DNA of 61,085 bases from an uncultured bacterium. GTDB lineage: Bacteria > CAZDME01 > JAYEMH01. The position numbers and the translations under genes were made by a program. Under the pieces are notes generated by a model. That model was not told the origin of the DNA, made no database searches, and worked only from the letters and a program-made list of their open reading frames with translations. Positions within the stretch are counted from its first letter, which is position 1, and every line of letters starts with the position of its first letter. Location of the stretch: positions 1 through 61,085 of the forward strand of contig CAZDME010000001.1 of assembly GCA_964506785.1 (NCBI GenBank), in the 5' to 3' direction. Below, piece by piece: positions 1 through 61,085 of the stretch.

Positions 1-6
1 AATACC

Positions 7-95
7 TGTGGATTTGTGGATTCTTAAAAAACAGGCTAAAAAAACGAATATTATAGAAGGATAAGTTGTTAATAACAGTATAATAAATATCCACA
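7..95. promoter_or_regulatory. DnaA-box-like 9-mers downstream of dnaA
   Basis: TGTGGATTT (7-15) and TGTGGATTC (15-23) are 7/9 to TGTGGATAA. ATATCCACA (87-95) is 8/9 to TTATCCACA. Confidence 0.4.
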
Positions 96-114
96 AAACA
101 AACAACTAAAAAAA

Positions 115-1455
115 CTATTCATTATTAATTTTATTTTTTAATAAATCAACTAATTTTTGTAGATTTAAATCACTCTTTAATAAATGGTCAATTACGTTTA
201 CGGCATGTAACACTGTGGTATGGTCCCGTCCGCCGAAATACTCCCCTATTTCCGGGAGAGAACACTCGGTCAGCTGGCGGGTAAGAAACATAGCGACCTG
301 GCGGGGGAAAACCACTGTTTTTGTCCTCTTTTTTATTTTCATATCAGCAACGCTTAAATCAAAATACTCGCTAACTTTTCTCTGAATCAAATCGATAGAA
401 ATGTGTTTTTCCCCCTGGCTGTGAGAAAAAAGGTCTTTTAGTGTTTCTTCGGCCAGTTCAGTCGTTATCGGAGCCCCCACTAAACTGGCGTAAGCCACCA
501 GCCTGATTAAAGCGCCTTCCAATTCCCGGACATTAAAGCGAATTTTAGCTGCCAGAAAATTTGTTACCGCTTCGGGGATCGGCAGTGTTTCCTTTTCCGC
601 CTTCTTTCTCAAAATGGCAATTCGCGTTTCTAAATCAGGGGGTTGAATATCGGTAACCAAACCCCACTCAAAGCGCGAAATTAAGCGCTCTTCTAAATTA
701 GGAATTTCTTTTGGCGGAGAATCAGACGAAATAACAATTTGTTTATGTGCGTCGTAAAGGGTGTTAAAAGTGTGGAAAAATTCCTCCTGGGTGCTTTCTT
801 TACCAGATAGAAATTGAATATCATCCAATAGAAGAAGGTCAACGTTGCGGTATTTATTTCTAAACCTCAATGTAGTCTGGTTTTGAATAGAGTCGATCAA
901 CTGATTGGTAAATTTTTCGCAAGAGCCATAGAAAACACATAAATTCGGATTGGTTTTTTGAGCTAAATGGCCCACGGCTTGTAAAAGATGGGTTTTCCCC
1001 AGGCCAACGCCGCCATAGATAAAAAGAGGATTGTAGGCTTTACCCGGAGATTGTCCCACAGCTAAAGAGGCGGCATGGGCGAACCGGCTGCCGGGGCCAA
1101 CTACAAAATTTTCAAATTGGTATTTAGGATTCAGGTGGGTGTCTTCCCGGCTTAAAGAATTGGACCGGAGGGTATAGACCGGTTCTTTGTTCACAGAAGG
1201 CTCTTGGTTCGATTTTTTGATCGAAACCGAAACATGGCTTGTGGATAAACCACTTACCACGGAACAAACCTGCTCTAAATAGTGTTCCCTCACCCACTCC
1301 TCAATAAAAGAATTGGGGGCTTCCAAGACCAATTGAGAGTTATCGAGACTCAACGGCCTGAGGGGTTTAACCCATGTTTCAAAACTTTGCCGGGGGATAA
1401 TTTTTTCTAATTCAGACAAGGCTTGAGGCCACAGGGTATCGAGGGCGGAAGACAC
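115..1455 (-). CDS. dnaA: chromosomal replication initiator DnaA
   Basis: 446 aa. AAA+ Walker [12 protein letters not shown], Walker [11 protein letters not shown]-terminal DnaA-box-binding region ([11 protein letters not shown]). DnaA boxes on both sides. Confidence 0.97.
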
Positions 1456-1805
1456 AGGAAAACTCCTAACTATTTAAAACTAAGGGATTATATAGAAAAC
1501 CATCAGTTTGACCACAACAAATCCACAAATTATCTACAGATAACCTAAGGGTTTGAAATACTTAAAGTTGGAGAGGAAAAATGCTAAAACCTTCTCACCC
1601 TTAACCGAAGCGAAACACTAACCTTGGGGGGACGAAGAAATTACGGATATCTACAACCTCAATAAAATCAAGGAGTTATAAAAAACAAACCTGTCTATTT
1701 TCACTGTCCTCGAGAAAAAGTCCGTCTGCTCTGTTGAAACAAGGGTAAAGGGCTAAATTGTTTTATCCGGAGACTTCCCCACCTTGTCCAAAAAATACCC
1801 ACAGT

Positions 1806-1814
1806 TTATCCACA
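1806..1814 (+). promoter_or_regulatory. perfect DnaA box TTATCCACA
   Basis: Exact match to the consensus 9-mer, read directly. Confidence 0.8.
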
Positions 1815-1960
1815 TCCCCAAAAACCACCATAATTGGATACAGGTAAGAAAATTTTAACAAAAAAAATTTTTTTGTCAACTTTTTTTTGAAGTCTTTTAA
1901 ACAAAGAAGACTTCTAAAACTTTCGGTACGCCAAACAAGTGCGCGGGTAGACAGCCAAAA

Positions 1961-1976
1961 TGTTTCACGGGAAACA
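1961..1976. promoter_or_regulatory. parS-like site (15/16)
   Basis: TGTTTCACGGGAAACA, one mismatch to the palindrome TGTTTCACGTGAAACA found three times downstream. Confidence 0.65.
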
Positions 1977-1980
1977 GTCT

Positions 1981-2053
1981 GGCTCATAGCTGTTAGCTCT
2001 TGGTCGATAGTCAAAAAAACTCCATTCCTTTAACCATGAGCCATGAGCCAAAC
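1981..2053. repeat. family-A heptamer element (GCTCATA units, then reverse units)
   Basis: ggctcata gctgtta gctcttg gtcgata, then a spacer, then aaccatg agccatg agccaaa. Shares the 17-mer AACCATGAGCCATGAGC with 30838-30854. Confidence 0.8.
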
Positions 2054-2063
2054 AGGAAAGCCC

Positions 2064-2092
2064 TTGACAACCACCTCTAATTAACTTATAAT
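2064..2092 (+). promoter_or_regulatory. consensus sigma70-type promoter for rpmH operon
   Basis: TTGACA (2064-2069), 17-nt spacer, TATAAT (2087-2092). Confidence 0.8.
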
Positions 2093-2138
2093 CTCATAAT
2101 CTGATAATCCGAATAACCCAGTAACGGGAGAAAGCGCT

Positions 2139-2273
2139 TTGAAAAGGACTTTTCAACCATCAAAAATTAGCCGAAAGAGAACACATGGATTCCGCCGCCG
2201 CAAACAGACGAAGGGGGGGCGCAAGGTTTTAAATCGCCGACGGAAAAAAGGAAGAAAGCGCCTGGCGGCCTGA
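2139..2273 (+). CDS. rpmH: 50S ribosomal protein L34
   Basis: 45-codon ORF below the track cutoff. Hand translation [47 protein letters not shown] start, GGGAG at 2126-2130. Conserved rpmH-rnpA-yidD-yidC order. Confidence 0.85.
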
Positions 2274-2376
2274 TTTCCGAAAAAGAGCTGCCGTAAAAAG
2301 AGTAAAGGGCGGCTAAAAATTACACAGAGAGGTTAAAGGACGGAATCCTTAAGATATCATCGGGTGTAGATTTACG

Positions 2377-2781
2377 GTGAGTGAATTCAGACATACCTTT
2401 CCCAGGGAAGAAAAAATCCGAAAGAAAAAAGACAGGGACGCGCTTTTTAAAAAAGGGAAAGTTTGTTCCGGGTCTATCTTACAGCTTTTTTTTCTTCCCC
2501 GCGGCGATAATTTACGCAAGGCAGGCTTTGCTTTTAGCCGGGGGGTAACCCCGGCGACAAAACGCAATCGTCTGCGGCGGCTTCTTAGCGAAGCTTACCG
2601 GTTAAACAAGGAGAAGGTGGGTTTGGGGTATAATCTGCTTCTCAAGGTAAAAAAGACGGTTTCTGAGACATCAATGGCCCGTTTTGAAACGGAGTTTCTA
2701 ACCTTGGCCCGGAAAGCCGGGTTGCTCCGGAGCGCTAGGTTTGAGCCTGGTCAAAGACGGGAAAAAGAAAAGGCGGGGTAA
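2377..2781 (+). CDS. rnpA: ribonuclease P protein component
   Basis: 134 aa, basic, with RNR motif (ATKRNRLRRLLSEAYR). Sits between rpmH and yidD. Confidence 0.85.
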   Translation: MSEFRHTFPREEKIRKKKDRDALFKKGKVCSGSILQLFFLPRGDNLRKAGFAFSRGVTPATKRNRLRRLLSEAYRLNKEKVGLGYNLLLKVKKTVSETSMARFETEFLTLARKAGLLRSARFEPGQRREKEKAG

Positions 2782-2790
2782 ACCGCAGAT

Positions 2791-2806
2791 TGTTTCACGT
2801 GAAACA
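2791..2806. promoter_or_regulatory. parS site (perfect 16-bp palindrome)
   Basis: TGTTTCACGTGAAACA, matching the ParB-binding consensus TGTTNCACGTGAAACA. Confidence 0.85.
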
Positions 2807-2808
2807 GT

Positions 2809-2883
2809 GTAGCCGATAGCTCATCGGTCATGGCTCATAGCTAAAATTGGCTATTGGCTCGTAGCTTATGGTTGATAGCTAAT
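2809..2883. repeat. family-A heptamer array
   Basis: gtagccgata gctcatc ggtcatg gctcata gctaaaa ttggcta ttggctc gtagctt atggttg atagcta. Confidence 0.8.
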
Positions 2884-2894
2884 TAAGAAAAAAG

Positions 2895-3107
2895 ATGATA
2901 CAAGGGGTAGTACTGCTTATATTGCGCGTGTATAAAAAGGGGATATCCCCCTATCTGCCCCATCGCTGCCGTTTTTACCCTTCGTGTTCAGAGTATACCC
3001 GTCAAGCGATTAGTCGATATGGCTTATTACAGGGGATTTGGCTCGGAGGGTGGCGTCTTTTGCGCTGCGGGCCTTGGCATCCGGGTGGCTATGATCCGGT
3101 TAAATAG
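2895..3107 (+). CDS. yidD: membrane protein insertion efficiency factor YidD
   Basis: 70 aa. Signature ISPYLPHRCRFYPSCSEYTRQAISRYG. Confidence 0.9.
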   Translation: MIQGVVLLILRVYKKGISPYLPHRCRFYPSCSEYTRQAISRYGLLQGIWLGGWRLLRCGPWHPGGYDPVK

Positions 3108-3124
3108 CGCATCAAGAAGAGCCC

Positions 3125-3215
3125 GTAGATGATGGCTTCCATTAGCTGTTGGCTCAGAGTTCATCGCTCATGGCTAAAAGAAAACACCTTTTTTGCCATT
3201 AGCTAAGAGCCAGAA
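3125..3215. repeat. family-A heptamer array abutting parS
   Basis: gtagatg atggctt ccattag ctgttgg ctcagag ttcatcg ctcatgg ctaaaag, then gccatta gctaaga gccagaa immediately before parS. Confidence 0.75.
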
Positions 3216-3231
3216 TGTTTCACGTGAAACA
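3216..3231. promoter_or_regulatory. parS site (perfect)
   Basis: TGTTTCACGTGAAACA. Confidence 0.85.
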
Positions 3232-3329
3232 ATTTGGCGGCGGCACCTAGAATCCCATAAAAAAGTGGGTGACAAAAGGGCAAAAAAGCCCAAAAAAGCG
3301 AAAAGGACTGAAGAAAACAGGGGTAAATT

Positions 3330-4991
3330 ATGGAAAAAAGACTGCTATTAGCTATTGTTTTGTCGATTCTGGTTTTGGCTTCATTTCAGTATTATGCGGC
3401 AAAAATAGCCCCTCAGTCTGAACCGGGGCAGATAGAAACAAGAGAAAACAAAGCGGGCTTATCCCCTCAAATGACCACCGGGCCAACCGGCCATCCGGAC
3501 AAGCAGCTAACCGGGGGTGTTTCAGGGGAAACAATGCTTCCAGGGCAGGAAGCCTCTTTTCCGGTCATAGAAGCGAGGGAGTCTAAGGTAGAAACGAGTC
3601 TTTTTAAAGCGGCCATTAGTCTCAACGGGGCCGGAGTCGCCGGCTGGCAGCTCAAGGAATATAAAAATAAGGATGGCCAGCTGATCAATTTGTCCTGCCC
3701 CGAGAGGTTGGCCTCCAACCTTCCTCTATATATCCGTTGGGGATCGGTCTCTCCTTTAATCTTCCAGGGGAAGGAGTTGCTAAAATTGGGTTTTGAGCAG
3801 CCTCAAGGAGAGCTGTTTCTGCAAGCCCAGGCTGACCCCTGGAGGCTGGATAAGAAAATGGCCTTTTCCGACCAGGATTACCTCTTTTGGTTAGAACTTA
3901 GCTGGCAGAATCTTTCCTCAGAGACAAGAAAGCTGCCGGACTATTATCTGGTTTGTACCCCTGGTTTTGGGTTACAAGATAAAGAAAACCGGCAGTATGC
4001 TGAAGCCAAAGCCGGTTTTGTCCTTGGGGATACGCTGAAAGCGAAAAAATGGAAGATACACTCTTTAACCAGGAAGTTAATCAGAAGAAACGCCGAAACC
4101 GGTTCAATTACCCGTCTGGATAATGAGCTTCCCGGGATAGTCCGCTGGTTGGCCTATCGGGTCAAATATTTTACCATAATCATCAAGCCAGAGGAAGAGG
4201 CAAAAGGAATCCTTTTTTCCGGATTAGGCGAGGATGAAGCCCTCTGCCAGCTAAAAATGCCGGGAGAAGAAGTTCGCCCCGGAGAAACTTTTAATCAACG
4301 TTTTGCCGTTTATCTGGGGCCGGTAGATTATGATCAGCTTAAAAGAGCAAATCTGGGTTTAGAGGCAATTTTTGAGAGCGGCGGATTGGCTCCTTTGCGA
4401 AGATTGGTCATGGCTGTTCTTAAATTTTTCTATAAAATGGTAGGGAACTGGGGGGTGGCTATCATCCTTTTGACCATAGTTGCCAAGATTATTCTTCTTC
4501 CCCTGACACAAAAAAGCTTCCGGTCGATGGGGGAGATGCAGAAACTTCAGCCGCAGATAAACAGCCTGCGACAGGTCTATAAAGATAACCCGCAAAAACT
4601 GCAAAAAGAGATTATGGAGCTTTACCGCAGCCACAAGGTTAACCCCATGGGCGGCTGTTTTCCCATGCTTTTGCAAATGCCGGTTTTTATTGCTTTATTT
4701 ACCGCTTTAAGGAGCGCCATTGAGCTGCGACATGCCCCTTTTATCTTCTGGATAAAGGATCTCTCGGCCAAAGACCCCTTGTATGTTCTTCCTATTCTTA
4801 TGGGAGGGGTAATGGTTGCCCAGCAGAAAATGAGCCCGCAAGCCGATCCCCAGCAGGCTAAAATGGCCATGATTATGCCTATATTTTTCACCTTTCTTTT
4901 TATGAATTTTCCCAGCGGCCTGGTTTTATACTGGCTGGTCAATAGCTTTCTTTCTGTGGGGGAGCAGTGGTGGATAAAGAAAAAGAATTAA
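3330..4991 (+). CDS. yidC: membrane protein insertase YidC
   Basis: 553 aa. N-terminal TM helix, large periplasmic domain, C-terminal insertase core (GCFPMLLQMPVFIALF, PSGLVLYWLVNS). Confidence 0.93.
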   Translation: MEKRLLLAIVLSILVLASFQYYAAKIAPQSEPGQIETRENKAGLSPQMTTGPTGHPDKQLTGGVSGETMLPGQEASFPVIEARESKVETSLFKAAISLNGAGVAGWQLKEYKNKDGQLINLSCPERLASNLPLYIRWGSVSPLIFQGKELLKLGFEQPQGELFLQAQADPWRLDKKMAFSDQDYLFWLELSWQNLSSETRKLPDYYLVCTPGFGLQDKENRQYAEAKAGFVLGDTLKAKKWKIHSLTRKLIRRNAETGSITRLDNELPGIVRWLAYRVKYFTIIIKPEEEAKGILFSGLGEDEALCQLKMPGEEVRPGETFNQRFAVYLGPVDYDQLKRANLGLEAIFESGGLAPLRRLVMAVLKFFYKMVGNWGVAIILLTIVAKIILLPLTQKSFRSMGEMQKLQPQINSLRQVYKDNPQKLQKEIMELYRSHKVNPMGGCFPMLLQMPVFIALFTALRSAIELRHAPFIFWIKDLSAKDPLYVLPILMGGVMVAQQKMSPQADPQQAKMAMIMPIFFTFLFMNFPSGLVLYWLVNSFLSVGEQWWIKKKN

Positions 4992-4994
4992 ATT

Positions 4995-5057
4995 GACTCG
5001 TTGATTGTGGCTGATGGCTCATAGCTGATTGCTTCCGCCAAAAGAGCTATGAGCCAA
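4995..5057. repeat. family-A heptamer array abutting parS
   Basis: gactcgt tgattgt ggctgat ggctcat agctgat tgcttcc gccaaaa gagctat gagccaa. Confidence 0.75.
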
Positions 5058-5059
5058 AT

Positions 5060-5075
5060 TGTTTCACGTGAAACA
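5060..5075. promoter_or_regulatory. parS site (perfect)
   Basis: TGTTTCACGTGAAACA. Confidence 0.85.
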
Positions 5076-5077
5076 AT

Positions 5078-6487
5078 TTGGGAATGAGGGGTAAAGTGAG
5101 AAACTCCTATAGCGATACCATAGCTGCCATTGCCACGCCTTTAGGAGAGGGGGGTATTGGCATTGTCCGTTTGAGCGGCTCTCAGGCGGTATCTATTGCC
5201 GCCCGGATTTTCCGCTCGAGCCCCCGGCGAAATATTAATGAGTTACCCAGCCATAGCCTTCACTATGGGCAGGTGGTTTCCCGGACAAAGCCCATAGATG
5301 AAGGATTGCTGGCCATTATGAGGGCCCCCAATTCATATACCCGGGAAGATGTAGTTGAAATCCAGGCCCATGGCGGACCCATTCCTTTAGAGAAAATTCT
5401 CCGTTTGGTTATTGAGGAAGGTGCCCGGCCGGCTGAACCGGGAGAATTTACCCGGCGGGCTTTTCTTAACGGCCGGATGGACTTAGTCCAGGCTGAGGCG
5501 GTGGCCGATTTAATTCGGGCCCGGACAGAAGGCGCCTATGAAATTGCCCTGGGACAGCTTTCCGGCCGTTTTTCCGCGAAGGTAAAGGATTTACGGCAGC
5601 GGTTGATAAAGTGTTTAACCATAATCGAGGCAAGTATTGATTTCCCCGAGGAAAGCGGGTTGGGCCCGGGGAAATCGTTTCAGAAAACCCTTCGTCTTCT
5701 CGGTGACGAACTGCTTAAGCTGGAAGAAGGGGCGGAAAAAGGAAGAATCATCCGGGAAGGGATTAGGGCGGTTATTATCGGCCGGCCGAATGTGGGCAAA
5801 TCAAGTTTAATGAATGCCCTCTTAAAAGAAAAAAGGGTTATTGTTACCCATATACCAGGAACCACCCGCGATGTCGTTGAAGAAATAGTCAATATCGAGG
5901 GTATCCCTTTAAGGATTGCGGATACGGCCGGCTTGCGAAAAACCAGGAAGCTGATTGAAATTCAGGGTGTTGCCCAAAGCCGTTCTTATCTGGACAAGGC
6001 GGATTTAGTTATTATCGTTCTGGACGGGCACCAGAAACTGAAGAAAGAAGATTTGGATATTATAAAATTAGTCAAAGAGAAAGGGAAAAAAGCCATTGCG
6101 GCCGTCAATAAGAGCGATTTGCCGATTCGATTGGAAATGCCCCGGTTAAAGCGACATTTTCCCGCCGGGATGACTGTCCGGATTTCAGCCAAATGTCTTG
6201 CGGGGATTTCGAATTTCAACCGGAAAATCGCCCCCGCCCTGGGAATAAAAAAACCCGGGAACGGAAGCGAAAATATCTTAGCCAGCCGCTTAAGGCACCA
6301 GATTAGCTTGGGAAATGCCCGGAGTAATGTCCATAATGCCCTTCTGGCCTGGCAAAACGGACTATCTGCTGAGTTTATTGCCTTTGACCTTTGGCAGTCG
6401 GTTGAAGCCTTAGATGAAATCTTGGGGCTGAATTATAAAGAAGATTTATTGGATAAAATATTCCGAGAATTTTGCATCGGAAAATAA
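5078..6487 (+). CDS. mnmE: tRNA modification GTPase MnmE
   Basis: 469 aa. G-domain motifs GRPNVGKSSLMNAL, DTAGLR and NKSDL, and the C-terminal CIGK. Start uncertain (TTG 5078, ATG 5084 or GTG 5096). Confidence 0.92.
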   Translation: MGMRGKVRNSYSDTIAAIATPLGEGGIGIVRLSGSQAVSIAARIFRSSPRRNINELPSHSLHYGQVVSRTKPIDEGLLAIMRAPNSYTREDVVEIQAHGGPIPLEKILRLVIEEGARPAEPGEFTRRAFLNGRMDLVQAEAVADLIRARTEGAYEIALGQLSGRFSAKVKDLRQRLIKCLTIIEASIDFPEESGLGPGKSFQKTLRLLGDELLKLEEGAEKGRIIREGIRAVIIGRPNVGKSSLMNALLKEKRVIVTHIPGTTRDVVEEIVNIEGIPLRIADTAGLRKTRKLIEIQGVAQSRSYLDKADLVIIVLDGHQKLKKEDLDIIKLVKEKGKKAIAAVNKSDLPIRLEMPRLKRHFPAGMTVRISAKCLAGISNFNRKIAPALGIKKPGNGSENILASRLRHQISLGNARSNVHNALLAWQNGLSAEFIAFDLWQSVEALDEILGLNYKEDLLDKIFREFCIGK

Positions 6488-6490
6488 GCA

Positions 6491-6660
6491 AATTTAGACA
6501 TTTTTGAACAAGTCTGGACAATTTTGGATGCCTGAAATTGAGAAATATTTCTTGGAAGAAAGGTTTTTTCGACCCGAAGAAACTCGGGCGAGAGCAACGC
6601 TTAAAACGACAAAAATGGACATATTTTGGCATTTTTGTACATATTTGGACAATTACTGGC
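6491..6660 (+). repeat. 10-nt-phased TGGACA-like repeats (family D, two clusters)
   Basis: tttagacatt tttgaacaag tctggacaat tttggatgcc (6491-6530). aaatggacat attttggcat ttttgtacat atttggacaa ttactggcat (about 6613-6662). Confidence 0.7.
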
Positions 6661-6707
6661 ATGGTTTCCTGAGAATCTTTCTGTTCTTTGCATTTGCTGA
6701 AGTTGCC

Positions 6708-6757
6708 TGTGGATAACCTGGAGACATCTGTGGATAACTTAATACATTTGTGGACTG
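6708..6757 (-). promoter_or_regulatory. DnaA-box trio
   Basis: TGTGGATAA at 6708-6716 and 6729-6737 (both 9/9 as the reverse complement of TTATCCACA). TGTGGACTG at 6749-6757 (7/9). Box starts are spaced 21 and 20 nt apart. Confidence 0.75.
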
Positions 6758-6780
6758 GGGTAGGCAAGTCTCAACTTTTC

Positions 6781-6830
6781 TGGACAAATTTGGACACTTC
6801 TGGACAAATTTGGACACTTTTGAAGACATA
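6781..6830 (+). repeat. tandem 2 x 20-bp (4 x 10-bp) TGGACA repeat
   Basis: tggacaaatt tggacacttc tggacaaatt tggacacttt, followed by a degenerate fifth unit tgaagacata. Lies immediately upstream of parA. Confidence 0.85.
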
Positions 6831-6847
6831 AAAGGGAGTTTTTTGTT

Positions 6848-7612
6848 GTGTCAAAAGTTTTTGCGGTAGCCAATCAAAAAGGGGGCGTTGGCAAAACCAC
6901 CACCGTTTTAGGCTTGGCGGCTTGTTTTGCTTTTGCCGGGAAAAAGGTTTTGGTGGTTGATTTTGACCCTCAGGGTCAGGCGACTTCTGGCCTGGGGCTG
7001 GAAAAGGATAAAATTTCCCGGACAGTTTATTCCTGTCTTTTTGAAATAACGCGGCCTTTGGCCCTGGCGCAGGAGACAAAGGTAAAAAACCTCAAAATTA
7101 TCCCTTCTAATATTGAGCTGGCCGGGGCTGAGGTGGAGTTGGTTGAAGTGCCGCAGAGGGAGGAACGCCTGCGGCGTTTAATCGAAAAAATCCGCCAGCG
7201 CTTTGACTTTGTTTTAATTGACTGCCCGCCATCTCTGGGGATATTGACGGTCAATGCTCTGGTGGCCGCCGATAGTGTTATTATTCCCGTCCAGTGCGAA
7301 TATTATGCCTTGGAAGGATTGAGCCAATTGGTAAACTCCATCAACCTGATCCAGGCCGGGCTTAATCCGCATCTATCAATCGAGGGAGTCGTTTTAACCA
7401 TGCATGATGTGCGCATTAACCTTTCCGCACAGGTAATAGATGAAGTTAGAAACTTTTTTCAGGAGAAGGTTTTTAAAGCGGTTGTTCCGCGCAATGTCCG
7501 CCTCGCCGAAGCACCCAGTTTTGGCCAGCCAATTATTCAATATGACCTCCGCTCAGCCGGGGCCGAAGCTTACCTGCGCCTGGCCAAGGAAATTTTAAAA
7601 AGATACAGATAA
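6848..7612 (+). CDS. parA: ParA/Soj chromosome partitioning ATPase
   Basis: 254 aa. GTG start, deviant Walker A KGGVGKTT, followed by parB. Confidence 0.93.
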   Translation: MSKVFAVANQKGGVGKTTTVLGLAACFAFAGKKVLVVDFDPQGQATSGLGLEKDKISRTVYSCLFEITRPLALAQETKVKNLKIIPSNIELAGAEVELVEVPQREERLRRLIEKIRQRFDFVLIDCPPSLGILTVNALVAADSVIIPVQCEYYALEGLSQLVNSINLIQAGLNPHLSIEGVVLTMHDVRINLSAQVIDEVRNFFQEKVFKAVVPRNVRLAEAPSFGQPIIQYDLRSAGAEAYLRLAKEILKRYR

Positions 7613-7665
7613 AAATTTACAGTATACAGATAACAATTAATGATTTAAGTTAACAGTTTACAGTT
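7603..7665 (+). repeat. family-C heptamer array (ACAG-type)
   Basis: atacaga taaaaat ttacagt atacaga taacaat taatgat ttaagtt aacagtt tacagtt. It starts inside the last codons of parA and contains the parA stop codon. Confidence 0.75.
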
Positions 7666-7684
7666 CGTGTTTAACCATAAACTG

Positions 7685-7792
7685 AAATAACGAGCGAACG
7701 ATATAACGGGAAACACGATAACGAGATAACGGACAACGGAATAACGTGATAACGAGCGATGAGATAACGTGATAACGGGGGACGTGATAACG
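7685..7792 (+). repeat. family-B array (nGATAACG units, 7-8-nt period), largest copy
   Basis: At least 13 consecutive units ending in ACG: gaaataacg agcgaacg atataacg ggaaacacg ataacg agataacg gacaacg gaataacg tgataacg ... tgataacg ggggacg tgataacg. Confidence 0.9.
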
Positions 7793-7810
7793 AAGTCGAG
7801 GAGGAAAAAC

Positions 7811-8653
7811 ATGGCTAGACAGGTTTTAGGACGGGGATTAAGTGCGCTTATCTCCCGAGAAAGCGCCGAAAAAAGGGAGGAGGTTCGCCAATTAAATATT
7901 AAAGATGTGGTTGCCAGTCAGTTTCAACCGCGCCAGGATTTTGACTCCAGACAACTTAATGAGTTGGTGACTTCCATTAAAGAAAAAGGGGTAATTCAGC
8001 CGATTCTAGTCCGTCCTCTGGGTGACAAATATGAATTAGTGGCCGGGGAACGGCGATGGCGGGCTACCAAAGAACTGGGCTGGAAAAAAATTCCGGCTAT
8101 GTTGAAAAATGTTTCCGATACCGAGGCCTTGGAGTTAACCTTAATTGAAAATCTGCAAAGGCAGGATTTAAATCCTATTGAGGAAGCCAAGGCCTATGAA
8201 CGTTTGCTCAAGGACTTTAAGCTCACCCAGGAAAAATTAGCCAGGCAAATTGGTAAAGAGCGGGTTTCTGTGGCTAACACCTTGAGACTCCTTAAATTGC
8301 CCCAGGCGATTAAAGAGGAGATTTCCCGGGGACGCCTTTCGGCGGGTCAGGCTCGGCCCTTGCTGTCTTTAAAGAATTCAGCTAAGCAAGAGGAGCTTGG
8401 AAAAAAAATTATAAAAAAGGGGTTGTCGGCCAGAGAAGTAGAACAAGTCGTTCAAAAAATGCTTTCTTCGGTGCGTTTTCAGCCGCGGCGGTTTAAAAGG
8501 AACACCCAGCTCCTGGAAATTGAGGAGAAATTGCGTCATATCTTTGGCACCCAGGTACGCCTTAGACAAAAGGGAAATAAAGGAAAGATTGAAATAGAAT
8601 TCTATTCTGCCGAGGATTTGGATAGGATTCTGGAAGTAATCAGACCGAAGTAG
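7811..8653 (+). CDS. parB: ParB/Spo0J partition protein
   Basis: ORF 7769-8653 trimmed to ATG 7811 (AGGAGG at 7799-7804). N-terminus MARQVLGRGLSALI, ParB box GERRWRA, HTH region. Confidence 0.92.
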   Translation: MARQVLGRGLSALISRESAEKREEVRQLNIKDVVASQFQPRQDFDSRQLNELVTSIKEKGVIQPILVRPLGDKYELVAGERRWRATKELGWKKIPAMLKNVSDTEALELTLIENLQRQDLNPIEEAKAYERLLKDFKLTQEKLARQIGKERVSVANTLRLLKLPQAIKEEISRGRLSAGQARPLLSLKNSAKQEELGKKIIKKGLSAREVEQVVQKMLSSVRFQPRRFKRNTQLLEIEEKLRHIFGTQVRLRQKGNKGKIEIEFYSAEDLDRILEVIRPK

Positions 8654-8661
8654 AAAATAGG

Positions 8662-9615
8662 ATGAATTTATTAACGGTGCCCGCGAGTAGTTTAAAAAAA
8701 GAACATCCGGTAAAAATACCAATTCCTGATTGGCTGGTGAAAGAGGTTAGCTCCAAGCGTAATTTGGGTAGTCTGCCCAAAATTTTAAAGGAGGCTGGTC
8801 TTCGTACTGTTTGCCAGGCGGCCCGCTGTCCCAATATCGGCGAATGTTTTTCCCGGGGGACGGCCACCTTTTTAATTCTGGGCGATATTTGCCGCCGCCA
8901 ATGTCGTTTTTGTAGCATAAAAAAAAGGCCTTCCGGGTATTTACCCGTAGATAAGGATGAACCGGCACGGATCGCTCAAACAGTTCAGCAGCTCGGGCTT
9001 GGATATGTGGTGGTTACCTCAGTCAGCCGTGATGACCTGCCTGACGGAGGAGCCGAACATTTTGCCCGGACAATCAGAAAGATAAAAAGCCGCACCCCGG
9101 GGATAACGGTAGAGGTTTTAATCCCTGATTTTTCTGGCCATCTCGAGGCATTAAAAACGGTGGTTAAAGAAAGGCCCGAGGTAATTAATCATAATTTAGA
9201 GACGGTCGAATCTCTTTATCCGAAGGTTCGCCCGCAGGCGGATTATAAGCGCTCACTGGAGTTACTTAGAAGGATAAAGGGTCTGGATGCCCGGATTGTT
9301 ACCAAGTCAGGTTTAATCCTGGGGTTAGGAGAAGAAAAAGAAGAAATCCAAAAAGCCCTTAATGATTTACAGCAGGCTCAGGCGGATATTTTAACCTTAG
9401 GTCAGTATTTACAGCCGACGGTCAGGGAACTGGCTGTAGAGAAATATCTTACCCGGCAGGAATTTGCTTTTTGGCAGAAAGCAGCCGAGGCATTGGGTTT
9501 TCTTTTTGTCGCTTCGGGAAACCTGGTTCGCAGCTCATACAGGGCAGAAGAAGCCTATAAAAGAGCGTTATCCCGTTCGTCGTTATCTCGTTTTCAGGGT
9601 AACGATATAACGTGA
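8662..9615 (+). CDS. lipA: lipoyl synthase
   Basis: 317 aa. Cys clusters CQAARCPNIGEC and radical-SAM CRRQCRFC. The last ~15 codons are encoded by a family-B array. Confidence 0.93.
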   Translation: MNLLTVPASSLKKEHPVKIPIPDWLVKEVSSKRNLGSLPKILKEAGLRTVCQAARCPNIGECFSRGTATFLILGDICRRQCRFCSIKKRPSGYLPVDKDEPARIAQTVQQLGLGYVVVTSVSRDDLPDGGAEHFARTIRKIKSRTPGITVEVLIPDFSGHLEALKTVVKERPEVINHNLETVESLYPKVRPQADYKRSLELLRRIKGLDARIVTKSGLILGLGEEKEEIQKALNDLQQAQADILTLGQYLQPTVRELAVEKYLTRQEFAFWQKAAEALGFLFVASGNLVRSSYRAEEAYKRALSRSSLSRFQGNDIT

Positions 9616-9620
9616 TAACG
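9566..9620. repeat. family-B inverted arrays (CGTTATC units, then GATAACG units)
   Basis: cgttatc ccgttcgt cgttatct cgtttt, then cagg, then gtaacg atataacg tgataacg. Overlaps the 3' end and stop codon of lipA. Confidence 0.8.
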
Positions 9621-9637
9621 GCATTTAAATTTTACAG

Positions 9638-9656
9638 TGGAAATTTTTGTTTTCCA
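9638..9656. repeat. small A/T-rich hairpin between family-B arrays
   Basis: tggaaa-tttttgt-tttcca. Confidence 0.4.
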
Positions 9657-9661
9657 TTTTT

Positions 9662-9690
9662 GACGAGATAACGGGATAACGAAAAAAACG
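9662..9690 (+). repeat. family-B array upstream of def
   Basis: gacg agataacg ggataacg aaaaaaacg. It ends 8 nt before the def ATG. Confidence 0.8.
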
Positions 9691-9698
9691 GAGAAAGA

Positions 9699-10199
9699 AT
9701 GAAAGGATTACGAATCTACAAATATGGAGAGCCGATATTACGCAAAAAATGTGCCCAAATAAAAGAAGTTACTGATGAAGTAGGAGAAACTCTTGCGGCG
9801 ATGAGCCGAACGATGTATGAATCCCAGGGGGTAGGATTAGCCGCGCCCCAGATTGGGCTGGGGAAACGCTTGATTGTTGTTGATATTGGCGATGGCCTCT
9901 GGGAATTGATGAATCCCAGAATTGTCTCCCGGCGGGGAGAAACTATTTCCCTGGAGGGATGTCTGAGTCTGCCAGGGATTACCGTAAATGTCAAACGTGC
10001 CAAGGAGGTTACTGTAGAGGCTTTAGAGAAAAAAGGGGAGAAGATAATGCTCGAAGCCAAAGGCCTATTTGCTTTCGCCCTGCAGCACGAAATTGACCAT
10101 CTGGACGGTGTTTTGATTATTGACTATCTTGAGAAAAAAGAGAAAAAGGCAGTTGAGGAAAAGTTAAAAAAGTGGTTAAAAGAAACACCAAAAATGTAG
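9699..10199 (+). CDS. def: peptide deformylase
   Basis: 166 aa. Motifs GVGLAAPQIG, EGCLS and QHEIDHL. Confidence 0.95.
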   Translation: MKGLRIYKYGEPILRKKCAQIKEVTDEVGETLAAMSRTMYESQGVGLAAPQIGLGKRLIVVDIGDGLWELMNPRIVSRRGETISLEGCLSLPGITVNVKRAKEVTVEALEKKGEKIMLEAKGLFAFALQHEIDHLDGVLIIDYLEKKEKKAVEEKLKKWLKETPKM

Positions 10200-10996
10200 G
10201 ACACAGAGAAAAACGGAGCCGGGTAAATATAATCCTCTTTGGGCCGGTTTCTTCCCGGCGCCTGGGGAAATCCTTAGGCATTAATCTTATCCCGCCCAAA
10301 ACCTGCTCTTTGGATTGTATCTATTGCCAGCTTGGCAGCACCCCCAAAACCTCGGTAAAGCGTTATTCTTATCTTTCCGCGAACGAAGTCGAGACAAACC
10401 TAAAAAGATTTTTGGCCAAAGGAGGACGGGCCGATTATCTTACTCTTTCCGGGGGGGGGGAACCCACTCTTAACGCTCAGATTGGAAAGATTATCAGGCG
10501 GATTAAAACAATAAGCAGACTGCCGGTAGCCGTACTTACCAACGCCACCCTTTTTACTTCCCCTAAGGTGCGGCGAGAATTGCTGGCGGCGGATTTAGTT
10601 TTGCCTTCTCTGGATGCCGCCCGCCAAGCAACCTTTAAAAAAATTAATCGCCCCCATCGCAGATTAAAGATTAAAAATATCATCCAGGGCTTGCAACTCT
10701 TTCGCCGTCAATTTAAGGGGAAATTGTGGCTGGAAATTATGTTGGTAAGAAATATAAACGACTCAAAAAAAGAGCTTGAAGCCTTAAACAAAGCCGTATT
10801 GGCCATTAAACCGGATAAGATTCAGTTAAATACCGTGGTCAGGGAGCCGGCGGAAAAATTTGCCCATCCACTGACCGTCAGCCAACTCCAGAAAACAAAG
10901 AAATTTTTTGGCGACCGCTGTGAAATAATCAGCGGGCGCAAAGATAAAAGGAAAAGAATGCTTAAAGCCCTCAAGCCAAATTATCACACTTCGTAA
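10172..10996 (+). CDS. radical SAM protein (function unknown)
   Basis: 274 aa. CSLDCIYC (CxxxCxxC) cluster. Overlaps def by 28 nt. Its last codons and TAA stop lie inside the REP hairpin. Confidence 0.8.
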   Translation: MVKRNTKNVGHREKRSRVNIILFGPVSSRRLGKSLGINLIPPKTCSLDCIYCQLGSTPKTSVKRYSYLSANEVETNLKRFLAKGGRADYLTLSGGGEPTLNAQIGKIIRRIKTISRLPVAVLTNATLFTSPKVRRELLAADLVLPSLDAARQATFKKINRPHRRLKIKNIIQGLQLFRRQFKGKLWLEIMLVRNINDSKKELEALNKAVLAIKPDKIQLNTVVREPAEKFAHPLTVSQLQKTKKFFGDRCEIISGRKDKRKRMLKALKPNYHTS

Positions 10997-11007
10997 GTGT
11001 GATAATT
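10979..11007. repeat. REP hairpin (RAYT-flanking, loop CGT)
   Basis: aattatcacactt-cgt-aagtgtgataatt, a 13-bp perfect stem. Confidence 0.9.
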
Positions 11008-11030
11008 TTCCAAAAAAAAGGCAACTAAAA

Positions 11031-11723
11031 ATGAAGAGCAAGGATATTAAAAAATTCGGCAGCACATTAGTTACGGGAGAAATTTACCATATTTTTAGTA
11101 AAAGCATCGCTGGTTTTAGAATATTTAAGCGGAAAGCGGAATTTAAAAGGATAAAAGAGATGCTTCAATATTATGTTTTTGAAAAACCTTCCATAAGATT
11201 TTCTTATTTTCTCCGGGCGCCTCAGAAAGAAAAAGAGAAATTCGTAGAAGCCGTTTCTAAAAATAATATTCAGAATAAAGGAAAAATTGTTAACATAGTT
11301 GCCTACTGTATTATGCCTACCCATATTCACTTAGTTCTGCAGCCTCTCAAGGAAAGGGGGATTTCCATATTTATGAAAAATCTTCTTGATAGCTACACGC
11401 GTTATTTTAATGTCAAATATAAAAGAAAAGGGCCTCTTTGGGAAGGAAGATTTAAAAGAGTTTGGGTCGGGTCAGAAAATCAACTCCTTCATCTTACCAG
11501 ATATATTCATTTAAACCCGGTTACTGCGGGGTTAGTTAAAAGGCCAGAGGAATGGTTTGCATCCTCCTTTAACGAATATATAGAAGGTGATAGAAAGGAT
11601 AAGCTTTGTAGATATGATGCACTTTTAAAGATTTCTCCAGAGTCCTATAAAAAATTTGTAAAAGAAAGAATTTTTTATCAGAAACAACTTGCAAAAATTA
11701 AGGAATTGACCTTTGATGTATAA
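11031..11723 (+). CDS. REP-associated tyrosine transposase (IS200/IS605 Y1 family, RAYT-like)
   Basis: 230 aa. HUH motif in CIMPTHIHLVLQP and catalytic-Tyr motif LTRYIHLNPV. Flanked by REP hairpins. Confidence 0.85.
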   Translation: MKSKDIKKFGSTLVTGEIYHIFSKSIAGFRIFKRKAEFKRIKEMLQYYVFEKPSIRFSYFLRAPQKEKEKFVEAVSKNNIQNKGKIVNIVAYCIMPTHIHLVLQPLKERGISIFMKNLLDSYTRYFNVKYKRKGPLWEGRFKRVWVGSENQLLHLTRYIHLNPVTAGLVKRPEEWFASSFNEYIEGDRKDKLCRYDALLKISPESYKKFVKERIFYQKQLAKIKELTFDV

Positions 11724-11728
11724 CCATT

Positions 11729-11753
11729 TTATCACACTTCGTAAGTGTGATAA
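11729..11753. repeat. REP hairpin (RAYT-flanking, loop CGT)
   Basis: ttatcacactt-cgt-aagtgtgataa, an 11-bp perfect stem. Confidence 0.9.
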
Positions 11754-11779
11754 GTTGGGAGGATTGAAACGGGAAAATT

Positions 11780-12310
11780 ATGATGAGGAATCTAGCAAGA
11801 AGCATATCAGCCGTTTTAGTGAGTGTGCTCCTTTTAATCCCGGGTGAGGCTCGGCCTATGGGAATGAAAACGCCTCAAAAAGCTCAGGGGCAGGTCGGAA
11901 CCAAGATTCCCAAAGTTATTTTTACCCGTCTTGACGGAAAATTTTTTACTTCGGCTAAACTTAAGGGGAAAGTGGCCATACTCGATTTCTGGGCCACCTG
12001 GTATCCTCCCTGCCGTTCAGCTATTCCTGCCTTGATTGAACTTTACGAGATTTATGGCGGCAAAGAATTCGAAATTGTCAGCATCGCTTTGGATAAAGAT
12101 ATCAAGGAATTGAAAAGATTTGTGAAAGAAATAGAAATAAGCTATCCGATTGTTACGGGCAATAAAGGCATTGAACGGGCTTTCGGCGGCATTGAGGCGA
12201 TTCCAACAACTCTTTTAGTCGATAAAAAGGGGACGATTCGTTTTCGCTTCGTTGGCTATACGCCAAAAGAGGTTTTTGAAGAAAAAATCAAACTTCTTCT
12301 TGGGGAGTGA
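11780..12310 (+). CDS. TlpA/ResA-like thioredoxin-fold protein, secreted
   Basis: 176 aa with a signal peptide. Thioredoxin-fold region ILDFWATWYPPCRSAIP; the active site reads WYPPC, with a single Cys. Confidence 0.75.
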   Translation: MMRNLARSISAVLVSVLLLIPGEARPMGMKTPQKAQGQVGTKIPKVIFTRLDGKFFTSAKLKGKVAILDFWATWYPPCRSAIPALIELYEIYGGKEFEIVSIALDKDIKELKRFVKEIEISYPIVTGNKGIERAFGGIEAIPTTLLVDKKGTIRFRFVGYTPKEVFEEKIKLLLGE

Positions 12311-12428
12311 GGCCCCGCACCTTCTAGACGAAATTGTTGTTTAGGCCGAACTCCGGAGCAAAATTTATTACGGGCGCATAAAAGCCCACGCTTCATAAAC
12401 CGGCTGAGGCAAGGAGGAAGGCGCGGGA

Positions 12429-14735
12429 TTGATTTTAAGTCTTGCTTTTATCCTGACCGGGTTCACCTCTACGGTGACCCAGGCCATGCTGGTCCGCGAA
12501 TTAGTTGCTGTTTTTCTAGGCAACGAATTATCCTTAGGAATTATATTTTCCAGCTGGCTCTTCTGGGTAGCCGCCGGTAGCTTCTTTCTCGGCCGCTTAG
12601 TCGACCGGATAAAAAATAAACTCCGTTCTTATATTTCCTTCCAGATTCTCCTTTCTTTGATTTTGATTCCCATCCTCTTGGGGATAAAAGGCATCAGGCC
12701 CTTCTGGCATATTCCACCGGGAGAACTCATTGGATTTTTCCCTTTTGTCATCTCTGTTTTTCTGGTTTTGGCGCCGGTCGGTCTCATTCTTGGGTTTCAG
12801 TTTGCCCTGGCCTGCCGTCTTTATGCCCAAAAGAAATCCCGGACTGCTCTTCAAGGGAAGATAAAGGAAGCGAGTCTCGATTTTCAAAATACACCCAAGA
12901 CGGCAGGTAAAGTCTACCGGCTTGATGCCTTAGGGGATATGTTCGGAGGAGTAACCTTTGCCTATCTTTTTGTCAACATTTTCCAGTCTTTTGAGACGGC
13001 AGCCAGTCTGGCTATTTTAAATTTGGCTTTAGCTATCACCCTGAGCCTCATAGTCTTAAAGAAAAAGATTTTATCTTTTTTGGGCTTTTCCCTCCTTCTC
13101 GTCTTCACTTATGGCTTGGGCTCTCCTTTGATGCATAACATAAATGGCTATGCTAATCGCCTGGAATGGAAAGGTATGAATTTTCAGGCGACAGATTTCT
13201 CTAAGTATAGTGACTATGCGGTAATTAAGGATGAATCAAGCTTTTATATTTACGGGGACGGTCAATTAAAATTTAGCCTCCCGGAGAAAGCGTTGCCGGA
13301 AGAAATTATTCACCTGAGCCTTTCGCAGATAGAAAATCCCGGGAGGATTCTTTTAATCGGCGGGGGAATAAGCGGGGCCATCAGGGAAGCCTTAAAATAC
13401 CCCGCCTTAAAAGAGATTTTCTATTTAGAAAAAGATTCCGTCTTTATCCGTTTAGCCGAAAGGTATATCGGCCCGAAGGATAGAAATGCCTTAACTGACG
13501 CGCGGACCAAAATCGTCTTTGGCGACGGGAGGCTGTTTATCAAGGATTATCAAGGGGAAAAGTTTGACGGTATTATTTTAAACGCCGGCAACCCGCTGAC
13601 TGCCGAAAGCAATCGTTTTTATACCTTAGAGTTTTTTAATGAAGTAAAAAGGATTCTTAACCCCAGGGGGATATTTTTTTTAGGTGTTGATTCCCACGAG
13701 AATTATTTGTCGCCGGAGATGAGAAAATTTAACGCTTGTATCTACCAGACGCTGAAAGAGGCCTTCCCTCATATTATACTTTTCCCCGGGGGGACTCTTT
13801 ATCTGGTTGCCTCTTCTTCACCAGATTTTTTAACCGATAATCCCCAGGTTTTATCCCGGAGATTAAAGAGACGTGGGATTTTTTCTCAATACATCAATGA
13901 AGGGATTCTTCCCCAGCGCTTGAGTCCGGAAAGGCTTTCTTATATCCAGGAAATTTTATTATCCGAGGAAAAAGGAAGACTCAATCGAGATTTTCATCCC
14001 ATTAGCTATTATTACAACCTCATTCTTTGGGGGAGCAGGATTTTCCCTGAAAACCGGGCTAATATTTTCTGGCGCCTTTCCCGGATAAAATTCAGCCGGC
14101 TGGCCCTTGGCCTTATTCTGGCCGGTTTCGTCTTAATGCTCTTCCGGCCTAAATCAGGAAAAGGGTTTATTCCCCTGGTGGTTTCTATTGGCGGCTTGGC
14201 CGGTATCTCTTTAGAGTTAATTTTGATTATTGGCTTTCAAATTATCTACGGCAACCTTTATTTTATGATTGGGGTAATTGTCGCTTCTTTTATGCTGGGG
14301 CTGGTAGCCGGCGCCGGTTTTATAACCCGGCGGCTGGATAAAATTAAAAAGAAGTATTTAACCCTGGGACGGATAGAGCTGGGTCTGGGGATTTATGCTT
14401 TATTTATTGCTTTGAGTCTTTTAATGCTGAATCTTTGGCCATCCCAGCCTCTTGTTATCAGCACCCGGATTATTTTTCCGCTCTTGACTGTTTTTTGCGG
14501 CATCTGGGTAGGGATGCTTTTCCCTTTAGCAAACGATATATATTTGGCCAAGCTTGAGGCGGTGGGCAGGACCGCCGGAAAACTTTATGCCTTTGATTTA
14601 ATGGGCGCTTGTCTCGGCTCTCTGGCCACGGCGGTTTTTCTTATTCCCCTTTTCGGCCTCATCCAGACGGCGTTTCTAATAGGCCTCATTTGCCTTTTAG
14701 GGTTTTTATTGGTGTCCATTTTAAACCATGTCTGA
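12429..14735 (+). CDS. polytopic membrane protein fused to a spermidine-synthase-like domain
   Basis: 768 aa. TTG start with AGGAGG at 12412-12417. Many TM helices at both ends and a central Rossmann-like domain (LLIGGGISGAIRE, FDGIILN). Confidence 0.8.
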   Translation: MILSLAFILTGFTSTVTQAMLVRELVAVFLGNELSLGIIFSSWLFWVAAGSFFLGRLVDRIKNKLRSYISFQILLSLILIPILLGIKGIRPFWHIPPGELIGFFPFVISVFLVLAPVGLILGFQFALACRLYAQKKSRTALQGKIKEASLDFQNTPKTAGKVYRLDALGDMFGGVTFAYLFVNIFQSFETAASLAILNLALAITLSLIVLKKKILSFLGFSLLLVFTYGLGSPLMHNINGYANRLEWKGMNFQATDFSKYSDYAVIKDESSFYIYGDGQLKFSLPEKALPEEIIHLSLSQIENPGRILLIGGGISGAIREALKYPALKEIFYLEKDSVFIRLAERYIGPKDRNALTDARTKIVFGDGRLFIKDYQGEKFDGIILNAGNPLTAESNRFYTLEFFNEVKRILNPRGIFFLGVDSHENYLSPEMRKFNACIYQTLKEAFPHIILFPGGTLYLVASSSPDFLTDNPQVLSRRLKRRGIFSQYINEGILPQRLSPERLSYIQEILLSEEKGRLNRDFHPISYYYNLILWGSRIFPENRANIFWRLSRIKFSRLALGLILAGFVLMLFRPKSGKGFIPLVVSIGGLAGISLELILIIGFQIIYGNLYFMIGVIVASFMLGLVAGAGFITRRLDKIKKKYLTLGRIELGLGIYALFIALSLLMLNLWPSQPLVISTRIIFPLLTVFCGIWVGMLFPLANDIYLAKLEAVGRTAGKLYAFDLMGACLGSLATAVFLIPLFGLIQTAFLIGLICLLGFLLVSILNHV

Positions 14736-14804
14736 TCAGGCTAAAGGATTTAACAAAAAGTCAAGGAAGATGGCTAAAAAAATAGGGATGATTCAAAAAA
14801 ATAT

Positions 14805-14833
14805 TTGCCAAACTATAGGCTATAGTGTATAAT
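14805..14833 (+). promoter_or_regulatory. sigma70-type promoter
   Basis: TTGCCA (14805-14810), 17-nt spacer, TATAAT (14828-14833). Confidence 0.65.
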
Positions 14834-14861
14834 GGGATAAACTTGAAAAAGGGGGAGATTT

Positions 14862-15875
14862 TTGCATTTTAAAAAGCGCATTTTTATTTATCTAATTTTA
14901 CTTGCTGGAATTTTTTCTCTTCAAGTTACTGGATTTTTTGCCCCGGTAAGAACCCAAAGGAGTTTATTTCGCCATTCGCCTAAGGCAACGGTATTGGAAG
15001 ATGAGGCCGCTGCCTCTGACGACTTATTCCTTGCCGCGGTCAAATCAGAAACCTGCCAGGCAGAAGTCAAAGCTGAAGAAGTTGAATCAGAACCCTTCAC
15101 CGGTAAAGGAGGTCCGCAAGAGCCTGAACTGGAATTAAGTTTCTCCCCCTATGAAGTCCAGCCCGGGGATAATCTCTGGGAAATTGCCAAGCGGGAAAAT
15201 CTTGATTTAGATACTTTAATCAGCGCCAATAAGCTTAAACGGGCAAATTTAATTAATGCCGGAGACATCCTCCATATCCCCAATCAAAAAGGCATATTCC
15301 ATAAAGTTAGGAAGGGTGAGACTCTTTCGGAAATTGCTAAGATTTATAAAGTAACCATAGAGGAAGTTTTAGAGATAAATGAGATAGAAGATCCCCAGGC
15401 TTTAACTATAAACGCGCAGTTATTTATTCCCGGAGCTAAACTTCTCCCTGAAGAGAGGGAATATATTTTAGGCTGGGGTTTTATCAGGCCCTGCCGGGGA
15501 TGGATTTCTTCCCGATATGGTTGGAGGCGGGATCCTTTTACCGGGCAACGGAGATTTCATCACGGTATAGATTTAGCCGCCCCGCGAGGAACGCCGGTTT
15601 ATGCGGCTCGGGACGGCCGGGTTATCCGTTCCGGCTGGACAGGAGGATACGGACGGATAATTATCATCAAACATAGCCGGGGCTATTCTACCCGTTATGG
15701 GCACAATTCAGTTAACCTGGTTAAAAATGGCCAATACGTGAGACAAGGCCAGCTTATTGCCCGGGTTGGCAACTCCGGGCGCTCTACTGGTTCTCACCTG
15801 CACTTTGAAGTTCGCCGTTGGGGCCGTCCACTTAATCCGCTTCCTCTAATCAGGAGTTATGCCCGCCGGAAATAA
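14862..15875 (+). CDS. LysM-domain M23 peptidase (active-site intact)
   Basis: 337 aa. Two LysM repeats. M23 motifs HHGIDLAAPRGTPV and GSHLHFEV. Confidence 0.9.
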   Translation: MHFKKRIFIYLILLAGIFSLQVTGFFAPVRTQRSLFRHSPKATVLEDEAAASDDLFLAAVKSETCQAEVKAEEVESEPFTGKGGPQEPELELSFSPYEVQPGDNLWEIAKRENLDLDTLISANKLKRANLINAGDILHIPNQKGIFHKVRKGETLSEIAKIYKVTIEEVLEINEIEDPQALTINAQLFIPGAKLLPEEREYILGWGFIRPCRGWISSRYGWRRDPFTGQRRFHHGIDLAAPRGTPVYAARDGRVIRSGWTGGYGRIIIIKHSRGYSTRYGHNSVNLVKNGQYVRQGQLIARVGNSGRSTGSHLHFEVRRWGRPLNPLPLIRSYARRK

Positions 15876-15927
15876 GCCAAAAATAAATAAGGTGACAGGT
15901 AATAATAGGTGATAGTTGGTAGCGTCT

Positions 15928-15948
15928 CCTAGAGCCTATAACCTAAAT
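15928..15948 (+). repeat. family-H heptamers (CCTAnnn x3)
   Basis: cctagag cctataa cctaaat. The 11-mer CCTATAACCTA recurs at 35261-35271. Confidence 0.55.
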
Positions 15949-15965
15949 TACGAAAGGAGGGATAA

Positions 15966-16496
15966 ATGCGTAAAAATTTTTGTTGGGGAGCGTCGTTAAT
16001 TCTAGTTTTAGCCATGTTAGCCAGTGGCTGCGCCGGAAAGAAACCTTTTTGGAAAAAGCAAAGAGCCGGAGGAAAATTAGGCGCCGGGCTTGAAGAGATA
16101 TCCGAAGAGGCGATCCCGCCGGAGCTTTCTGCCAAAGGGAAAGATTTTGTGGAGACAGAGTCTATTGGTGATGTTTTCTTTGAGTACGATGCCTACAATA
16201 TTCGAACCGATGCTAAAGAGGCGCTAAAGAAAAATGCCAGGTGGCTTAAACGTTACCCCGGGGTAGAGATTCAGATAGAGGGGCATTGTGACGAACGGGG
16301 AAGTAACGAATATAACCTGGCCCTGGGACAGCGCCGGGCGACCAGCGCGCGTAATTTTCTTGTTTCCCTCGGAGTGGAGCCGGAACGGATTTATACCATC
16401 AGCTATGGTGAAGAAAAGCCATTTAGTCTGGGGCATAACGAAGAAGCCTGGGCCCAGAATCGCCGGGGGCATTTCCTCATTAGAAGGATGAAATAA
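15966..16496 (+). CDS. pal: peptidoglycan-associated lipoprotein Pal (OmpA-like)
   Basis: 176 aa. Lipobox LASGC. OmpA_C motifs (EGHCDERGSNEYNLALGQRRA). Tol-Pal neighbourhood. Confidence 0.9.
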   Translation: MRKNFCWGASLILVLAMLASGCAGKKPFWKKQRAGGKLGAGLEEISEEAIPPELSAKGKDFVETESIGDVFFEYDAYNIRTDAKEALKKNARWLKRYPGVEIQIEGHCDERGSNEYNLALGQRRATSARNFLVSLGVEPERIYTISYGEEKPFSLGHNEEAWAQNRRGHFLIRRMK

Positions 16497-16502
16497 AAAA
16501 AT

Positions 16503-16543
16503 CGTTATTCATCTATCGTTATCTCGTGTATCTGTTCTTACGG
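16503..16543 (-). repeat. family-B array, reverse units (CGTTATC)
   Basis: cgttattcatctat cgttatct cgtgtatctgttcttacgg. Confidence 0.7.
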
Positions 16544-16573
16544 TGTGATACTTAGATAATGAAAGACTTGTCA

Positions 16574-16602
16574 TTTTATCACACTTACGAAGTGTGATAA
16601 AA
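16574..16602. repeat. REP hairpin (dispersed copy, loop ACG)
   Basis: ttttatcacactt-acg-aagtgtgataaaa, a 13-bp perfect stem. Confidence 0.9.
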
Positions 16603-16620
16603 TGTGTTTTGGCACATTTT

Positions 16621-16658
16621 AAACGTGATAACGAACAACGAAATAACGTGATAAAGCG
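16621..16658 (+). repeat. family-B array, forward units
   Basis: aaacg tgataacg aacaacg aaataacg tgataaagcg. It ends 4 nt before ATG 16663. Confidence 0.8.
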
Positions 16659-16662
16659 AAAA

Positions 16663-17340
16663 ATGCTAAAATATTTATTGCTTGGATTAGCCGTTTTTTT
16701 ATCTGGCTGTGTTACCACCATGGGGGGAGAAGAGGTGGCTCGCTTGCAGTATGGATTGGGCCGGTTGAACAAGCAGACAAACGAAGCCTTAGAAAAAATA
16801 GAAAAGAAGGAAGAGTTTTTAGAAAATAAGTTAGCCGTTTTAGAAGACGAAGTTAAAGAGTTAAAAAATGAAATAGATGTTAATCGGCAAGCCCTCATAA
16901 AGATTGAGCCGGGAGTAGTTAGTGCCCAGGGCTGGCTTTTGCCTCAGGAAAAAGAAAGTCAATTATTCCAGACCGCTTATAGCGACTATCTCAAAGGGCA
17001 ATATTCCCTGGCGGTTATGGGTCTTCAGGAATATTTGCGTTTAAATCCCCAAGGGTCTCGGGCAGCCGAGGCAGAGTATTGGTTGGCAGAGTCATTTTTT
17101 AGCCAGAAGGATTTTAAATCGGCCGTTGAAGAGTTTGACAAATTAATTAAAAACCATCCCAAAAGCCGCTGGGCAGCTCCGGGGCTGTACAAAAAAGCCC
17201 TGGCCCTGGCCAAAGACGGAAAAGACGCTGATGCCCTGGTGATTGCCGAAGAAATTATTACCAAGTTTCCAAAAAGTGACGAAAGCAGATTAGCCGAGGA
17301 ATTAAAGAAGGAATTAGAGCCACAGATTCCCAAACCCTAA
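16663..17340 (+). CDS. Tol-Pal system protein YbgF/CpoB-like (coiled coil + TPR)
   Basis: ORF 16594-17340 trimmed to ATG 16663, which gives the lipoprotein-type signal LLGLAVFLSGC. Coiled coil followed by TPR repeats. Confidence 0.75.
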   Translation: MLKYLLLGLAVFLSGCVTTMGGEEVARLQYGLGRLNKQTNEALEKIEKKEEFLENKLAVLEDEVKELKNEIDVNRQALIKIEPGVVSAQGWLLPQEKESQLFQTAYSDYLKGQYSLAVMGLQEYLRLNPQGSRAAEAEYWLAESFFSQKDFKSAVEEFDKLIKNHPKSRWAAPGLYKKALALAKDGKDADALVIAEEIITKFPKSDESRLAEELKKELEPQIPKP

Positions 17341-17493
17341 CTCCTTAGGGATTTACCGGTTAAAGGCAATCCAGGTTTTCCTTGAAATAACCGGGTGTCT
17401 TGTTTCGGGCGAGACCTGCCTGCCGGCAGACAGTGAATTCTAAGGGGCTCCGGATTTGGGATTTTTGATAAACAAGGGAAGTCTCTAAAAAAG

Positions 17494-18126
17494 ATGGGTA
17501 TTTTGTCTGAATTCACCCACTTAAGAAAAGCTTTGGTTACTTCCCTAGCGGTGCATTTTTTTTTAATCTGCATAGCCGCAAGTTTGCCTTTTTTCAAGCG
17601 TCGGATTATTTATAGCGCCCCTCTTTTTGTTGATATCGTAAAGACGCCGCCTACACCTGCTAAAAAGACGCAGAAAAAGAAAAGCGTAGTTTATAAAAAG
17701 CCAAAAAAGAAAGAAGCTAAGAAAAAAATTCAAAAAAAGCCCAAGACAATAGTAAAAAAAAAGGAAGAAACACCAGAGGCTTCTGAAGAAAAGGTAGTTA
17801 AACCGGTTCCCAAAGGGAAGGTTTCAGTCGATGCGGCTAAATTCCCTTTTACTTATTACCTCAGTATTATTCAAAGTAAAATTACTGAAAATTGGGTTCC
17901 CCCGGGAGAAGACACAGGGGAAAAAGAGGTCATGCTTTATTTCCGGATTCTAAAAAACGGGGAAATAACTTTTCCTAAAATAGAGAAAACCTCAGGAAGT
18001 AAAGTCTTTGATCAATCAGCCTTACGAGCAGTTGCCCTTGCTACCCCCCTGCCTCCTCTACCGCCGGAATTTGATGAAAATTTTCTTGGGGTTCACTTTG
18101 GTTTCCATTTTGAAGGGGAAGGATAA
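17494..18126 (+). CDS. TolA/TonB-family energy transducer
   Basis: 210 aa. N-terminal TM helix, Lys/Pro-rich linker, TonB_C-like C-terminus. Located upstream of tolB. Confidence 0.7.
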   Translation: MGILSEFTHLRKALVTSLAVHFFLICIAASLPFFKRRIIYSAPLFVDIVKTPPTPAKKTQKKKSVVYKKPKKKEAKKKIQKKPKTIVKKKEETPEASEEKVVKPVPKGKVSVDAAKFPFTYYLSIIQSKITENWVPPGEDTGEKEVMLYFRILKNGEITFPKIEKTSGSKVFDQSALRAVALATPLPPLPPEFDENFLGVHFGFHFEGEG

Positions 18127-18155
18127 TATCACTACCTCAGCGGGAAAAGGGGAAA

Positions 18156-19448
18156 ATGAAAAAATTAGTTCTGGCAAGTTTGATTTTGATAGCGCTTACT
18201 CTATCGTCTGACCTTTGGGCGGTGGACGTTTACTTGAATATTGCTAAAGGCGTGGGCAGAAAGGTAAGGATTGCCCTTTCGCCTTTTGTGGATAAAAAAG
18301 GAGACGACCCGGACGAGCTTGGCGAAGATATTTCTCAAGTTGTTGAGGATGACCTTAGGCAATCCGGATACTTTTATCTGGTTACCCCGCAGGATTCCAT
18401 TCACCCGGAGATGAACCTTGATGAAAGGTTTGAAAAATTCAAAACTGCCGGAGCGGAAGTTATGGCCGACGGCAAATTTAGTGTTAACGACGAGAAAATA
18501 GTTTTTGAAGGCCGCCTGTATGATTTGTCTGACAGCCGGCAGATTACCGGCCGGGCTTATCGGGGGGAAAAAACAGGTTTCCGTCAGATTGCCCACCGTT
18601 TTTCCGACGAAATTGTCTATCGTTTTACCGGCGTTAAAGGCATTGCCCATACCAAAATTGCCTTTGTTCATCGGGAAGGGGGAAATAAGGAGCTGTATCT
18701 GGTGGATTATGACGGGTATAACTTGGAAAAACTTACCTTTGACTATTCCTTGGGACTTTTTCCCGCCTGGTCTCCAGACGGGAACAGCCTGGTTTATACT
18801 ACTTATAAAAAAGGCAATCCCGATCTTTACCTAATCGATTTCCAAAGGAAAAAGGTGAGTGAATTATTGGGTTTTCAGGGATTGAATATGGGGGCAGAAT
18901 TTTCGCCGAATGGGAAAGAGATAGCTTTGGTTTTGAGTAAAGACGGTAACCCGGAAATTTATCTCTATTCGGTAAAGCAAAAAAAACTCAAACGTTTGAC
19001 TTACTACCGCGGGGTTGATTCCGGGCCGAGTTGGTCTCCTAACGGCCGGGAAATCGCTTTTTCGTCTGACCGTTCCGGCACCCCCCAGATTTACATAATG
19101 GATAAAGAAGGAGGTAATCTTCGCCGGGTGAGCTTTACGGGCGGATATAATACCTCGCCTGATTGGTCTCCCCGGGGAGACCAGATTGTTTATGCCGGAA
19201 TGAAAGGGAAAATGTTCGATATTTATACGCTTAATGTTCATAGCCGAAAGACGGAGAAACTCACCGATAGTTTGTTTACCGGCGGCACCAATGAAGAGCC
19301 CTGCTGGTCGCCTGACGGAAGATACATCGCCTATAGCGCCACTCGGGGAGGAAAAAGAGAAATTTTTGTTATGGAGGCCTCCGGAGCCAATAAGCGAAAA
19401 TTGGCTGGCCTTCCTGGGGACTGTTTTAGCCCAGCCTGGTCGCCGTAA
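18156..19448 (+). CDS. tolB: Tol-Pal system beta-propeller protein TolB
   Basis: 430 aa with a signal peptide. Repeated WSPDG/WSPNG/WSPRG propeller motifs. Confidence 0.92.
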   Translation: MKKLVLASLILIALTLSSDLWAVDVYLNIAKGVGRKVRIALSPFVDKKGDDPDELGEDISQVVEDDLRQSGYFYLVTPQDSIHPEMNLDERFEKFKTAGAEVMADGKFSVNDEKIVFEGRLYDLSDSRQITGRAYRGEKTGFRQIAHRFSDEIVYRFTGVKGIAHTKIAFVHREGGNKELYLVDYDGYNLEKLTFDYSLGLFPAWSPDGNSLVYTTYKKGNPDLYLIDFQRKKVSELLGFQGLNMGAEFSPNGKEIALVLSKDGNPEIYLYSVKQKKLKRLTYYRGVDSGPSWSPNGREIAFSSDRSGTPQIYIMDKEGGNLRRVSFTGGYNTSPDWSPRGDQIVYAGMKGKMFDIYTLNVHSRKTEKLTDSLFTGGTNEEPCWSPDGRYIAYSATRGGKREIFVMEASGANKRKLAGLPGDCFSPAWSP

Positions 19449-19450
19449 TA

Positions 19451-19492
19451 AAAACAGTTTACAGTTAACAGTGGACAGTGAACAGTCGGCAG
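19451..19492 (+). repeat. family-C heptamer array (six units ending in CAG)
   Basis: aaaacag tttacag ttaacag tggacag tgaacag tcggcag. Confidence 0.9.
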
Positions 19493-19644
19493 AAAAACAC
19501 TGCATAATTCAGAAGATGTGTTTGTGCTAGAAAAAAATTTACTTTTTCGTTTATGCAATTTTGCCTTAGCCTGCCCCTGTGTGTCGGTAGGCAGTCCACA
19601 GAGAAAGATAAATAAAATTGCAATTGTTCTAATCATTCCCCCAT

Positions 19645-19673
19645 TTTTATCACACTTACGAAGTGTGATAAAA
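19645..19673. repeat. REP hairpin (dispersed copy, loop ACG)
   Basis: ttttatcacactt-acg-aagtgtgataaaa. Confidence 0.9.
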
Positions 19674-19693
19674 GAGTGATATTTTTTGCTTTC

Positions 19694-19744
19694 AACGAGA
19701 TGCCGGGCAACGGGATAACGTGATAACGATATAACGAGATGACG
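19694..19744 (+). repeat. family-B array
   Basis: aacg agatgccgggcaacg ggataacg tgataacg atataacg agatgacg. Confidence 0.8.
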
Positions 19745-19869
19745 GTGAAGGTGATAATAGGCAAAAAACGCTTGCATTTCTATATAGCATATGATAACAT
19801 GCTGATAATATCGGTTCTGGGGTATAAATCCTTACTAACATAATATATTGTATCCAAGGGGAGGGGTGA

Positions 19870-20502
19870 ATGTTCCATAATATCGCCGAGACATTCAGAT
19901 TTATTGCCAAGGGCGGAGTTTTAATGATTCCCATTATTTTCTGTTCAGTGCTCGCCCTGGCTATCATTATTGAACGCCTTTATTCTCTTCATCAAGCTCA
20001 AATCAACACCCAGGAATTTATGGCCCGCATCAGAGAGGTTCTGAAGAGAAATAAGATAATGGAAGCGATCCAAATTTGTGAAGATACCCCCGGGCCGATT
20101 GCCCAGATTCTTAAAGCCGGCATTCTTAAATACGACAGGGGAAAAGATGAGATTAAAGAAGCTATTGATGATGCCGGGCGGCACGAAGTGCCCCGGTTAG
20201 AAAAATATATGAATGTGCTTTCAACTGTTACTAACGTGGCTCCGCTTTTAGGTTTTTTAGGAACAGTTTCAGGGATGATTCGGGCTTTCATGCAAATACA
20301 GGAAAAAGGCGGAGTAGTTAACCCCGGCGATTTAGCCAATGGTATATGGGAGGCTTTACTAACTACCGCCGCAGGTTTAGCGGTGGCTATCCCGGTCCTG
20401 GTAGTTTATAACTATTTGGTGAGCCGGGTTGACGGTTTTGTCTTAGAGATGGAGAGAAGTTCCACGGATTTAGTGGAGATACTTTCTGATAAACCCCATT
20501 AG
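19870..20502 (+). CDS. MotA/TolQ/ExbB proton-channel protein (TolQ by context)
   Basis: 210 aa, three TM helices, family motif LGFLGTVSGMI. Confidence 0.88.
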   Translation: MFHNIAETFRFIAKGGVLMIPIIFCSVLALAIIIERLYSLHQAQINTQEFMARIREVLKRNKIMEAIQICEDTPGPIAQILKAGILKYDRGKDEIKEAIDDAGRHEVPRLEKYMNVLSTVTNVAPLLGFLGTVSGMIRAFMQIQEKGGVVNPGDLANGIWEALLTTAAGLAVAIPVLVVYNYLVSRVDGFVLEMERSSTDLVEILSDKPH

Positions 20503-20546
20503 AGAATTTATTTCTAACGGGGGGGTTCTCTAACGGGGTAAAAACT

Positions 20547-20951
20547 ATGAGATTCCGAAGACGAGCTAGGCTTTTAGGAGGGTTAACTAATACTACACCG
20601 CTGGTAGATGTTGTTTTTAACCTTTTACTTTTTTTTATGCTTTCCTCATCTTTTATCGTCCATTCGGGGATTAAGATTAAGCTGCCAGAGGCCTCGATAA
20701 AAGAAACCGAACGGGAGGCAAAATTAAATGTTACCATCACCCGCGACAATCGTATTTTTCTCAATGAACGGAGAGTGAATTTAAAAACGCTTCCCCAGAC
20801 GATGAAAGGTTTTATCACTACGGGAAAAGAAGAAATTCTTTTTATCAAGGCAGACGCTAATGTCCGCCACGGGTTAGTGGTTGAAGTGATGGATATTGCT
20901 AAAAGAGCCGGGGTTGAACGTTTAGCCATCGCGACTGAACCGAAAAGGTAA
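20547..20951 (+). CDS. ExbD/TolR biopolymer transport protein
   Basis: 134 aa. N-terminal TM helix (TPLVDVVFNLLLFFM), ExbD fold. Confidence 0.88.
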   Translation: MRFRRRARLLGGLTNTTPLVDVVFNLLLFFMLSSSFIVHSGIKIKLPEASIKETEREAKLNVTITRDNRIFLNERRVNLKTLPQTMKGFITTGKEEILFIKADANVRHGLVVEVMDIAKRAGVERLAIATEPKR

Positions 20952-20956
20952 AAGCA

Positions 20957-21556
20957 ATGTTTAAAAGGAAGCCGTCATTAAAAGGTGCTTTAATTGGTTC
21001 CTTTATCGCGCATTCTGCCGTCCTTATCTTGTTTTCCATCGCTACGGTCAAAGAATTTTATCCTCAGCCCAGATATCTTGAGGTTTCCTTAGGGGCTCCC
21101 AGGGGAATGAGATATGTGCATTCAACTTCTTTCCGCCCCATAGAGAGAGCTGCCTACCATCCAAAGGCCCGCATTCCCGCAAACTTTTTTTACCGGGTTA
21201 GGAAGGCTTCTTTAGAAATTGCCCTAACCCATCCCCAAGGAAACCCCGGAGTCTTGAAACCAGCCCGCCAGATAGACTCACCCCCCAGCTTATTTCTCGG
21301 CTCCTCTCGAGAGGCAGAGGATTGGACGGGGAATCAAGATATCTTGAAAATTTTACGTGTTGTCTCTCCCGAGTCTCAGTATTTGATGCAAAAGATTGCC
21401 ATTGAAAGAGAAGTGAAATTAAGGGTTCATCTTAGCCCTGACGGACGGGTGAGCTGGGTAGAAATGAATACATCTTCCGGGAATGCTTTACTGGACGGGT
21501 GGATAAAAAAGGAGATAGCCCGTTGGCAATTTATACCCTTATACCATCATGATTAA
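20957..21556 (+). CDS. TonB C-terminal-domain-like membrane protein
   Basis: 199 aa. N-terminal TM helix. The C-terminus resembles TonB_C (VKLRVHLSPDGRVSWVEMNTSSGNALLD). Confidence 0.5.
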   Translation: MFKRKPSLKGALIGSFIAHSAVLILFSIATVKEFYPQPRYLEVSLGAPRGMRYVHSTSFRPIERAAYHPKARIPANFFYRVRKASLEIALTHPQGNPGVLKPARQIDSPPSLFLGSSREAEDWTGNQDILKILRVVSPESQYLMQKIAIEREVKLRVHLSPDGRVSWVEMNTSSGNALLDGWIKKEIARWQFIPLYHHD

Positions 21557-21797
21557 ACTGCCGTTTTCAGTTGCCGTGGCCTTATATATTTTTCTTATCC
21601 TGGGAGTAATATTTAGTGTCTGGATATACAGCGAGGTGAGAAGAAAACTGCGAGCCTCGTCTTTTAAAAAAATATTATGGGAATGTCCAATCTGCACTAA
21701 GGTTTATTGGGTAGATTCAAGCAGGCAAATGTCACAATGTCCTCATTGCCAAAGTTTTAATAAAAAGAGCGATAAAGCGAACTTCAATCTCTCCTGA
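21549..21797 (+). CDS. small membrane-anchored zinc-ribbon protein
   Basis: 82 aa. One TM helix, then CPIC...CPHC. Overlaps the upstream ORF by 8 nt. Confidence 0.5.
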   Translation: MIKLPFSVAVALYIFLILGVIFSVWIYSEVRRKLRASSFKKILWECPICTKVYWVDSSRQMSQCPHCQSFNKKSDKANFNLS

Positions 21798-21847
21798 AGA
21801 CGTCAAGCTCTCCTTCTATGCCCCCGGGCAGTTAAGATTCTAACAAG

Positions 21848-22597
21848 ATGAAGAAGAAAAAAAATCAAACCACCTCCTTTTCGCTCTCTCGCAAGAGGCT
21901 GCGTGATCTTTCGTCTACCTCAGTCAATAAGCAAGAAGGCAGAGGAGTTACAGAAGTTCTTCTTAAGCTCCGAGAGGAAAAGAAAAAAAGCGAACAATAC
22001 CTTCAAACATTGCATCAACTTCTTTTAAGTATCGCCAGAGCCTTTGCCGCCGCCGTTGAAACTAAAGACCCTTATAGCAAAGGCCATAGCCAAAAGGTGA
22101 CCCAATATACCCTGGCGATTGCCAGGGAACTGCCGGCTTCTTTAAGAGAGAAATTTAGCGGCAACGCCCTGAGAGAGCTTCAATTGGCGGCTTTTCTACA
22201 TGATATCGGCAAAATTGCTATCAGAAATGATATTCTGGATAAAAATGGTCCTTTGAATGAAGATGAATGGAAAGAGATAAAAAAACATCCCCGCCTTGGC
22301 GCCGAGATTTTAGAGCCGATTAAAGAACTAAAGGAGGTAGCGCGCCATATTAAGCATCATCATGAACGGGTTGATGGAAAAGGCTATCCGGATGGACTTA
22401 AAGGAGAGGAAATTCCTTTAGCCTCTCGGATTATAGCCGTGGCAGATGCTTTTGAGGCAATGACGGCGGCGCGGCCTTACCGTGACAAAATGCCTCGCCG
22501 AAAAGCCATAGAGGAATTGAGGCGCTGTAGCGGACGGCAGTTTGATAAGCGTATTATCGAAGCTTTTACGCGCGCCTATAAAAAGAAAAAAGTTTAG
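21848..22597 (+). CDS. HD-GYP domain protein (putative c-di-GMP phosphodiesterase)
   Basis: 249 aa. Motifs FLHDIGK and HHERVDGKGYPDGL. Confidence 0.85.
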   Translation: MKKKKNQTTSFSLSRKRLRDLSSTSVNKQEGRGVTEVLLKLREEKKKSEQYLQTLHQLLLSIARAFAAAVETKDPYSKGHSQKVTQYTLAIARELPASLREKFSGNALRELQLAAFLHDIGKIAIRNDILDKNGPLNEDEWKEIKKHPRLGAEILEPIKELKEVARHIKHHHERVDGKGYPDGLKGEEIPLASRIIAVADAFEAMTAARPYRDKMPRRKAIEELRRCSGRQFDKRIIEAFTRAYKKKKV

Positions 22598-22655
22598 AAC
22601 TGACAGCGAAAAAACATAGTTTAAAAATTGAAACTTAATATGCGGGAGGAAAATA

Positions 22656-23684
22656 ATGAATGTTGGCGTGTTGACTGGCGGTGGTGATTGCCCTGGATTA
22701 AATGCGGTTATTAGGGCGGTGATTCGAAAAGGCCTTCAATTTAATTTCAAAACCGTTGGTTTTCGCCGCGGTTGGGCCGGAGTAATGGAGGGGGATTTTA
22801 TGCCCTTGACTTTAAATGATTCCTCCGGCATTTTAGCCCGCGGGGGAACTATTTTAGGCACTTCCCGGACCAATCCGTTTAAGGAAGAAGGCGGAGCGGA
22901 GAAAATCGGGGAATCCATAAAAAAATTTAATATCGGCGCTTTAATTGCCATCGGCGGTGACGATACCTTAGGAGTGGCCAATAAATTGTATAAAGAAAAG
23001 GGATTAAAGGTCATCGGCGTGCCTAAAACCATCGATAACGATTTATCGGCAACCGATTACACCTTTGGCTTTGATACGGCCGTAACTATTGCCACCGAAG
23101 CTGTTGACCGGTTGCATAGCACGGCTGAGTCTCACCAGCGGGTAATGATCGTTGAAGTAATGGGCAGGCATGCCGGCTGGATCGCCCTTTTCAGCGGGTT
23201 AGCCGGCGGGGCTGATTGTATTCTCATCCCAGAGAAACCTTTTGATGTTGACGAGGTGTGCCGGATAATCGCCAAAAGATATGCCCGGGGGAAAACTTTT
23301 AGTATTATTGTTGTCGCCGAGGGCTCTAAACCCAGGGGCATCCCAGAAATTACCAAGGATGACAGTATTGATGCTTTCGGACATATTCGGCTGGGAGGGA
23401 TCGGTAACTGGTTAAGCAAAGAAATTGAAAAAAAGACGCATTATGAAACCCGTGTCTCAATCTTAGGCCATACCCAAAGAGGAGGCTCACCTACGGCGTA
23501 TGACCGGATTTTGGCCACCCGTTTCGGAATTAAAGCGATGGAGTTGATTAAGGAAGGAAAATTCGGCCAGATGGCTAGCCTCCAGGGGAATGAAATAAAA
23601 AATGTAGCTTTGAGTGAAGCGGTAGCCAGTCCCAAGCTGGTCGATGATAAATGGTACCGTTTAGCCGAGGTATTTTTCGGGTAA
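22656..23684 (+). CDS. pfk: 6-phosphofructokinase, PPi-dependent signature
   Basis: 342 aa. Motifs GGGDCPGLNA, GGDDT, PKTIDND and MGRHAGW. Confidence 0.92.
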   Translation: MNVGVLTGGGDCPGLNAVIRAVIRKGLQFNFKTVGFRRGWAGVMEGDFMPLTLNDSSGILARGGTILGTSRTNPFKEEGGAEKIGESIKKFNIGALIAIGGDDTLGVANKLYKEKGLKVIGVPKTIDNDLSATDYTFGFDTAVTIATEAVDRLHSTAESHQRVMIVEVMGRHAGWIALFSGLAGGADCILIPEKPFDVDEVCRIIAKRYARGKTFSIIVVAEGSKPRGIPEITKDDSIDAFGHIRLGGIGNWLSKEIEKKTHYETRVSILGHTQRGGSPTAYDRILATRFGIKAMELIKEGKFGQMASLQGNEIKNVALSEAVASPKLVDDKWYRLAEVFFG

Positions 23685-23702
23685 AAGTTGATTCATCAAG
23701 GC

Positions 23703-23830
23703 AGACGGGAAAAGGGAAACGGTAGAAGGGAGACGGGAGATGAAAAAGAAGGGAGAAGAGAGATGGTAAACGGGAAAAGAAGGGAAACGGTAGAAGGGAG
23801 ACGGAAAATGGAAGATGAGAAAAAAAAGGA
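23703..23830 (+). repeat. family-F purine-rich heptamer array with a 23-nt direct repeat
   Basis: GGGAAACGGTAGAAGGGAGACGG occurs at 23714-23736 and 23782-23804. The whole leader reads as heptamers (acgggaa aagggaa acggtag aagggag acgggag ...). Confidence 0.8.
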
Positions 23831-23834
23831 AATT

Positions 23835-24704
23835 ATGTATGGGATGAAAGGTTTAGTATCGGCAGCGCTAATTGTATCTATTGGCCTCTTGGCTGGCTGC
23901 GGCCGGAAAGCAAAAGAAGTTGCAGCAGTAGTTAATGGAAAGAAAATTTTAGTTTCTGAATTTAAAGATAAACTTAGCCGGATGCCCGCTTATTTTCAGC
24001 AAAACGACATTCAGCGACGGAAATTTCTGGAAAGTCTCATTGACCGGGAAATTCTTCTGGCGGAAGCCAGGAGGAAAGGCTTGGCTAAAAACAAAGCAGT
24101 CAAGGATCGGCTGAATATTGCTTTAGACCAGATTTTAATCGAAGAATTGGTTAAAACGGCTGTTCCTGAAATAACAGTTAATGATGAAACGCTGCAAAGA
24201 TATTACGAGACTAATAAAGGTACCTTTATCGAGCCGGAAAAAGTTCGGGTAAGTCAAATTTTAATCCGTTCGGCTAAAGAGGGGGCGGATATTTTAAAGC
24301 AATTAAAAGAAGGGAAGGATTTTGAGGCTCTTGCCCGGACAAAGTCTATTAGCCCCGATGCCAGCCGAGGCGGAGATATTGGATTTTTCGGCCGCGGGGA
24401 GATGCTACCGGAATTTGAGAAAGCTGCGTTTAGTTTACAAAAAGGGGAAATTAGCAGTATCATTAAATCTCCCTTTGGCTACCATATCTTGAAAGTAACC
24501 GACAAGAAAGAAAAAGGGCAGAAAAGTTTTTCTGAAGCAAAGGAAGAGATTAAAGCAATTTTAAGGCAGAAACAGCAAAGAGAAGATTTGGATGCCTGGT
24601 TTAAAGAATTGAAAAAAAAGGCAAAGATTAAAATAAACGAGGAGTTTTTGGCCCCAAAGCCTGAAGATGAGAGTAAAGATACAGCCGGAGAGCAAAAGCA
24701 GTAA
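23835..24704 (+). CDS. parvulin-type peptidyl-prolyl isomerase lipoprotein (PpiC/PrsA-like)
   Basis: ORF 23688-24704 trimmed to ATG 23835, which gives the signal SIGLLAGC. Parvulin domain (GGDIGFFGRGEMLPEFE, FGYHILKV). Confidence 0.8.
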   Translation: MYGMKGLVSAALIVSIGLLAGCGRKAKEVAAVVNGKKILVSEFKDKLSRMPAYFQQNDIQRRKFLESLIDREILLAEARRKGLAKNKAVKDRLNIALDQILIEELVKTAVPEITVNDETLQRYYETNKGTFIEPEKVRVSQILIRSAKEGADILKQLKEGKDFEALARTKSISPDASRGGDIGFFGRGEMLPEFEKAAFSLQKGEISSIIKSPFGYHILKVTDKKEKGQKSFSEAKEEIKAILRQKQQREDLDAWFKELKKKAKIKINEEFLAPKPEDESKDTAGEQKQ

Positions 24705-24705
24705 A

Positions 24706-25713
24706 ATGGAACCTATTCAAAGAAATAACGGGTTTAATTTCCCGCGGCAATCGGCAGGATTTTTTAAAAGTTTTTTCGTTTTACTTCTGTGCATACAATT
24801 TTTCTTTTCTCCCGATTTAAAAGGAGAAGTTATAGACCGGGTGCTTGCCGTAGTTAACGGGGAGATAATTACCGAAAGCGAGCTTGAAGCGGCCCTCATT
24901 CCTCTTGAACTTCAGTATGAGCAAACAGTAAAATCAAAGAGGGAACTCAGGCAGAAGTTAAAAGAGGCAAAAAAGCTAACTTTAGAGCAGTTGATTGAAA
25001 ACAAAATATTGCTTCAAAAGGCTCAAGAAGAAAAGATTCAAATAGCCAAAGAGGAAAAGGATAAGTTAATCGAAGATATTAAAAGGAGCTTCGCCACACC
25101 AGAGAAATTTAAAGAATGGCTCAAGGCCCAGCAATTAACCGAACGGACCTTAAAAGAACGGCTCATTGAACGGGAAGTTATCCGCAAATTGATTAATAAG
25201 GAACTGCGGCCAGGCATTCAGATTAGTCCCGAAGAGGTAAAAAAGTTTTATGAAGATAATAAAGAGAAATTCAAAGATGATGCCCAGGTTAACCTGGGTT
25301 ATATTCTGATTAAAGGGCCGCCTGAGAGAGAAGAAAGTGAGGCAGAAATTTTAATCAGCCAGGTCTGGGCGAAACTTTCCGAAGGAATGGATTTTAATCT
25401 TCTGGTTAAGGAATATTCAGACGGGCCCAAGAAGTTTAACGGTGGAGAATGGGGATTTGTTAATATTCAAACCTTGCCCCCTGAACTGCGTGAACTTGTT
25501 GAAAAATTAGAAGTGGGAGAAATAAGCGAAATTATCCGCACCCCCTCAGGATTTAATGTTTTGAGGCTCACCGGGAAAAAGGACGCAAGACAGCAGGAGC
25601 TTTCTGAAGTAGAAGATTTAATCGAAGAGCAGATTTTCCGCAGCAAATTAGAAATAAAATACCAGCCCTGGCTGGATGAACTTAAAGAAGAGGCCTATAT
25701 CGAACGGAAATAA
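24706..25713 (+). CDS. SurA-like chaperone / parvulin PPIase
   Basis: Trimmed to ATG 24706, one nt after the upstream stop. SurA_N-like region plus a parvulin domain (GGEWGFVN, SGFNVLRL). Confidence 0.78.
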   Translation: MEPIQRNNGFNFPRQSAGFFKSFFVLLLCIQFFFSPDLKGEVIDRVLAVVNGEIITESELEAALIPLELQYEQTVKSKRELRQKLKEAKKLTLEQLIENKILLQKAQEEKIQIAKEEKDKLIEDIKRSFATPEKFKEWLKAQQLTERTLKERLIEREVIRKLINKELRPGIQISPEEVKKFYEDNKEKFKDDAQVNLGYILIKGPPEREESEAEILISQVWAKLSEGMDFNLLVKEYSDGPKKFNGGEWGFVNIQTLPPELRELVEKLEVGEISEIIRTPSGFNVLRLTGKKDARQQELSEVEDLIEEQIFRSKLEIKYQPWLDELKEEAYIERK

Positions 25714-25717
25714 TTAG

Positions 25718-27181
25718 ATGGAATTAAACGAACTAACGGCTCATCAGCTCCGGGATAAAATCAAGAAGAAAGAAATTCAAGCGGCCGATATATTAGAAAG
25801 TGTTTTTCGAAGAATCAACCAGGTAGAAAAAAAAATTGCTGCCTTTATTTCGTTAGATAAAGAAAAAGCGGAAAAGGCTATTTTTTCTTTAGAAGAAGGA
25901 AAAAACATTAAAGGAGTTTCTTATCTTTACGCTATCCCCATGGCGGTTAAAGATAATATCTGCGTTAAAGATGGGAGGACAAGCTGTGCTTCGCGCATTT
26001 TATCTTCCTTCACCTCCCCTTATTCAGCGACAATAGTTGAACGATTGGAAGACTCCGGCGCAATTATCTTTGGGAAAACTAATCTTGACGAATTTGCCAT
26101 GGGGTCTTCTACAGAAACTTCCTGTTTCGGCCCCAGCCGCAATCCCTGGGATATTGAGGTTATTCCGGGCGGGTCAAGCGGCGGCAGCGCAGCTGCTGTG
26201 GCTGCCGATGAAACGATTGCCGCGATTGGTTCAGATACCGGCGGCTCTATCCGCCAGCCAGCGGCTTGCTGTGGTGTGGTCGGGATGAAACCCAGTTATG
26301 GTTTAGTTTCTCGATATGGACTGGTTGCCTTTGCCTCCTCCCTGGATCAAATCGGCCCGATAACTAAGGATGTTTATGACGCCGCTTTGCTTTTAAATGT
26401 CCTGGCTGGCTCGGATGGGCGCGATTCTACTTCCATCCCCAATTTACCCAATAGAGATTATACCCGGGCTCTCCTGACCGGGGTAAAAGGCATGAAAATC
26501 GGCCTGCCTAAAGAATATTTTTTGCCCGGTTTGAGCAGTGAGGTGGAAAAGGCAGTAAGGGAGGCGGTCGGTTTATTAGAAAAATCAGGGGCGGAAATTA
26601 AAGAAATTTCTCTTCCTCATACCGAATATTGTCTGCCGGTTTATTATATCATCGCTACCGCTGAAGCCAGTGCCAACCTGGCGCGTTATGACGGCGTCAG
26701 GTACGGATATAGAAAAGAAGGGAAGATGAATTTGACAGCGATGTATGAAAAGACTCGCGGTGAAGGCTTTGGCGAGGAGGTAAAGCGGAGGATTATGCTG
26801 GGAACTTATGCCCTTTCGGCCGGATATTATGAAGCTTATTATCTCAAGGCACAGAAAGTAAGGGCCCTGATAAAAAACGATTTTGATGAGGCCTTTAAAA
26901 AAGTAGAAGCGATTATTACCCCGACGATACCCACCCCGGCCTTTAAAATCGGAGAAAAAACCGATGATCCCCTGCAAATGTATCTTTCTGATATTTTTAC
27001 TATTTCGGTTAATTTAGCCGGGCTTCCGGCTATTTCTATTCCCTGCGGCTTCAGCCAAGCCGGCCTTCCCATTGGCCTGCAGATTATCGGGCCTTATTTG
27101 GGGGAGGAGAAAGTTTTAAAACTGGCTTATGCCTATGAGAAAGAGACCGATTGGCATCAACGGAAACCCAGGCTTTCGTGA
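25718..27181 (+). CDS. gatA: Asp/Glu-tRNA amidotransferase subunit A
   Basis: 487 aa. Amidase signature GGSSGGSAAAVAA. Confidence 0.95.
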   Translation: MELNELTAHQLRDKIKKKEIQAADILESVFRRINQVEKKIAAFISLDKEKAEKAIFSLEEGKNIKGVSYLYAIPMAVKDNICVKDGRTSCASRILSSFTSPYSATIVERLEDSGAIIFGKTNLDEFAMGSSTETSCFGPSRNPWDIEVIPGGSSGGSAAAVAADETIAAIGSDTGGSIRQPAACCGVVGMKPSYGLVSRYGLVAFASSLDQIGPITKDVYDAALLLNVLAGSDGRDSTSIPNLPNRDYTRALLTGVKGMKIGLPKEYFLPGLSSEVEKAVREAVGLLEKSGAEIKEISLPHTEYCLPVYYIIATAEASANLARYDGVRYGYRKEGKMNLTAMYEKTRGEGFGEEVKRRIMLGTYALSAGYYEAYYLKAQKVRALIKNDFDEAFKKVEAIITPTIPTPAFKIGEKTDDPLQMYLSDIFTISVNLAGLPAISIPCGFSQAGLPIGLQIIGPYLGEEKVLKLAYAYEKETDWHQRKPRLS

Positions 27182-27221
27182 AAAAGGAATAAGTTAATAA
27201 TGAGCAACGAAACCCCCGCCA

Positions 27222-27250
27222 TTTTATCACACTTACGAAGTGTGATAAAA
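27222..27250. repeat. REP hairpin (dispersed copy, loop ACG)
   Basis: ttttatcacactt-acg-aagtgtgataaaa, with flanks cccgcca and gtgtggtgttttctgctttaaacg. Confidence 0.9.
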
Positions 27251-27270
27251 GTGTGGTGTTTTCTGCTTTA

Positions 27271-27329
27271 AACGAGACAATGTGATAACGGGACAACGAG
27301 ATAACGAGCAACGGGATAACGGGATGACG
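27271..27329 (+). repeat. family-B array containing the gatB start codon
   Basis: aacg agacaatg tgataacg ggacaacg agataacg agcaacg ggataacg ggATGacg. Confidence 0.85.
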
Positions 27330-28802
27330 AATTATCAAGTAGTTATTGGTTTAGAGGTTCATCTTCAGTTAAAAACGGAATCAAAAATTTTCTGCGGCTG
27401 CTCGGCTGAATATAACCTTGAACCTAATATTCAGGGTTGCCCAGTTTGTGCGGGTTTGCCCGGGGTGCTCCCGGTTTTAAACGAAAAAGCCAAACGCTTT
27501 ACTTTAATGGCGGCACTGGCCTTAAATTGTAAAATAAATCCCTTTTCCAGTTTTTCCCGCAAGCAATATTTTTATCCGGATTTGCCTAAGAATTACCAGA
27601 TTTCCCAGTACGATTTACCCGTGGCCGAAAATGGAAGCCTGGAAGTTGAAATAGGAGGGAAAATAAAGAAAATCGGGATTACCAGGGTTCATTTAGAAGA
27701 GGATGCCGGAAAACTTTTGCACTATATCGGCTCGCGGGCCTTGGAGCACAGCCTGGTTGATTTAAACCGTTCCGGACTGCCTCTTTTGGAAATTGTCAGC
27801 GAGCCGGATATGTATTCCTCGGAGGAGGCCTTTAGCTATCTGCAAGAGTTAAAGTCACTCATCCAGTATATCGGGGTAAGCGATTGTAATATGGAAGAAG
27901 GCAGCCTTCGCTGCGATGCCAATATTTCCATAAGAAAGGACAAAACCCATGTCTTGGGGGTAAAAACAGAACTTAAAAACATGAATTCTTTTCGGGCGGT
28001 AAAAAAAGCCCTGGATTATGAGGTAAAAAGGCAAAAAGAAGTTTTATCTCAAAGGAAAAAAATTGTCCAGGAAACCAGGCTCTGGGATGAAAAAGAAGGA
28101 ATTACTCATCCAATGCGGCGCAAGGAAGAAGCTCACGATTACCGTTATTTCCCCGAGCCGGACTTATTGCCCCTCTTGACAGATAAGGCGGAAATAGAAG
28201 AAATAAAAAAGACCCTTCCGGAGCTGCCGGCCCAACGAAGAAAGCGCTTCCAGGGCCAATATAGTTTATCGGCTTACGATGTTTCTGTTATTACCTCTGA
28301 GAAAGAATTGTCGGATTTTTATGAAGATGTCGTTAAGGAATATGCCAAGAAAGAAAAATTAAAACCAGAGATTCACAAAAAAATAGCCAACTGGATTATG
28401 GGGGATTTTAAAGCCCGGCTTAAAGACCAAAAGATTAGTGTCCTTGAATTACCAGTTAGCGCCCGTCATTTATCTGATTTAGTTAAATTGATTGAAGACG
28501 GGAAAATTAACCTCCGGCAGGCTAAAGAGGTTTTAAAAGAAATGATGGAAGAAAAATCTAAAGAAACGCCTTTACCCTCTGTTATCATCGGACAGAAAGG
28601 GGTGGGGCAAATTAGCGACCAAGGTGCCATAAAAGAGATTATCCGAGAAGTGATTGATGAAAATAAAAAAGCAGCTGAACGCTTGCGGCAGGGGGAGGAA
28701 AAAGTTTTAGGATATCTCATCGGGCAGGTAATGAAGAAAACTCAAGGGAAGGCGAACCCCAGCTTAATTAATAAAATTTTGAAAGAAGAACTTGCTTCGT
28801 AA
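27324..28802 (+). CDS. gatB: Asp/Glu-tRNA amidotransferase subunit B
   Basis: ORF 27282-28802 trimmed to ATG 27324 (MTNYQVVIGLEVHLQL, a typical GatB N-terminus). Confidence 0.95.
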   Translation: MTNYQVVIGLEVHLQLKTESKIFCGCSAEYNLEPNIQGCPVCAGLPGVLPVLNEKAKRFTLMAALALNCKINPFSSFSRKQYFYPDLPKNYQISQYDLPVAENGSLEVEIGGKIKKIGITRVHLEEDAGKLLHYIGSRALEHSLVDLNRSGLPLLEIVSEPDMYSSEEAFSYLQELKSLIQYIGVSDCNMEEGSLRCDANISIRKDKTHVLGVKTELKNMNSFRAVKKALDYEVKRQKEVLSQRKKIVQETRLWDEKEGITHPMRRKEEAHDYRYFPEPDLLPLLTDKAEIEEIKKTLPELPAQRRKRFQGQYSLSAYDVSVITSEKELSDFYEDVVKEYAKKEKLKPEIHKKIANWIMGDFKARLKDQKISVLELPVSARHLSDLVKLIEDGKINLRQAKEVLKEMMEEKSKETPLPSVIIGQKGVGQISDQGAIKEIIREVIDENKKAAERLRQGEEKVLGYLIGQVMKKTQGKANPSLINKILKEELAS

Positions 28803-28818
28803 TTTTTACCCGCCAGCG

Positions 28819-28853
28819 GTGGGCTTGTCCGCCAATGGCGGGACTGCCCACCC
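28819..28853 (+). terminator. GC-rich imperfect hairpin after gatB (no T-run)
   Basis: ggtgggcttgtccgcc-aat-ggcgggactgcccacc. Confidence 0.3.
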
Positions 28854-28904
28854 GGCATGAATCGAAAAAAGGAGATAAGCGGATAGCAAAATCAGGAGAA
28901 AATA

Positions 28905-29756
28905 ATGGCCATAACAGAAAAGAAACTCAAGGAATTAGAGAAAAAATGCAATCAGATTCGCTGTGAAGTCTTGAAGATGCTTAACCGTGCTCGTTCCGGG
29001 CACATTGGCGGTTCACTTTCCTGTATTGAATTGATTGTTGCTCTTTATTACCACCTCATGCGCCATCATCCCAAGGATCCCGATTGGCCCGGACGGGACC
29101 GTTTTCATCTTTCCAAGGGGCATGCGGCTCCCACCTGGTATGCGGTGCTGGCCGATTTAGGTTATTTTTCTAAAGAAGAACTAAAAAGCCTGCGGTCTCT
29201 GGGCAGTATCTTACAGGGACATCCGGATATGACGCGTACTCCCGGGGTAGAAATGACCAGTGGTTCTTTGGGACAGGGATTATCAGTCGCCATGGGTATG
29301 GCTTTAGCCGCCAAATTAGACCGGAAGGATTCCCGGATCTATGTATTATTAGGTGACGGAGAAATACAGGAGGGCCAAATCTGGGAAGCGGCTATGAGTG
29401 CCGGACATTATAAACTGGATAATCTTTCCGCTTTCGTTGATTATAACAAACTGCAGATAGACGGTAAACTTGCCGAGATTATTGATATCGAACCTTTAAA
29501 GGACAAGTGGCGTTCTTTTAATTGGGAGGTTTTCGAAATAGATGGGCATGACATAAGGGCGATTGTTTCGGCCTGCGAGAAGGCCAAGAAGGTGAAAGGC
29601 CGGCCAACAATGATTATTGCCCATACGGTAAAGGGCAAAGGAATCAGCTTTATGGAAGATGTGGTCGATTATCATGGAGTTGTCCCGACGGATGAAGAAT
29701 GTGCCTGCGCTCTTGAAGAGTTGAAAGATAAAAAAGATAAAAAGGATAAAGATTAA
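28905..29756 (+). CDS. transketolase, N-terminal (TPP-binding) subunit
   Basis: 283 aa. Motifs GHIGGSLS and GDGEIQEGQIWEA. Confidence 0.93.
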   Translation: MAITEKKLKELEKKCNQIRCEVLKMLNRARSGHIGGSLSCIELIVALYYHLMRHHPKDPDWPGRDRFHLSKGHAAPTWYAVLADLGYFSKEELKSLRSLGSILQGHPDMTRTPGVEMTSGSLGQGLSVAMGMALAAKLDRKDSRIYVLLGDGEIQEGQIWEAAMSAGHYKLDNLSAFVDYNKLQIDGKLAEIIDIEPLKDKWRSFNWEVFEIDGHDIRAIVSACEKAKKVKGRPTMIIAHTVKGKGISFMEDVVDYHGVVPTDEECACALEELKDKKDKKDKD

Positions 29757-29810
29757 ATTAGGGAGTGGATGCGGGATATTTCTTAAAAAGGTAAAAATAA
29801 AGAGGAAAGG

Positions 29811-30788
29811 ATGAATAAAAAAATGGAATTTATCTCCTGCCGCGATATTTATGCATCGACGCTTATTGATTTAGGAAAGACCAATAAAGATATTGTTGTT
29901 CTTGATGCCGATTTGGCTAAATCTACCCGCACCTTAAAATTTGGGAAAGTTTTTCCTGATCGGTTTTTTGACTTAGGTGTGGCTGAACAAAATATGATGG
30001 GGGTAGCGGCTGGTTTAGCGGCTTCCGGCAAAACAGCCTTCGCCAGCTCTTTTGCTATGTTTGCCTCGGGCCGGGCCTGGGAGCAAATTCGCAATACCAT
30101 AGCTTATTCTAACCTTAATGTAAAAATTTTTGTTACCCACGGAGGCATATCCGTTGGCGGCGATGGTTCCAGCCACCAATCCTTAGAAGATATCGCCTTA
30201 ATGCGGGTTTTGCCGCAAATGAGGGTACTTGTTCCTTTAGACGGTTATGAAACGGAAAAAGCCGTCCGTCTGGCCGCCAAATCTCCCGGACCTTTCTATA
30301 TCAGGGTCAGCCGGGAGAAGGTGCCGCAATTGACCAAAAAAGGGGATAAGTTCATTTTGGGGAAAAGCAGTTTACTTCATCCTGGAGGAGATGTGACCAT
30401 TATTGCCTATGGGTTAATGGCCTTCGAGGGTTTAAAGGCAGAGAAAATTTTAGCCCAGGAAGGTATTAGTGTCCGCCTCATTAATATGTCAACTATAAAA
30501 CCCATTGATGAGGAGGCAATTCTCCAGGCCGCCGAAGAGACCGGATTAATTGTTACCGCCGAGGAGCATTCAATAATTGGCGGTTTGGGAAGCGCGGTGG
30601 CTGAGTTTCTATCAGAAAAAAATCCCACCCCGGTCATTCGTATCGGCACCCGGGATAGATTTGGCCAGTCCGGCGCGCCGCGGGATCTTTTTGCCGAATA
30701 TCATTTACTGGCCAAGGATATCGTTGCCGCCGTAAAAAAAGGATTGAAAATCAAAACTTCCGCCAAAAAGAGCGGCGTAGAGGCTTAG
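29811..30788 (+). CDS. transketolase, C-terminal (pyrimidine-binding) subunit
   Basis: 325 aa. FDLGVAEQNMMGVAAGLA. Follows the N-terminal subunit. Confidence 0.93.
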   Translation: MNKKMEFISCRDIYASTLIDLGKTNKDIVVLDADLAKSTRTLKFGKVFPDRFFDLGVAEQNMMGVAAGLAASGKTAFASSFAMFASGRAWEQIRNTIAYSNLNVKIFVTHGGISVGGDGSSHQSLEDIALMRVLPQMRVLVPLDGYETEKAVRLAAKSPGPFYIRVSREKVPQLTKKGDKFILGKSSLLHPGGDVTIIAYGLMAFEGLKAEKILAQEGISVRLINMSTIKPIDEEAILQAAEETGLIVTAEEHSIIGGLGSAVAEFLSEKNPTPVIRIGTRDRFGQSGAPRDLFAEYHLLAKDIVAAVKKGLKIKTSAKKSGVEA

Positions 30789-30865
30789 CTGATTGCTCAT
30801 AGCTCTTAGTGGATAACTAACTAATCTTTTTTCGTCTAACCATGAGCCATGAGCAAAGAGCAAAC
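30789..30865. repeat. family-A heptamer element, homologous to 1981-2053
   Basis: ctgattgctcatagctcttagtgg, then a spacer, then taaccatgagccatgagcaaagagcaaac. Confidence 0.8.
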
Positions 30866-30885
30866 AGCCAGGGGGAGTTAGGAGA

Positions 30886-30920
30886 CAAACTGTAAACTGT
30901 CCACTGTACACTGTTAACTG
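30886..30920 (-). repeat. family-C heptamer array, inverted orientation (units ending in CTG)
   Basis: caaactg taaactg tccactg tacactg ttaactg. This is the reverse complement of the CAG-type units at 19451-19492. Confidence 0.88.
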
Positions 30921-30932
30921 GAAACTTAACCC

Positions 30933-31457
30933 ATGTCCATCAAATACAGCCTAAGGCTTCTTAATATTATTACCGCGGTGGTTCTTTTAATTTTCTCTTC
31001 CTTTATGATTATTAAACTGAACAAAGCTGCCAATACCATAGAAACATTGGTTTTCCTAAAGGATGATTTAAGCAAGGAGGAGATTGAAGGGTTAAAAATG
31101 CGCCTCAAGGCCTTTAAAGGGATAAAAACAATAAAATTTTCTCATCCCGATGAAACTCTCAAAATGTGGACAAAAACCATAGAGAGAAAAAAACTTTTAG
31201 AAATTATTGATACAAACCCATTTCCGCCTCTTTTCCGAATCCAACTAAAAAAAGGAAAAAGCCTGAGAAGCCTTTACCGGATGAGGACCACCCTCGAACA
31301 AATTTCCGGGATCAAGAAAGTTGAGTATGGCGGAAGGCGGACGGAAGAGGTAATCAAGCGGACCCAGAGATATCTTTTTGCCTTTATTGTTGCCTTTTTT
31401 GCCGCTTTAATAAATATTTTAGACCATGTTTTTATCACCTATTATACGCGGAAGTAG
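30933..31457 (+). CDS. FtsX-like protein reduced to TM1-extracellular domain-TM2
   Basis: 174 aa. TM helix, an FtsX-ECD-like region (VFLKDDLSKEEIEGLKMRL...NPFPP...GIKKVEY), a second TM helix, then a stop. TM3 and TM4 are absent. Confidence 0.55.
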   Translation: MSIKYSLRLLNIITAVVLLIFSSFMIIKLNKAANTIETLVFLKDDLSKEEIEGLKMRLKAFKGIKTIKFSHPDETLKMWTKTIERKKLLEIIDTNPFPPLFRIQLKKGKSLRSLYRMRTTLEQISGIKKVEYGGRRTEEVIKRTQRYLFAFIVAFFAALINILDHVFITYYTRK

Positions 31458-31488
31458 AAAAAAACGGGCACTCTCCGTTTTTCATAAA

Positions 31489-32661
31489 ATGAAAAGCTGC
31501 TTGTTCTATTGTCTAATTATATTTGCAGGTTTGTTTTTTGATTTCCCTTTTCTTTATGCCGCCGATAAGGTCCGAGACCCCGGGGGGCAGGTCTCGCACA
31601 AAGACATTATTGAAAAGAAAAAGAATCTAGGCACCCTGCAAAAGAAGATGGAGGAATATGAAAGGAAAAAAAGACGGGCGCAGGGGAAAGAAAAGGTGGT
31701 AACAAGGGACTTAAAAAAAATTAGCGCTGACCTTAAAGCCCGCCAGAAAGAAATATCTATCTATGCTTGGAATTTAGGGAAAAATAAGAGAGAAGAGGAA
31801 TTATTACTGGCTTCTTTCCAAAAAATAGCTGATAAAAAACGGCAATTGACCGAACAGTTAATTAAGGAGGTAAAAATTAGATTCAAAGAAAGCCTCATCC
31901 CCCAGTTTATTGCCTTCCCCTCTGATTTAGGAAGTTTAACCATTCAAGATGAGCTTGATTATCTATTTGACTCCTCTATCGTTTCTTTCGGCCAAAACCT
32001 GAACCAAAAACTGAGTAACAAAGAAGAAGAAAAAGAAAAGCTGGAAAGATACCGCGATATAGAACTTACCTATAAAAAAATTGCCGAGGAAAAGGAGGAA
32101 AAAGCTAAAAGCCTTCATAAGAAAAAGAAAAAGCTTTTAACCCGCTACCAGAAGGAAAAAAAGGAACACGATAGGAAGATTAAGGAATTCAAGGAGCAGA
32201 TGTTTTCCTTGGAACAAATGATTAAAGCTCTTGAGAAGACGCAGCGGCTGACTCGGGGTTTTCGCGGCGGTTATTTCCGGAAAAGTAAAGGGAAACTATT
32301 TATGCCGGTAGATGGCCAGATTCTTAAGGTCCGTTATGGGAAAAGCACCAATATCTATAAAGGGATAATGATAAAAGCCCCCCGGGGAAAAGGAGTAGTT
32401 TGTGTGGCCGATGGGAAGGTGATGTATGGAGATTGGTTCCGGGGGTTTGGCAATATTCTCATCATTGATCATGGCGGCGGCTATTCAACCCTGTATGCCC
32501 ATCTGGAGGAGACGATGGTTGAGAAAGACGATCTGGTAAAGGAAGGACAGGTTATCGCTGCGGTAGGCGATACCGGTTCGTTAACGACTGAACCCAGGCT
32601 TTATTTTGAAATCCGCCGCTATGGCGAGTCTTTGAATCCTTTGGAATGGCTTAAAAAATAA
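31489..32661 (+). CDS. EnvC-like coiled-coil protein with a degenerate LytM (M23) domain
   Basis: Trimmed to ATG 31489 (signal-like MKSCLFYCLIIFAGLFF). Long coiled coil. The M23 fold lacks the catalytic residues (KGIMIKAP in place of HxGID, RLYFEI in place of HLHFE). Confidence 0.8.
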   Translation: MKSCLFYCLIIFAGLFFDFPFLYAADKVRDPGGQVSHKDIIEKKKNLGTLQKKMEEYERKKRRAQGKEKVVTRDLKKISADLKARQKEISIYAWNLGKNKREEELLLASFQKIADKKRQLTEQLIKEVKIRFKESLIPQFIAFPSDLGSLTIQDELDYLFDSSIVSFGQNLNQKLSNKEEEKEKLERYRDIELTYKKIAEEKEEKAKSLHKKKKKLLTRYQKEKKEHDRKIKEFKEQMFSLEQMIKALEKTQRLTRGFRGGYFRKSKGKLFMPVDGQILKVRYGKSTNIYKGIMIKAPRGKGVVCVADGKVMYGDWFRGFGNILIIDHGGGYSTLYAHLEETMVEKDDLVKEGQVIAAVGDTGSLTTEPRLYFEIRRYGESLNPLEWLKK

Positions 32662-32665
32662 ATAC

Positions 32666-32708
32666 CGTTATCCCGTTGTTCGTTATTTCGTCAACGAGAT
32701 AACGGGAT
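32666..32708. repeat. family-B inverted arrays
   Basis: cgttatc ccgttgtt cgttattt cgtc, then aacg agataacg ggata. Confidence 0.8.
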
Positions 32709-32774
32709 ATTTCAATGCCGTTTCAATGCGGGTTTGAAATTTGAGTTTGGGATTATTAGCTTGGAATTTGTCTT
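32709..32774 (+). repeat. 11-nt duplication plus TTTGnnn heptamers
   Basis: tttcaatgccg tttcaatgcgg, then tttgaaa tttgagt ttgggat tattagc ttggaat ttgtctt. Confidence 0.6.
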
Positions 32775-32809
32775 ACGAGAAAACGAGATAACGGGATAAC
32801 GCAATAACG
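32775..32809 (+). repeat. family-B array upstream of ctpA
   Basis: acg agaaaacg agataacg ggataacg caataacg. Confidence 0.85.
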
Positions 32810-32831
32810 GTTTTTAAGGGGAGGAGATGAA

Positions 32832-34088
32832 ATGGCAAAGAGAATAATTTTATGGGGGATGGTTTGTCTCATTGTTGGATTTATTGCTTATCTGCCAATT
32901 CAGGCGGCAGAGGGGAATCTTTATGAGAATCTTAAGATTTTTACTGACGCCATGAGTCTGGTCCAAATGGAATATGTCAAAGATGTCAATGCCAAGGATT
33001 TAATTTATGGCGCCCTTAAAGGGATGCTATCTTCCTTGGACTCTCACAGCCAGTTTCTTGACCCGGAAACATACAAAGAAACGCAGGTAGAAACCAAGGG
33101 AAAATTCGGCGGGCTGGGCATAGTCATCAGTATAAAGGACAGCCATCTGACCGTCATTTCTCCTTTAGAGGGCACTCCGGCTTACCGTTCGGGTATTAAA
33201 GCTAACGATGTGATTGTCAAAATAAACGGAGAAACCACCAAAGACATTACTTTGACTGACGCCGTCAAGAAATTACGCGGACCGAAAGGAACGCAGGTGA
33301 CCATTACCATTATGAGGGAGGGAGAACCAAAGCTTTTAGATGTTACCATTACCCGCGATATTATTAAGATTGAAAGTGTTAAAAATGTCGAGGTTTTAGA
33401 GAATAAAATCGGCTACATCCGTCTGGTTGAATTTCAGGAAAAAACCGGCAGAGATTTGGAAAAGGCTTTACTCAAGCTGAGTGATGAGGGCATCCAGGCT
33501 TTGATTTTAGATGTTCGTAATAATCCCGGCGGTCTCCTGAACGAGGCGGCTGAGGTTTCCGATAAATTTTTACCCAAAGGAAGGATGATTGTTTATACTC
33601 AAGGGCGGGATAAAGAGGATGTAATCAAATACCTGTCGCGGAAGGACCCGGTCTACCCCGGACTTCCCATGGTTATATTGGTTAACGGGGGTAGTGCCAG
33701 CGCTTCAGAAATTGTTGCTGCAGCCATTCAGGAATGGAACTGCGGCGTAATTCTGGGGACAGAAACTTTTGGAAAGGGCTCGGTGCAGAGTATTCTGCCT
33801 TTAAGAGACGGTTCGGCTCTTCGATTGACCACGGCTAAATATTTTACCCCAAAAGGTATTTCTATCCAGGATACCAAAGTACAGCCTGATATTGTGGTAG
33901 AAATTTCTGAAGAGGATGAACTGAGTTTGATGCGTCAGTCAGAGATGAGCAAGGAAGACAGGGAGAAACTTAAAGAAGAAAAAAAATTGGTGGATGACAT
34001 CCAGCTCGAGAGAGCCAAAGATTTACTAAAGGCAATGGAAGTCTACCAGCAGAAATTAAAAGGTGAAGAAGCCCTAAGTTTGCCGTAA
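32832..34088 (+). CDS. ctpA: carboxy-terminal processing protease (S41)
   Basis: 418 aa. PDZ domain. Motifs GGSASASEI and TFGKGSVQ. Confidence 0.92.
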   Translation: MAKRIILWGMVCLIVGFIAYLPIQAAEGNLYENLKIFTDAMSLVQMEYVKDVNAKDLIYGALKGMLSSLDSHSQFLDPETYKETQVETKGKFGGLGIVISIKDSHLTVISPLEGTPAYRSGIKANDVIVKINGETTKDITLTDAVKKLRGPKGTQVTITIMREGEPKLLDVTITRDIIKIESVKNVEVLENKIGYIRLVEFQEKTGRDLEKALLKLSDEGIQALILDVRNNPGGLLNEAAEVSDKFLPKGRMIVYTQGRDKEDVIKYLSRKDPVYPGLPMVILVNGGSASASEIVAAAIQEWNCGVILGTETFGKGSVQSILPLRDGSALRLTTAKYFTPKGISIQDTKVQPDIVVEISEEDELSLMRQSEMSKEDREKLKEEKKLVDDIQLERAKDLLKAMEVYQQKLKGEEALSLP

Positions 34089-34121
34089 AAATAACATAGC
34101 CCGGATGAAAGGAAAGTTTTT

Positions 34122-35225
34122 TTGAAAAAAATTCAAATATTTTTATTAATCCTTTTAGTTATCGGATTTTTCCTCCTCCTTGATTACTGGAAGATAAAAA
34201 AAGGAGAGGTTTCCTATCTCAAACGGTGGCTGCCTTCCTATGACTATACTTTTCAGTCCCATCAAATTGATATGGCTATTGAATCGACTTTAGCCGATTT
34301 AGGGATGACCAGCAAGGATATTATAAAAAGCTACCGGGAGGAGAAAAAAAGTGGCAGAAAAAAGTGGATTTATGTTTATAAAGAATTGAAAGTTCCTCTG
34401 GAAGCCGATTTAAGTGATTATGCCGGATTAATCACAGATCAGGTAAAGAAATCTGGCGGGAAGATGTTCTCGCGGCAGATGCCTAAAGGAGAAAAAAATT
34501 ATCTAAAGTTAATTTTTGGCCTTAAAGATATTCCCACGGCTATCTTAATTCTCAAAGCCCAGCCTCGGGCTAAAGTTGCTATTATTATTGACGATGTTGG
34601 CTATGGCGGGTTTTTAACCGAGAAACTTTTGAATCTGCCTTTCCCGGTGGCCTTATCTATTCTTCCCCATCTGAATCATTCAACAGATATTGCCAGAGAA
34701 GCCCACCGCTTGGGTTATGAGGTAATGCTTCATCTGCCCATGGAATCAATAAGGCCGGAAGAAAATCGGGGAGAAGGCATTATTTATGTGGATATGAGTA
34801 AAAAAACAATCAGCCGTTTAATTGAAAAATCGTTAGATAGCGTCCCTTATGCCGTGGGCGTTAACAACCATATGGGCTCGCGCGTTTGCCAGAATCCAGA
34901 AGTAGTTGAGGTAATTCTTACCCGGTTAAAGAAGCACAATTTATATTTTATTGACAGTTTGGTAATCGCCAGTTCAAAGGCCTATCAAATTGCCCAAAAG
35001 ATGGCTATCCCTTCACATTACCGCCGCGTTTTTTTGGATAACCAGAATGACCCGGATTATATCAGAGGCCAGCTTGAAGAATTAAAAGACAAGGCCATTA
35101 GCGAAGGGGAAGCAATCGGTATTGGGCACTGCCGGAGAAATACTTTAGATGTTTTAACTGAAGCTGTCCCGGAAATAGAAAAAGAAGGTATTGAATTTGT
35201 TTTTGCCTCGGAGCTAGTGAAGTAA
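34122..35225 (+). CDS. divergent polysaccharide deacetylase family protein (YibQ-like)
   Basis: 367 aa. N-terminal TM helix. Motifs IIIDDVGY and NNHMGS. Confidence 0.72.
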   Translation: MKKIQIFLLILLVIGFFLLLDYWKIKKGEVSYLKRWLPSYDYTFQSHQIDMAIESTLADLGMTSKDIIKSYREEKKSGRKKWIYVYKELKVPLEADLSDYAGLITDQVKKSGGKMFSRQMPKGEKNYLKLIFGLKDIPTAILILKAQPRAKVAIIIDDVGYGGFLTEKLLNLPFPVALSILPHLNHSTDIAREAHRLGYEVMLHLPMESIRPEENRGEGIIYVDMSKKTISRLIEKSLDSVPYAVGVNNHMGSRVCQNPEVVEVILTRLKKHNLYFIDSLVIASSKAYQIAQKMAIPSHYRRVFLDNQNDPDYIRGQLEELKDKAISEGEAIGIGHCRRNTLDVLTEAVPEIEKEGIEFVFASELVK

Positions 35226-35281
35226 AGCTGATAACTAGCGGGTAAGAGCTGCTAAAAAGACCTATAACCTATGGCCTATTG
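35226..35281 (+). repeat. family-A/H heptamers upstream of tsaD
   Basis: gctgata actagcg ggtaaga gctgcta aaaagac, then cctataa cctatgg cctattg. Confidence 0.6.
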
Positions 35282-35291
35282 GTAAATAGTT

Positions 35292-36296
35292 ATGCTGATT
35301 TGCGGGATTGAGACTTCTTGTGATGAGACGGCTGTTTCCATTGTTGAAGACGGGAAGAAAATAATTGAGAACCGCATTTTTTCTCAAGAGGCTATTCATC
35401 GGCCTTTTGGCGGGGTGGTTCCAGAGGTGGCTTGCCGCACCCATCTAGAAAAAATATTCCTGCTTCTGGATGAATTATTTAACAGAAACGGCTTGACTTA
35501 CAAAGATATTGATGCCTGGGCAGTAACTTATGGCCCGGGATTAGTAGGTGCTTTGCTTATTGGCATTGCTACTGCCAAATCCTTAAGCTGTCTAACCGAA
35601 AAGCCTCTTTTAGCGGTCAATCATATTGAGGGGCATCTCTATGCTAATATTCTGGAGCACCAGGAAATTGCTTTCCCCTGGGTGGGGTTGGTTGTTTCCG
35701 GGGGGCACACCAGTCTTTATTTTGCTACCCGGCTGGGTAAATACAAACTGCTGGGAGAAACGGTTGATGATGCTGCCGGCGAAGCCTTTGATAAAGTGGC
35801 CAAACTTCTTTCTTTAGGTTATCCGGGCGGGCCGGCGGTTGAAGAAGCGGCTAAAGGCGGCGACAGAAGAAAAATTAAATTTCCCCGTCCGTCCGGGCCA
35901 AAAAGGAGAAAAGATTCTTTTGATTTTAGTTTTAGCGGTCTGAAGACCGCCGTGCTTTATTATCTTCGTGATCATCCCGAAGCCGCCACTCAGAAGGCTG
36001 ATGTTGCTGCCGGTTTTCAGGAAGCGGTGATAGAGGTTTTAGTTGGGAAAACAGCTGAGGCGGCGAGAATGTTCGGGGTAAAGACGATTCTTGTCTCAGG
36101 CGGAGTAGCCAGCAATAACCGACTCCGTCAGGAATTCAGGCAGTTTGGGGAAAACGAGGGAATGAATATTTTTTTCCCCTCGCCTCTTTTGTGCACCGAT
36201 AATGCCGCGATGATTGCCGGTTTAGGATTTTCTAAATTACAAAAGGGAGAGAAAGCTTCTTTAGATTTAGGGCCGGTACCGGGATTGAAACTGTGA
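35292..36296 (+). CDS. tsaD: tRNA N6-adenosine threonylcarbamoyltransferase TsaD
   Basis: 334 aa. GIETSCDETA and NHIEGH. Confidence 0.95.
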   Translation: MLICGIETSCDETAVSIVEDGKKIIENRIFSQEAIHRPFGGVVPEVACRTHLEKIFLLLDELFNRNGLTYKDIDAWAVTYGPGLVGALLIGIATAKSLSCLTEKPLLAVNHIEGHLYANILEHQEIAFPWVGLVVSGGHTSLYFATRLGKYKLLGETVDDAAGEAFDKVAKLLSLGYPGGPAVEEAAKGGDRRKIKFPRPSGPKRRKDSFDFSFSGLKTAVLYYLRDHPEAATQKADVAAGFQEAVIEVLVGKTAEAARMFGVKTILVSGGVASNNRLRQEFRQFGENEGMNIFFPSPLLCTDNAAMIAGLGFSKLQKGEKASLDLGPVPGLKL

Positions 36297-36306
36297 ATGG
36301 TGGAAT

Positions 36307-36347
36307 CGAAATAACGTGATAACGAGCAACGATATAACGAGATAACG
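36307..36347 (+). repeat. family-B array
   Basis: cgaaataacg tgataacg agcaacg atataacg agataacg, preceded by gtgaatg gtggaat (family E). Confidence 0.88.
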
Positions 36348-36379
36348 ATTAAGGAGATAGCGAGTTTGAGGAAAAAACC

Positions 36380-37048
36380 ATGATTTCCTTTTCAGAAGTG
36401 CTTGTTCGTTTAATCTTAGCCAGCCTTTTAAGCGGACTGGTGGGTTTCGAAAGAGAATCTCATGGACGGGCAGCCGGGTTAAGAACCCATATTTTAGTCG
36501 GGGTGGGCGCTACTCTTTTTATGCTGGTTTCTCTTTATGTCGCCCAGGTCTATGGAGAAAACGGCTCGGCAGATCCAGGGCGTATTGCCGCTCAGGTTGT
36601 GACCGGGATAGGATTTCTCGGCGCCGGAACCATCCTCCGCTTTGGTGTTTCTATCCGCGGCTTAACCACTGCGGCCAGCATTTGGGGGGTGGCGGCAGTC
36701 GGCTTGGCGGTTGGCTGTGGCTTTTATCCGGCGGCACTGGGTGCTACCGTTATTTTCTTAATTGCCCTTTACTTTTTATCTAAACTAGGGGCGGTGATAC
36801 CGGCTCAGTCCTATTTTAAGATTTTAACAGTTAAAGGGATAGATACCGAGCGGCATCTTGACAGAATCCACAATATTTTAAACCAGGGGAAAATCGGTAT
36901 AGAAAGGTTGGAATGGGGGAAAGATTTTCTAAATAAAGAAGTAATAAACCTTCAATTGTTTTTAAGATTTCCGCATAAAGGTTTGGAAACCCATTTAATT
37001 AAGGAAATAGGAAAATTAGAGGGAATTCAGGAAGCCGGATTGGAATGA
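36380..37048 (+). CDS. MgtC/SapB family membrane protein
   Basis: 222 aa. MgtC N-terminal TM domain (GLRTHILVGVGATLF) plus a C-terminal ACT-like domain. Confidence 0.85.
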   Translation: MISFSEVLVRLILASLLSGLVGFERESHGRAAGLRTHILVGVGATLFMLVSLYVAQVYGENGSADPGRIAAQVVTGIGFLGAGTILRFGVSIRGLTTAASIWGVAAVGLAVGCGFYPAALGATVIFLIALYFLSKLGAVIPAQSYFKILTVKGIDTERHLDRIHNILNQGKIGIERLEWGKDFLNKEVINLQLFLRFPHKGLETHLIKEIGKLEGIQEAGLE

Positions 37049-37107
37049 TGCCGGTGAATAGTGCATGGTGAAAACGAGATAACGAAATAACGAGGAACGA
37101 GATAATG
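37049..37107 (+). repeat. family-E (GTGAATn) units followed by a family-B array
   Basis: tgccggtgaatagtgcatggtg, then gaaaacg agataacg aaataacg aggaacg agataatg. Confidence 0.85.
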
Positions 37108-37120
37108 GGGAAAGTGAGTT

Positions 37121-38755
37121 ATGAATAAAGATTTGATTTTTTATGTAATCGGCGGTTTGGGATTGTTTATCTACGGTATTCACCTGATGGGCATCGGTTT
37201 GCAAAAGGCGGCGGCGAATCGGATGCGAAGAATCTTAGGATCTTTAACCAGAAATGCCTTCACCGGAGTCTTGGTGGGCACGGGAATAACGGCCATCATT
37301 CAAAGCAGCAGCGCCACCACTGTCATGTTAGTTGGTTTTGTTAATGCCGGCCTGATGACTTTGAAACAATCCCTGGGCGTAATTTTAGGAGCAAATATTG
37401 GGACCACTATTACCGCCCAGCTTATTGCCTTCAAACTAACCGACTATGCCCTGCCGCTCATTGGGCTGGGCATGTTGACTATGCTTTTTGCCAAAAAGAA
37501 AACCCACAAGTCTTTTGGAGAATTTATGTTGGGTTTTGGTATTTTATTTTTGGGCTTAAAATTTCTGACCCAAAGCGTCAAACCCTTAGGGTCTCTCCCC
37601 CAGGTAAGAGAAGTCTTTATTTCATTCAGCACCAATCCCTTTTTGGGCATATTGGCCGGGGCAATTGTTACCGCTCTGGTTCAAAGCAGCAGTGTTACCA
37701 CTGGTATTGTTTTAGCTTTAGCCGTGGGTGGCTTGATTGATTTAAACGGGGCAATTTATGTTATCTTAGGCTGTAACATCGGTACCTGCATTACCGCTTT
37801 GATTGCCAGTATCGGGACAAGCATCTCGGCTCGTCGGACAGCTTTAGCTCACGTGATTTTTAACGTTGTAGGGATACTGATATTTCTACCGTTTTTATCC
37901 CAATTCAGCCGTCTCATCAGCCTGACTTCGACTAATGTCATGCGCCAATGCGCTAATGCTCATACGGTTTTCAATGTGGGTATAACCTTAATATTTCTTC
38001 CTCTGGTTGGTCTTTTTGCCCGGATTATCCCCCGTCTTATTCCGGGGAGAGAAGTGGAAATCGAATTTGGGCCTAAGTATCTGGAGAGGCATCTTTTGAA
38101 TACTCCATCTCTGGCTTTGCGGGTAGCTACAGAAGAAATCGTCCGCACCTTGAAAATGACCCGCTTAATGGTTAACCAAAGCATGCAGGGGTTTTTTCAT
38201 GACGACGCCCGGGCTTTAGTTAAGGTAGAAAGAGGCGAAGAGGCCGTTGATAATCTGCAGGAAGCAGTGACGGATTATTTAATGGAGTTGATGCAAAGAG
38301 AGCTGAACGAAGAAGAGTCGCGAAAAATTCCGGCTTTGCTTCACAACATAAATGATGTGGAACGTATCGGCGACCACGCGGAAAATTTAGCCGAACTGGC
38401 CGAGAGAAAAATTGAGTGTAAACTCCCCTTTTCTTCAGAGGCAATTAAGGAATTGCATGGGATTCATCATGAATTGGAGAAGATGACCGAAGCAACAATC
38501 CAGGCCTTAGAGCGGAATGATTTAAAAAAAGCCGAAGAGGTTTTGGAAAATGAAGAGCTTATTAACCGCCTCCGCGATAAATTAAAAGAAAATCATATCA
38601 GCCGCCTGGAAGAAAATAAATGTTTGGTTTTGTCAGGGATTGTTTTTTTGGACACTATCAGTAATTTTGAAAAAATTGCTGACCATCTGACCAATATTGT
38701 TCAGGCGGTTGCCGACGCTTTACAATGGGAAAGAAAAAAAACAGAAATGCGATAA
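37121..38755 (+). CDS. Na/Pi cotransporter family protein with PhoU-like domain
   Basis: 544 aa. Duplicated QSSSATT / QSSSVTT motifs and C-terminal PhoU-like repeats. The TAA stop lies inside a gcgaTAAcg unit. Confidence 0.9.
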   Translation: MNKDLIFYVIGGLGLFIYGIHLMGIGLQKAAANRMRRILGSLTRNAFTGVLVGTGITAIIQSSSATTVMLVGFVNAGLMTLKQSLGVILGANIGTTITAQLIAFKLTDYALPLIGLGMLTMLFAKKKTHKSFGEFMLGFGILFLGLKFLTQSVKPLGSLPQVREVFISFSTNPFLGILAGAIVTALVQSSSVTTGIVLALAVGGLIDLNGAIYVILGCNIGTCITALIASIGTSISARRTALAHVIFNVVGILIFLPFLSQFSRLISLTSTNVMRQCANAHTVFNVGITLIFLPLVGLFARIIPRLIPGREVEIEFGPKYLERHLLNTPSLALRVATEEIVRTLKMTRLMVNQSMQGFFHDDARALVKVERGEEAVDNLQEAVTDYLMELMQRELNEEESRKIPALLHNINDVERIGDHAENLAELAERKIECKLPFSSEAIKELHGIHHELEKMTEATIQALERNDLKKAEEVLENEELINRLRDKLKENHISRLEENKCLVLSGIVFLDTISNFEKIADHLTNIVQAVADALQWERKKTEMR

Positions 38756-38770
38756 CGAAAATTTCCGCCA

Positions 38771-38797
38771 TTTTTCACACTTACGAAGTGTGATAAA
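38771..38797. repeat. REP hairpin (dispersed copy, slightly degenerate, loop ACG)
   Basis: tttttcacactt-acg-aagtgtgataaa. The left arm lacks one A. Confidence 0.8.
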
Positions 38798-38818
38798 GGT
38801 GTGATAAAATCTGCTTTT

Positions 38819-38877
38819 AACGGGACAACAAGTAACGAAATGACATGATAACGAGATAACGGGATGGCGTGATAACG
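38819..38877 (+). repeat. family-B array upstream of fhs
   Basis: aacg ggacaacaagtaacg aaatgacatgataacg agataacg ggatggcg tgataacg. Confidence 0.85.
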
Positions 38878-38883
38878 GGAAGT

Positions 38884-40500
38884 ATGAAGCCAATATCGGA
38901 GATTGCCAAAAACTGGGGAGTAAAGGAAGAAGAGCTTAAATGCTTCGGCCCTTATATGGCCAAGGTTTCCCTGAATCTTTTGAAGCGTTTAAAGAATAGC
39001 CCTGAGGGAAATTTAATTATTATCTCGGCGATGACTCCAACCAATCAGGGAGAAGGGAAAACTACCACTACTATTGGTTTGGCCCAGGCCTTGAATCGGT
39101 TAGGCAAAAAAGCTATTCCAACCCTGCGAGAGCCGTCACTCGGCCCTTTTATGGGCCTAAAAGGAGGGGCAACCGGCGGCGGCGCCGCTGAGGTGCTGCC
39201 TAAGGATGAGATAAATCTGCATTTTACCGGAGATATTCACGCCGTCGGGGCCGCCCACAATTTGTTGGCTGCCCTGGTTGATAATTCAATTTATCGGGGA
39301 AACAATTTAAAATTAAACCCGGAGCGCCTTTTTTGGCCCCGGGTGATTGATACCAGTGACCGGGGTCTCCGAGAAATTTTATTAAGTTCAAGCGGCAAAA
39401 TCGCCCAGAATCCTTATAAAACCTCTTTTGAAATCACCGCCGCTTCCGAAATTATGGCGGTTTTATGTTTATCTGAAAATTTCTCCGAATTAAAAAGAAA
39501 AATAGGAGAGATTATCGTTGGACTGGATTTTTCTGAAAAGCCCGTCAGGGTAAAAGACCTGGGGGCAGAAGGAGCGCTATCCCTTCTTTTAAAAGATGCC
39601 CTGATGCCTAATTTGGTTCAGACCAGTGAGTTTGGTCCGGCCTTTATCCACGGCGGCCCATTTGCTAATATTGCCCATGGCTGTAACAGTATCCTGGCGA
39701 TAAAGATGGCTTTGAAATTAGCCGATTTTGTCGTTACCGAGACTGGGTTTGCCGTCGATTTGGGTGCGGAAAAGTTTATCCATCTGGTTTCATCCCCCTT
39801 TAATCTTTCTCCCCGGGCTTTAGTCATTGTCGCCAGTCTCCGCGCCTTGAAAATGCATGGCGGAGAAAAGGCTGGTTTTAAATTAGGGTTGGACAATTTA
39901 TCCAAGCAGATAGAAAATGGAGAAAAACTGGGGTTTCGGGTGGTTGTTGCCCTAAACAGGTTTAAAGAGGATTTGCCTCAAGAAATCAAATATGTAGAAG
40001 ATTTTTTTGCTAAGAAGCAAATCTCTTTAGCTGTTTCTGAGGTCTGGCAAAAAGGAGGAAGAGGCGGCGAGGATTTGGCAAAAAAGATTTTAGAGGTAGT
40101 TAACCGCTCTGGGGGAAATAAAACCTTCAAGGGTTTATATACCCATAACAATTCTTTTAAAGAAAAGGTAGAGGCGATTGCTGTTGAAATTTACGGGGCA
40201 AGTGGGGTAGGTTATTCTGAGGAGGCAGAAAAAGATATCGCTTTTCTTAAGAAAAATAAATTGGACCAGATGCCGGTTTGTCTGGCCAAGACACACAAGT
40301 CGCTTTCTGATAATCCTAATCTTTTAGGCAGGCCCAAGGGTTTTAAAATTAAAGTTGAAAAAATTAAGCCGGCTGCCGGAGCGGGTTTTTTAGTTGTATA
40401 TTGCGGTAAAATTCTTACTTTGCCGGGGCTCCCCCTTTATCCCCGGGCGATGCGAATGGATTTGGGGGATGATGGAGAAATCAAAGAGAAAAATGGTTGA
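38884..40500 (+). CDS. fhs: formate--tetrahydrofolate ligase
   Basis: ORF 38869-40500 trimmed to ATG 38884. P-loop PTNQGEGKTTTTIGL. Confidence 0.95.
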   Translation: MKPISEIAKNWGVKEEELKCFGPYMAKVSLNLLKRLKNSPEGNLIIISAMTPTNQGEGKTTTTIGLAQALNRLGKKAIPTLREPSLGPFMGLKGGATGGGAAEVLPKDEINLHFTGDIHAVGAAHNLLAALVDNSIYRGNNLKLNPERLFWPRVIDTSDRGLREILLSSSGKIAQNPYKTSFEITAASEIMAVLCLSENFSELKRKIGEIIVGLDFSEKPVRVKDLGAEGALSLLLKDALMPNLVQTSEFGPAFIHGGPFANIAHGCNSILAIKMALKLADFVVTETGFAVDLGAEKFIHLVSSPFNLSPRALVIVASLRALKMHGGEKAGFKLGLDNLSKQIENGEKLGFRVVVALNRFKEDLPQEIKYVEDFFAKKQISLAVSEVWQKGGRGGEDLAKKILEVVNRSGGNKTFKGLYTHNNSFKEKVEAIAVEIYGASGVGYSEEAEKDIAFLKKNKLDQMPVCLAKTHKSLSDNPNLLGRPKGFKIKVEKIKPAAGAGFLVVYCGKILTLPGLPLYPRAMRMDLGDDGEIKEKNG

Positions 40501-42190
40501 AAACCCGAAAATTCTAGTGAAAATAGCAGAAAAAATTGGTTTCCTCAGTAAAAAGAAATTAAATGAAGCCATGGAGGAACAGAAGCGTACAGGGGAAAGA
40601 CTCCCGGCTGTTTTAGTTAGGCTCGGATATCTGGCTAAGGAAGAATTAGGCATTGCCCTGGCCAATCAATTCAATATGGAAACGGTCAAATTATCTGAAA
40701 AAGAGATTTCCATCGAGCTTTTAAAAAGTTTTGACGCCGAATTAGTTAAAAGACACCGCTTTATTCCTTTAGAGAAAGAAAAAGGTAAATTAATTGTCGC
40801 CATTGATAATCCTTTAAATCTTTTTGCCTTTTCTTATTTAGAAAACCAGCTTAAGTGTAAAATGAATGCTTTTTTAATTACCCCCAAGGAGCTTGATCAG
40901 GCCCTGGAGAAATTTTTTGGTTTCGAAGAACCCCGGATTACTTCTCTTTATAAAAAATTACGAGACGAGGATTTACATATTGAAGGGTTTGGCGATGAAT
41001 TAGAAGAGACGCCGGCTGATGACGCCCCGATTATTAAATTGGTTCATGTATTAATCCTGGAGGGTTTTCGCAGCCGGGCCAGCGATATTCATCTTGAGCC
41101 TTTGGAGAACCGGTTTCGCATTCGCTACCGCATTGACGGAGTACTTCACGATGCGCCCGGACCACCCAAAAGATTGGAAGCGGCCATTATCTCCCGGGTA
41201 AAAATTATGGCCAGGATGGATATTGCCGAGAAACGCCTGCCACAGGACGGCCGCATTAAGATTAAGCTTGCCGGAAAAGACCTGGATTTAAGGGTTTCGA
41301 CCCTGCCCGGGCTTTATGGAGAAAGTGTCGTTTTGCGAATTTTAGACCGAAGCAGTTTATTAAAAGATATGGCTGATTTGGGATTCAGTCTGCGTGACCA
41401 GAAAGAATTCGAGAAATTATTAGGTATTACTAACGGAATAATTCTGGTGACTGGGCCGACGGGCAGCGGCAAAACCACGACACTTTACTCAGCGTTAAGC
41501 CGTTTGAACCAGGCTGACCGTAAAATTGTTACCGTCGAAGATCCGATAGAATACCAAATTTCCGGTATCAACCAGGTAGAGGTAAAGCCCTATATCGGCC
41601 TGACCTTTGCCCAGAGCCTGCGTTCAATTTTAAGGCAGGCGCCGGATATCCTGATGATTGGTGAAATTCGGGATTTGGAAACAGCCGAAATTGCTATTCG
41701 CTCCGCCCTCACCGGACATTTGGTCCTCAGCACCTTGCATACCAATGATGCCTGCAGTGCCGTCACCCGGTTGATTGATATGGGAGTAAAGCCCTTTTTA
41801 GTTGCTTCTTCTTTGCGGGCGGTTTTATCGCAGCGATTAGTCAGGAAAATTTGTTCTTACTGCAAAGAAGCCTATCAACCCAGTTTGAATGAGTTAACTG
41901 AAGTTGGCTTGAAAGAAGGCGATATTCCTGAGGTGACTTTTTATCGCGGTAAGGGATGTCCAAAATGCAATCAAACCGGTTTCCGGGAGAGAATTGCTAT
42001 TTTTGAACTGTTGCTTATGAGCGAACAGTTAAGAAAGATAATTTATGGCAAGCCTTCGAGCACCCAGATAAAAGACATTGCCCAGAAAGAAGGAATGTTT
42101 ACCCTGCGGGAGGACGGCTGGGCAAAGGTTTTTGCCGGGATAACTACTTTAACTGAAGTTTCCCGGGTAACCATAGGCGATGATGATTAA
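40469..42190 (+). CDS. GspE/PilB-family secretion ATPase (paralog 1)
   Basis: MshEN/T2SSE_N-like N-domain, Walker A GPTGSGKTTT, tetracysteine CSYC...CPKC. Start chosen at ATG 40469; 40472 or 40493 are also possible. Confidence 0.88.
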   Translation: MMEKSKRKMVENPKILVKIAEKIGFLSKKKLNEAMEEQKRTGERLPAVLVRLGYLAKEELGIALANQFNMETVKLSEKEISIELLKSFDAELVKRHRFIPLEKEKGKLIVAIDNPLNLFAFSYLENQLKCKMNAFLITPKELDQALEKFFGFEEPRITSLYKKLRDEDLHIEGFGDELEETPADDAPIIKLVHVLILEGFRSRASDIHLEPLENRFRIRYRIDGVLHDAPGPPKRLEAAIISRVKIMARMDIAEKRLPQDGRIKIKLAGKDLDLRVSTLPGLYGESVVLRILDRSSLLKDMADLGFSLRDQKEFEKLLGITNGIILVTGPTGSGKTTTLYSALSRLNQADRKIVTVEDPIEYQISGINQVEVKPYIGLTFAQSLRSILRQAPDILMIGEIRDLETAEIAIRSALTGHLVLSTLHTNDACSAVTRLIDMGVKPFLVASSLRAVLSQRLVRKICSYCKEAYQPSLNELTEVGLKEGDIPEVTFYRGKGCPKCNQTGFRERIAIFELLLMSEQLRKIIYGKPSSTQIKDIAQKEGMFTLREDGWAKVFAGITTLTEVSRVTIGDDD

Positions 42191-42200
42191 AATAGAGCTT

Positions 42201-42267
42201 GGATTCGTGAATGGTAAATCGTGAATAGTGCAAACGAGATAACGTGATAACGGGAAACGGGATAACG
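42201..42267 (+). repeat. family-E heptamers followed by a family-B array
   Basis: ggattcgtga atggtaaatc gtgaatagtg, then caaacg agataacg tgataacg ggaaacg ggataacg. It ends 4 nt before ATG 42272. Confidence 0.88.
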
Positions 42268-42271
42268 AAAA

Positions 42272-44041
42272 ATGGTGGATAGAAAAACGGGAAGAAAACA
42301 CCTGAGGCATTATAAAAGCTTGGGAGAGCTGCTGGTAGAGATGCAGATTGTCAATGAAAAGCAGCTGGAAGAGTTGATGCTTGAGCAGAGAAGAACCGGA
42401 GAATTGCTCGGGCGGATTGTCGTCCGCCAGGGATTAGCCAGCGAAAAGGAAATTATGGATGCTTTGGCGGCGCAAACCGATATGCCGGTGGTAACTTTAA
42501 GCCGTTTGAAAATTAACCCAAAGATTATTAATAAAATCTCTCCCAGTTTAGCCAGGATTTATAAAGTTGTGCCCATTAGAGAGGAAGGCAAAGTTTTGCT
42601 TGTTGCTCTTTCTGACCCTTTTAATACCCAGGTTCTTGATGATTTGCGTTTTATTCTGAATAGTGAAGTGAGGGGAGCTATCGCCAGTGATAAAGATATT
42701 GACCAGGCCTTGCAGAAATATTACGGAAAGGAAACAGAAAGCCTGGAGGTATTGCTGCAAAAAATGGAGTCTACTCCCTTGATGCAAAAGGAATTAGAAA
42801 AGGTGAGTGAACCCGATATTGCCAGTCTTCAGGAATTAGCCCGGGAAGCCCCAATTGTTAAACTGGTAAATCTGGTTTTGATTCAAGCGGTTAAGGACCG
42901 GGCCAGTGATATCCACTTTGAACCCTATGAAGACATCTTTAGAATCCGCTATCGTTTGGACGGTCTTCTTTATGAAATGACTCCTCCGCCGGCTCGCCTC
43001 GGTTTAGGTATTATCTCCCGTCTTAAAGTAATGGCTGATTTGGATATTGCCGAGCGAAGACTTCCTCAAGACGGCCGCATGGAGATAAATGTTGAAGGCA
43101 AGCGCATTGATATCCGAGTATCAACCCTGCCTACCGCTTTTGGTGAAAGTGTGGTTTTGCGGATTCTCGACCGCAGTCTGGTGATGCTTTCTTTAAACGA
43201 AATTGGGCTTTTACCTGATAGCTTAGCGGTTATAGAGGGGCAGATTAAACGTCCCCAGGGAATGGTTTTAGTGACCGGGCCGACTGGCTGCGGAAAAACC
43301 ACTACCCTGTATTCAATTTTAAAAAGAGTAAATGAGCCGGGTTATAAAATTATTACTACTGAGGATCCAGTTGAATATACTATTACCGGTGTCATTCAGG
43401 TTCCGATTAAACCGCAGATTAAACTGAATTTTTCCACTTGCCTAAGGCATATTTTACGCCAGGATCCCGATATCATCATGGTTGGTGAAATTCGTGACCA
43501 GGCCACAGCAGAGATTGCCATTCATGCCGCTCTTACCGGACATTTGGTTCTCAGTACCCTGCATACCAACGATGCTCCAGAAACGATTACCCGTCTTATC
43601 GATATGGGAGTGGAACCTTTTTTAGTTACCTCGACCCTGCAGATAATTATTGCCCAGCGCCTGGTAAGAATTTTATGCCCTGAGTGTAAGGAAAGTTATC
43701 AAGCCAGCCCGAAAGATTTAGTTGCTCTGGATATTAACCTGGATGAGGTCACTTCTAAAAACTTTGAACTGGATGAAGAGGGGAAATTAATTTTATATCG
43801 TCCCAAAGGCTGTCCTTTATGCCGCCAGATTGGATATCGCGGACGAACGGGGATATTTGAAATATTGACCCTTAATGATGAAATCCGGGAGTTGATTGTT
43901 AACCGGGCTTCAGCCGAGGAAATTCGAAAAATTGCCAGTCAGGCCGGGATGAGGAATTTAAAACTTGATGGTTTGCAAAAAGCATTGCAGGGAATAACCA
44001 GTTTAGAAGAGGTCCTCAGGGAAACGCAAACCTTTATATAG
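42272..44041 (+). CDS. GspE/PilB-family secretion ATPase (paralog 2)
   Basis: 589 aa. T2SSE_N domain, Walker A GPTGCGKTTT, tetracysteine CPEC...CPLC. Confidence 0.9.
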   Translation: MVDRKTGRKHLRHYKSLGELLVEMQIVNEKQLEELMLEQRRTGELLGRIVVRQGLASEKEIMDALAAQTDMPVVTLSRLKINPKIINKISPSLARIYKVVPIREEGKVLLVALSDPFNTQVLDDLRFILNSEVRGAIASDKDIDQALQKYYGKETESLEVLLQKMESTPLMQKELEKVSEPDIASLQELAREAPIVKLVNLVLIQAVKDRASDIHFEPYEDIFRIRYRLDGLLYEMTPPPARLGLGIISRLKVMADLDIAERRLPQDGRMEINVEGKRIDIRVSTLPTAFGESVVLRILDRSLVMLSLNEIGLLPDSLAVIEGQIKRPQGMVLVTGPTGCGKTTTLYSILKRVNEPGYKIITTEDPVEYTITGVIQVPIKPQIKLNFSTCLRHILRQDPDIIMVGEIRDQATAEIAIHAALTGHLVLSTLHTNDAPETITRLIDMGVEPFLVTSTLQIIIAQRLVRILCPECKESYQASPKDLVALDINLDEVTSKNFELDEEGKLILYRPKGCPLCRQIGYRGRTGIFEILTLNDEIRELIVNRASAEEIRKIASQAGMRNLKLDGLQKALQGITSLEEVLRETQTFI

Positions 44042-44131
44042 CTCATAGCTGATAGCTCATCGTTCATAGAAAACCCATGAGCTAAGAGCCAGGGGCTATA
44101 AACTAGAAGAGCAAGTCAGGAGAGAGAAGCC
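44041..44131 (+). repeat. family-A heptamer tiling of the whole intergenic gap
   Basis: gctcata gctgata gctcatc gttcata gaaaacc catgagc taagagc caggggc tataaac tagaaga gcaagtc aggagag agaagcc, then ggg and ATG 44135. Confidence 0.85.
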
Positions 44132-44134
44132 GGG

Positions 44135-45367
44135 ATGCCTACTTATAACTACGAAGCGATAAATGAAAAGGGTGGAGAAGTTAAGGGTAAGGTTGAGGCA
44201 GAAAGTCATTTAATTGCCCTGAGCCGTATCCGCAATTTGGGTTATTTCCCTACCCGGGTTGTTAAAGAGAAAGAAAAAAGCAGAAAGTTTTTTAAATTTT
44301 TTTTTCAACTCAACTCAAAATCATTTTTTCAACGGACAAAACGCCAGCATCTGGTTTCTTTTACCAGGCAGCTGGCGACCTTAATCGGAGCCGGGATGCC
44401 GATTCTCAAAAGTTTACAAACACTGGCTGAACAGCCGGGTTTAGGCAACTTTAAAGAAATTATTAATCGCGTCGCTGATGGCGTCGAGCGCGGCCACCCC
44501 CTTTCCGAAGGGTTAGTCCGTTACCCGGGCTTTTTTTCCCGGCTTTATGTAAATATGATTCGGGCCGGAGAAAGCGGAGGGATTTTGGAGAAAATTTTAA
44601 GAAGGCTCGCTGATTTGCTGGAGAATCAGATGAAGCTTCGTGCCCGGGTGAAAAATGCCTTGATTTATCCTTCTTTCATTATTATTGTGGCTGTGGGGAT
44701 CGTAGCCGTTTTATTGACTTTTGTCGTTCCCATTTTCGTCAGTCTTTTTGAGGATTTAGGCGGAGCGCTCCCGCTGCCTACCCGAATTCTTATGGCGGTA
44801 AGCGAGGTGGTCAAACACCAGTGGTATTTTATTATTTTGGCAGTTATCGCTCTGGTATTTCTATTTAAACTGGCAACTCGAACCCCCCGGGGCAGATTCT
44901 TCTTTGATCATTTAAAACTGCGGCTGCCACTTTTTGGCAATCTTTATCGGAGTATCTCCATCACCCGGTTTTCCCGTACTCTTGGCACCTTAATTGCCAG
45001 CGGTGTGCCCATCTTGCAGGCATTAAATATCGTCCGGGAGACGGCTGGCAATGAAGTTATCAGCCAGGCTTTAGCTAATGTCCATGACAGCATCCGCGAA
45101 GGAGAAAATATTACTCAACCGCTTAGAGAATCCGGTGTTTTCCCCGCCTTGGTGGTGAATATGGTCAGAGTAGGAGAAGAATCGGGGACATTGGATGAGA
45201 TGCTTTACCGTATTGCCGATAATTTTGATGAAGAAGTAGATCGCACCGTCGGTAGTCTCACCGCGTTACTGGAGCCATTTTTAATTGTTTTTATGGGCCT
45301 GGTGGTTGGCTTTATCGTTATTTCCATGATTATGCCTTTATTTTCGCTAATTAAGCTGGTAAGTTAA
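44135..45367 (+). CDS. GspF/PilC-family platform protein
   Basis: 410 aa with a duplicated T2SSF domain (RQLATLIGAGMPIL / RTLGTLIASGVPIL). Confidence 0.9.
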   Translation: MPTYNYEAINEKGGEVKGKVEAESHLIALSRIRNLGYFPTRVVKEKEKSRKFFKFFFQLNSKSFFQRTKRQHLVSFTRQLATLIGAGMPILKSLQTLAEQPGLGNFKEIINRVADGVERGHPLSEGLVRYPGFFSRLYVNMIRAGESGGILEKILRRLADLLENQMKLRARVKNALIYPSFIIIVAVGIVAVLLTFVVPIFVSLFEDLGGALPLPTRILMAVSEVVKHQWYFIILAVIALVFLFKLATRTPRGRFFFDHLKLRLPLFGNLYRSISITRFSRTLGTLIASGVPILQALNIVRETAGNEVISQALANVHDSIREGENITQPLRESGVFPALVVNMVRVGEESGTLDEMLYRIADNFDEEVDRTVGSLTALLEPFLIVFMGLVVGFIVISMIMPLFSLIKLVS

Positions 45368-45371
45368 AAAC

Positions 45372-45409
45372 CGTTATTTCGTTATCTCGTTGCTCGTTAT
45401 ATCGTTGCC
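45372..45409 (-). repeat. family-B array, reverse units
   Basis: cgttattt cgttatct cgttgct cgttatat cgttgcc. Confidence 0.88.
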
Positions 45410-45441
45410 CGCTCTCTCGCTGAAAGCAGAAAACCTCATAC

Positions 45442-45470
45442 TTTTATCACACTTACGAAGTGTGATAAAA
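45442..45470. repeat. REP hairpin (dispersed copy; flanks inverted, loop still ACG on the + strand)
   Basis: ttttatcacactt-acg-aagtgtgataaaa. The flanks gaaagcagaaaacctcatac and aggcggaggg are the reverse complement of the flanks at the other copies. Confidence 0.9.
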
Positions 45471-45508
45471 AGGCGGAGGGTTCGTTATATTGGGGAAGGA
45501 AACACATC

Positions 45509-48100
45509 ATGCAATTCGATAAATTTACCCTAAAGTCACAAGAAGCTTTGGCCTTGGCCGAAAAATTGGCCGGGCGTTTTAAACATCAGGAAGTTGATGT
45601 TGAACACCTCTTTTTAGCCCTGCTCGATGAGGCTGAAGGGATTGTTAAGCCGGTTTTAGAGAAATTGGGCGCTAATACAGAAAAGATCCGTCGTCAAGTT
45701 GAAGATGAATTGAAGCGCCGTGGAGAAATCCTGGGGTCGGCTAACCAGATGTACATAGCTTCCCGCTTAAGAGAATTACTTAATCAGGCCGGGAGTCAAG
45801 CGGAGAATCTAAAAGATGAATACCTGAGCACCGAACATCTGCTTTTGGCTATAAGTGAAGATAAAGGTAAAGCCGGAGAAATTCTGCGCCAAGCCGGGGG
45901 AAGCAGGGAAAATATTTTGAAGGCGGTTAAATCTATCCGCGGCCATCAGCAGGTAACGGATCAGAAGCCGGAAGATAAATATCAGGCTCTTTTAAAATAT
46001 GGCCGGGATTTAACCACGTTGGCCCGGCGGGGCAAGCTTGATCCGGTGATTGGCCGCGATGAGGAAATACGCCGGGTGATTCAGGTTCTTTCCCGGCGGA
46101 CAAAAAATAACCCTGTTCTAATCGGTGAGGCCGGTGTGGGCAAAACAGCCATTGCCGAAGGATTGGCCCAGCGGATTGGCCGGGGCGATATACCGGAGTC
46201 GTTGAAGGATAAAAAGATTGTTGCTTTAGACCTGGGTGCTTTGGTGGCCGGGGCTAAATTTCGAGGAGAGTTTGAGGACCGCCTGAAAGCGGTTATCCGG
46301 GAAATTGAAAAGAGCGCCGGGGAAATCATTCTTTTTATTGACGAGTTACATACCTTAGTCGGCGCCGGAGCGGCCGAAGGGGCTATGGATGCCTCTAATA
46401 TGTTGAAGCCAGCTTTGGCCAGAGGAGAACTGCGCTGTATCGGGGCGACTACCTTGGATGAATACCGCAAACATATTGAAAAGGATGCCGCTTTGGAGAG
46501 GCGTTTCCAGCCGATTACCATTACCGAGCCCAGTATCGAGGATACCATTGCTATCCTGCGCGGCTTAAAAGAAAAATATGAGGTTCATCACGGGGTAAGA
46601 ATTCAGGATTCAGCCATAATTGCTGCCGTCAAACTTTCCCAGCGGTATATTACCGACCGCTTTCTGCCGGACAAAGCCATTGATTTAATTGATGAGGCGG
46701 CCTCACGTCTGCGCATTGCCATTGATAGTCTGCCGACGGTTATTGATAAGGTCGAACGGGAAATAACCAGGCTGGGGATTGAAAGAGAAGCTTTAAAAAA
46801 GGAGAAGGATAAGGCCAGCCAGGAGAGGCGGAAATATATCGAGAAGAATCTGGGTAATCTAAAGGAAACAAGCCGGACGATGCGGGCTCAGTGGCAGAAT
46901 GAAAAAGAAACCATCAAGCTTATCCAAGACTACAAAGAAAAGATTGAAGAAAATAAACTTGAAGAAACTAAGGCCGAACGGCGAGGAGATTTAGGTAAAG
47001 CCGCGGAAATCCGTTATGGGATTATCCCGGGATTAGAAAAAAAATTGGCTGAAGCTTTCAAGAAAATTAAAGAGAAGGATACGGCGAGCCGGATGTTAAA
47101 AGAGGAAGTTGACCAGGACGATATTGCCGAAATTGTCGGCAAATGGACAGGCATCCCGGTGACCCGCCTCATGGAGACGGAAAAAGAAAAGCTTGCGCAT
47201 ATGGAAGAAAATTTAAAAAAAAGAGTGGTGGGGCAGGATGAAGCCATTCAGTCTGTTTCCGACGCTGTTAGGCGTTCCCGGGCTGGGTTGCAGGATCCAC
47301 ATCGTCCCCTGGGCTCATTTATCTTCATGGGACCAACCGGAGTAGGAAAAACAGAATTAGCCCGATCTCTGGCCGAATTCCTTTTTGACGATGAGGCCGC
47401 TTTGGTGAGAATAGATATGTCTGAATATATGGAGCGCCATACCGTTGCCCGCCTAATTGGTGCCCCTCCCGGCTACATTGGCTACGAAGAAGGAGGTCAG
47501 TTAACTGAGGTTATCCGCCGGCGTCCTTATTCGGTAGTTCTATTCGATGAAATCGAAAAGGCCCATGAAGACGTAATGAATGTCATGCTGCAGATTTTAG
47601 ACGACGGCCGTTTGACCGACGGACAGGGCCGGGTAGTAAATTTCAAGAATACGGTTATTATTATGACTTCTAATGTGGGAAGTTCCTGGTTATCGAAGGC
47701 CCAGGGAAAAGACGCGGCCATAAATAAAAGAGAACTGCACCGCCGGGTGCTGGAATCCCTGCGGGCCCGTTTCCGCCCGGAATTCCTTAATCGGATTGAT
47801 GAAATTATAATTTTTAACCGCCTGGATATAGAGGGCCTTAAAAAAATCGTTGATATTCAAATGGCCCATTTAGAAAAACGGATGGCTGAGAAAAATATCG
47901 GACTCAAATTAAGCGATAAAGCCAAAAAGAAATTAGCCAAGGAGGGTTTTGACCCTGTCTACGGAGCGCGGCCTTTGCGCCGGTTGATTGAAAAGAGAAT
48001 TCAAACCCCTCTGGCGAAAGAAATTTTATCCGGAAAGATTAAAGAAGGCGACAAAATTAAAGTTGAGCTTGAAGGAGAAAATTTTATTTTTACAGCCTAA
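45509..48100 (+). CDS. clpB: ATP-dependent chaperone ClpB
   Basis: 863 aa. Two AAA+ modules ([18 protein letters not shown]) with a middle coiled-coil domain. Confidence 0.97.
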
Positions 48101-48111
48101 GCCGATTTCTA

Positions 48112-48140
48112 TTGACATACTGACAGGGTGTTAGTATAAT
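48112..48140 (+). promoter_or_regulatory. consensus sigma70-type promoter
   Basis: TTGACA (48112-48117), 17-nt spacer, TATAAT (48135-48140). Confidence 0.8.
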
Positions 48141-48177
48141 ACTCGAAGAATCGGAAAATTTAAGGAGGTGATTTAGG

Positions 48178-48480
48178 ATGAGACGTTTATCGTTTATTGT
48201 TTTTGTGCTTATGATGATAGGGATTACTGGCTGCACCATGACTCAGAAGGGTGCGGGTATGGGAACAGCCCTTGGCGCCGGTACCGGAGCAATTATCGGA
48301 CATCAATCAGGGCATGCCGCCGGAGGCGCTTTAATTGGTGGCGCGGTAGGCGGTTTAGGTGGCGCCTTAATTGGGGAATCTCAGGCGACAAAGTTCTGTC
48401 CTGTTTGCGGTGAAAGTTTCCCGGCTGACGTCAAGTACTGTCCTAAATGCGGAGCCGAACTTCAATATAAACAGAAATAA
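48178..48480 (+). CDS. glycine-zipper lipoprotein with C-terminal zinc ribbon
   Basis: 100 aa. Lipobox ITGC, Gly-zipper GAGMGTALGAGTGAIIG...GGAVGGLGGALIG, then CPVCG...CPKCG. Confidence 0.7.
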   Translation: MRRLSFIVFVLMMIGITGCTMTQKGAGMGTALGAGTGAIIGHQSGHAAGGALIGGAVGGLGGALIGESQATKFCPVCGESFPADVKYCPKCGAELQYKQK

Positions 48481-48506
48481 AACGTAAAAAGGAAGGGGGG
48501 ATGTGA

Positions 48507-49079
48507 ATGTCGTATCGATTATCTTTCTGGAAAGCGGTAGTAGTAGCTGCCGTAGTTATGGCTTTTGTCGGCACCAGCCATATTGTTTGGGCAGGGCCAA
48601 AGGGACAAGGTAACAAAGGTTATATGTATATCCGCCACGGGGAAGCCACTGTAAAAGCCCAAAAGAGATTGCGGGAAAAAGCGGCCATAAAGAAAGCTCG
48701 GCAGACAAGAGTAAGGAAACCGAAACCGCCAAAGATGAAATGGGTAAATATCCATTTTGAAACTGGCAAAGCAGATATAACTTCTCCGAATACATTTAAG
48801 CTTAACCGAGCGGCGCGTCTTTTGAAAATTAACGGGCAGAAAAAGGTTCTCATTATCGGTTCAGCCGACAGAAGAGGTTCTGACGAAAGTAATTATGCTC
48901 TCGGTTTAAAACGAGCGAATGCCGCCCAAAAGTATCTCATCAATCTGGGAATTGATGCCGGTAGACTCCAGGTAAAAAGTATTGGTAAAAAAGGAGCCTC
49001 GAAGGATCCCGGATTAGAAGCCCTGGCTCGAGATCGTTGTGCCAGATTCCAGATAATATTAGCCGGAAGAAAGAAGTAA
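48507..49079 (+). CDS. OmpA-family peptidoglycan-binding protein
   Basis: 190 aa with a signal peptide. OmpA_C motifs (GSADRRGSDESNYALGLKRANA). Confidence 0.8.
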   Translation: MSYRLSFWKAVVVAAVVMAFVGTSHIVWAGPKGQGNKGYMYIRHGEATVKAQKRLREKAAIKKARQTRVRKPKPPKMKWVNIHFETGKADITSPNTFKLNRAARLLKINGQKKVLIIGSADRRGSDESNYALGLKRANAAQKYLINLGIDAGRLQVKSIGKKGASKDPGLEALARDRCARFQIILAGRKK

Positions 49080-49205
49080 CCCCGTAGAGAAGATAAACAA
49101 GGAAGCGAATTCTATCAGATATTTTCGGCTTTTTAAGGGAGGGGATGCCTTTTTCTAACGGGAAGAATATGTGGAGTGACGTTTTCTTATAAATAAGCTA
49201 ACAGC

Positions 49206-49239
49206 GAGGGTGTTCCTAAAATGGAGCACCCTCTTTTTT
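49206..49239 (+). terminator. Rho-independent terminator
   Basis: gagggtgttcc-taaaat-ggagcaccctc followed by TTTTTT. Confidence 0.75.
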
Positions 49240-49315
49240 CCGTGTTTGCCAAAGTTTGGCCCCAGGTAGGTTTATTTTCTAAAATTTACGCCGCGCACTA
49301 TAAATTTTTTGAATT

Positions 49316-50323
49316 ATGGTTACCCAAAACAAAATCAAAATTGCCATTACTCTGGTTGTATTAGTCATTCTTGTTGGTACCGCTGGTTTTGTTCTTATTG
49401 AAGGCTGGCAGCCCTTAGATGCTCTTTATATGACCACCATTACTCTTTCTACGGTAGGTTTTAAAGAGGTTAACCAGCTCGGCCCGGCTGGCCGCATTTT
49501 TACTATTTTTCTTATCTTTTCAGGTTTGGGTGTTTTTGTTTTTGGTTTAACCGTGGTTAGTTCATTTATTCTCGAAGGTCATTTAGGCGGATTGGTAAGG
49601 AGGCACAGGATGGAGAGGAAAATTAAAGATATAAATAATCATTTTATTATCTGCGGGATGGGCGAGACAGGCAAGCACGTTTTGGAAGAATTTAAAAAGG
49701 CGCATGTTCCTTTTGTGGTTATCGAAAAAGACAGAGCGCAAATTGAGAAACTTGAAAGTTATCCTGAGGCGATATGTATCGAAGGGGACGCAACCGAGGA
49801 CGAAGTTTTATCAAAAGCCGGTATTGAACGCGCCCAGGGGCTAGTTACTGCCCTTCCTCTGGATACCGATAATTTATTTGTTGTCCTTTCTGCCCGCCAT
49901 ATCAACCCGAACCTGCGTATTGTTGCCCGGGGCACCGACGAAGCCACTCTTTATAAAATGAAAAAAGCCGGAGCTAATAATGTTATCTCCCCCAATACCA
50001 TCGGCGGCTTGCGCATGGCTTCAATCATGCTCCGCCCGACTGTGGTTGCTTTTCTTGACGTAATGTCAAGGGGAGAAAGCGATGTATCCCTGCGGCTGGA
50101 GGAGGTTAAGTTGCCGGCGGGGTCACACCTGGATAAGAAAAGTCTGAATGAGGCAAAAATCCCCCAGGAGACAGGACTAATGATTATTGCCATCAAAAAG
50201 AAGGGGGAACATTCCTTTATTTACAATCCTACTTCAAACACCACTCTTTCCGTCGGTGACACTTTAATTGTTTTAGGAAATCTAGAGCAGGTTGAAAAGA
50301 TTCACCACTATATCGAAAGCTGA
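49316..50323 (+). CDS. two-TM K+-channel-like protein with RCK/TrkA domains
   Basis: 335 aa. Pore region TTITLSTVGFKE. RCK Rossmann motif IICGMGETG plus a TrkA_C domain. Confidence 0.85.
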   Translation: MVTQNKIKIAITLVVLVILVGTAGFVLIEGWQPLDALYMTTITLSTVGFKEVNQLGPAGRIFTIFLIFSGLGVFVFGLTVVSSFILEGHLGGLVRRHRMERKIKDINNHFIICGMGETGKHVLEEFKKAHVPFVVIEKDRAQIEKLESYPEAICIEGDATEDEVLSKAGIERAQGLVTALPLDTDNLFVVLSARHINPNLRIVARGTDEATLYKMKKAGANNVISPNTIGGLRMASIMLRPTVVAFLDVMSRGESDVSLRLEEVKLPAGSHLDKKSLNEAKIPQETGLMIIAIKKKGEHSFIYNPTSNTTLSVGDTLIVLGNLEQVEKIHHYIES

Positions 50324-50366
50324 TAAAGAGGGCCCAAAAAACTTGTGGGCGGGGTTAATTTTTTTC

Positions 50367-50395
50367 TTGCCTAAATTCCCGTCGCATGATAAAAT
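50367..50395 (+). promoter_or_regulatory. sigma70-type promoter with extended -10
   Basis: TTGCCT, 17-nt spacer (ending TGa), TAAAAT. Confidence 0.65.
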
Positions 50396-50425
50396 CGAAA
50401 GTGGAGAAAAAGGAGGTGAGGAAGG

Positions 50426-50575
50426 ATGGCCGAGAAGGTACTGAAGTGCGGAATTAAGAAGAAAGCCGGATATCTCTATTTTATAGATAAAAAAGGTGAT
50501 ATCTCCCGGGCAAAGATGGCTCGAGGCGGACAGAAGAAGAAAAAGAAAGCGAAAAAGAAAAAAAAGAAAAGATAG
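50426..50575 (+). CDS. small lysine-rich protein (49 aa)
   Basis: Below the track cutoff. MAEKVLKCGIKKKAGYLYFIDKKGDISRAKMARGGQKKKKKAKKKKKKR. AGGAGG at 50411-50416. Has its own promoter and terminator. Confidence 0.55.
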   Translation: MAEKVLKCGIKKKAGYLYFIDKKGDISRAKMARGGQKKKKKAKKKKKKR

Positions 50576-50605
50576 ATTTATTATTTCCAGATATGTAAAT
50601 GATAG

Positions 50606-50643
50606 AAATCCCCTACGGTGATTTTGCCGCAGGGGATTTTTTT
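50606..50643 (+). terminator. Rho-independent terminator
   Basis: aaatcccct, 16-nt loop, aggggattt, running into a T-tract. Confidence 0.75.
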
Positions 50644-50652
50644 ATGATTTTT

Positions 50653-50681
50653 TTGACTTTCCGCTTTCTATATGCTATATT
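50653..50681 (+). promoter_or_regulatory. sigma70-type promoter with extended -10 (orphan)
   Basis: TTGACT, 17-nt spacer (ending TGc), TATATT. The 21-nt block 50670-50690 is 19/21 identical to 57218-57238. Confidence 0.6.
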
Positions 50682-50687
50682 TTCTAT

Positions 50688-50809
50688 GGTATTTATATAC
50701 GGCTGGATAAAGGCAAATCCGCCGCAAGGCGGAGACGCAAAGCTACAGATTCTTGCTAAAGGCAAGGAAGTCTGAGTTACCTAGGATATAGGCGATTCAG
50801 CTTTTTTTT
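50688..50809 (+). ncRNA. candidate ~120-nt small RNA (unknown family)
   Basis: Lies between the promoter at 50653-50681 and the stem 50772-50800 plus T8 (50802-50809). Contains a GNRA-capped hairpin ccgcc-gcaa-ggcgg (50719-50732). No convincing ORF. Confidence 0.3.
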
Positions 50810-51099
50810 AATGAGCCCGTGACTTGTGGAGCGATCGCAAACATAAGTTACTGGACGAATTAATCCCCAGCGCTTAGATTTCGAAGAAATCTGCAGGGGG
50901 ATAAATAGACAATTCGATTTGCTTGCCCCCATGAGCTCAGAGTCATAATTCCCCCGGTTTGATTTTTCCCTCCCCTGTTTTTTAAAACTCCTGATAAGAG
51001 AAAATTCTTGCTCTTTACTTTGGGATTTGATAAGATAAGCCACCTGCCAAGGCCCTGATGGCGCTTGATTTGGGAGTGGCTTGACCCGGGAGTAAGATT

Positions 51100-52383
51100 A
51101 TGGCTGATATTATATCCTTTCGCGGGATTTATTTCAAACCCCAAAAAGAAAATAAACTTAAAAATGTTACCTGCCCCCCGTATGACGTGATATCCCCTAA
51201 AAGGCAGGAATATTTTTACCGTCTCCATCCACATAATGTCATTCGGCTCATTTTAGGCAGAAAGAAATCAAGCGACACCAAGGCCATCAATCGTCATAGC
51301 CGGGCGGCTAAATATTTCAAGGACTGGTTAAATACGGGGATTTTGGAAAAAGAAAAAAGTCCCTGTATTTATATTTATCGGCAGAAATACTCTTTTCAAA
51401 ATAAAAGATACTCCCCGGTAGGGTTTATTGCCTTAAGCCGTCTTGAGTCCTGGCGGGAAAAAAAGATTTTGCCTCACGAGGTGATTTTTAGTAAATATAA
51501 AAATGACCGCCTCCAGCTCCTTCGGGCGAGCAAGGCCAACTTTGAATCCATTTTAGCCCTCTATCCCCATTCGGCCCGAATTGAAAAAATCCTCAGGAAG
51601 GGGATAGTTTCCCGCCCTTTTTTAAAGATTATTGATGAAGAAAAGGTGGAACACGCCATTTATCCTCTATCTAGCCTTAAGGAAATCTCGGTGATAAAAA
51701 AGGAGATGAAGAAAAGACCTTTATTTATTGCCGACGGCCATCATCGTTATCAAGCCGCCTTGAATTTCTCCCGGGAGGTAAACCGCTCTAAATCGCCCCC
51801 TAAATATAAAAAGGCCGATTATCTCATGGTTACCTTTATGGATATGGAAAGAAGCAAGCTGACTATTTTCCCCACTCATCGGATAGTTTCTAAACTCCCC
51901 CGTTTTTCGTCGAAAAGATTCTTGGATAGTTTGCGGCCGTATTTCCAGGTCGAAAAGGTTTCCTCGAAGATTTTTTACCAGCAGTTAAAGAAAGAAGCCG
52001 GGGGACAAACTGCCTTTGGCCTTTTTCTGGGGGGGGATAATTATTTTCTTATTAAACTAAAAACCCGTTTGGATTTAAAACGATTGATTAAAGAGAAAAA
52101 ATCAACGGCCTGGAAAAAACTCGATGTGGCCATTTTGCATAAGTTAATCTTCGATAAGGTGTTGAAGGGGCGGGCAAATAATTACCTTTCTTATACCCGC
52201 AGCGCCAAAGAAGCCGAGAGAAAGGTAAAAACCGGGCAGGCAAAAATGGCTTTTTTCCTTAATCCGACAAAAATCGAAGATATTCAATCTATTGCCTCTC
52301 GCGGGGAACGAATGCCGCCCAAATCCACTTATTTTTACCCCAAGCTTCGTTCCGGCTTGATAATGAGAGAAATCGACGGCTAA
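51100..52383 (+). CDS. DUF1015 family protein
   Basis: 427 aa. N-terminus MADIISFRGIYFKP...PPYDVIS and ADGHHRY, typical of DUF1015/COG4198. Confidence 0.85.
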   Translation: MADIISFRGIYFKPQKENKLKNVTCPPYDVISPKRQEYFYRLHPHNVIRLILGRKKSSDTKAINRHSRAAKYFKDWLNTGILEKEKSPCIYIYRQKYSFQNKRYSPVGFIALSRLESWREKKILPHEVIFSKYKNDRLQLLRASKANFESILALYPHSARIEKILRKGIVSRPFLKIIDEEKVEHAIYPLSSLKEISVIKKEMKKRPLFIADGHHRYQAALNFSREVNRSKSPPKYKKADYLMVTFMDMERSKLTIFPTHRIVSKLPRFSSKRFLDSLRPYFQVEKVSSKIFYQQLKKEAGGQTAFGLFLGGDNYFLIKLKTRLDLKRLIKEKKSTAWKKLDVAILHKLIFDKVLKGRANNYLSYTRSAKEAERKVKTGQAKMAFFLNPTKIEDIQSIASRGERMPPKSTYFYPKLRSGLIMREIDG

Positions 52384-52397
52384 AAAGGAGTCCAAGC

Positions 52398-54932
52398 ATG
52401 CATAGAAAAATATTGATGATACTTTTAATTTTCATCCTGTCCAATTTTGTCCCTTGCGGAAGTTCCTTCTCGGAGGAAATTAGCCGCCATCAGGCAAAAC
52501 AAATAGAAAGATATTACCGGAAGGGGCAGTCTTTTTACCAGAGAGGTGAATACAAAAGAGCCGAGGGGTTTTTCCGAAAAATTTTGAAGCTCTATCCGGA
52601 AGATCAAGTTGCCAGGGAGTATCTTAAGGAAATAAATACAACTATCAAGCAGAGAAAAAAGGCCAAGGAGGAAAAAAAGGCTGAGTTGTTACGAAGAAGA
52701 AGGCAGGGAAAAGAAGAGAAAAAAGAGAATAAGGATTTAAAGCATTATCGAAAAAGGCAAAAGAAAAAAGAGGGTGAAACAAAAACTGAACTGCAGAAAA
52801 GGGAATGGAAAGAAGAGAGGGAAAGGAAAAAGGAAGAAGCCCGGAGAAGAAATCAGGAGGAGAGGATTGCCCGGAAGATAAAGCAGGAGATAAAAAAGCT
52901 GGAGAAGGAAAAAAGGGCGAGAATAAAGGAGATAGAAAAGGAGAGGGCGAAGAAAGAAAGAGAAATGATCCGCCAGGAGAAGAAACTCCTTCGGGAAAAG
53001 AAACGTTTTGAAAAGAGAGAGGTATCTTTTAAGCAGAAGGAAAGAGAAGAGATTAATCTGGCTCAGATAAAGGGGAAAAAGGAGCGGGAAGAGAAAAAAG
53101 CGGAAAAAAACCGCAAAATAGAGGCTAAAAAGGCGGAGAAAAAGAGAAAAATTGAAGAAAAAAGGCTATCCAGGGAACAGAAGATAGAGGCAAGAAGAAA
53201 GGCTAAAGCAGAAAAAAAGGCTCAGGCTAAGGTTGAGGCTGAGGAGAAAAGAAAGGTTCGGCTGGAAGCTAAAGCAAAGAGAAAGGCAGAAATAGAGGCA
53301 AGAAGAAAGGCTAAGGCTAAGGCAAAGAGGAAAAGAGCTGAAGAGAAGAAAGCGGCTAAGTTGGCCAGGGAACAAGAGCTAGAGGCGAAGAAACAGGCCA
53401 AGATTGAAGCAAGAAGAAAGGTTCAGGCCGAGGTTGAGGCTGAGAGGCAGGCCGAGCTAGAGGCAAAGGAAAAAAGAAAAACAGAAAGAGAAGCAGAAAG
53501 AAAGGCCAAGACTGAGGCTAAGGCTGAAGCAAAGAGGAAAAGGCGTGAAGAAAAAGAAACTGCCAGATTATCCAGAGAAAAAGAAAGGAAAGAAAAGAAA
53601 GAAGCTGAACGTTTGGCCTCTGAGGAAGCCTTAGCGGCTAAGAAACTGGCGCGGGAAGAAGCCAGACAAAAAAGGCTTGAGCGTATCCAGCGGCGTAAAG
53701 AAGAAAGAGAAGCTCAGATAAAAAAGGAAAAAGAGGAAAAAGAAAAAGCCCGGGAAGCCAAAAAAGCGGAAAAAAAGGGGGAAATAGAAGCCAAAAAGGC
53801 TGAAAAAAAGAGAAAAATTGAAGAAAAAAGGTTAGCCAGAGAGAAAAGAAAGGCTGAAAGGGAAGCAGAAAGAAAGGCCAAGACTGAGGCTAAGGCTGAG
53901 GCAAAGAGGAAAAGAGCTGAAGAGAAGAAAGCGGTTAAGTTGACCAGAGAAAGGGAGATAGAGGCGAAGAAAAAGGCTGATGCAGACAAAAAAGCTCAGG
54001 CTAAGGCTGAGGCTGAGGAAAAAAGAAAGACTCGGCTAAAAGCTAGGGCAAAAAGAAAAGCCGAAAGAGCAATAAAGAAAAAGGTTATTGCGACTAAGGC
54101 GGAGGAGGAAAGACAAGAGCTTGAAGAAAAAGAGACCGTAAGACAGGCAGAAATAAAGGAACAAGCTGAAACTTTAACGGTTGAAACTTTAGCGGAAGAG
54201 AAGGACTTACAAAAAGAACAAGTAATCCGGGAGGAAGCCAGGCAGAGAAGGATTGAGGGTATAATTAGCCAGGTAAAAGAACAAAAAGAAAAAGAGATAA
54301 AAAAGCAGTCTCAAGAAGCCAAGAGAGCGGAAAAAGAGAGAAAAAAAGAGGCCAAAAGGCTGGCTAAAGAGAAAAGGGAAACAGAAAGAAAGGCTAAGGC
54401 TGAGGCAAAGAAAAAGAAGCTTGAAGAAAAAGAAGCAGCCAAGATAGCCAGAAAACAGGAAATAGAGGCAAGAAGAAAGGCTAAACTTGAGGCCAGGGCA
54501 GAAAAAAAAGCTCAGGCTAAGGTTGAGGCTGAGGAGAAGAAAAAGCCTGAGGCTAAAGTTGAGGAAGCATCTGATAAAAAGGTCATAGATCCCGGCAGAA
54601 AAAGCCGGGAAGAAATCTGGGAAGATATTTATCGCCAGGCCAGGAAAAAGGAACTCTTGGAGATGAAAAAAAGAGAAACATTTATCAAGCGCCTGGAGGG
54701 GAAAAAGGAGGCCCAGAGAGAAAAGCGGGCTTTAAATAAGAAGAAAGCCGCCAGCTATTTTCAGAAAGGTTTAGAATACTACCAGGCCGGAAAAACTTTA
54801 CAGGCGGTTGAACTCTGGGAGAAGGCTTTAAAGTTGGATTCTGAGGATAAAAAGATAAAAAGAAGACTAAAGAAAGCCAGGCGGGAACTTAAAAAGAGGT
54901 CCCTCCAAAAAGAAGAGACCTCAGATGAATAA
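52398..54932 (+). CDS. secreted TPR protein with a ~650-aa K/E/A/R-rich helical spacer
   Basis: 844 aa. Signal peptide, a TPR-like unit at each end, and a highly charged central region with long internal repeats. Confidence 0.8.
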   Translation: MHRKILMILLIFILSNFVPCGSSFSEEISRHQAKQIERYYRKGQSFYQRGEYKRAEGFFRKILKLYPEDQVAREYLKEINTTIKQRKKAKEEKKAELLRRRRQGKEEKKENKDLKHYRKRQKKKEGETKTELQKREWKEERERKKEEARRRNQEERIARKIKQEIKKLEKEKRARIKEIEKERAKKEREMIRQEKKLLREKKRFEKREVSFKQKEREEINLAQIKGKKEREEKKAEKNRKIEAKKAEKKRKIEEKRLSREQKIEARRKAKAEKKAQAKVEAEEKRKVRLEAKAKRKAEIEARRKAKAKAKRKRAEEKKAAKLAREQELEAKKQAKIEARRKVQAEVEAERQAELEAKEKRKTEREAERKAKTEAKAEAKRKRREEKETARLSREKERKEKKEAERLASEEALAAKKLAREEARQKRLERIQRRKEEREAQIKKEKEEKEKAREAKKAEKKGEIEAKKAEKKRKIEEKRLAREKRKAEREAERKAKTEAKAEAKRKRAEEKKAVKLTREREIEAKKKADADKKAQAKAEAEEKRKTRLKARAKRKAERAIKKKVIATKAEEERQELEEKETVRQAEIKEQAETLTVETLAEEKDLQKEQVIREEARQRRIEGIISQVKEQKEKEIKKQSQEAKRAEKERKKEAKRLAKEKRETERKAKAEAKKKKLEEKEAAKIARKQEIEARRKAKLEARAEKKAQAKVEAEEKKKPEAKVEEASDKKVIDPGRKSREEIWEDIYRQARKKELLEMKKRETFIKRLEGKKEAQREKRALNKKKAASYFQKGLEYYQAGKTLQAVELWEKALKLDSEDKKIKRRLKKARRELKKRSLQKEETSDE
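53095..53945 (+). repeat. long internal DNA duplications in the K/E/A-rich gene
   Basis: About 53095-53180 resembles about 53760-53845 (KKAEK..IEAKKAEKKRKIEEKRL). About 53490-53555 resembles about 53862-53945 (EAERKAKTEAKAEAKRKR.EEK). A third partial copy lies at about 53320-53372. Confidence 0.8.
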
Positions 54933-54956
54933 AAGAAAGGGAGCATTCTTTCGCCT

Positions 54957-55211
54957 TCAAGGCTTCCGAGTCGGCCGCCTTTTTATCATTTGGAGAATGA
55001 GGGGATAAAAGGCGAAGAGAACTGCTCCCAAACAAATCGAAATTATCATTAAGAAACTTTTACTGACAAGAAATTGGAAGAAAAGAATCTGAAAAGTTAT
55101 CTTACCTTTATTCTGGAAAAGAACAATAATGGTTAAAAAGATAAGGAGAACGAGAAAAATTATTTTAAAATCTAACCGGCTCAGCCAGGAAGGCTGCTCA
55201 ATCCCTTTCAT
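54957..55211 (-). CDS. small two-TM membrane protein (LapA/DUF1049-like)
   Basis: 84 aa with two hydrophobic helices and a basic tail. Apart from dnaA, the only minus-strand ORF I accept. Confidence 0.45.
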   Translation of the reverse strand: MKGIEQPSWLSRLDFKIIFLVLLIFLTIIVLFQNKGKITFQILFFQFLVSKSFLMIISICLGAVLFAFYPLILQMIKRRPTRKP

Positions 55212-55326
55212 GAGTAGGAAGTAATGTATCAGATTTGAATTTAGATGTCAACAAAAATTTTTAAATTTTTTAATATTTATCCCGGCGATCATGCTCGAAA
55301 AAATTTCCCCTTTAGTCAGATTCCCC

Positions 55327-55354
55327 TTGACAAAATTTTTGGGTTTGCTAAAAT
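55327..55354 (+). promoter_or_regulatory. sigma70-type promoter for iscR-cysK
   Basis: TTGACA, 16-nt spacer (ending TGc), TAAAAT. Confidence 0.65.
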
Positions 55355-55407
55355 ATAATTGTTGAGTAATTTGATAAACTTAGTCAACTTTAGGGGAAAT
55401 TTAGACA

Positions 55408-55854
55408 ATGCGAATTTCGGCTAAAGGGAGATACGGCTTAAGGGCTCTTTTTGACTTAGCATTGAACTATGGGCAGGGTCCCATTCTTATCAAAGATATT
55501 GCCAGGCGGCAGATTATCCCTGAGGCCTATCTGGAACAAATATTTTTATCTCTGAAAAAAGCTGGCCTGGTAAAAAGCCTCCGGGGTGCCTACGGCGGAT
55601 ATCTTCTCGCCCGGGAACCTCAAGGGATAAATATAAAAGAGATAATGGATATTTTGGAAGGAGCTGATCCGGTAGTCCCCTGTTTAGAAAATGCCCAGGT
55701 TTGTTCGTTGTTTAAGGATTGTCTGCTCAAAGATTTCTGGGAGGAACTCGGCCAGGCTCAAAACAGCCTGATGGGCAGAATTACCTTAGCTGACTTGGTC
55801 AGGAAAAAGACCTTACGGCGGCAAGAACTGGCACCCCCCGTTTATAACATTTAA
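55408..55854 (+). CDS. Rrf2-family transcriptional regulator (IscR/CymR-like)
   Basis: 148 aa. N-terminus [18 protein letters not shown] and a winged HTH. Confidence 0.9.
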
Positions 55855-55898
55855 ACCATAAACCTCCCTCGCACAGGTGGAGACATAAGAAAGGACTA

Positions 55899-56831
55899 AT
55901 GGTTAAAGGGATTGCTCAGGACATAACCAAACTAATCGGCCAGACTTCCCTGGTCAGGCTTAACCGATTAACTCAGGGTCTCTCGGCTTTTATTCTTTGT
56001 AAGCTTGAATTCTTTAATCCCGGCGGCAGTATTAAAGACCGGATAGGCCTTTTTATGATTGAAGCGGCCGAAAAAAAGGGATTGATTAATAAAGAAACTA
56101 TTATAATCGAACCGACCAGCGGCAATACCGGCATTGCCTTGGCCCTGGTTTGTGCCTCAAGAGGGTATCATTTAATCCTGACTATGCCGGAGAATATGAG
56201 TAAGGAGCGTCAGAAACTCCTGAAATTTCTTGGCGCAGAGTTAATTTTGACTCCGGCTGATAAAGGGATGGCCGGGGCTATAGAAAAAGCCAGGAAGCTT
56301 TTAGAAAAATATCCCCGGGTTTTTATGCCCGACCAATTCAGCAATCCGGCTAATCCGGAAATTCAGCGTTTAACCACGGGCGAAGAAATCTGGCAGGATA
56401 CTGAAGGCCAGGTAGATATTCTTGTCTCCGGGGTGGGCACCGGCGGGACAATTACCGGGGTCGCCGAACTGCTTAAAGAGCGTAAGCCCGAGGTTGAGAT
56501 TGTGGCCGTTGAGCCTGATAAATCCGCTGTTCTTTCCGGCGGCAGAGCGGGTTCGCATCAGATTCAAGGGATAGGGGCCGGATTTATCCCCAAGGTCTTG
56601 AGGCGCGATTTGATTGATGAAGTTATGCCGGTTAGCGAAGAAAAGGCTTTCACTATCGCCCGGCGCTTAGCTAAAGAGGAAGGGATTCTATCAGGTATTT
56701 CCTCCGGGGCGGCCCTCTGGGTGGCCATGGAAGTAGCCGGACGGGCGAAGAATAAAAATAAGATGATTGTGGTCATTCTGCCGGATAGCGCCGAGCGGTA
56801 TCTCAGCACTAATTTATTTGACGAAACTTAA
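55899..56831 (+). CDS. cysK: cysteine synthase A (O-acetylserine sulfhydrylase)
   Basis: 310 aa. PLP-binding motifs NPGGSIKDR and GTGGTITG. Confidence 0.94.
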
Positions 56832-56850
56832 AAACAGGAAAGGAGGCAAC

Positions 56851-57174
56851 ATGTCAACAACATGGGATCGGGTAAAAGAAGGATTGGATAAGGCCCTGGA
56901 GATTACCCGCAAATCAGCCAAGATTATTACCATTAAAGCCGGGGAAACCGCCAAGATTACCAAACTGAGCGTGGAATCGATGACCCTGGAGCACCAGATG
57001 TCCAAGAAATTTGCTGAGTTAGGCAATACGACCTATCAACTGATTAAAACTAAGAAAGAGGAAAATCTTTCCGAACAGCTCAAAGTAAAGAAGATAGTTG
57101 AAGATATAAAGAAGCTGGAAAGCCAGCTTAACAAAACCCACAAAGCCCTGGAAGCTGAAAAGAAGAAGAAATAG
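56851..57174 (+). CDS. small coiled-coil protein, unknown function
   Basis: ORF 56767-57174 trimmed to ATG 56851 (AGGAGG at 56841-56846). 107 aa, helical and charged. Confidence 0.55.
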   Translation: MSTTWDRVKEGLDKALEITRKSAKIITIKAGETAKITKLSVESMTLEHQMSKKFAELGNTTYQLIKTKKEENLSEQLKVKKIVEDIKKLESQLNKTHKALEAEKKKK

Positions 57175-57199
57175 TAGTACTAGAAACTTTGATTCAAAT

Positions 57200-57229
57200 T
57201 TGCTTTTTTAAGTCTCCATATGCTATACT
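57200..57229 (+). promoter_or_regulatory. sigma70-type promoter with extended -10 upstream of the RHS gene
   Basis: TTGCTT, 18-nt spacer (ending TGc), TATACT. Shares a conserved block with 50670-50690. Confidence 0.55.
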
Positions 57230-57262
57230 TTCCATGGTTTTTTTCAAAAAAGGAAAGGTTTT

Positions 57263-60200
57263 ATGGGGAAACTTTCCAGAATTTTTAAGGTTTTTATTGG
57301 TTGTTTAATTCTTTTTGTTAGTTTGCTTGTCATTATTGTTTCTCCCTCCGCCACGGCCAATGATTATGCCGATAAATATCCTGCCAATTTCCGTCTTTCC
57401 GAAGATATCTCCCGTCTTTCTAATTGGATAAAGCCTCGCTATTATTACCAAATGAGCCTGCGTTGGAGCGGTATCCCGGGGGCCACAGGTTATGAAATAG
57501 AGATGTATAGTAGCCATTGGCTTTCCAGAGATGCCTATGGCAACTATTCTGGATTAGGCCCTGGTTTTCGGACGACTAGAAAGACAGGAACTGCTGTATC
57601 TTTTGAGACCTTTTTAACCGGGGAAAAAGATAGAGAATATGATATCGAAGAACTGCGCCAGGAAGCGTGGTGGCGGAAAATTGTCCGGGCGACGACCTCT
57701 CAGAGAATCAGTGTCCGCGGCCGAACCCTCTTTGGCTGGAATCCTTATTCCGGAGGTCCGGGGAAACCCTTTAGCAATTGGTCTTCCTACGGTTATACTG
57801 AGTATGAAGAAGAAGAGGAAAAAGGAAATCACGGCCAGCCCAAAGATGAAAAAGCCAGTGCCGGAGGCGACCCTATCAACCTGACCAACGGCAATCTTTT
57901 CTCTACCACCCCGGAGTTTTCGATTTCTACCCGGGGCTTGCCTTTGGAGGTTTCCCGGACTTATAACAGCCGTTCTACTTATAACGGGCCGCTGGGTTAT
58001 GGCTGGACCCACAGCTTTAATTTAACTTTAGAAGAAGACCCATATAACCCAGAGAACGGAGCCTGGTATTATCTTTTCTTGCGACGGGGAGACGGACGCG
58101 CTCTTTATTTTCAGCGTTTAATGGACGGCAGTTTTATCGGACCGCGTGGTGATTTTTCTACCTTAGTCGAAGAAACTGATGGAAGCTACCTTCTTCAGGA
58201 AAAACATGGCGTTCTTTCTCAGTTTAATGCCGAAGGAAAGATTGTTTCCATGTCCGACCGCCAGGGTAATGAAACAACCTTTACCTATGATGTTGAGGGA
58301 AGGCTTATTGAAGTTATCGGCCCGGCCGGAAGGGTAATTTCCCTTAGCTATAATGTAAACAGCAAAATCAGTCAAATTATTGACCCCGCCGGGCGCACCT
58401 ATAGCTATGCCTATGATGGCGAAGATAATTTAGTCCAGGCAACCGATCCCCTGGGTCAGATTACCACCTATAATTATGATGAAAATCATAACCTTACCTT
58501 TATTACCTATCCGGACGGCACCCATACCTATTTTTCTTATGACGATAACGACCGGGCTACGGCCACCTGGAATGACGGCGATAACCAGAAAGTCAACCTG
58601 GTTTATGATACGGAAAATAGAGCCACCCAGATAACCGACGCTCTAGGCAGAACCACCACCTATATCTATAATTACGACCATCAGATTACGGCAATTATTG
58701 ACCCTGAGGGAAGCGAAACTAAATATGTTTATGACGGAGCTAATCTCACCTGTACTTCTATAACCAATGCCTTGGGAAGAATTTTACAGTTCAGCTATGA
58801 TGAAAAAGGCAATCTCCTTAGTTCGGTGGATGCCTTAGGCAATACCACCACCTATACTTACGAACCGAATTATAATTTCTGTACCGGTATTATTGACCCT
58901 CTGGGCCAGACGACAAATTTTATTTATGAGGCCGCCGGAAATCTTATTGAAACAGTCGATGCCTTAGGTAATAGCTCACATTTTTCTTATGATACCTATG
59001 GAGAGCTTATCTCTTTTACTAATCCTAAAGGGTCAAGTACCCAGTACGGCTATGATACCTATGGAAATTTGCTTCAGGTTACTGATGCTTTAGGTAATAT
59101 TCAGGAGATGAGTTATGATATCCTGGGCAATTGTCTTTCCATAAAAGACCGCCGGGCAAATATTACCCAATATAATTATGATTTGCTCAATCGTCTCACT
59201 CAGCACATCTTACCCGATGGTAATACCATAAATTACACCTATGACCCGGTAGGAAATTGCACCTCGGTTACTAATCAGTTGGGCGAGACCTATACTTATC
59301 AGTATGATGCCGTTGACCGTTTGACTGGCCTTACCGATTCTTTAGGAAATATAACTGTCTTTGGCTACGATTTGGTTGGGAACCGCACGGTGATTACCGA
59401 TGCTCAAGGAAAGATAACTAACTTTAGCTATGATAGTCTCAACCGTTTGATTAAAGAGACTTCTCCTTTGGGAAACGAAACCAGCTACCTTTATGATGTT
59501 TTAGGGAATGTAATTTTACTCACTCAGGCTGGCGGCCAAGAAATAAATTATCAATATGATGAAAATAATCGTCTCATTCAAATTACCTACCCTGACGGGG
59601 AAACCATTTATTATCTTTATAATGCTACTGGGCAGTGCATAGAGATTACCTCTAGTGGCGGCGAGATAGATACCTTTTCCTATGATGCCCTGGGGAGATT
59701 GCTTCAGCTTGACCGGGGTAATGGCGGTGATTCAATTAGTTATGCCTATGATAGCTTAGGTAGTCGCCTGGCGATGATTGACCAGAATAACGGACAGACA
59801 CTTTATCAGTATGATGTCCTCGGCCGTTTGGTTGAGCTTTCTAACCCAGAGGGTGAGATAACTCAATATATTTATGATGCCGAAGGAAATGTAATTGAGT
59901 TATCCCGGGCGAATGGCAGCCGGACGATTTACACCTATGATAATTTAAATCAATTAGTTAAATTAGAAAATCTATCTTCAAGCGACCAGCTTCTTTCAAG
60001 CTTCCAATATGAATATGATGCCGCCGGCAGAAAAATAAAAGAGATTGATTCAGACGGCGCTACCATTGCCTATACCTATGATTCCTCCGGAAGGTTGATT
60101 GAAGAGAGAAAATACGAAATTGTTGATGAGGAAGAAAGAGAAATTTATGCCCGCATTTATACCCTGGATGCTTTAGGAAATGTGCTTGAGGAAACTTCTC

Positions 60201-61085
60201 ATCAAGGTGAGCTAAAGGAAGAAGAGGGCGGATGGACTTGGTTAAAAGGAAATAATAGCGCCTTTACTTTTGCCTCCCTTGTTTTTAAGAAAAATTATCT
60301 ACTTCTTGCTTCTAACAGTTTAAATTTTAGCTGGCGAAATAAAAAAAGGCCTCTACTTAGAATTATTGAAAATTATAGAGAGAAAGTAAGAAGGCTTTGT
60401 AGAAAAATAAAGGAAATTTCTAAAAGGCCCAACCAGAGGCATTGTAAGATAAAAAAAGCCAGAAGAGCCTGGAAGAAATATCGCCATTATTGTTGGGAAA
60501 AACGTTGGTGGCGTCGGTTTTGGAAAGGTAAGAAAAAAGATATCTGGGAAATTACTAAGACCAAAACAAGCTATATTTACGACGCCGAAAATCGTCTTCT
60601 TTCATACGAGGAGATAAGCTTGGATACTGATGAACTTCTTTCTACCGGGCAATATAATTATGATGCCAATGGCAACCGATTTGAGAAAATAAAAGAAATT
60701 TACGGTCAGGGAGATTCGGGAAGCGAAAAAGCCATTGAGACTTGGGTCTATCAGTATGATTATGAAAATAGGCTAAAAAACGTTCTGAAAAATGGAGAGG
60801 CAGTGGCTAACTATTTTTATGATGCTTTGGGCAAACGGATTCAAGCAGAAGAAGGGGGAGAAATAAACAAATTTTATTATGACGGACTATTAGCCATTTT
60901 AGAGCGAGACAGCGACGGGGAGGTAGTATCTTTCTACACCCGCGGCCTGGATTTAGGCGGCGGAATCGGCGGCATAATCAGCACCAAAAATTTGCACCTC
61001 GTAGGTGCAAGTTTTTTTCATTATGATGGACGGGGAAATGTGATAGAATTAAGCGATGAAGCCGGTGTCTCCCAGGCAAGCTATA
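57263..61085 (+). CDS. RHS/YD-repeat protein, 3'-truncated by the window edge
   Basis: Open frame from ATG 57263 to the window end with no stop by hand translation (not in the track because it never terminates). Signal peptide, DPINLTNGNLF...GLPLEVSRTYNS plug motif, dozens of YD repeats, and the start of the RHS core (GGGIGGII...FFHYDGRGNV). Confidence 0.9.
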   Translation, partial: MGKLSRIFKVFIGCLILFVSLLVIIVSPSATANDYADKYPANFRLSEDISRLSNWIKPRYYYQMSLRWSGIPGATGYEIEMYSSHWLSRDAYGNYSGLGPGFRTTRKTGTAVSFETFLTGEKDREYDIEELRQEAWWRKIVRATTSQRISVRGRTLFGWNPYSGGPGKPFSNWSSYGYTEYEEEEEKGNHGQPKDEKASAGGDPINLTNGNLFSTTPEFSISTRGLPLEVSRTYNSRSTYNGPLGYGWTHSFNLTLEEDPYNPENGAWYYLFLRRGDGRALYFQRLMDGSFIGPRGDFSTLVEETDGSYLLQEKHGVLSQFNAEGKIVSMSDRQGNETTFTYDVEGRLIEVIGPAGRVISLSYNVNSKISQIIDPAGRTYSYAYDGEDNLVQATDPLGQITTYNYDENHNLTFITYPDGTHTYFSYDDNDRATATWNDGDNQKVNLVYDTENRATQITDALGRTTTYIYNYDHQITAIIDPEGSETKYVYDGANLTCTSITNALGRILQFSYDEKGNLLSSVDALGNTTTYTYEPNYNFCTGIIDPLGQTTNFIYEAAGNLIETVDALGNSSHFSYDTYGELISFTNPKGSSTQYGYDTYGNLLQVTDALGNIQEMSYDILGNCLSIKDRRANITQYNYDLLNRLTQHILPDGNTINYTYDPVGNCTSVTNQLGETYTYQYDAVDRLTGLTDSLGNITVFGYDLVGNRTVITDAQGKITNFSYDSLNRLIKETSPLGNETSYLYDVLGNVILLTQAGGQEINYQYDENNRLIQITYPDGETIYYLYNATGQCIEITSSGGEIDTFSYDALGRLLQLDRGNGGDSISYAYDSLGSRLAMIDQNNGQTLYQYDVLGRLVELSNPEGEITQYIYDAEGNVIELSRANGSRTIYTYDNLNQLVKLENLSSSDQLLSSFQYEYDAAGRKIKEIDSDGATIAYTYDSSGRLIEERKYEIVDEEEREIYARIYTLDALGNVLEETSHQGELKEEEGGWTWLKGNNSAFTFASLVFKKNYLLLASNSLNFSWRNKKRPLLRIIENYREKVRRLCRKIKEISKRPNQRHCKIKKARRAWKKYRHYCWEKRWWRRFWKGKKKDIWEITKTKTSYIYDAENRLLSYEEISLDTDELLSTGQYNYDANGNRFEKIKEIYGQGDSGSEKAIETWVYQYDYENRLKNVLKNGEAVANYFYDALGKRIQAEEGGEINKFYYDGLLAILERDSDGEVVSFYTRGLDLGGGIGGIISTKNLHLVGASFFHYDGRGNVIELSDEAGVSQASY
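60992..61018 (+). other. terminator-like hairpin inside the RHS ORF
   Basis: ttgcacct-cgt-aggtgcaa (8-bp perfect stem) followed by gTTTTTTT and preceded by AAAAAt. Confidence 0.4.

Follow-up and report, generated by a model that had tools for sequence, protein, structure and literature searches.

Why does every member of a parS cluster near a replication origin stand beside the same family of repeats? The question is raised by a stretch of 61,085 nucleotides (the window) from the genome of an uncultured bacterium whose closest named relative is Candidatus Ratteibacteria. Searching the whole window for TGTTTCACGTGAAACA, the canonical parS, we found exact copies at 2791-2806 (site 2), 3216-3231 (site 3) and 5060-5075 (site 4), together with a one-mismatch version, TGTTTCACGGGAAACA, at 1961-1976 (site 1); an earlier note on this DNA had placed them at the same positions. 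Coordinates of these sites, and of the repeat elements below, are given without strand. Site 1 lies within the 683-nt divergent dnaA-rpmH promoter region, site 2 follows the rnpA stop codon by 9 nt, site 3 occupies the yidD-yidC gap, and site 4, 20 nt upstream of the mnmE GTG start, forms the core of a 28-bp perfect palindrome, CCAAAT-parS-ATTTGG (5054-5081). Allowing up to two mismatches, the window contains five matches where shuffles predict 0.01. The fifth is a degenerate parS-like palindrome, TGTTTCAGGGGAAACA, with two mismatches, at 3518-3533 inside yidC, which the earlier note did not list. At this threshold, no further parS was found in the remaining 56 kb of the window or in about 8 kb left of dnaA taken from independent assemblies.

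The surrounding genes were assigned by Pfam: dnaA (115-1455, minus strand), rpmH (2139-2273), rnpA (2377-2781), yidD (2895-3107), yidC (3330-4991) and mnmE (5096-6487). The four sites fall in the intergenic gaps of the rpmH-rnpA-yidD-yidC-mnmE block, bracketed by dnaA and parA (6848-7612, plus strand; a Walker-type ATPase with AAA_31, CbiA and ParA domain matches). They lie 1.8-4.9 kb upstream of parA, in line with the 2-5 kb from parAB reported earlier. The product of parB (7811-8653, plus strand), a protein of 280 aa, matches ParB_N (with the GERR motif), HTH_ParB and ParB_C at E <= 1e-7, and the cognate ParB is canonical. Perfect DnaA boxes are present at 1806, 6708 and 6729, and the dnaA-rpmH gap is the point from which genes diverge; the expectation that parS should cluster near the origin agrees with dnaA, DnaA boxes and parAB lying beside the sites. 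The chromosomal parS consensus is TGTTNCACGTGAAACA, and clustered sites are usual, as in P. aeruginosa (parS1-4), C. glutamicum (10 sites) and B. subtilis (8 origin-domain sites) (PMC7022226). As in such systems, the 16-bp palindrome is repeated several times within a few kb of oriC and parAB, ParB is canonical and some of the sites are intergenic. The present cluster differs in that every site touches one hairpin-repeat family and in that site number and flanks are fast-changing. Judged from their sequence and setting, the four palindromes are bona fide parS, the predicted ParB-binding centromere sites of an ordinary origin-proximal cluster. The layout of parS and repeats is the same (99.8-99.9 %) in two other independent assemblies (one Logan, one ENA) and is thus not an assembly artefact.

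The repeats, which we call A elements, are discrete hairpins of 65-100 nt whose arms are heptamer-periodic (unit [C/G]AT[A/G]GCT) and whose terminus, …GAGCC, is defined. A word-density detector found exactly six such GCTCATA-type regions in the 61 kb, all of them intergenic, and none in shuffles. Element 1 (1977-2056) has the left arm GGCTCAT AGCTGTT AGCTCTT GGTCGAT, a loop, and the right arm CCATGAG CCATGAG CCAAACA; the rpmH promoter (TTGACA-17-TATAAT, 2064-2092) starts just past it. Element 2 (2807-2884) consists of about ten direct heptamers (AGCCGAT AGCTCAT CGGTCAT GGCTCAT AGCT…) and occupies the gap up to the yidD start. Elements 3 (3126-3215) and 4 (4994-5059) are hairpins lying between the yidD and yidC stop codons and parS 3 and parS 4, and directly at parS their right arms end in …AGCTAAGAGCCAGAA and …GAGCTATGAGCCAAAT, respectively. 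The other two are parS-free: element 5 (30783-30872) contains the TAG stop of the upstream gene in its first unit, and element 6 (44030-44102) overlaps such a stop. Folding z-scores range from -0.95 to -3.8, four of the six being at or below -2.9 (element 3, -3.7; element 6, -3.8), and TRF reported period 7 (ATAGCTC) at 2816-2842 and 44038-44069. Related copies occur in two other contigs, and three of the eight known elements lack a parS; the analysis covered about 110 kb of this genome or a sibling. A profile search of about 1.4 Mb of loci from other phyla returned no copy. Inspection of the flanks revealed no target-site duplication, the right terminus …GAGCC being conserved; with no related autonomous IS found either, we rejected the identification of A elements as MITEs. 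Neither a terminator signature nor a transposase or other moving mechanism was identified for them.

The earlier note had claimed that every parS abuts an array of this family, and it does: elements 1 to 4 adjoin sites 1 to 4 at distances of 0-4 nt, elements 1 and 2 being downstream of their parS and elements 3 and 4 upstream. Within the window, four of the six elements stand beside parS, and all four parS with one or no mismatch have an element. Could this be coincidence, with repeats landing at random in repeat-rich intergenic DNA and the parS gaps hit by chance or in a single local burst? Some 7-8-nt array or REP is found in about half of the window's intergenic regions, three of the four parS gaps leave an insertion no room except beside parS, and families cluster locally in relatives, as GTCTATG/ATAGACA does in two neighbouring gaps of the related genome L010. 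However, the four parS gaps, out of 39 intergenic regions, contain four of the six A elements, for which a Fisher test gives p = 1.8e-4 (the sites are not independent); by gap length, our own estimate of p is about 5e-3. At site 1, moreover, the element starts 4 nt from parS in a gap of 683 nt, an unforced abutment with a chance of about 0.02, and the sole A-like element in 21.6 kb of L010 also adjoins a parS. None of the more numerous AACGAGAT arrays lies in a parS gap. These data indicate that the co-occurrence noticed earlier is real and non-random, and we consider pure coincidence quite unlikely.

For each of the four positions, we found at least one related Ratteibacteria genome in which parS stands there free of any A element. 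For site 1, a perfect parS is present in the same intergenic region of L010 and absent from L006 and L007; for site 2, L006, L007/L008 and L010 have an orthologous parS at the 3' end of rnpA; and for site 3, parS is at the same spot in all six covering relatives (L004-L007, L009 and L010). At the yidC-stop/mnmE-start junction of site 4, L140 has a bare parS, arranged as TAA, 1 nt and a parS overlapping the mnmE start. Nine other loci (L004-L007, L009, L010, L138, L139 and L141) lack a parS there, and all relatives compared lack element 4. Beside the relatives' parS at sites 1-4, A elements are absent except at site 3 of L010. This site contrasts with the bare site of its sister L007 (YidC 92.5 % identical), as the window's site 4 does with the bare parS of L140; for both pairs we infer the direction of change. 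The L007 gap is compact: 8 nt separate the yidD stop from parS, and about 25 nt separate parS from the yidC ATG. The observations themselves show what parS is and that it is conserved, that the element is discrete and dispersed, and that most relatives lack it next to their orthologous parS.

We lean towards an explanation in which the parS cluster is older and dispersed hairpin elements arrived later in its short gaps, by local spread or palindrome-adjacent insertion. This is the simpler reading, because orthologous parS exist free of A elements and the parS-linked elements, on sequence comparison, are not each other's closest relatives and are not monophyletic. Element 1 and the parS-free copy at 30.8 kb can be aligned over their full length, including the loop, whereas the element of site 4 pairs with the parS-free copy at 44 kb. 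The 44-kb copy is also the best match of L010's parS-linked copy, with 45 of 54 nt identical across the apex.

The earlier note had proposed that parS was mobilised within a repeat element. Such a unit, joined as …GAGCCAAAT|TGTTTCAC, would place copies of itself in new intergenic sites, either through transposition or through gene conversion that starts from A-A or parS homology, and the number of centromere copies would rise by hitch-hiking. The four window junctions and that of L010 share one heptamer phase (GCTRTGA-GYYRRAN|parS), sites 3 and 4 share both architecture and the far-side flank ATTTGG, and the yidC-mnmE gap with element and parS has no counterpart in the nine loci listed above. 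In L010, a 105-nt repeat (copies 91 % identical) has its start within parS, at GAAACA|ATTT, and GAAACAATTT is present in the second copy as well; the site-1 parS of L010 sits in an indel of about 210 nt relative to L007. Nevertheless, the A-free parS at all four positions, the mixed ancestry of the parS-linked elements and the parS-free copies all count against such a unit; a constant junction is expected of any element with a defined end, and no composite turned up in a scan of viral contigs. The proposal is neither well supported nor needed, and we regard it as unlikely overall, though at site 4 parS may have hitch-hiked with its element.

The second proposal of the earlier note was that the arrays aid ParB loading or spreading. 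Here the hairpins would act in cis as parts of the centromere, by influencing how ParB-CTP clamps load, by stopping or steering their sliding, or by shielding parS from operon transcription. The strict abutment at four of four sites would fit, as would the conservation of the element between genomes with YidC only 68 % identical, the apparently separate co-occurrence at L010 site 3 and the location of all four elements within the span from parS 1 to parS 4. In contrast, L004, L006, L007 and L140 carry the same 16-mer without A elements, and their ParB is of the same length and 72-80 % identical. Elements also exist without parS, their placement on either side gives no consistent polarity to transcription or replication, the 7-bp period mismatches the DNA helical repeat, no terminator signature is present, and in relatives other repeat families take the same place. 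These results give the proposal no support, and we consider it very unlikely. Plasmid centromeres such as sopC and parC contain direct iterons that are the binding sites of partition proteins. The present locus is similar in having a repeat array next to a partition site; it differs in that the binding site is a canonical palindrome, whereas nothing ties ParB to the heptamers. We rejected an iteron-type accessory, as the repeats are absent at the orthologous parS of these four relatives and the half-parS heptamer GTTTCAC was not enriched.

A motif AGCCAnA had been described immediately 5' of three of the four parS sites. The three strings (cagccaaaa, gagccagaa and gagccaaat) are present as stated; the motif, however, matches the last heptamer of the A element itself (…GAGCC plus an A-rich end) and also occurs in both parS-free copies of the window; parS-linked and parS-free window copies have a common terminus, …(G/C)AGCC|A. 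It may instead derive from an ancestral parS flank, given that in L006 AGCCAAAAA adjoins parS where no element was detected. Another reading is that the arrays arose in place, by slippage and quasipalindrome template switching beside parS, seeded from the flank (A/T)TTTGGC with no insertion. Array-free AGCCAAA or TTTGGCT flanks at parS in L006 and at L010 site 2, inverted GCCAAA/TTTGGC units on both sides of parS, and the purely direct array at site 2 are consistent with it. Copies far from any parS are not, and homology is colinear, through the loops as well, both for copies separated by 29 kb and across genomes, which indicates copying rather than independent local growth. We judge this origin highly improbable.

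If repeats did come to an older cluster, then an evolutionarily dynamic origin-proximal parS cluster would have been in place before A elements entered the rpmH-rnpA-yidD-yidC-mnmE gaps or grew within them. Ancestrally, three of these gaps would have contained hardly more than a stop codon, parS and the following start; as there is little else to hit, an element landing there would touch parS, and the abutment would be largely forced. Selection would keep the 24-bp extended site AAAT-parS-ATTT intact, such that the element stops 4 nt from the 16-mer. The presence of one family in all four gaps most likely reflects local spread between neighbouring gaps, REPIN-like insertion next to palindromes, or both. 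We infer that events took this order, that selection sets the boundary and that insertion has a preference. Several findings count against the reading: the family specificity at parS exceeds what gap compactness predicts; the 4-nt abutment at site 1 is unforced; GAAACA|ATTT is also the exact starting point of a different repeat in the roomy site-1 gap of L010; and the ancestry of site 4 requires several losses, because most relatives lack it. It is also possible, if rather doubtful, that A-type hairpins and other repeats of the lineage home to ParB-bound parS flanks, guided by the palindrome or the nucleoprotein complex and sometimes carrying all or half of parS, the selfish repeats thereby remodelling the number and spacing of centromere sites.

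All relatives have heptamer arrays of many families. Repeats of families other than A abut parS in some of them: GACGAGA and the 105-nt repeat in L010, and AACCGG in L009. The relatives' loci, which often cover only part of the region, contain one to four parS sites each. From one related genome to the next, repeat-filled indels rapidly alter both the number of parS sites and their flanks, and A elements are part of a flood of short-period intergenic repeats typical of this Ratteibacteria lineage.

REPs and REPINs are mobilised by RAYT (Y1) and tend to adjoin existing palindromic elements (PMC3116915). Like REPINs, A elements occur in multiple copies outside genes and are inverted doublets of about 70-100 nt that form hairpins and are conserved in sequence; unlike in REPINs, each arm is a heptamer-periodic array and not a single REP. 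The window encodes a RAYT-like gene (Y1_Tnp, 11031-11723) with its own REPs, inverted copies of ATCACACTT-ACG-AAGTGTGAT at 10983 and 11731; as this palindrome is a different one, A elements were rejected as the REP of this RAYT. Elsewhere in the window a fixed linker and then (AACGAGAT)n arrays come after the REP palindrome, and the earlier analogy between the parS-array layout and a REP element holds. Cyanobacterial STRR heptamers likewise form 7-bp tandem units that are intergenic, hairpin-capable and of many families per genome (PMC2670836). The A elements differ from them in belonging to Candidatus Ratteibacteria, in unit sequence, in having two inverted arms with a conserved terminus, and in the concentration of one family at parS. 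Their units presumably differ from those of STRR1-3. Elhai et al. 2008 reportedly described tandem heptamer repeats that have small, dispersed palindromic repeats embedded in them.

Together, these results confirm textbook biology, the parS cluster itself, in a barely studied candidate phylum. They also reveal that Ratteibacteria carry unusually dense and diverse 7-8-nt intergenic tandem arrays, often attached to palindromes and resembling cyanobacterial STRRs. The points of interest are the concentration of one array family at centromere sites and the shifting of parS number and context through repeat-filled indels. If repeats do target ParB-bound DNA or carry parS, this would be a new route of centromere evolution, in which the partition locus could serve a selfish element as a safe haven; otherwise, the locus illustrates how compact intergenic regions can create apparent functional associations.

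A motif search of the window found TGTTTCACGTGAAACA in exact copies at 2791, 3216 and 5060 (sites 2 to 4) and in a copy with one mismatch at 1961 (site 1); with up to two mismatches allowed, five parS matches were observed against 0.01 expected. A degenerate palindrome with two mismatches, TGTTTCAGGGGAAACA (3518-3533), lies inside the yidC coding region; its arms are intact and its centre is altered. No further parS was found, either over the rest of the window (56 kb) or in the approximately 8 kb past dnaA taken from Logan and ENA assemblies. The gene order, dnaA on the minus strand followed by rpmH rnpA yidD yidC mnmE and then parA parB, was confirmed by Pfam, and the ParB protein is canonical (280 aa, with ParB_N (GERR), HTH and C-terminal domains). 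Logan and ENA each supply an independent assembly of this organism, and both carry the identical arrangement (99.8-99.9% identity). Judged by sequence, the window sites resemble chromosomal parS in every testable respect, and clusters of several parS near oriC are the rule (PMC7022226). We conclude that the whole is an ordinary centromere cluster within an unusually repeat-laden genome.

The neighboring mnmE-parA gap carries iterons of 10-bp period (TGGACAAATT-like; 6489-6528 and 6781-6816), which adjoin two perfect DnaA boxes (6708 and 6729). The same iterons occupy this gap in five of the six relatives scanned (L004, 3544; L005, 3951; L007, 13019; L009, 3541; L010, 13137), and none were reported in the sixth, L006. 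These may serve as protein-binding iterons, belonging either to the par promoter or to the origin. The motif GGACAAAT was also seen beside parS in L004, L007 and L010.

The earlier note had described four parS sites, each abutted by a GCTCATA-type array, and our searches bore this out in every particular. To locate the arrays we used a word-density detector, which gave zero false positives in shuffled sequence; strict 7-nt chaining had missed half the copies. Exactly six GCTCATA-type regions were found in the window: four abut the parS sites, and two, at 30.8 and 44.0 kb, lie without parS. These arrays are copies of one discrete element, here called the A element, rather than amorphous arrays. 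In each copy (65-100 nt), heptamers of the form [C/G]AT[A/G]GCT make up the left arm; a loop follows, and then a right arm of complementary units that ends in …GAGCTA(A/T)GAGCC. Between the site-1 copy and the parS-free 30.8-kb copy the alignment is colinear and runs through the loop, and an A-like element in L010, the Candidatus Ratteibacteria MAG, finds its best match in the parS-free 44.0-kb copy (45/54 nt across the apex), at a YidC identity between the two organisms of only 68%. A profile of the A copies had no match when run against approximately 1.4 Mb drawn from loci of other phyla.

For four of the six window copies, 199-200 of the 200 shuffles folded less well than the native sequence (z about -3 to -3.8), and folding was weaker in the other two (z -0.95 and -1.85). 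RNAalifold on seven copies gave 11 conserved pairs, just one of them with a compensatory change. No Rfam family was detected across 1456-7000, even at E ≤ 1, and a scan for intrinsic terminators found none at the A elements. Nor need the element be transcribed, since copy 1 sits between two divergent promoters. In the alignment, conservation of the A element resides in its sequence, with no evidence of selection on RNA structure. Elsewhere in the window, a c-di-GMP-I riboswitch aptamer (RF01051, 59.8 bits) was found at 50702-50784.

The first unit of the A element (TAGCT/TAGCG) provides the upstream gene's TAG stop or overlaps it in four copies (30786-30788, 44039-44041 and 3105-3107 in the window, and 9559-9561 in L010), and the yidD stop is TAA in L007, the sister of L010, versus an element-borne TAG in L010 itself. 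A elements thus appear to insert at stop codons or across them. The sequence AGCCAnA(A/T) that the earlier note saw 5' of parS is present; it forms the closing heptamer of the right arm, and the …AGCC|A terminus also occurs at both parS-free window copies.

We then asked what the same gaps hold in other genomes. Searches with YidC and MnmE returned a handful of relatives, 59-69% identical, the next best matches lying at 51% (MnmE) and approximately 39% (YidC). A single-protein scan of GTDB genomes gave no match, and an alignment-based scan was required. The sole named relative is L010. In all these genomes ParB is 280 aa long, with an identity of 72-80%. Site 2, at the 3' end of rnpA, was found in L006, L007/L008 and L010; site 3, between yidD and yidC, in six genomes (L004, L005, L006, L007, L009 and L010); and a parS in the dnaA-rpmH gap in L010. 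In L140, a parS falls exactly at the junction of the yidC stop and the mnmE start, 1 nt from the former, and encodes the first MnmE residues; the way start codons were called may explain part of the yidC/mnmE overlap in relatives. With the sole exception of L010 site 3, these counterpart sites lack an A element; site 3 is bare in L007, whose YidC is 92.5% identical to that of L010. The gaps can be very tight, as in L007, where 8 nt separate the yidD stop from parS and approximately 25 nt separate parS from the yidC start. The parS flanks are A/T-rich and palindromic (AAAT-parS-ATTT), so that the conserved unit spans approximately 24 bp.

These comparisons bear on both suggestions of the earlier note. 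In favour of parS having been mobilised as a passenger of the repeat are the common A-parS junction, the far-side flank ATTTGG that sites 3 and 4 share, and the lack of site 4 in nine related loci. L010 offers two further hints. Its site-1 parS sits within a 210-nt indel relative to L007, and a 105-nt repeat (7983-8087 and 9784-9888, 91% identity between copies) begins, in copy 1, inside a perfect parS (GAAACA|ATTT), copy 2 following the non-parS sequence CACAGAAACA; this repeat either carries a half-parS or inserts 3' of GAAACA. Against such hitch-hiking, a counterpart parS lacking any A element exists in at least one relative for each window site, the A elements linked to parS are not monophyletic, and three of the eight elements have no parS. 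Mobilisation is possible as a minor process and is not required. A reading of site 4 as an insertion that brought its own parS is weakened by the bare parS at the same junction in L140. A target site 3' of GAAACA suits the 105-nt repeat of L010 but fails for those A copies that have no parS. As for the proposal that the arrays aid ParB loading or spreading, nothing in these sequences supports it: orthologous sites lack A elements, the side of parS on which the element lies varies, relatives carry other repeat families in this position, a period of 7 bp does not fit the helical repeat of DNA, and heptamers matching half of parS show no enrichment.

The association itself nevertheless exceeds chance. 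Four of the six A elements lie in the four parS gaps, among 39 intergenic regions (Fisher p = 1.8e-4; about 5e-3, an estimate, when enrichment is taken by gap length), although local spread of A elements would make these events non-independent. At site 1 nothing forced the abutment, as that gap spans 683 nt; its probability by chance is about 0.02. Thus, one repeat family is linked to parS beyond chance, and the link is probably mechanistically trivial. We favour secondary colonisation, in which A elements would spread locally and/or insert beside palindromes; local clustering of repeat families in L010, and the known insertion of REPINs into or beside existing palindromic elements (PMC3116915), lead us to prefer it. 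Three of the four gaps ancestrally held little beyond parS, such that any inserted element must abut it. The element would come no closer to parS than the limit of the 24-bp functional site, which would account for the constant 4-nt spacing, and a defined element end would account for the constant heptamer phase.

The palindrome-plus-array layout stressed in the earlier note is likewise real, and the relatives show it to be a general habit of the lineage. Short-period arrays or palindromes fill approximately half of the window's intergenic regions: the family-A 7-mers, the far more numerous 8-mer family AACGAGAT, the 7-mer AACAGTT, and the REP palindrome ATCACACTT-ACG-AAGTGTGAT. A gene for a RAYT-like Y1 transposase (PF01797; 11031-11723) lies between inverted REP copies ATCACACTT-CGT-AAGTGTGAT (span 10983-11751) and has a syntenic Y1_Tnp counterpart in the relative L139 (7069-7776). 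Away from this gene, the REP is followed by a fixed linker and a AACGAGAT array, in the oriented composite GCCATTTT-REP-AAAAnnGnnTTTTCTGCTTTTAA-(AACGAGAT)n (window 16578, 19649, 27226, 38774 and 45446; also L090 and L091); in inverted composites, CGTTATCT arrays precede the REP. The 8-mer arrays often lie directly upstream of start codons, and heptamer arrays of many differing unit sequences occur in all relatives. By eye, a long, apparently intergenic stretch at 38880-40393 (plus strand), in which a simple ORF caller placed no gene, reads as a putative formate-tetrahydrofolate ligase gene.

Searches further afield placed no additional A element at parS. With the REP palindrome as a tag for further contigs of this genome, JGI metagenomes yielded only four loci (approximately 42 kb, too little to map the genome) and, on them, one further A element, without parS. 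Viral contigs gave 0 matches to the parS-A junction and 44 to a GCTCAT dimer seed, near the estimated chance count. Approximately 15 of the 44 proved to be genuine (GCTCATR)n arrays, carried on phage-like contigs and in no case with parS. Intergenic and in some cases hairpin-like arrays of GCTCAT type occur in the phage-like IMG/VR contigs L094 (10235-10302), L119 (499-545 and 2148-2258) and L135 (1904-1949), with no parS nearby. By eye, the largest ORFs of L119 resemble phage structural genes. These arrays show only that such heptamer arrays exist elsewhere.

The A element behaves like REPIN- and STRR-type hairpin repeats. It does not, however, qualify as a REPIN, as the window RAYT is flanked by a different palindrome, nor is it one of the cyanobacterial STRR families (PMC2670836). 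Our literature search turned up no description of a parS that lies within a repeat family or is targeted by one. The interest of the association is modest; insertion directed at centromeres, or composites that carry parS, would raise it if seen in a complete genome.

Follow-up and report, generated by a model that had tools for sequence, protein, structure and literature searches.

Here, we describe a 360-nt spacer between mnmE (5078-6487, + strand) and parA (GTG start at 6848) in the genome of an uncultured bacterium, in which consensus DnaA boxes are set among arrays of 10-bp units in a plan that recurs in seven lineages of Candidatus Ratteibacteria. Judged from its sequence, this gap is on balance probably a cluster of DnaA boxes that lies near the origin without being part of it, is fixed immediately ahead of parAB in Candidatus Ratteibacteria, and would gate expression of these two genes. 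The window, that is, the whole stretch of DNA analyzed (61,085 nt), comes from an assembly of 1.38 Mb (G000) and carries the genes dnaA, rpmH, rnpA, yidD, yidC and mnmE, followed by the gap, parA and parB, in that order.

Boxes and phased arrays before parA

The original prediction, made from the letters of the window, held that the gap is 360 nt long without a credible ORF and that mnmG and rsmG are missing from between mnmE and parA, and both statements are borne out. The mnmG gene is located elsewhere in G000 (contig C7), no rsmG was detected in the three genomes of the window's family, and a search of positions 1-9000, gap included, against Rfam matched no family. Because gap length varies from ~200 to 617 nt among relatives, no ORF within it is conserved, and a small ORF at 6504-6716 or an RNA gene inside the gap was rejected on the same ground of non-conservation. 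No intrinsic terminator was found downstream of mnmE; an imperfect hairpin without a T-run is present at 6570-6590. The operon behind the gap encodes a standard chromosomal ParA (254 aa, without an N-terminal DNA-binding domain) and a standard HTH ParB. A promoter scan found no good sigma-70 promoter between the right array (A3) and the parA start codon, so that the parA promoter or 5' leader overlaps the module of boxes and arrays.

Two perfect DnaA boxes and a third matching at 7/9 positions, spaced by about two helical turns, had been predicted and are all present (coordinates of these and other features in Table 1). Each strong box, together with an array-like unit ending in ACA, forms one copy of a tandem repeat, and the ACA of the units between the boxes (6726 and 6746) falls on the same 10-bp lattice as the ACAs of the right array (6786-6816); strong boxes and array units interdigitate on one shared lattice. 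The whole assembly contains 15 perfect TTATCCACA sites and 65 TTWTNCACA sites, among which the boxes at 6708 and 6729 are the sole pair of consensus boxes within 60 bp and the densest cluster of perfect boxes. Like non-origin DnaA-box clusters described elsewhere, such as P. aeruginosa oriCII, the B. subtilis DBCs and E. coli datA, the gap is an intergenic cluster of consensus boxes outside the origin core (two perfect, one 7/9), in an origin-proximal position beside genes of the mnmE/gidAB/parAB group (cf. PMC13438810; PMC3245932). Boxes with at most two mismatches number 11 in G000 against 7.8 ± 2.2 in shuffled sequences, which is not above expectation, in a count that has low power in A/T-rich DNA.

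Table 1. Features of the mnmE-parA gap and of the origin region, with positions in the window and the basis of each assignment
Feature	Position	Strand	Basis
dnaN-dnaA spacer, truncated right part, with TGTGGATTTGTGGATTC at 7-23 and ATATCCACA at 87-95; box array of probable true oriC core, outside gap	1-114		
dnaA-rpmH spacer, second DnaA-box cluster, outside gap	1456-2140		box scan, parS scan, melting model
Left array A1, four 10-bp units (AATTTAGACA, TTTTTGAACA, AGTCTGGACA, ATTTTGGATG), starting 3 nt past the mnmE stop	6491-6530	+	TRF, period 10 at 6489-6528
Middle array A2, five 10-bp units (AAAATGGACA, TATTTTGGCA, TTTTTGTACA, TATTTGGACA, ATTACTGGCA)	6612-6661	+	sequence, unit profile
Tandem repeat of 20-21 bp, 2.3 copies, each a strong box plus an array-like ..ACA unit	6707-6754	+	repeat finding, sequence
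Perfect DnaA box 1 (TTATCCACA on the minus strand, TGTGGATAA on the plus strand)	6708-6716	-	box scan
Perfect DnaA box 2 (TGTGGATAA on the plus strand), 21 bp or two helical turns from box 1	6729-6737	-	box scan
Degenerate DnaA box 3 (TGTGGACTG, 7/9), 20 bp from box 2	6749-6757	-	sequence
Right array A3, five 10-bp units (TTTCTGGACA, AATTTGGACA, CTTCTGGACA, AATTTGGACA, CTTTTGAAGA)	6777-6826	+	TRF, unit profile, genome scans
parA ribosome-binding site AAGGGAG (6832-6838) and GTG start codon (6848-6850)	6832-6850	+	sequence, gene calls, promoter scan

The three clusters of TGGACA-like units at a 10-nt period that had been noted in the gap were likewise confirmed, as arrays A1, A2 and A3. The distance from the end of array A3 to the parA ribosome-binding site is ~6 nt, and to the start codon 21 nt. 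The array contains the exact 2 x 20-bp duplication that was predicted, in a different register: 6781-6820 matches at only 19/20 positions, while the copies are exact at 6778-6817 and continue to 6819. Within 1.38 Mb, the gap is the sole location of the pattern TGGACA-N4-TGGACA and of runs of at least three T..ACA units spaced exactly 10 bp apart (0-2 occurrences in shuffled genomes), and all six of the best tandem two-unit matches to the array profile genome-wide are found there.

Conservation of the module and candidate array-binding proteins

The same plan, consisting of an array, then 2-5 TGTGGATAA boxes in the same orientation, then an array before parA, is found in seven Candidatus Ratteibacteria lineages (seen in G001, G002, L177, L179, L181 and L189, plus the near-duplicates L180 and L182). 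In all of these, box orientation relative to parA is identical and 17-32 nt separate the end of the last array from the parA start codon; the flavour of the units varies by lineage (GGACA versus GCACA/ACACA), while the strong boxes stay TGTGGATAA. Proteins flanking the gap are 59-78% identical across the seven lineages. BLAST detected no DNA similarity among the gaps that share the plan, and a search of the gap DNA against 40 relatives returned only its own genome and one 39-nt chance match. An MnmE query against metagenome contigs retrieved relatives at no more than 50% identity, none with parA or a perfect box downstream; matches to a ParA query against genome contigs were dominated by Bacilli at ~60% identity and are uninformative for this clade. 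In the complete Omnitrophota genome L191, parA lies directly behind jag after a 22-nt spacer that lacks the module, and the module is therefore specific to the window's family.

It is extremely improbable that the arrays are neutral tandem-repeat expansions, comparable to the other intergenic repeats of this genome (ATAACG octamers), that neighbor the DnaA boxes by chance. Short tandem units are indeed seen in another gene-to-gene spacer, at 7685-7800, and the exact 20-bp duplication in the right array is recent; this type of unit, however, occurs in the gap only, and its position, orientation and period are kept in all seven lineages at the above level of protein divergence. A near-invariant ACA (61-65 of 70 units) held in exact 10-bp register across otherwise diverged spacers argues for base-specific recognition, and makes it very unlikely that the arrays act without a dedicated binding protein, either through curvature or anisotropic flexibility conferred by phased T-tracts and pyrimidine-purine steps, or as overlapping weak promoters (TNNACA as -35-like, CATATT/GACAAT as -10-like elements) that shape parA transcription around the DnaA boxes. 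In favor of such a role, each lineage repeats T/A tracts of 3-5 nt at 10-bp intervals, the promoter scan found four -35/-10-like pairs (1.3 ± 1.2 in shuffles), three of which are made of array units, and G001 has a TGGACA-16-GATAAT arrangement just upstream of the right array, but the promoter matches are weak (9/12).

DnaA itself is one candidate for this recognition. The profile over 70 units, WWTTTRNACA, has T2, W3, T4 and A7-C8-A9 in common with the DnaA consensus TTWTNCACA, which the units match at a mean of 6.7/9 positions (chance expectation ~3.6); in L181 and G001, several units match at 8-9/9 at exact 10-bp spacing. Beyond the anchor positions of the unit alignment, enrichment is confined to T2 and W3. 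The consensus C at box position 6 is present in 16/70 units, with G in 35/70, and position 5 is a purine in 64/70, for which DnaA has no known requirement. The better-matching reading of the array units is forward, and all strong boxes are reverse. On these likenesses to the consensus, the WWTTTRNACA units are quite possibly low-affinity, cooperatively filled DnaA sites, a reading to which we give a little less than even confidence. The earlier suggestion that 10-bp phasing places the units on one face of the helix for cooperative binding, with a link to DnaA, holds up in that the module is present in seven lineages with boxes and arrays on one helical lattice.

An unlikely alternative accepts the boxes as real for DnaA and takes the 10-bp arrays as operators of another head-to-tail oligomer, e.g. 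a winged-helix response regulator of the OmpR/PhoB type, controlling parAB or the architecture of the origin region together with DnaA. Sites of the OmpR/PhoB family are characterized by direct repeats with a center-to-center distance of 10-11 bp, a conserved hexamer and an A/T spacer. Array units like TTTTTGAACA resemble OmpR half-sites such as TTTTGAAACA, and CtrA, MtrA and ArcA are regulators that bind at origins. The arrays share with all of these sites their head-to-tail arrangement and their location among DnaA boxes. The units depart from the DnaA consensus in their strict purine (position 5) and their variable base (position 6), unit flavour is lineage-dependent while the strong boxes remain unchanged, and one or two OmpR-family regulators are encoded in each family genome. 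In the operators described in PMC4832192, 7-bp repeats are separated by 4 bp and occupied in head-to-tail fashion. In contrast to these known systems, none of the lineages has a dedicated regulator or another DNA-binding gene linked to the module. The sole OmpR-family regulator of G000 is PhoB-like (248 bits, best match TIGR02154), is encoded with its kinase on another contig (C51:7924-8607 for the regulator), and has no similar array in its own upstream region; as virtually no further tandem matches to the array profile exist genome-wide, a phosphate-type regulator would be left with a single target.

Readings of the units as ParB operators or half-parS sites were rejected, as the units do not fit a parS half-site and parS sites lie elsewhere. 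Despite its arrays, the gap also does not correspond to a plasmid-type par centromere (R1 parC, TP228 parH, pSM19035 omega), because the operon is a standard ParA plus HTH ParB pair that encodes no small adaptor, with parS-type sites elsewhere.

Position of the replication origin

The gap is most likely not an origin but a regulatory or DnaA-buffering site near one, and replication most likely starts in the dnaN-dnaA spacer, ~6.5 kb away, aided by the boxes of the dnaA-rpmH spacer. In three relatives and one other Omnitrophota genome, the dnaN-dnaA spacer combines an easily melted A/T tract, (NAN)n DnaA-trios (TAGTAGTATTATTAA-GGG-T-TGTGGATTT and variants), a G-rich cluster, a reverse DnaA box and a leftward gene, dnaN, which is transcribed away from the core. 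The end of the G000 contig cuts this spacer, placing the unwinding tract and the DnaA-trios beyond it. Between dnaA and rpmH, twin boxes with a period of 11 bp sit beside the dnaA start (~1517-1538), and a single perfect box occupies 1806-1814. The same spacer has an unwinding tract, predicted at 1845-1905, and near 1961 a site that resembles parS.

The claim that the gap could be the true oriC is not supported when the five origin criteria of Weigel (bioRxiv 10.1101/2025.08.05.668638) are applied to it. An origin should have a reverse box (TGTGNAWAA) about two turns to the right of its unwinding element; on the + strand the boxes of the gap are reverse, but the nearest A/T array lies ~47-48 bp to the left of box 1 rather than the expected ~20 bp, and mnmE (+), as the gene on the unwinding side, runs toward the element instead of away from it. 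When the - strand is read instead, parA comes to lie on the left; the strong boxes are then forward and point the wrong way relative to parA. DnaA-trios were rejected for the gap, with no (NAN)n trio found beside any strong box in the seven gaps. parA is the sole outward-transcribed neighbor of the gap.

Melting, which in an origin should affect a stress-destabilized element of 20-50 bp, was predicted with our own implementation of the Benham SIDD model (sigma -0.06). By this model the dnaN-dnaA spacer is the first to open in G001 and G000; in L189 this is less clear. The minimum within the G000 gap is 4.6-5.4 kcal/mol, a weak signal, and the dominant site of the surrounding 2.5 kb is the parA-parB spacer (7590-7653); array A2 is among the most easily melted stretches of the gap, but weakly so (~5.4-6 kcal/mol). 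Predicted melting is moderate for the right array of L189 (p 0.87), which leaves an unwinding role for that array conceivable, and reaches p <= 0.27 in the gap of G001.

Cumulative GC skew had been proposed as a check on the origin. On a 52.7-kb contig of a relative (G001:C5), the minimum lies at ~32,750, on a plateau from 29,500 to 32,750 between dnaN and rpmH, and the gap at 37,298-37,703, 4.5-7 kb from it; in the window, the minimum falls within the first 2 kb. These positions would speak against an origin in the gap, but the skew switch coincides with a gene-strand switch, and a distance of 5 kb lies at the limit of resolution and is not truly resolved by skew.

The above evidence also makes it decidedly unlikely that the gap is a functional second origin, or the distal part of a multipartite origin, with the A/T-rich phased arrays as unwinding element. 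Such an origin would share its synteny and ~5-kb spacing with the oriC1/oriC2 pair of Pseudomonas/Halomonas, in which Pseudomonas oriC2 can drive plasmid replication (bioRxiv 10.1101/2025.08.05.668638). It would also fit with the density of perfect boxes in the gap, with the arrays being its most meltable part (moderately in L189, weakly in G001), and with the equivalent position next to gidA being held by oriC in E. coli. Set against this are the orientation of boxes and flanking genes, which does not fit in either direction, the missing trios, the distance of the nearest A/T array, the lack of strong melting in G000 (at least 4.6 kcal/mol), the complete origin core at dnaN-dnaA, the skew minimum 4.5-7 kb from the gap, and the right array lying so close to the ribosome-binding site and start codon of parA.

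Proposed function and comparison with known systems

In the favored reading, of a non-origin cluster that gates parAB, we infer that the 2-5 high-affinity TGTGGATAA boxes, two turns apart and facing the same way, are occupied by DnaA, and that the DnaA complex may extend along one helix face onto the flanking 10-bp-phased WWTTTRNACA units. The resulting nucleoprotein complex would fill the entire gap between the mnmE stop and the ribosome-binding site of parA, and because of this coverage would gate transcription into parAB, whether as read-through from the rpmH-mnmE genes or from a weak local promoter. ParA/ParB supply would thereby be tied to the level or nucleotide state of DnaA, and the complex may also buffer free DnaA ~6.5 kb from the origin. 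A further version, which we consider quite unlikely, treats arrays and interdigitated boxes as one continuous ~340-bp nucleoprotein lattice, formed either by DnaA-ATP assembling as a filament on 10-bp-spaced sites of a new class or jointly by DnaA and an array-binding partner, and acting as a cell-cycle gate before parAB that opens only once initiation has lowered DnaA-ATP. If this were true, a lineage with a reduced genome would have chromosome segregation hard-wired to the initiation of replication; a second origin that fires would be a more radical variant of the same reading.

DnaA-box clusters beside mnmE/gidA/parAB matter in two model bacteria, in which they restrain initiation (Bacillus) or let DnaA drive gidAB-parAB via oriCII (Pseudomonas). 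That an uncultured Omnitrophota-related lineage has the same arrangement, here lacking mnmG/rsmG and placed right against parA, suggests that such clusters are a recurring means of linking initiation with segregation. The module may serve as an unusually clean natural test case for how evenly spaced low-affinity sites recruit DnaA oligomers outside origins, and for which rules of spacing (10 versus 11 bp) and orientation (opposed) are tolerated. It also carries a warning for annotation, as the cluster with the most closely packed boxes near dnaA need not be oriC, and predictors that count boxes would probably mislabel the gap.

The low-affinity arrays of E. coli oriC (R5M-tau2-I1-I2 and C3-C2-I3-C1) are evenly spaced on one face of the helix and filled from a strong site (PMC4451416). 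Similarly, the arrays of the gap are 4-5 even 9-mers (4-6 units at exactly 10 bp across all lineages) on one face and in one orientation, beside high-affinity boxes; the E. coli sites are at least two bases off consensus (PMC4451416), as the units of the gap would be if read as DnaA sites. They differ in having a period of 10 bp (1-bp spacer) instead of 11 bp, a conserved purine at position 5 without a conserved C at position 6, and a probable location outside any origin with an unwinding element. The strong site of E. coli nucleates an array of its own orientation, whereas here the forward units are opposed to the reverse strong boxes and no adjacent high-affinity box of the same orientation was found.

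In B. subtilis, the cluster DBC[thdF-jag] is stably bound by DnaA, takes part in neighbor-gene regulation and has a genetic link to soj/spo0J, and the DnaA-box clusters collectively restrain initiation (PMC3245932). It is likewise an origin-proximal intergenic DnaA-box cluster beside mnmE (thdF), but lies upstream of thdF rather than between mnmE and parA, and phased 10-bp arrays are not described there.

Of the three readings first offered for the gap (true oriC, half of a bipartite origin, or a regulated promoter), that of a DnaA-regulated promoter fits best, and matches experimental findings on the syntenic oriCII of Pseudomonas (PMC13438810). Pseudomonas oriCII, located between mnmE and gidA at ~5 kb from oriCI, binds DnaA and controls gidAB-parAB; the chromosome can replicate without it, and DnaA modulates a promoter that feeds parAB (PMC13438810; bioRxiv 10.1101/2025.08.05.668638). 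P. aeruginosa has the same genes in mirror-image order (dnaN-dnaA, spacer, rpmH-rnpA-yidC-mnmE, DnaA-box cluster, (gidAB) parAB), with the cluster ~5 kb from the dnaA-rpmH spacer and several consensus boxes mostly in one orientation. Here, by contrast, mnmG has moved away, rsmG was not found and the cluster abuts parA directly, a DUE/R1/IHF/L-DOR plan is absent, the 10-bp WWTTTRNACA arrays have no described counterpart, and the main origin is probably at dnaN-dnaA instead of rpmH-dnaA. The distance from boxes to promoter is tens of bp, compared to 130 bp in P. aeruginosa, and this short distance suggests that DnaA would act on parAB by occlusion, as opposed to activation in Pseudomonas. As the two lineages are unrelated, the likeness to oriCII reflects convergence or ancient synteny rather than sequence homology.

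Boxes and repeats of the mnmE-parA spacer

Contig C1, which the window covers in full, belongs to a metagenome-assembled genome (G000; 1.38 Mb, 112 contigs). Close relatives by ParB carry the label Candidatus Ratteibacteria, and remoter ones by MnmE and DnaA the label Omnitrophota. The mnmG gene of G000 lies on a separate contig, away from the mnmE-parA neighbourhood, with no DnaA box found in the 900 nt upstream, and no rsmG (GidB family) gene above the family cut-off was found in the whole genomes of G000 and two members of its family (G001 and G002). The database copy of MnmE has 463 aa versus 469 aa counted from the first TTG (5078), and mnmE probably begins 18 nt further downstream. Of the stress-melting sites predicted in the 2.5 kb around the mnmE-parA spacer, the strongest runs from the 3' end of parA into the beginning of the parA-parB spacer and is directly followed by an ATAACG octamer array reaching up to parB.

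Positions of features in the window and at related loci (L numbers; L011 belongs to G001)
Feature	Source	Position	Strand	Remark
Origin core (dnaN-dnaA spacer)	window; L011; L189; L190; L191	1-114; 2102-2311; 11345-11555; 2748-2958; 11375-11565
dnaA	window	115-1455	minus
Twin DnaA boxes	window; L011	1517-1538; about 3718-3740
dnaA-rpmH spacer	window			683 nt
rpmH, rnpA, yidD, yidC	window		plus	in this order, then mnmE
mnmE	window	5078-6487	plus
mnmE-parA spacer	window	6488-6847		360 nt
Arrays of 10-bp units	window	6491-6530; 6612-6661; 6777-6826
parA	window	from 6848		GTG start; then parB
Stress-melting site	window	7590-7653
mnmG	contig C7	3866-5038
Hairpin repeat	L011; L177; L189; L011	9299-9410; 3408-3510; mnmE-parA spacer; 4690-4790
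DciA gene	L189; L191	12774-13079; 12660-12962

Both perfect DnaA boxes of the original prediction (TGTGGATAA at 6708 and 6729, the strong boxes), its 7/9 box at 6749 and its three clusters of 10-bp repeats were all found. Tandem Repeats Finder assigns a period of 10 to both outer arrays and reads the box region itself as a 20-bp repeat; the predicted 20-bp duplication is indeed exact (2.1 x 20 bp), at 6778-6819 and not 6781-6820. Among the 15 perfect and 65 relaxed-consensus boxes of the whole G000 assembly, 6708/6729 is the sole pair no more than 60 bp apart. Across the 1.38 Mb searched, TGGACA-N4-TGGACA and runs of at least three T..ACA units with a 10-bp period occur in the spacer only, with 0-2 matches in shuffled genomes, and the six top genome-wide tandem matches to a 70-unit profile all lie inside it. 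Because the box pair and arrays are unique in the genome and such arrays are few in shuffles, the observation is confirmed: the boxes and repeats are far from chance.

Location of the origin

Published origin criteria were applied manually: an unwinding element with a reverse box about two turns to its right and, on its left, a gene running leftward, together with a box array and DnaA-trios (bioRxiv 10.1101/2025.08.05.668638). Melting was predicted with a re-implementation of the stress-induced duplex destabilisation model. All five features are present in the dnaN-dnaA spacer of G001, L189, L190 and L191, the last being another Omnitrophota genome, up to which the core is kept from Ratteibacteria. 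This spacer contains an A/T-rich tract beside dnaN, TAG/TAA-type trios, a G cluster, TGTGGATTT or TGTGGATAA, and more boxes, a Bacillus-like core with (NAN)n trios such as TAGTAGTATTATTAA. Predicted melting begins there in G001 and the truncated copy of G000 (C1 starts inside the spacer, with TGTGGATTTGTGGATTC at 7-23, and contig C55 carries the 3' part of dnaN), and less clearly in L189. The dnaA-rpmH spacer has a perfect box at 1806 and is predicted to open at 1845-1905. Cumulative GC skew, the check proposed originally, levels off and bottoms out between dnaN and rpmH on the 52.7-kb G001 contig, 4.5-7 kb from the mnmE-parA spacer, and in the window it reaches its low in the first 2 kb; the skew switch coincides with the strand switch of genes, which puts a 5-kb distance at the edge of what skew can resolve.

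No DnaA-trios were found in the mnmE-parA spacer. Its predicted melting is weak in G000, with a moderate signal in the right array of one relative (L189), and its box orientation would call for an unwinding element toward mnmE, a gene that is transcribed toward such an element, not away. With trios absent, G000 melting weak, orientation wrong and the skew minimum elsewhere, the true oriC of the original prediction is unlikely here, and a second functional origin is likewise a less likely reading. Since criteria, melting and skew favour the dnaN-dnaA spacer, it is probably the primary origin, probably with help from the dnaA-rpmH boxes as in Bacillus, and the mnmE-parA spacer is treated as a third, non-origin DnaA-box cluster.

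Twin boxes with a 2-bp spacer and 11-bp period (AAATCCACA-AA-TTATCTACA), located some 65-80 bp in front of dnaA and conserved in G001 and L189, are probably a dnaA autoregulation site. The gene for DciA, the ancestral helicase-loading factor, lies directly behind dnaN and before gyrB in L189 and L191, giving these relatives a dnaA-dnaN-dciA-gyrB origin cassette. An extended form, TGTGGATAAC(C/T)T, common to the strong boxes (window 6708-6740, and all lineages among the relatives) and the origin core (TGTGTATAACTC), may mean that this DnaA recognises a longer sequence.

Conservation and nature of the array units

Seven distinct lineages were compared (G000, G001/L180, G002/L182, L177, L179, L181 and L189), sampled as the two same-family genomes plus lineages added through MnmE/DnaA homologues (59-78% identity). 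BLAST found no DNA similarity to the spacer in G001 or G002. All seven share one plan: an array of 10-bp units directly behind mnmE, 2-5 TGTGGATAA boxes in uniform orientation, often 20-21 bp apart, and a second array whose end is 17-32 nt away from the start of parA. Between these parts, repeat-hairpin insertions and 45-bp box-plus-hairpin duplications vary among lineages; because they come and go, the boxes and arrays are the conserved parts. Neutral repeat expansion is a less likely account of the arrays, which keep position, orientation and period in all seven lineages. The hairpin repeat (arms CCCCGTTAGAGA ... TCTCTAACGGGG) is inserted in the spacer of the G001, L177 and L189 lineages and also behind rpmH; each 45-bp tandem unit, in G001 and L177, consists of a small hairpin and one perfect DnaA box. 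The box-array module is a family-level invention, since neither parA nor boxes were found downstream of more distant MnmE loci and the complete Omnitrophota genome (L191) has parA 22 nt behind jag.

The consensus from 70 units, W-W-T-T-T-R-N-A-C-A, read forward at positions 2-10, agrees with the DnaA consensus TTWTNCACA at T2, W3, T4, A7, C8 and A9, and L181 and G001 contain runs of units with 8-9/9 matches at exact 10-bp spacing. Against this resemblance, only 16/70 units carry the C that the DnaA consensus has at position 6, a purine occupies position 5 in 64/70, and in the G000 spacer sites with up to two mismatches to a DnaA box are not enriched over shuffles. Forward-read units face the opposite way to the strong boxes. 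ACA at 6726 and 6746, between boxes, is in register with ACA at 6786-6816, and units and boxes share one 10-bp lattice in G000, G001 and L181, so a single helix face is used throughout. Curvature or tandem weak promoters are less likely explanations of the arrays. The strongest rival is a separate array-binding protein: the unit resembles an OmpR/PhoB-type half-site and each genome encodes such a regulator, but this looks like PhoB, its gene is not preceded by an array, and no further array target exists in the genome. On sequence grounds, the units may be low-affinity DnaA sites or sites of another protein.

A proposed DnaA-linked parAB module and known systems

We propose that DnaA would occupy the strong boxes and that a one-face oligomer (DnaA-ATP, or DnaA plus a partner) would then spread over the arrays, reaching from the stop codon of mnmE as far as the ribosome-binding site of parA. 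A search for a terminator behind mnmE found none, and the stretch from the right array to the parA start codon has room for no convincing promoter, so parA transcripts would start in or traverse the complex. The likely outcome is gating of parAB by DnaA together with local DnaA buffering; the sign of the effect on parAB (repression versus activation) is one that we infer. The DnaA link of the original prediction holds, its true-origin reading being the part that falls away as unlikely.

In Pseudomonas and Halomonas, oriC1 lies between rpmH and dnaA, and some 5 kb from it the mnmE-gidA interval contains oriC2/oriCII (bioRxiv 10.1101/2025.08.05.668638), in a gene neighbourhood that is the mirror image of that in G000. 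In P. aeruginosa, chromosome replication proceeds without oriCII, which binds DnaA cooperatively in vitro and boosts gidAB-parAB transcription, ParB dropping when the boxes are deleted (PMC13438810). Bacillus subtilis has six DnaA-binding box clusters, one between thdF (mnmE) and jag, that control neighbouring genes, jointly restrain initiation and interact genetically strongly with soj/spo0J (PMC3245932). In E. coli, low-affinity DnaA sites make up two four-site arrays with exactly even spacing, a common helix face and uniform orientation; they are filled from an adjacent strong site and are hard to recognise in sequence (PMC4451416). The mnmE-parA module unites themes of these three systems but departs from them: it directly adjoins parA, and its arrays repeat every 10 bp, point opposite to the strong boxes and bracket the whole spacer.

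Follow-up and report, generated by a model that had tools for sequence, protein, structure and literature searches.

Tandem arrays of an ATAACG-containing octamer between neighbouring genes of an uncultured bacterium and of rumen Prevotellaceae

Introduction

Repeats of short period lying before start codons have been reported as the cyanobacterial STRR heptamers, the TAACTGA repeats and GGGAATC. TAACTGA direct repeats occur in marine Beggiatoaceae, cyanobacteria and a few Bacteroidetes; Shine-Dalgarno motifs are rare in the gaps that carry them (about 10%), and binders of the S1, Csp or CsrA type have been proposed (MacGregor 2015, PMC4679880). Heptamer repeats comprise the STRR of cyanobacteria, GGGAATC in Xanthomonas and GGGGAYT in Nostoc (PMC4692102).

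Here we describe arrays in a window of 61,085 nt, by which we mean the whole stretch of DNA that was analysed, from an uncultured bacterium whose named close relative is a Candidatus Ratteibacteria MAG. They add to the earlier reports a sign of constraint, namely a fixed hexamer at a fixed phase with free spacer bases. Arrays of the same hexamer recur independently in rumen Prevotellaceae, and one unit appears to have two uses, as an open sense leader and, when inverted, as a hairpin arm. A literature search with the exact array strings found no paper, and a search on Prevotella octamers or octanucleotide repeats found nothing relevant.

Results

Arrays of period 8 are concentrated in intergenic DNA

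GATAACG-type arrays had been predicted in eleven intergenic gaps, and an array was present in all eleven. The names given to the flanking genes were confirmed by NCBIfam for parA, parB, lipA, def, pal, ybgF, tolB, tolQ, gatA and gatB, and by Pfam for the M23 peptidase, S41/CtpA, TsaD, MgtC, Na/Pi-PhoU, FTHFS, two T2SSE and T2SSF. The gspF-clpB gap holds a reverse-strand array only. The array features of the window are as follows.

7685-7792, + strand: forward array of parA-parB, with 13-14 repeats of NNATAACG or of 7-nt variants
9566-9596, - strand: reverse array of CGTTATCN units at the lipA 3' end, in the last 16 lipA codons; 5' hairpin arm
9597-9621, + strand: forward arm of the lipA hairpin, including the lipA stop TGA (9613-9615)
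9661-9690, + strand: def leader array, 3 units, ending 8 nt before the def ATG (9699)
16503-16527, - strand: short pal reverse array, beginning 7 nt past the pal stop
16618-16660, + strand: ybgF leader array, ending 2 nt before the ATG (16663), without Shine-Dalgarno motif
19692-19744, + strand: tolB-tolQ array, joined to a REP-like hairpin; tolQ ATG 125 nt downstream
27269-27329, + strand: gatB leader array, joined to a REP-like hairpin; gatB ATG (27324) in the last unit
32666-32691, - strand: M23 peptidase 3' reverse array, beginning 5 nt past the stop; 5' hairpin arm
32693-32710, + strand: forward arm of the M23 peptidase 3' hairpin
32770-32809, + strand: five-unit leader array of ctpA (S41 peptidase), separated from the ATG by 22 nt that include GGGGAGGAG
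36309-36347, + strand: tsaD-mgtC array of five units, its end 32 nt from the mgtC ATG
37069-37106, + strand: mgtC-Na-Pi transporter array of four units, its end 14 nt from the ATG
38819-38877, + strand: Na-Pi-fhs array, attached to a REP-like hairpin; the fhs ATG (38884) follows after 6 nt
42229-42267, + strand: gspE1-gspE2 array, 5 units, 4 nt before the ATG, without Shine-Dalgarno motif
45372-45410, - strand: gspF-clpB reverse array, beginning 5 nt past the gspF stop

In the window, GATAACG occurs 38 times compared with 4.65 +/- 2.0 times in shuffles, whose maximum was 10. Chains of four or more ACG-anchored units, spaced 7-8 nt apart, numbered 12 in the window and 0 in 50 dinucleotide shuffles. 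This chain search returned nine forward and three reverse arrays, and a short fourth reverse array follows pal. TRF reported period-8 arrays at 7687-7777, 19709-19744, 27271-27330, 32775-32809, 36307-36364, 38818-38877, 42233-42267 and 45372-45406, together with higher-order periods of 15, 16, 23 and 31 nt. Periodicity in the window was specific to intergenic DNA and to two lags, 7 and 8, joined by lag 10 in the oriC-like gap. The fraction of lag-8 windows passing was 2.06% in intergenic and 0.05% in coding DNA, and segments periodic at lag 7/8 covered 860 of 6370 intergenic nt (13.5%) versus 404 of 50805 coding nt (0.8%). The sole coding overlap of the ACG arrays is the reverse array at the lipA 3' end. 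The arrays described originally are thereby confirmed.

The arrays belong to no curated covariance model of Rfam 15: no array in the window had a match at the gathering score, the region 7550-9750 gave none at E ≤ 1, and 15 Bacteroidales loci plus the relative's locus L009 gave none apart from tRNAs. CRISPR was ruled out because the units are 7-8 nt long and directly abut, whereas CRISPR repeats measure 24-48 nt and alternate with unique spacers of similar length. At least three other array families with 7-nt units are present in the window (CATAGCT, AACAGTT and a purine-only 7-mer). The CATAGCT and AACAGTT families are not purine-rich, and their arrays fit the cyanobacterial STRR/heptamer LSSR definition better than the ACG arrays do. 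The coexistence of these 7-nt families looks more like a general process of array making than like one specific binder.

The unit has a fixed core and a variable spacer

The unit of the ACG arrays is NNATAACG, consisting of two variable bases and a fixed ATAACG, repeated head to tail with a length of 8 nt in 43 of 55 units in the window; the remainder includes 7-nt variants. In six-fold tandem form the unit is written (NNAUAACG)6. Arrays were detected with ACG as the anchor, and the ATA positions played no part in detection. These ATA positions matched the consensus in 123 of 129 cases, compared with 56 of 86 for the two leading spacer positions (Fisher p = 8e-9). Neighbours were identical in 1 of 52 adjacent unit pairs, and blocks of several units common to different loci were no more frequent than in randomly re-assorted units. 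Recent duplication of entire units or entire arrays therefore does not account for the core that they have in common. We also rejected the arrays as dispersed copies of one another, as their longest common substrings match a unit-resampling null. A fixed hexamer at a fixed phase with a free spacer speaks for recognition of a repeating motif over plain slippage.

A repeated binding site had been among the roles suggested for the arrays. Indirect support for this suggestion comes from the invariant ATAACG core beside two variable bases, from the position near start codons and from the sense orientation. By eye, the arrays contain no convincing complement to 16S rRNA. CsrA-like GGA sites were set aside after inspection by eye, given that only GG-type units resemble ANGGA and that GG is the rarest spacer in Bacteroidales.

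Position, strand and reading frames

Arrays between genes of the same strand were seen in the window and in the Bacteroidales matches listed. The original prediction had forward arrays ending 4-20 nt before the start codon. Their closeness stood (0-32 nt in 9 of 10), but the range did not, with the tolQ array lying 125 nt away. This distance at tolQ counts against reading the arrays as acting on translation initiation. Three of the reverse arrays begin 5-7 nt past a stop codon, and one lies within the last codons of lipA. The parA-parB array, for which at least 13 units had been claimed, indeed parses into 13-14 and ends 18 nt before the parB ATG (7811), with GGAGG in between. The gatB ATG had been placed inside an array unit, and 27324 does fall within GGATGACG; profile alignments of GatB fit that start, beginning at residues 12-17 of the longer ORF and mostly at 15-17. 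Start calling by the longest ORF is misled by the arrays, giving parB, ybgF, gatB and fhs false upstream GTG starts that lie within arrays.

Stop codons in all three frames had been expected of each array. They were found in 8 of 11 forward arrays, while the other 3 close two frames only. A GGAG- or GAGG-type Shine-Dalgarno motif or a weaker G-rich stretch is kept by 6 of 10 array-preceded genes and is missing from 4, and many array-free genes of the window also lack a Shine-Dalgarno motif. With these counts, the idea that arrays replace the Shine-Dalgarno motif is unsupported here. Scans for promoter and terminator consensus sequences returned counts near shuffle expectation.

The same arrays occur in rumen Prevotellaceae

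A pattern scan of GTDB placed NNATAACG arrays in rumen Prevotellaceae/Bacteroidales as well, where, among the matches listed, they occupy the spacers between ORFs of one strand and point in the sense direction. The set comprises at least 105 loci, found with a pattern that demands three perfect cores. Among the matches listed, an ATG-ORF of at least 80 codons started within 80 nt downstream in 86 of 113 cases in sense versus 23 of 113 in antisense, the median gap from array to start being 15.5 nt. A same-strand ORF ended within 150 nt upstream in 89 of 109 of the matches listed, at a median of 8 nt. Ten ortholog groups were common across species among 89 arrays in the matches listed, amounting to 14 pairs; we calculated a chance expectation of about 1.6 on the assumption of ~2,500 genes per genome. 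Identity between species was 43% at spacer bases and 53% at third codon positions, implying drift of the spacer at roughly the pace of synonymous sites in arrays that persist. Core identity across species was 0.97, a value that is inflated because the loci were chosen by a pattern requiring three perfect cores, and that we left out as evidence. The phylum to which the Bacteroidales belong is known to rely little on Shine-Dalgarno pairing. Its Prevotellaceae carriers are abundant and partly culturable, including isolates HUN156 (locus L085) and KH2P17 (locus L068), which makes experiments feasible, unlike in Beggiatoaceae or the present uncultured lineage.

Orientation is also informative as to whether the arrays act as DNA. 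They could be sites for a nucleoid-associated protein, DnaA-box-like titration sites near the origin, or operators of a transcription factor. In keeping with this, the window adjoins the origin (dnaA, parS sites and DnaA boxes) and, read from the sequence, CGTGATAAC resembles the local DnaA box TGTGGATAAC minus one base. A DnaA box does not tolerate a deletion, and the one-base deletion speaks against such a role. Moreover, a period of 8 bp does not keep step with the turn of the DNA helix, the orientation follows the downstream gene both in the window and in Bacteroidales, and the arrays, scattered across 38 kb, lie without exception between a stop and a start codon. We consider action at the DNA level very improbable.

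The parA-parB array is constant in six assemblies, and arrays turn over between species

The parA-parB array is identical in six independent assemblies from different samples (L001-L006), which carry two SNPs just upstream. Having no copy-number difference among these assemblies, this array was rejected as a phase-variable SSR or contingency locus. The view that the arrays do not undergo phase variation of the slippage type was upheld by this constancy and by the rarity of identical neighbours noted above. At the same positions, relatives with 72-81% protein identity carry different units or lack the array or the gap. Units at their orthologous gaps include CCATAGT, NNATACG, GAACGNN and TAATCAG. 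In L007 the parA and parB genes overlap, and in L131 the gspE1-gspE2 gap is 40 nt long, with an AAGGA Shine-Dalgarno motif and no array. In relative L009, a TAACTGA-type array (9025-9313) directly precedes a called partial ORF. Such replacement by other units or loss of the gap means that no individual array is indispensable, and a gene-specific regulatory role, judged from these comparisons, is weakened. Outside a clade of about six members, identity was at most 40% for YidC and at most 54% for ParB, and a metagenome scan with CtpA found no relative.

This turnover bears on whether the arrays are a non-adaptive by-product. Slippage or local duplication would generate units of 7-8 nt favoured by the polymerase, which would survive only where, and in whichever direction, they are harmless: between genes, and with the strand rich in stops directed at the next gene. 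A conserved core beside a variable junction would then reflect the mode of unit addition rather than selection. Consistent with this explanation, unit type and array presence differ among close relatives at the same gaps, a genome holds many unit families, the TRF periods of 15-31 nt are typical of block duplication, and the downstream genes are functionally unrelated housekeeping genes. Heptamers are likewise over-represented in the intergenic DNA of many bacteria, for which a polymerase-footprint explanation has been proposed (PMC4692102). Against it, a single identical pair among 52 neighbours and the lack of shared blocks leave no trace of recent slippage, and the parA-parB array shows no length polymorphism in six assemblies. 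The core is also far better conserved than the spacer, and arrays persist before the same genes in Prevotellaceae species with only ~53% identity at synonymous sites. Finally, among the Bacteroidales matches listed, sense outnumbers antisense by about 4:1 and start codons are very near. On balance, we find this origin rather unlikely.

Forward arrays fold weakly and inverted pairs form hairpins

Reverse and forward arrays had been thought to pair, and their predicted hairpins are indeed far more stable than shuffles (z = -3.6 to -4.05). The lipA hairpin (9560-9625) has an MFE of -23.2 and z of -3.97, the M23 peptidase 3' hairpin (32660-32715) an MFE of -19.6 and z of -4.05, and the pal-ybgF fold (16497-16670) a z of -3.64. 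In the last of these, the predicted partner of the reverse array at 16503-16527 is the ybgF forward array on the far side of the REP-like hairpin. Forward arrays fold weakly, at about -0.1 kcal/mol per nt. They are not specially unstructured, however: z relative to dinucleotide shuffles was about -0.5 (-1.6 to +0.5), so their weak folding stems from composition only.

Weak folding raises the alternative that the arrays are passive physical spacers. No motif would be recognised; to keep the initiation region open, separate the cistrons and stop stray ribosomes in every frame, a sequence would only need to be rich in purines and free of self-pairing, and tandem copying would be the cheapest route to it. 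The low absolute folding energy, the purine content of the arrays (66-77%) and the stops in all frames of 8 of 11 arrays agree with this view. So do the Bacteroidales arrays, which in the matches listed span from stop to start with medians of 8 and 15.5 nt, and the other purine- or A-rich families at the same gaps in relatives. Left unexplained are a near-invariant ATAACG beside two drifting bases and the presence of the same hexamer in two unrelated phyla. Folding is no weaker than in shuffles of the same composition, and the co-resident CATAGCT and AACAGTT families are not purine-rich. We regard a passive spacer as unlikely.

A REP-like hairpin adjoins part of the arrays

Several arrays adjoin a dispersed hairpin that also surrounds a transposase gene. 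The elements concerned are:

16572-16604, unstranded: REP-like hairpin TTATCACACTTACGAAGTGTGATAA, a 27-nt perfect hairpin, dispersed
19650-19668, 27227-27245, 38775-38793 and 45447-45465: cores of the other dispersed hairpins
10984-11750, + strand: Y1 (IS200-like) transposase gene (11031-11723) with flanking hairpin copies (10984-11002 and 11732-11750)

The hairpin search gave 14 two-strand matches with 0 expected, corresponding to 7 copies in the window. An ACG array adjoins all five dispersed copies. In four of the five, a GTGTGATA-TTTTCTGCTTT linker is followed by the ACG array; one of these is a complete inverted copy, and the gspF-clpB reverse array is joined to linker and hairpin in this inverted orientation. 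Between the 16579 copy and its array, the linker is divergent. The hairpins around the Y1 gene are a RAYT/REP-like arrangement, and only the hairpin element combines dispersed hairpins with copies flanking a Y1 gene. Among relatives, L010 has a similar hairpin at the 3' end of a Y1_Tnp gene, and L133 has the same hairpin followed by GTGTGAT and then GATACG. The REP-like hairpin scores as terminator-like and also holds a promoter-like match (TTATCA-16-TGnTAAAAT).

On another view, the arrays might be the tail or preferred insertion target of a mobile REP/RAYT-type hairpin, mobilised by the Y1 transposase. The constant association of dispersed hairpins with ACG arrays, the linker in four of them, the two further copies flanking the transposase gene and the comparable arrangements in L133 and L010 all favour a connection. 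On the other hand, seven array gaps are without the hairpin element (parB, def, ctpA, mgtC, NaPi, gspE2 and the hairpin at 32666), no such hairpin appears in the printed flanks of the Bacteroidales arrays, and the arrays share no blocks, unlike copies of one element. We judge this view quite improbable.

Discussion

The reading that we favour, at a rough probability of 0.4, is that the arrays are transcribed sense spacer or leader modules that act on translation initiation of the downstream gene via a repeated single-stranded motif. Two freely varying bases would set the tandem AUAACG hexamers at a phase of 8 nt, or sometimes of 7 nt. Assuming transcription, the arrays would lie in sense within the mRNA, between the stop of one gene and the start of the next. 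There they could offer a purine-rich, weakly folded, multivalent single-stranded platform to a reader, for which the 30S subunit, ribosomal protein S1 or an oligomeric RNA-binding protein are candidates. With a TAA in each unit and a period not divisible by three, all reading frames would tend to be closed. A reverse copy just past a stop codon, combined with a forward copy, would yield a 3' hairpin that tolerates several pairing registers. Arrays would arise and vanish locally and turn over between species, with part of them attached to the REP-like hairpin element. What we infer is transcription of the arrays, action at the level of RNA and not of DNA, binding by some factor, and an effect on translation.

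The proposed design logic may resemble that of the triplet-plus-spacer sites bound by TRAP. In the Bacillus trp leader, the TRAP target consists of 9-11 GAG/UAG triplets spaced 2-3 variable nt apart. A fixed motif at a fixed phase with a free spacer is expected for a ring or filament of identical binding pockets. By analogy, TRAP targets and ACG arrays would share a fixed motif, a fixed phase, a free spacer and a location in a leader next to the start codon. TRAP uses a 3-nt motif at a 5-6 nt phase, whereas the ACG arrays have a 6-nt motif at an 8-nt phase. There are a handful of TRAP targets per genome versus dozens of arrays per 61 kb, and the analogy is one of design only.

More broadly, AUAACG-at-8-nt arrays could be targets of a multivalent RNA-binding factor or of special 30S/S1 loading that controls many operon-internal genes. 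They would then constitute a global post-transcriptional layer common to rumen Prevotellaceae/Bacteroidales and a Ratteibacteria-related lineage, akin in logic to the TAACTGA repeats. We hold this wider proposal to be rather unlikely. If a binder or an effect on translation is found, it would reveal how operon-internal genes are initiated in bacteria with little or no Shine-Dalgarno pairing. If none is found, the arrays offer a suitable model of the making and filtering of non-coding tandem DNA in compact genomes.

Comparison with known systems

The dispersed hairpin of the window resembles REP/BIME elements with RAYT, having two copies that flank a Y1 gene and forming mosaics with other short motifs. 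The ACG arrays themselves differ from REP/BIME in being direct repeats rather than palindromes, most of them without the hairpin. Like STRR and other heptamers, they are tandem, strongly intergenic and found at the same gene pairs in related species with varying length and sequence, sometimes as inverted pairs and with no single functional gene class (PMC4692102). Heptamers have a 7-nt period, while the ACG arrays have mainly 8 nt and units that are not copied whole. Unlike the ACG arrays, heptamers are G-rich, quadruplex-capable and closer to the upstream gene (PMC4692102). The Xanthomonas heptamers show no strand preference relative to genes (PMC4692102), whereas the ACG arrays are A-rich, adjacent to starts and in sense.

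TAACTGA repeats, the nearest analogue in the literature, have the same proposed mode of action as the ACG arrays (PMC4679880). Both are short tandem repeats, almost all intergenic and forward, ending one to a few tens of nt before starts, and both include a few reverse copies just past stop codons and a stop-rich forward strand (PMC4679880). Neither has a predicted RNA structure of its own, and the downstream genes are unrelated and partly essential (PMC4679880). Close relatives have shorter, repeat-free gaps, and the distribution across phyla is patchy in both cases (PMC4679880). Compared with the TAACTGA type, the window arrays share its orientation, its proximity to starts and its intergenic, untranslatable nature, but not the heptamer unit. 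They have a fixed ATAACG plus two variable bases at 8 nt rather than a 7-nt repeat copied whole, and up to 13-14 units that are never perfect rather than 2-6. Their reverse copies systematically form hairpins with forward ones, and part of the arrays are attached to a REP-like hairpin. Unlike the carriers of TAACTGA, those of the ACG arrays are a Ratteibacteria-related lineage and rumen Prevotellaceae.

The ACG arrays are real and strongly non-random

Head-to-tail units of 7-8 nt ending in ACG (an ATAACG core plus two variable bases) form arrays in the window that are real and strongly non-random, as the original prediction had correctly described. GATAACG occurs 38 times, against 4.65 ± 2.0 in dinucleotide shuffles (shuffle maximum 10), and chains of at least four ACG anchors at 7-8 nt spacing number 12, against 0 in 50 shuffles. 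Tandem Repeats Finder (TRF), which is independent of ACG chaining, placed period-8 arrays at the same positions. The autocorrelation check suggested with the original prediction likewise bore it out, with intergenic DNA enriched over coding DNA at lags 7 and 8. Sliding autocorrelation across the window restricted intergenic periodicity to these lags and to lag 10 in an oriC-like gap, with no enrichment at lags 5, 6, 9 and 11. At lag 8 the pass rate was 2.06% for intergenic and 0.05% for coding windows, and periodic segments covered 860/6370 intergenic versus 404/50805 coding bases.

Arrays were present in 11/11 of the gaps named beforehand. The gene names also held, by NCBIfam for parA, parB, lipA, def, pal, ybgF, tolB, tolQ, gatA and gatB, and by Pfam for the M23 peptidase, S41/CtpA, TsaD, MgtC, Na/Pi-PhoU, FTHFS, two T2SSE and T2SSF. 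Some details required adjustment. [quoted passage not shown] Longest-ORF calling placed false GTG starts within arrays at 7769 (parB), 16594 (ybgF), 27282 (gatB) and 38869 (fhs), the real ATG starts being at 7811, 16663, 27324 and 38884, respectively. Over-extension of N-termini by automatic annotation is to be expected in genomes of this kind.

The unit combines a constrained core with a free spacer

A run of ACG-ending units can be read directly at 7685-7792. Cutting the arrays after every ACG yielded 55 units, 43 of them 8 nt and 9 of them 7 nt long. The most frequent were AGATAACG (12), TGATAACG (8), GGATAACG (7), ATATAACG (5) and AAATAACG (4), and from these lengths and types we take NNATAACG as the unit. 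The consensus was matched in 123/129 cases at positions 3-5 (A, T, A), which played no part in array detection, versus just 56/86 at positions 1-2 (Fisher p = 8e-9). This contrast between a conserved core and a free spacer is an argument that a repeated motif, read on the transcript, is under constraint. Purines make up 66-77% of the sense strand, and forward arrays fold weakly, yet not more weakly than composition-matched shuffles (z -1.6 to +0.5). A spacer that is passive and unstructured, with no recognition of the motif, would suit such weak folding; given the conserved core, we regard it as unlikely.

The arrays show no sign of recent copying: neighbouring units were identical in 1/52 pairs, and blocks common to different loci were no longer than in arrays rebuilt from randomly drawn units. 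Across six assemblies from different samples with identical ParB, the parA-parB array was identical, with two SNPs just upstream. It is therefore not hypervariable, in keeping with the earlier view that the arrays are too degenerate for simple slippage-based phase variation.

Reverse arrays form hairpins and adjoin a REP-like element

Inverted copies of the arrays and a REP-like hairpin occupy the following positions.

Reverse arrays and REP-like hairpin copies in the window
9566-9596, - strand, reverse array (chain search)
32666-32696, - strand, reverse array (chain search)
45372-45410, - strand, reverse array in gspF-clpB (chain search)
16503-16527, - strand, short fourth reverse array in pal-ybgF (seen in the sequence)
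11031-11723, Y1 (IS200-like) transposase gene (Pfam), hairpin copies on both sides (region 10984-11750)
16579, 19650, 27227, 38775 and 45447, dispersed hairpin copies

Three reverse arrays begin 5-7 nt past a stop codon and one lies in lipA's final codons. Two are followed immediately by forward units, giving hairpins whose stability far exceeds that of shuffles (9560-9625, z -3.97; 32660-32715, z -4.05). For the reverse and forward pair in pal-ybgF, a long stem enclosing another hairpin is predicted (z -3.64). Structure had been suggested as one possible role where the two orientations pair, and the z range of -3.64 to -4.05 agrees. The end of the lipA reading frame, comprising 16 codons and the stop (TGA, 9613-9615), falls within the first of these hairpins (9566-9621). 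The array hairpin thus encodes the 3' end of lipA, and array sequence has become part of a coding region.

The REP-like element, a 27-nt perfect hairpin TTATCACACTTACGAAGTGTGATAA, has seven copies in the window. Away from the transposase, each of the five copies has an ACG array next to it. In four cases a GTGTGATA-TTTTCTGCTTT linker connects the two (one as a complete inverted copy, 45372-45465); the linker at 16579 is divergent. The arrays might on this account be the tail or target of a REP/Y1-transposase element, but that would explain the five hairpin-linked arrays only, and we consider it improbable. The hairpin and the A-run after it give a promoter-like match (TTATCA-16-TGnTAAAAT); together with its T-rich tail, the hairpin also matches a terminator-like pattern.

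The arrays belong to an origin-proximal region rich in short repeats

The window is an origin-proximal part of the chromosome (dnaA, rpmH, rnpA, yidC, mnmE, parA and parB, in that order) with almost all genes on the + strand. The ACG arrays are one among several short-period families in its intergenic DNA.

Other features of the window
1961-1976, 2791-2806, 3216-3231 and 5060-5075, four parS sites (TGTTTCACGTGAAACA; a single mismatch in one)
1456-1860, second DnaA-box cluster, upstream of dnaA
6708 and 6729, DnaA boxes TGTGGATAA, mnmE-parA gap
6778-6819, 10-nt periodic repeats TTTGGACA/TTTGGACAAA (TRF), mnmE-parA gap
2807-2880, 3125-3220, 4997-5060, 30789-30880 and 44032-44110, CATAGCT heptamers and complement CATGAGC
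19449-19496, 30879-30934 and 7630-7666, AACAGTT heptamers and complement AACTGTN
23697-23823, almost purine-only 7-nt-period stretch (GGGAGAC/GGGAAAC/GGGAAAA)
50702-50784, + strand, c-di-GMP-I riboswitch (Rfam RF01051, 59.8 bits, E 3.4e-09)

CATAGCT/CATGAGC heptamers often form inverted pairs, giving hairpins (z down to -3.8), and adjoin parS; the parS sites surround rnpA, yidC and mnmE with such arrays beside each, and occur at corresponding places in three relatives (L007-L009). The CATAGCT and AACAGTT families fill other gaps in the manner of ACG arrays. The mnmE-parA gap (6488-6847) resembles a replication origin, its TTTGGACA-type repeats and DnaA boxes being conserved in four relatives (L007-L010). 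The purine-only stretch lies within the 5' end of the longest ORF at 23688-24704 (TTG start), whose true start may lie downstream, making the stretch another intergenic array. The riboswitch sits in a long gap upstream of a gene starting at 51100, and by eye the L007 gap at 14605-15121 resembles this region. An 844-aa ORF (52398-54932) has a repetitive, extremely A/G-rich, lysine/glutamate-type middle, with AT skew up to 0.67 and many TRF rows.

Individual arrays turn over between close relatives

By protein identity the source lineage is isolated: ParB and YidC share 61-81% identity inside a clade of about six members, and 54% (ParB) and 40% (YidC) or below outside it. A Candidatus Ratteibacteria MAG is closely related (CtpA 79% identical). 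We compared orthologous gaps with seven syntenic loci from relatives, in which gene order was kept but gap content was not. In L007, parA overlaps parB. In L131 the gspE1-gspE2 gap measures 40 nt and contains AAGGA; in the window it measures 81 nt, holds an array of five units and lacks a Shine-Dalgarno motif. ACG-ending units also occur in L132 and L133, and GATAACG chains were absent from L007, L008, L010 and L131. Relatives' gaps carry other units, namely CCATAGT/ACTATGG inverted pairs, NNATACG, TTCGTGA/GAACGNN, TAATCAG, ATTAAGG, AACCGGNN and GATACCA, and L009 has a TAACTGA-type run (9025-9313) immediately upstream of a called partial ORF. That heptamer is also the one of Beggiatoaceae. In L133, ten TTCGTGA/TTCGTGG units precede their complement (16064-16166), and L131 has long inverted CCATAGT/ACTATGG arrays (14662-14822).

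From one species to the next, single arrays thus come, go or give way to others, while array-making as such is a lineage trait. Both this turnover and the many unit families fit a non-adaptive product of slippage filtered by tolerance. The absence of any trace of recent slippage argues instead for constraint on a transcript-read motif, and we hold the slippage account to be possible though doubtful.

Similar arrays precede genes in Prevotellaceae and other Bacteroidales

A pattern scan for ATAACGNNATAACGNNATAACG in one genome per GTDB species returned at least 120 matches, with a chance expectation of about 17 across the whole GTDB collection by our own arithmetic. Among the matches listed, about 105 loci belong to Prevotella, Prevotellaceae, Bacteroidaceae or Bacteroidales of the rumen or gut, including the cultured isolates HUN156 and KH2P17, and their arrays lie between same-strand ORFs. 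At these loci, a same-strand ORF ended at most 150 nt upstream in 89/109 arrays (median 8 nt), and a sense ATG-ORF of at least 80 codons started at most 80 nt downstream in 86/113 (median 15.5 nt), versus only 23/113 on the antisense side. The 15 listed matches from other phyla were mostly perfect repeats and lacked ORF association (2/13). That the arrays run in sense and lie near start codons in two phyla is a further argument for a constrained motif that the transcript presents; a binding array at the DNA level seems very improbable.

Among the matches listed, 89 arrays from different species included 10 groups upstream of orthologous genes (tyrS-, pyrH-, ddl- and mraY-like, for example, assigned by N-termini), giving 14 cross-species pairs; by our arithmetic, random placement would give about 1.6, assuming about 2,500 genes. 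Identity in these pairs was 43% at spacer bases and 53% at third codon positions, and thus spacers drift about as fast as synonymous sites, with the arrays themselves persisting; core identity was near-perfect but is unusable as evidence because the search pattern required perfect cores. Persistence upstream of the same Prevotellaceae genes, with synonymous sites largely diverged, argues for motif constraint. No Rfam family covered the arrays in the window, in L009 or at 15 of the Bacteroidales loci. Four of these loci (L035, L100, L102, L105) have further 8-nt families beside ATAACG arrays (GGATTACG, GAAATCCC, GATTAAGG, CCTTTTAA). With a TT spacer, the array ATAACGTTATAACG is self-reverse-complementary.

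A tentative model and its relation to published repeats

The four arguments for constraint therefore lead us to favour, at a probability of roughly 40%, a transcribed leader or spacer module acting on translation initiation. The arrays would offer a multivalent single-stranded RNA platform to the 30S subunit, S1 or a putative oligomeric binder. A further property would be stop codons irrespective of reading frame, and inverted copies would supply arms of 3'-end hairpins. The data show the anatomy of the arrays, their enrichment and orientation, the constraint on the core, the hairpins, the turnover and the recurrence across phyla; from these we infer that the arrays are transcribed, act as RNA, have a binder and influence translation. 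These results are of value for two reasons: they provide evidence that the motif is constrained and, through culturable rumen Prevotellaceae, they open a long-standing puzzle to testing.

A literature text search found no paper containing the array strings. The closest description is that of TAACTGA repeats (MacGregor 2015, PMC4679880), which mostly point forward and stop one or a few nt upstream of start codons, with a few reversed copies past stop codons. Their forward strand is untranslatable, RNA structure is not predicted, and Shine-Dalgarno motifs occur in just ~10% of the gaps bearing them. They precede unrelated genes, are missing from close relatives and are patchily distributed (Beggiatoaceae, cyanobacteria, five Bacteroidetes); ribosomal protein S1, cold-shock proteins or CsrA were proposed as binders (PMC4679880). 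Heptamer repeats are also over-represented in intergenic DNA, where a polymerase-footprint origin was suggested, and GGGAATC and GGGGAYT repeats differ between close relatives (Rehm et al. 2015, PMC4692102). The ACG arrays share the general kind of both, but differ in their period of 8 with a fixed hexamer and free dinucleotide, in array length, in systematic hairpin pairing and in their carriers. They are not categorically new, but a variant of the little-understood short direct repeats found close to start codons.
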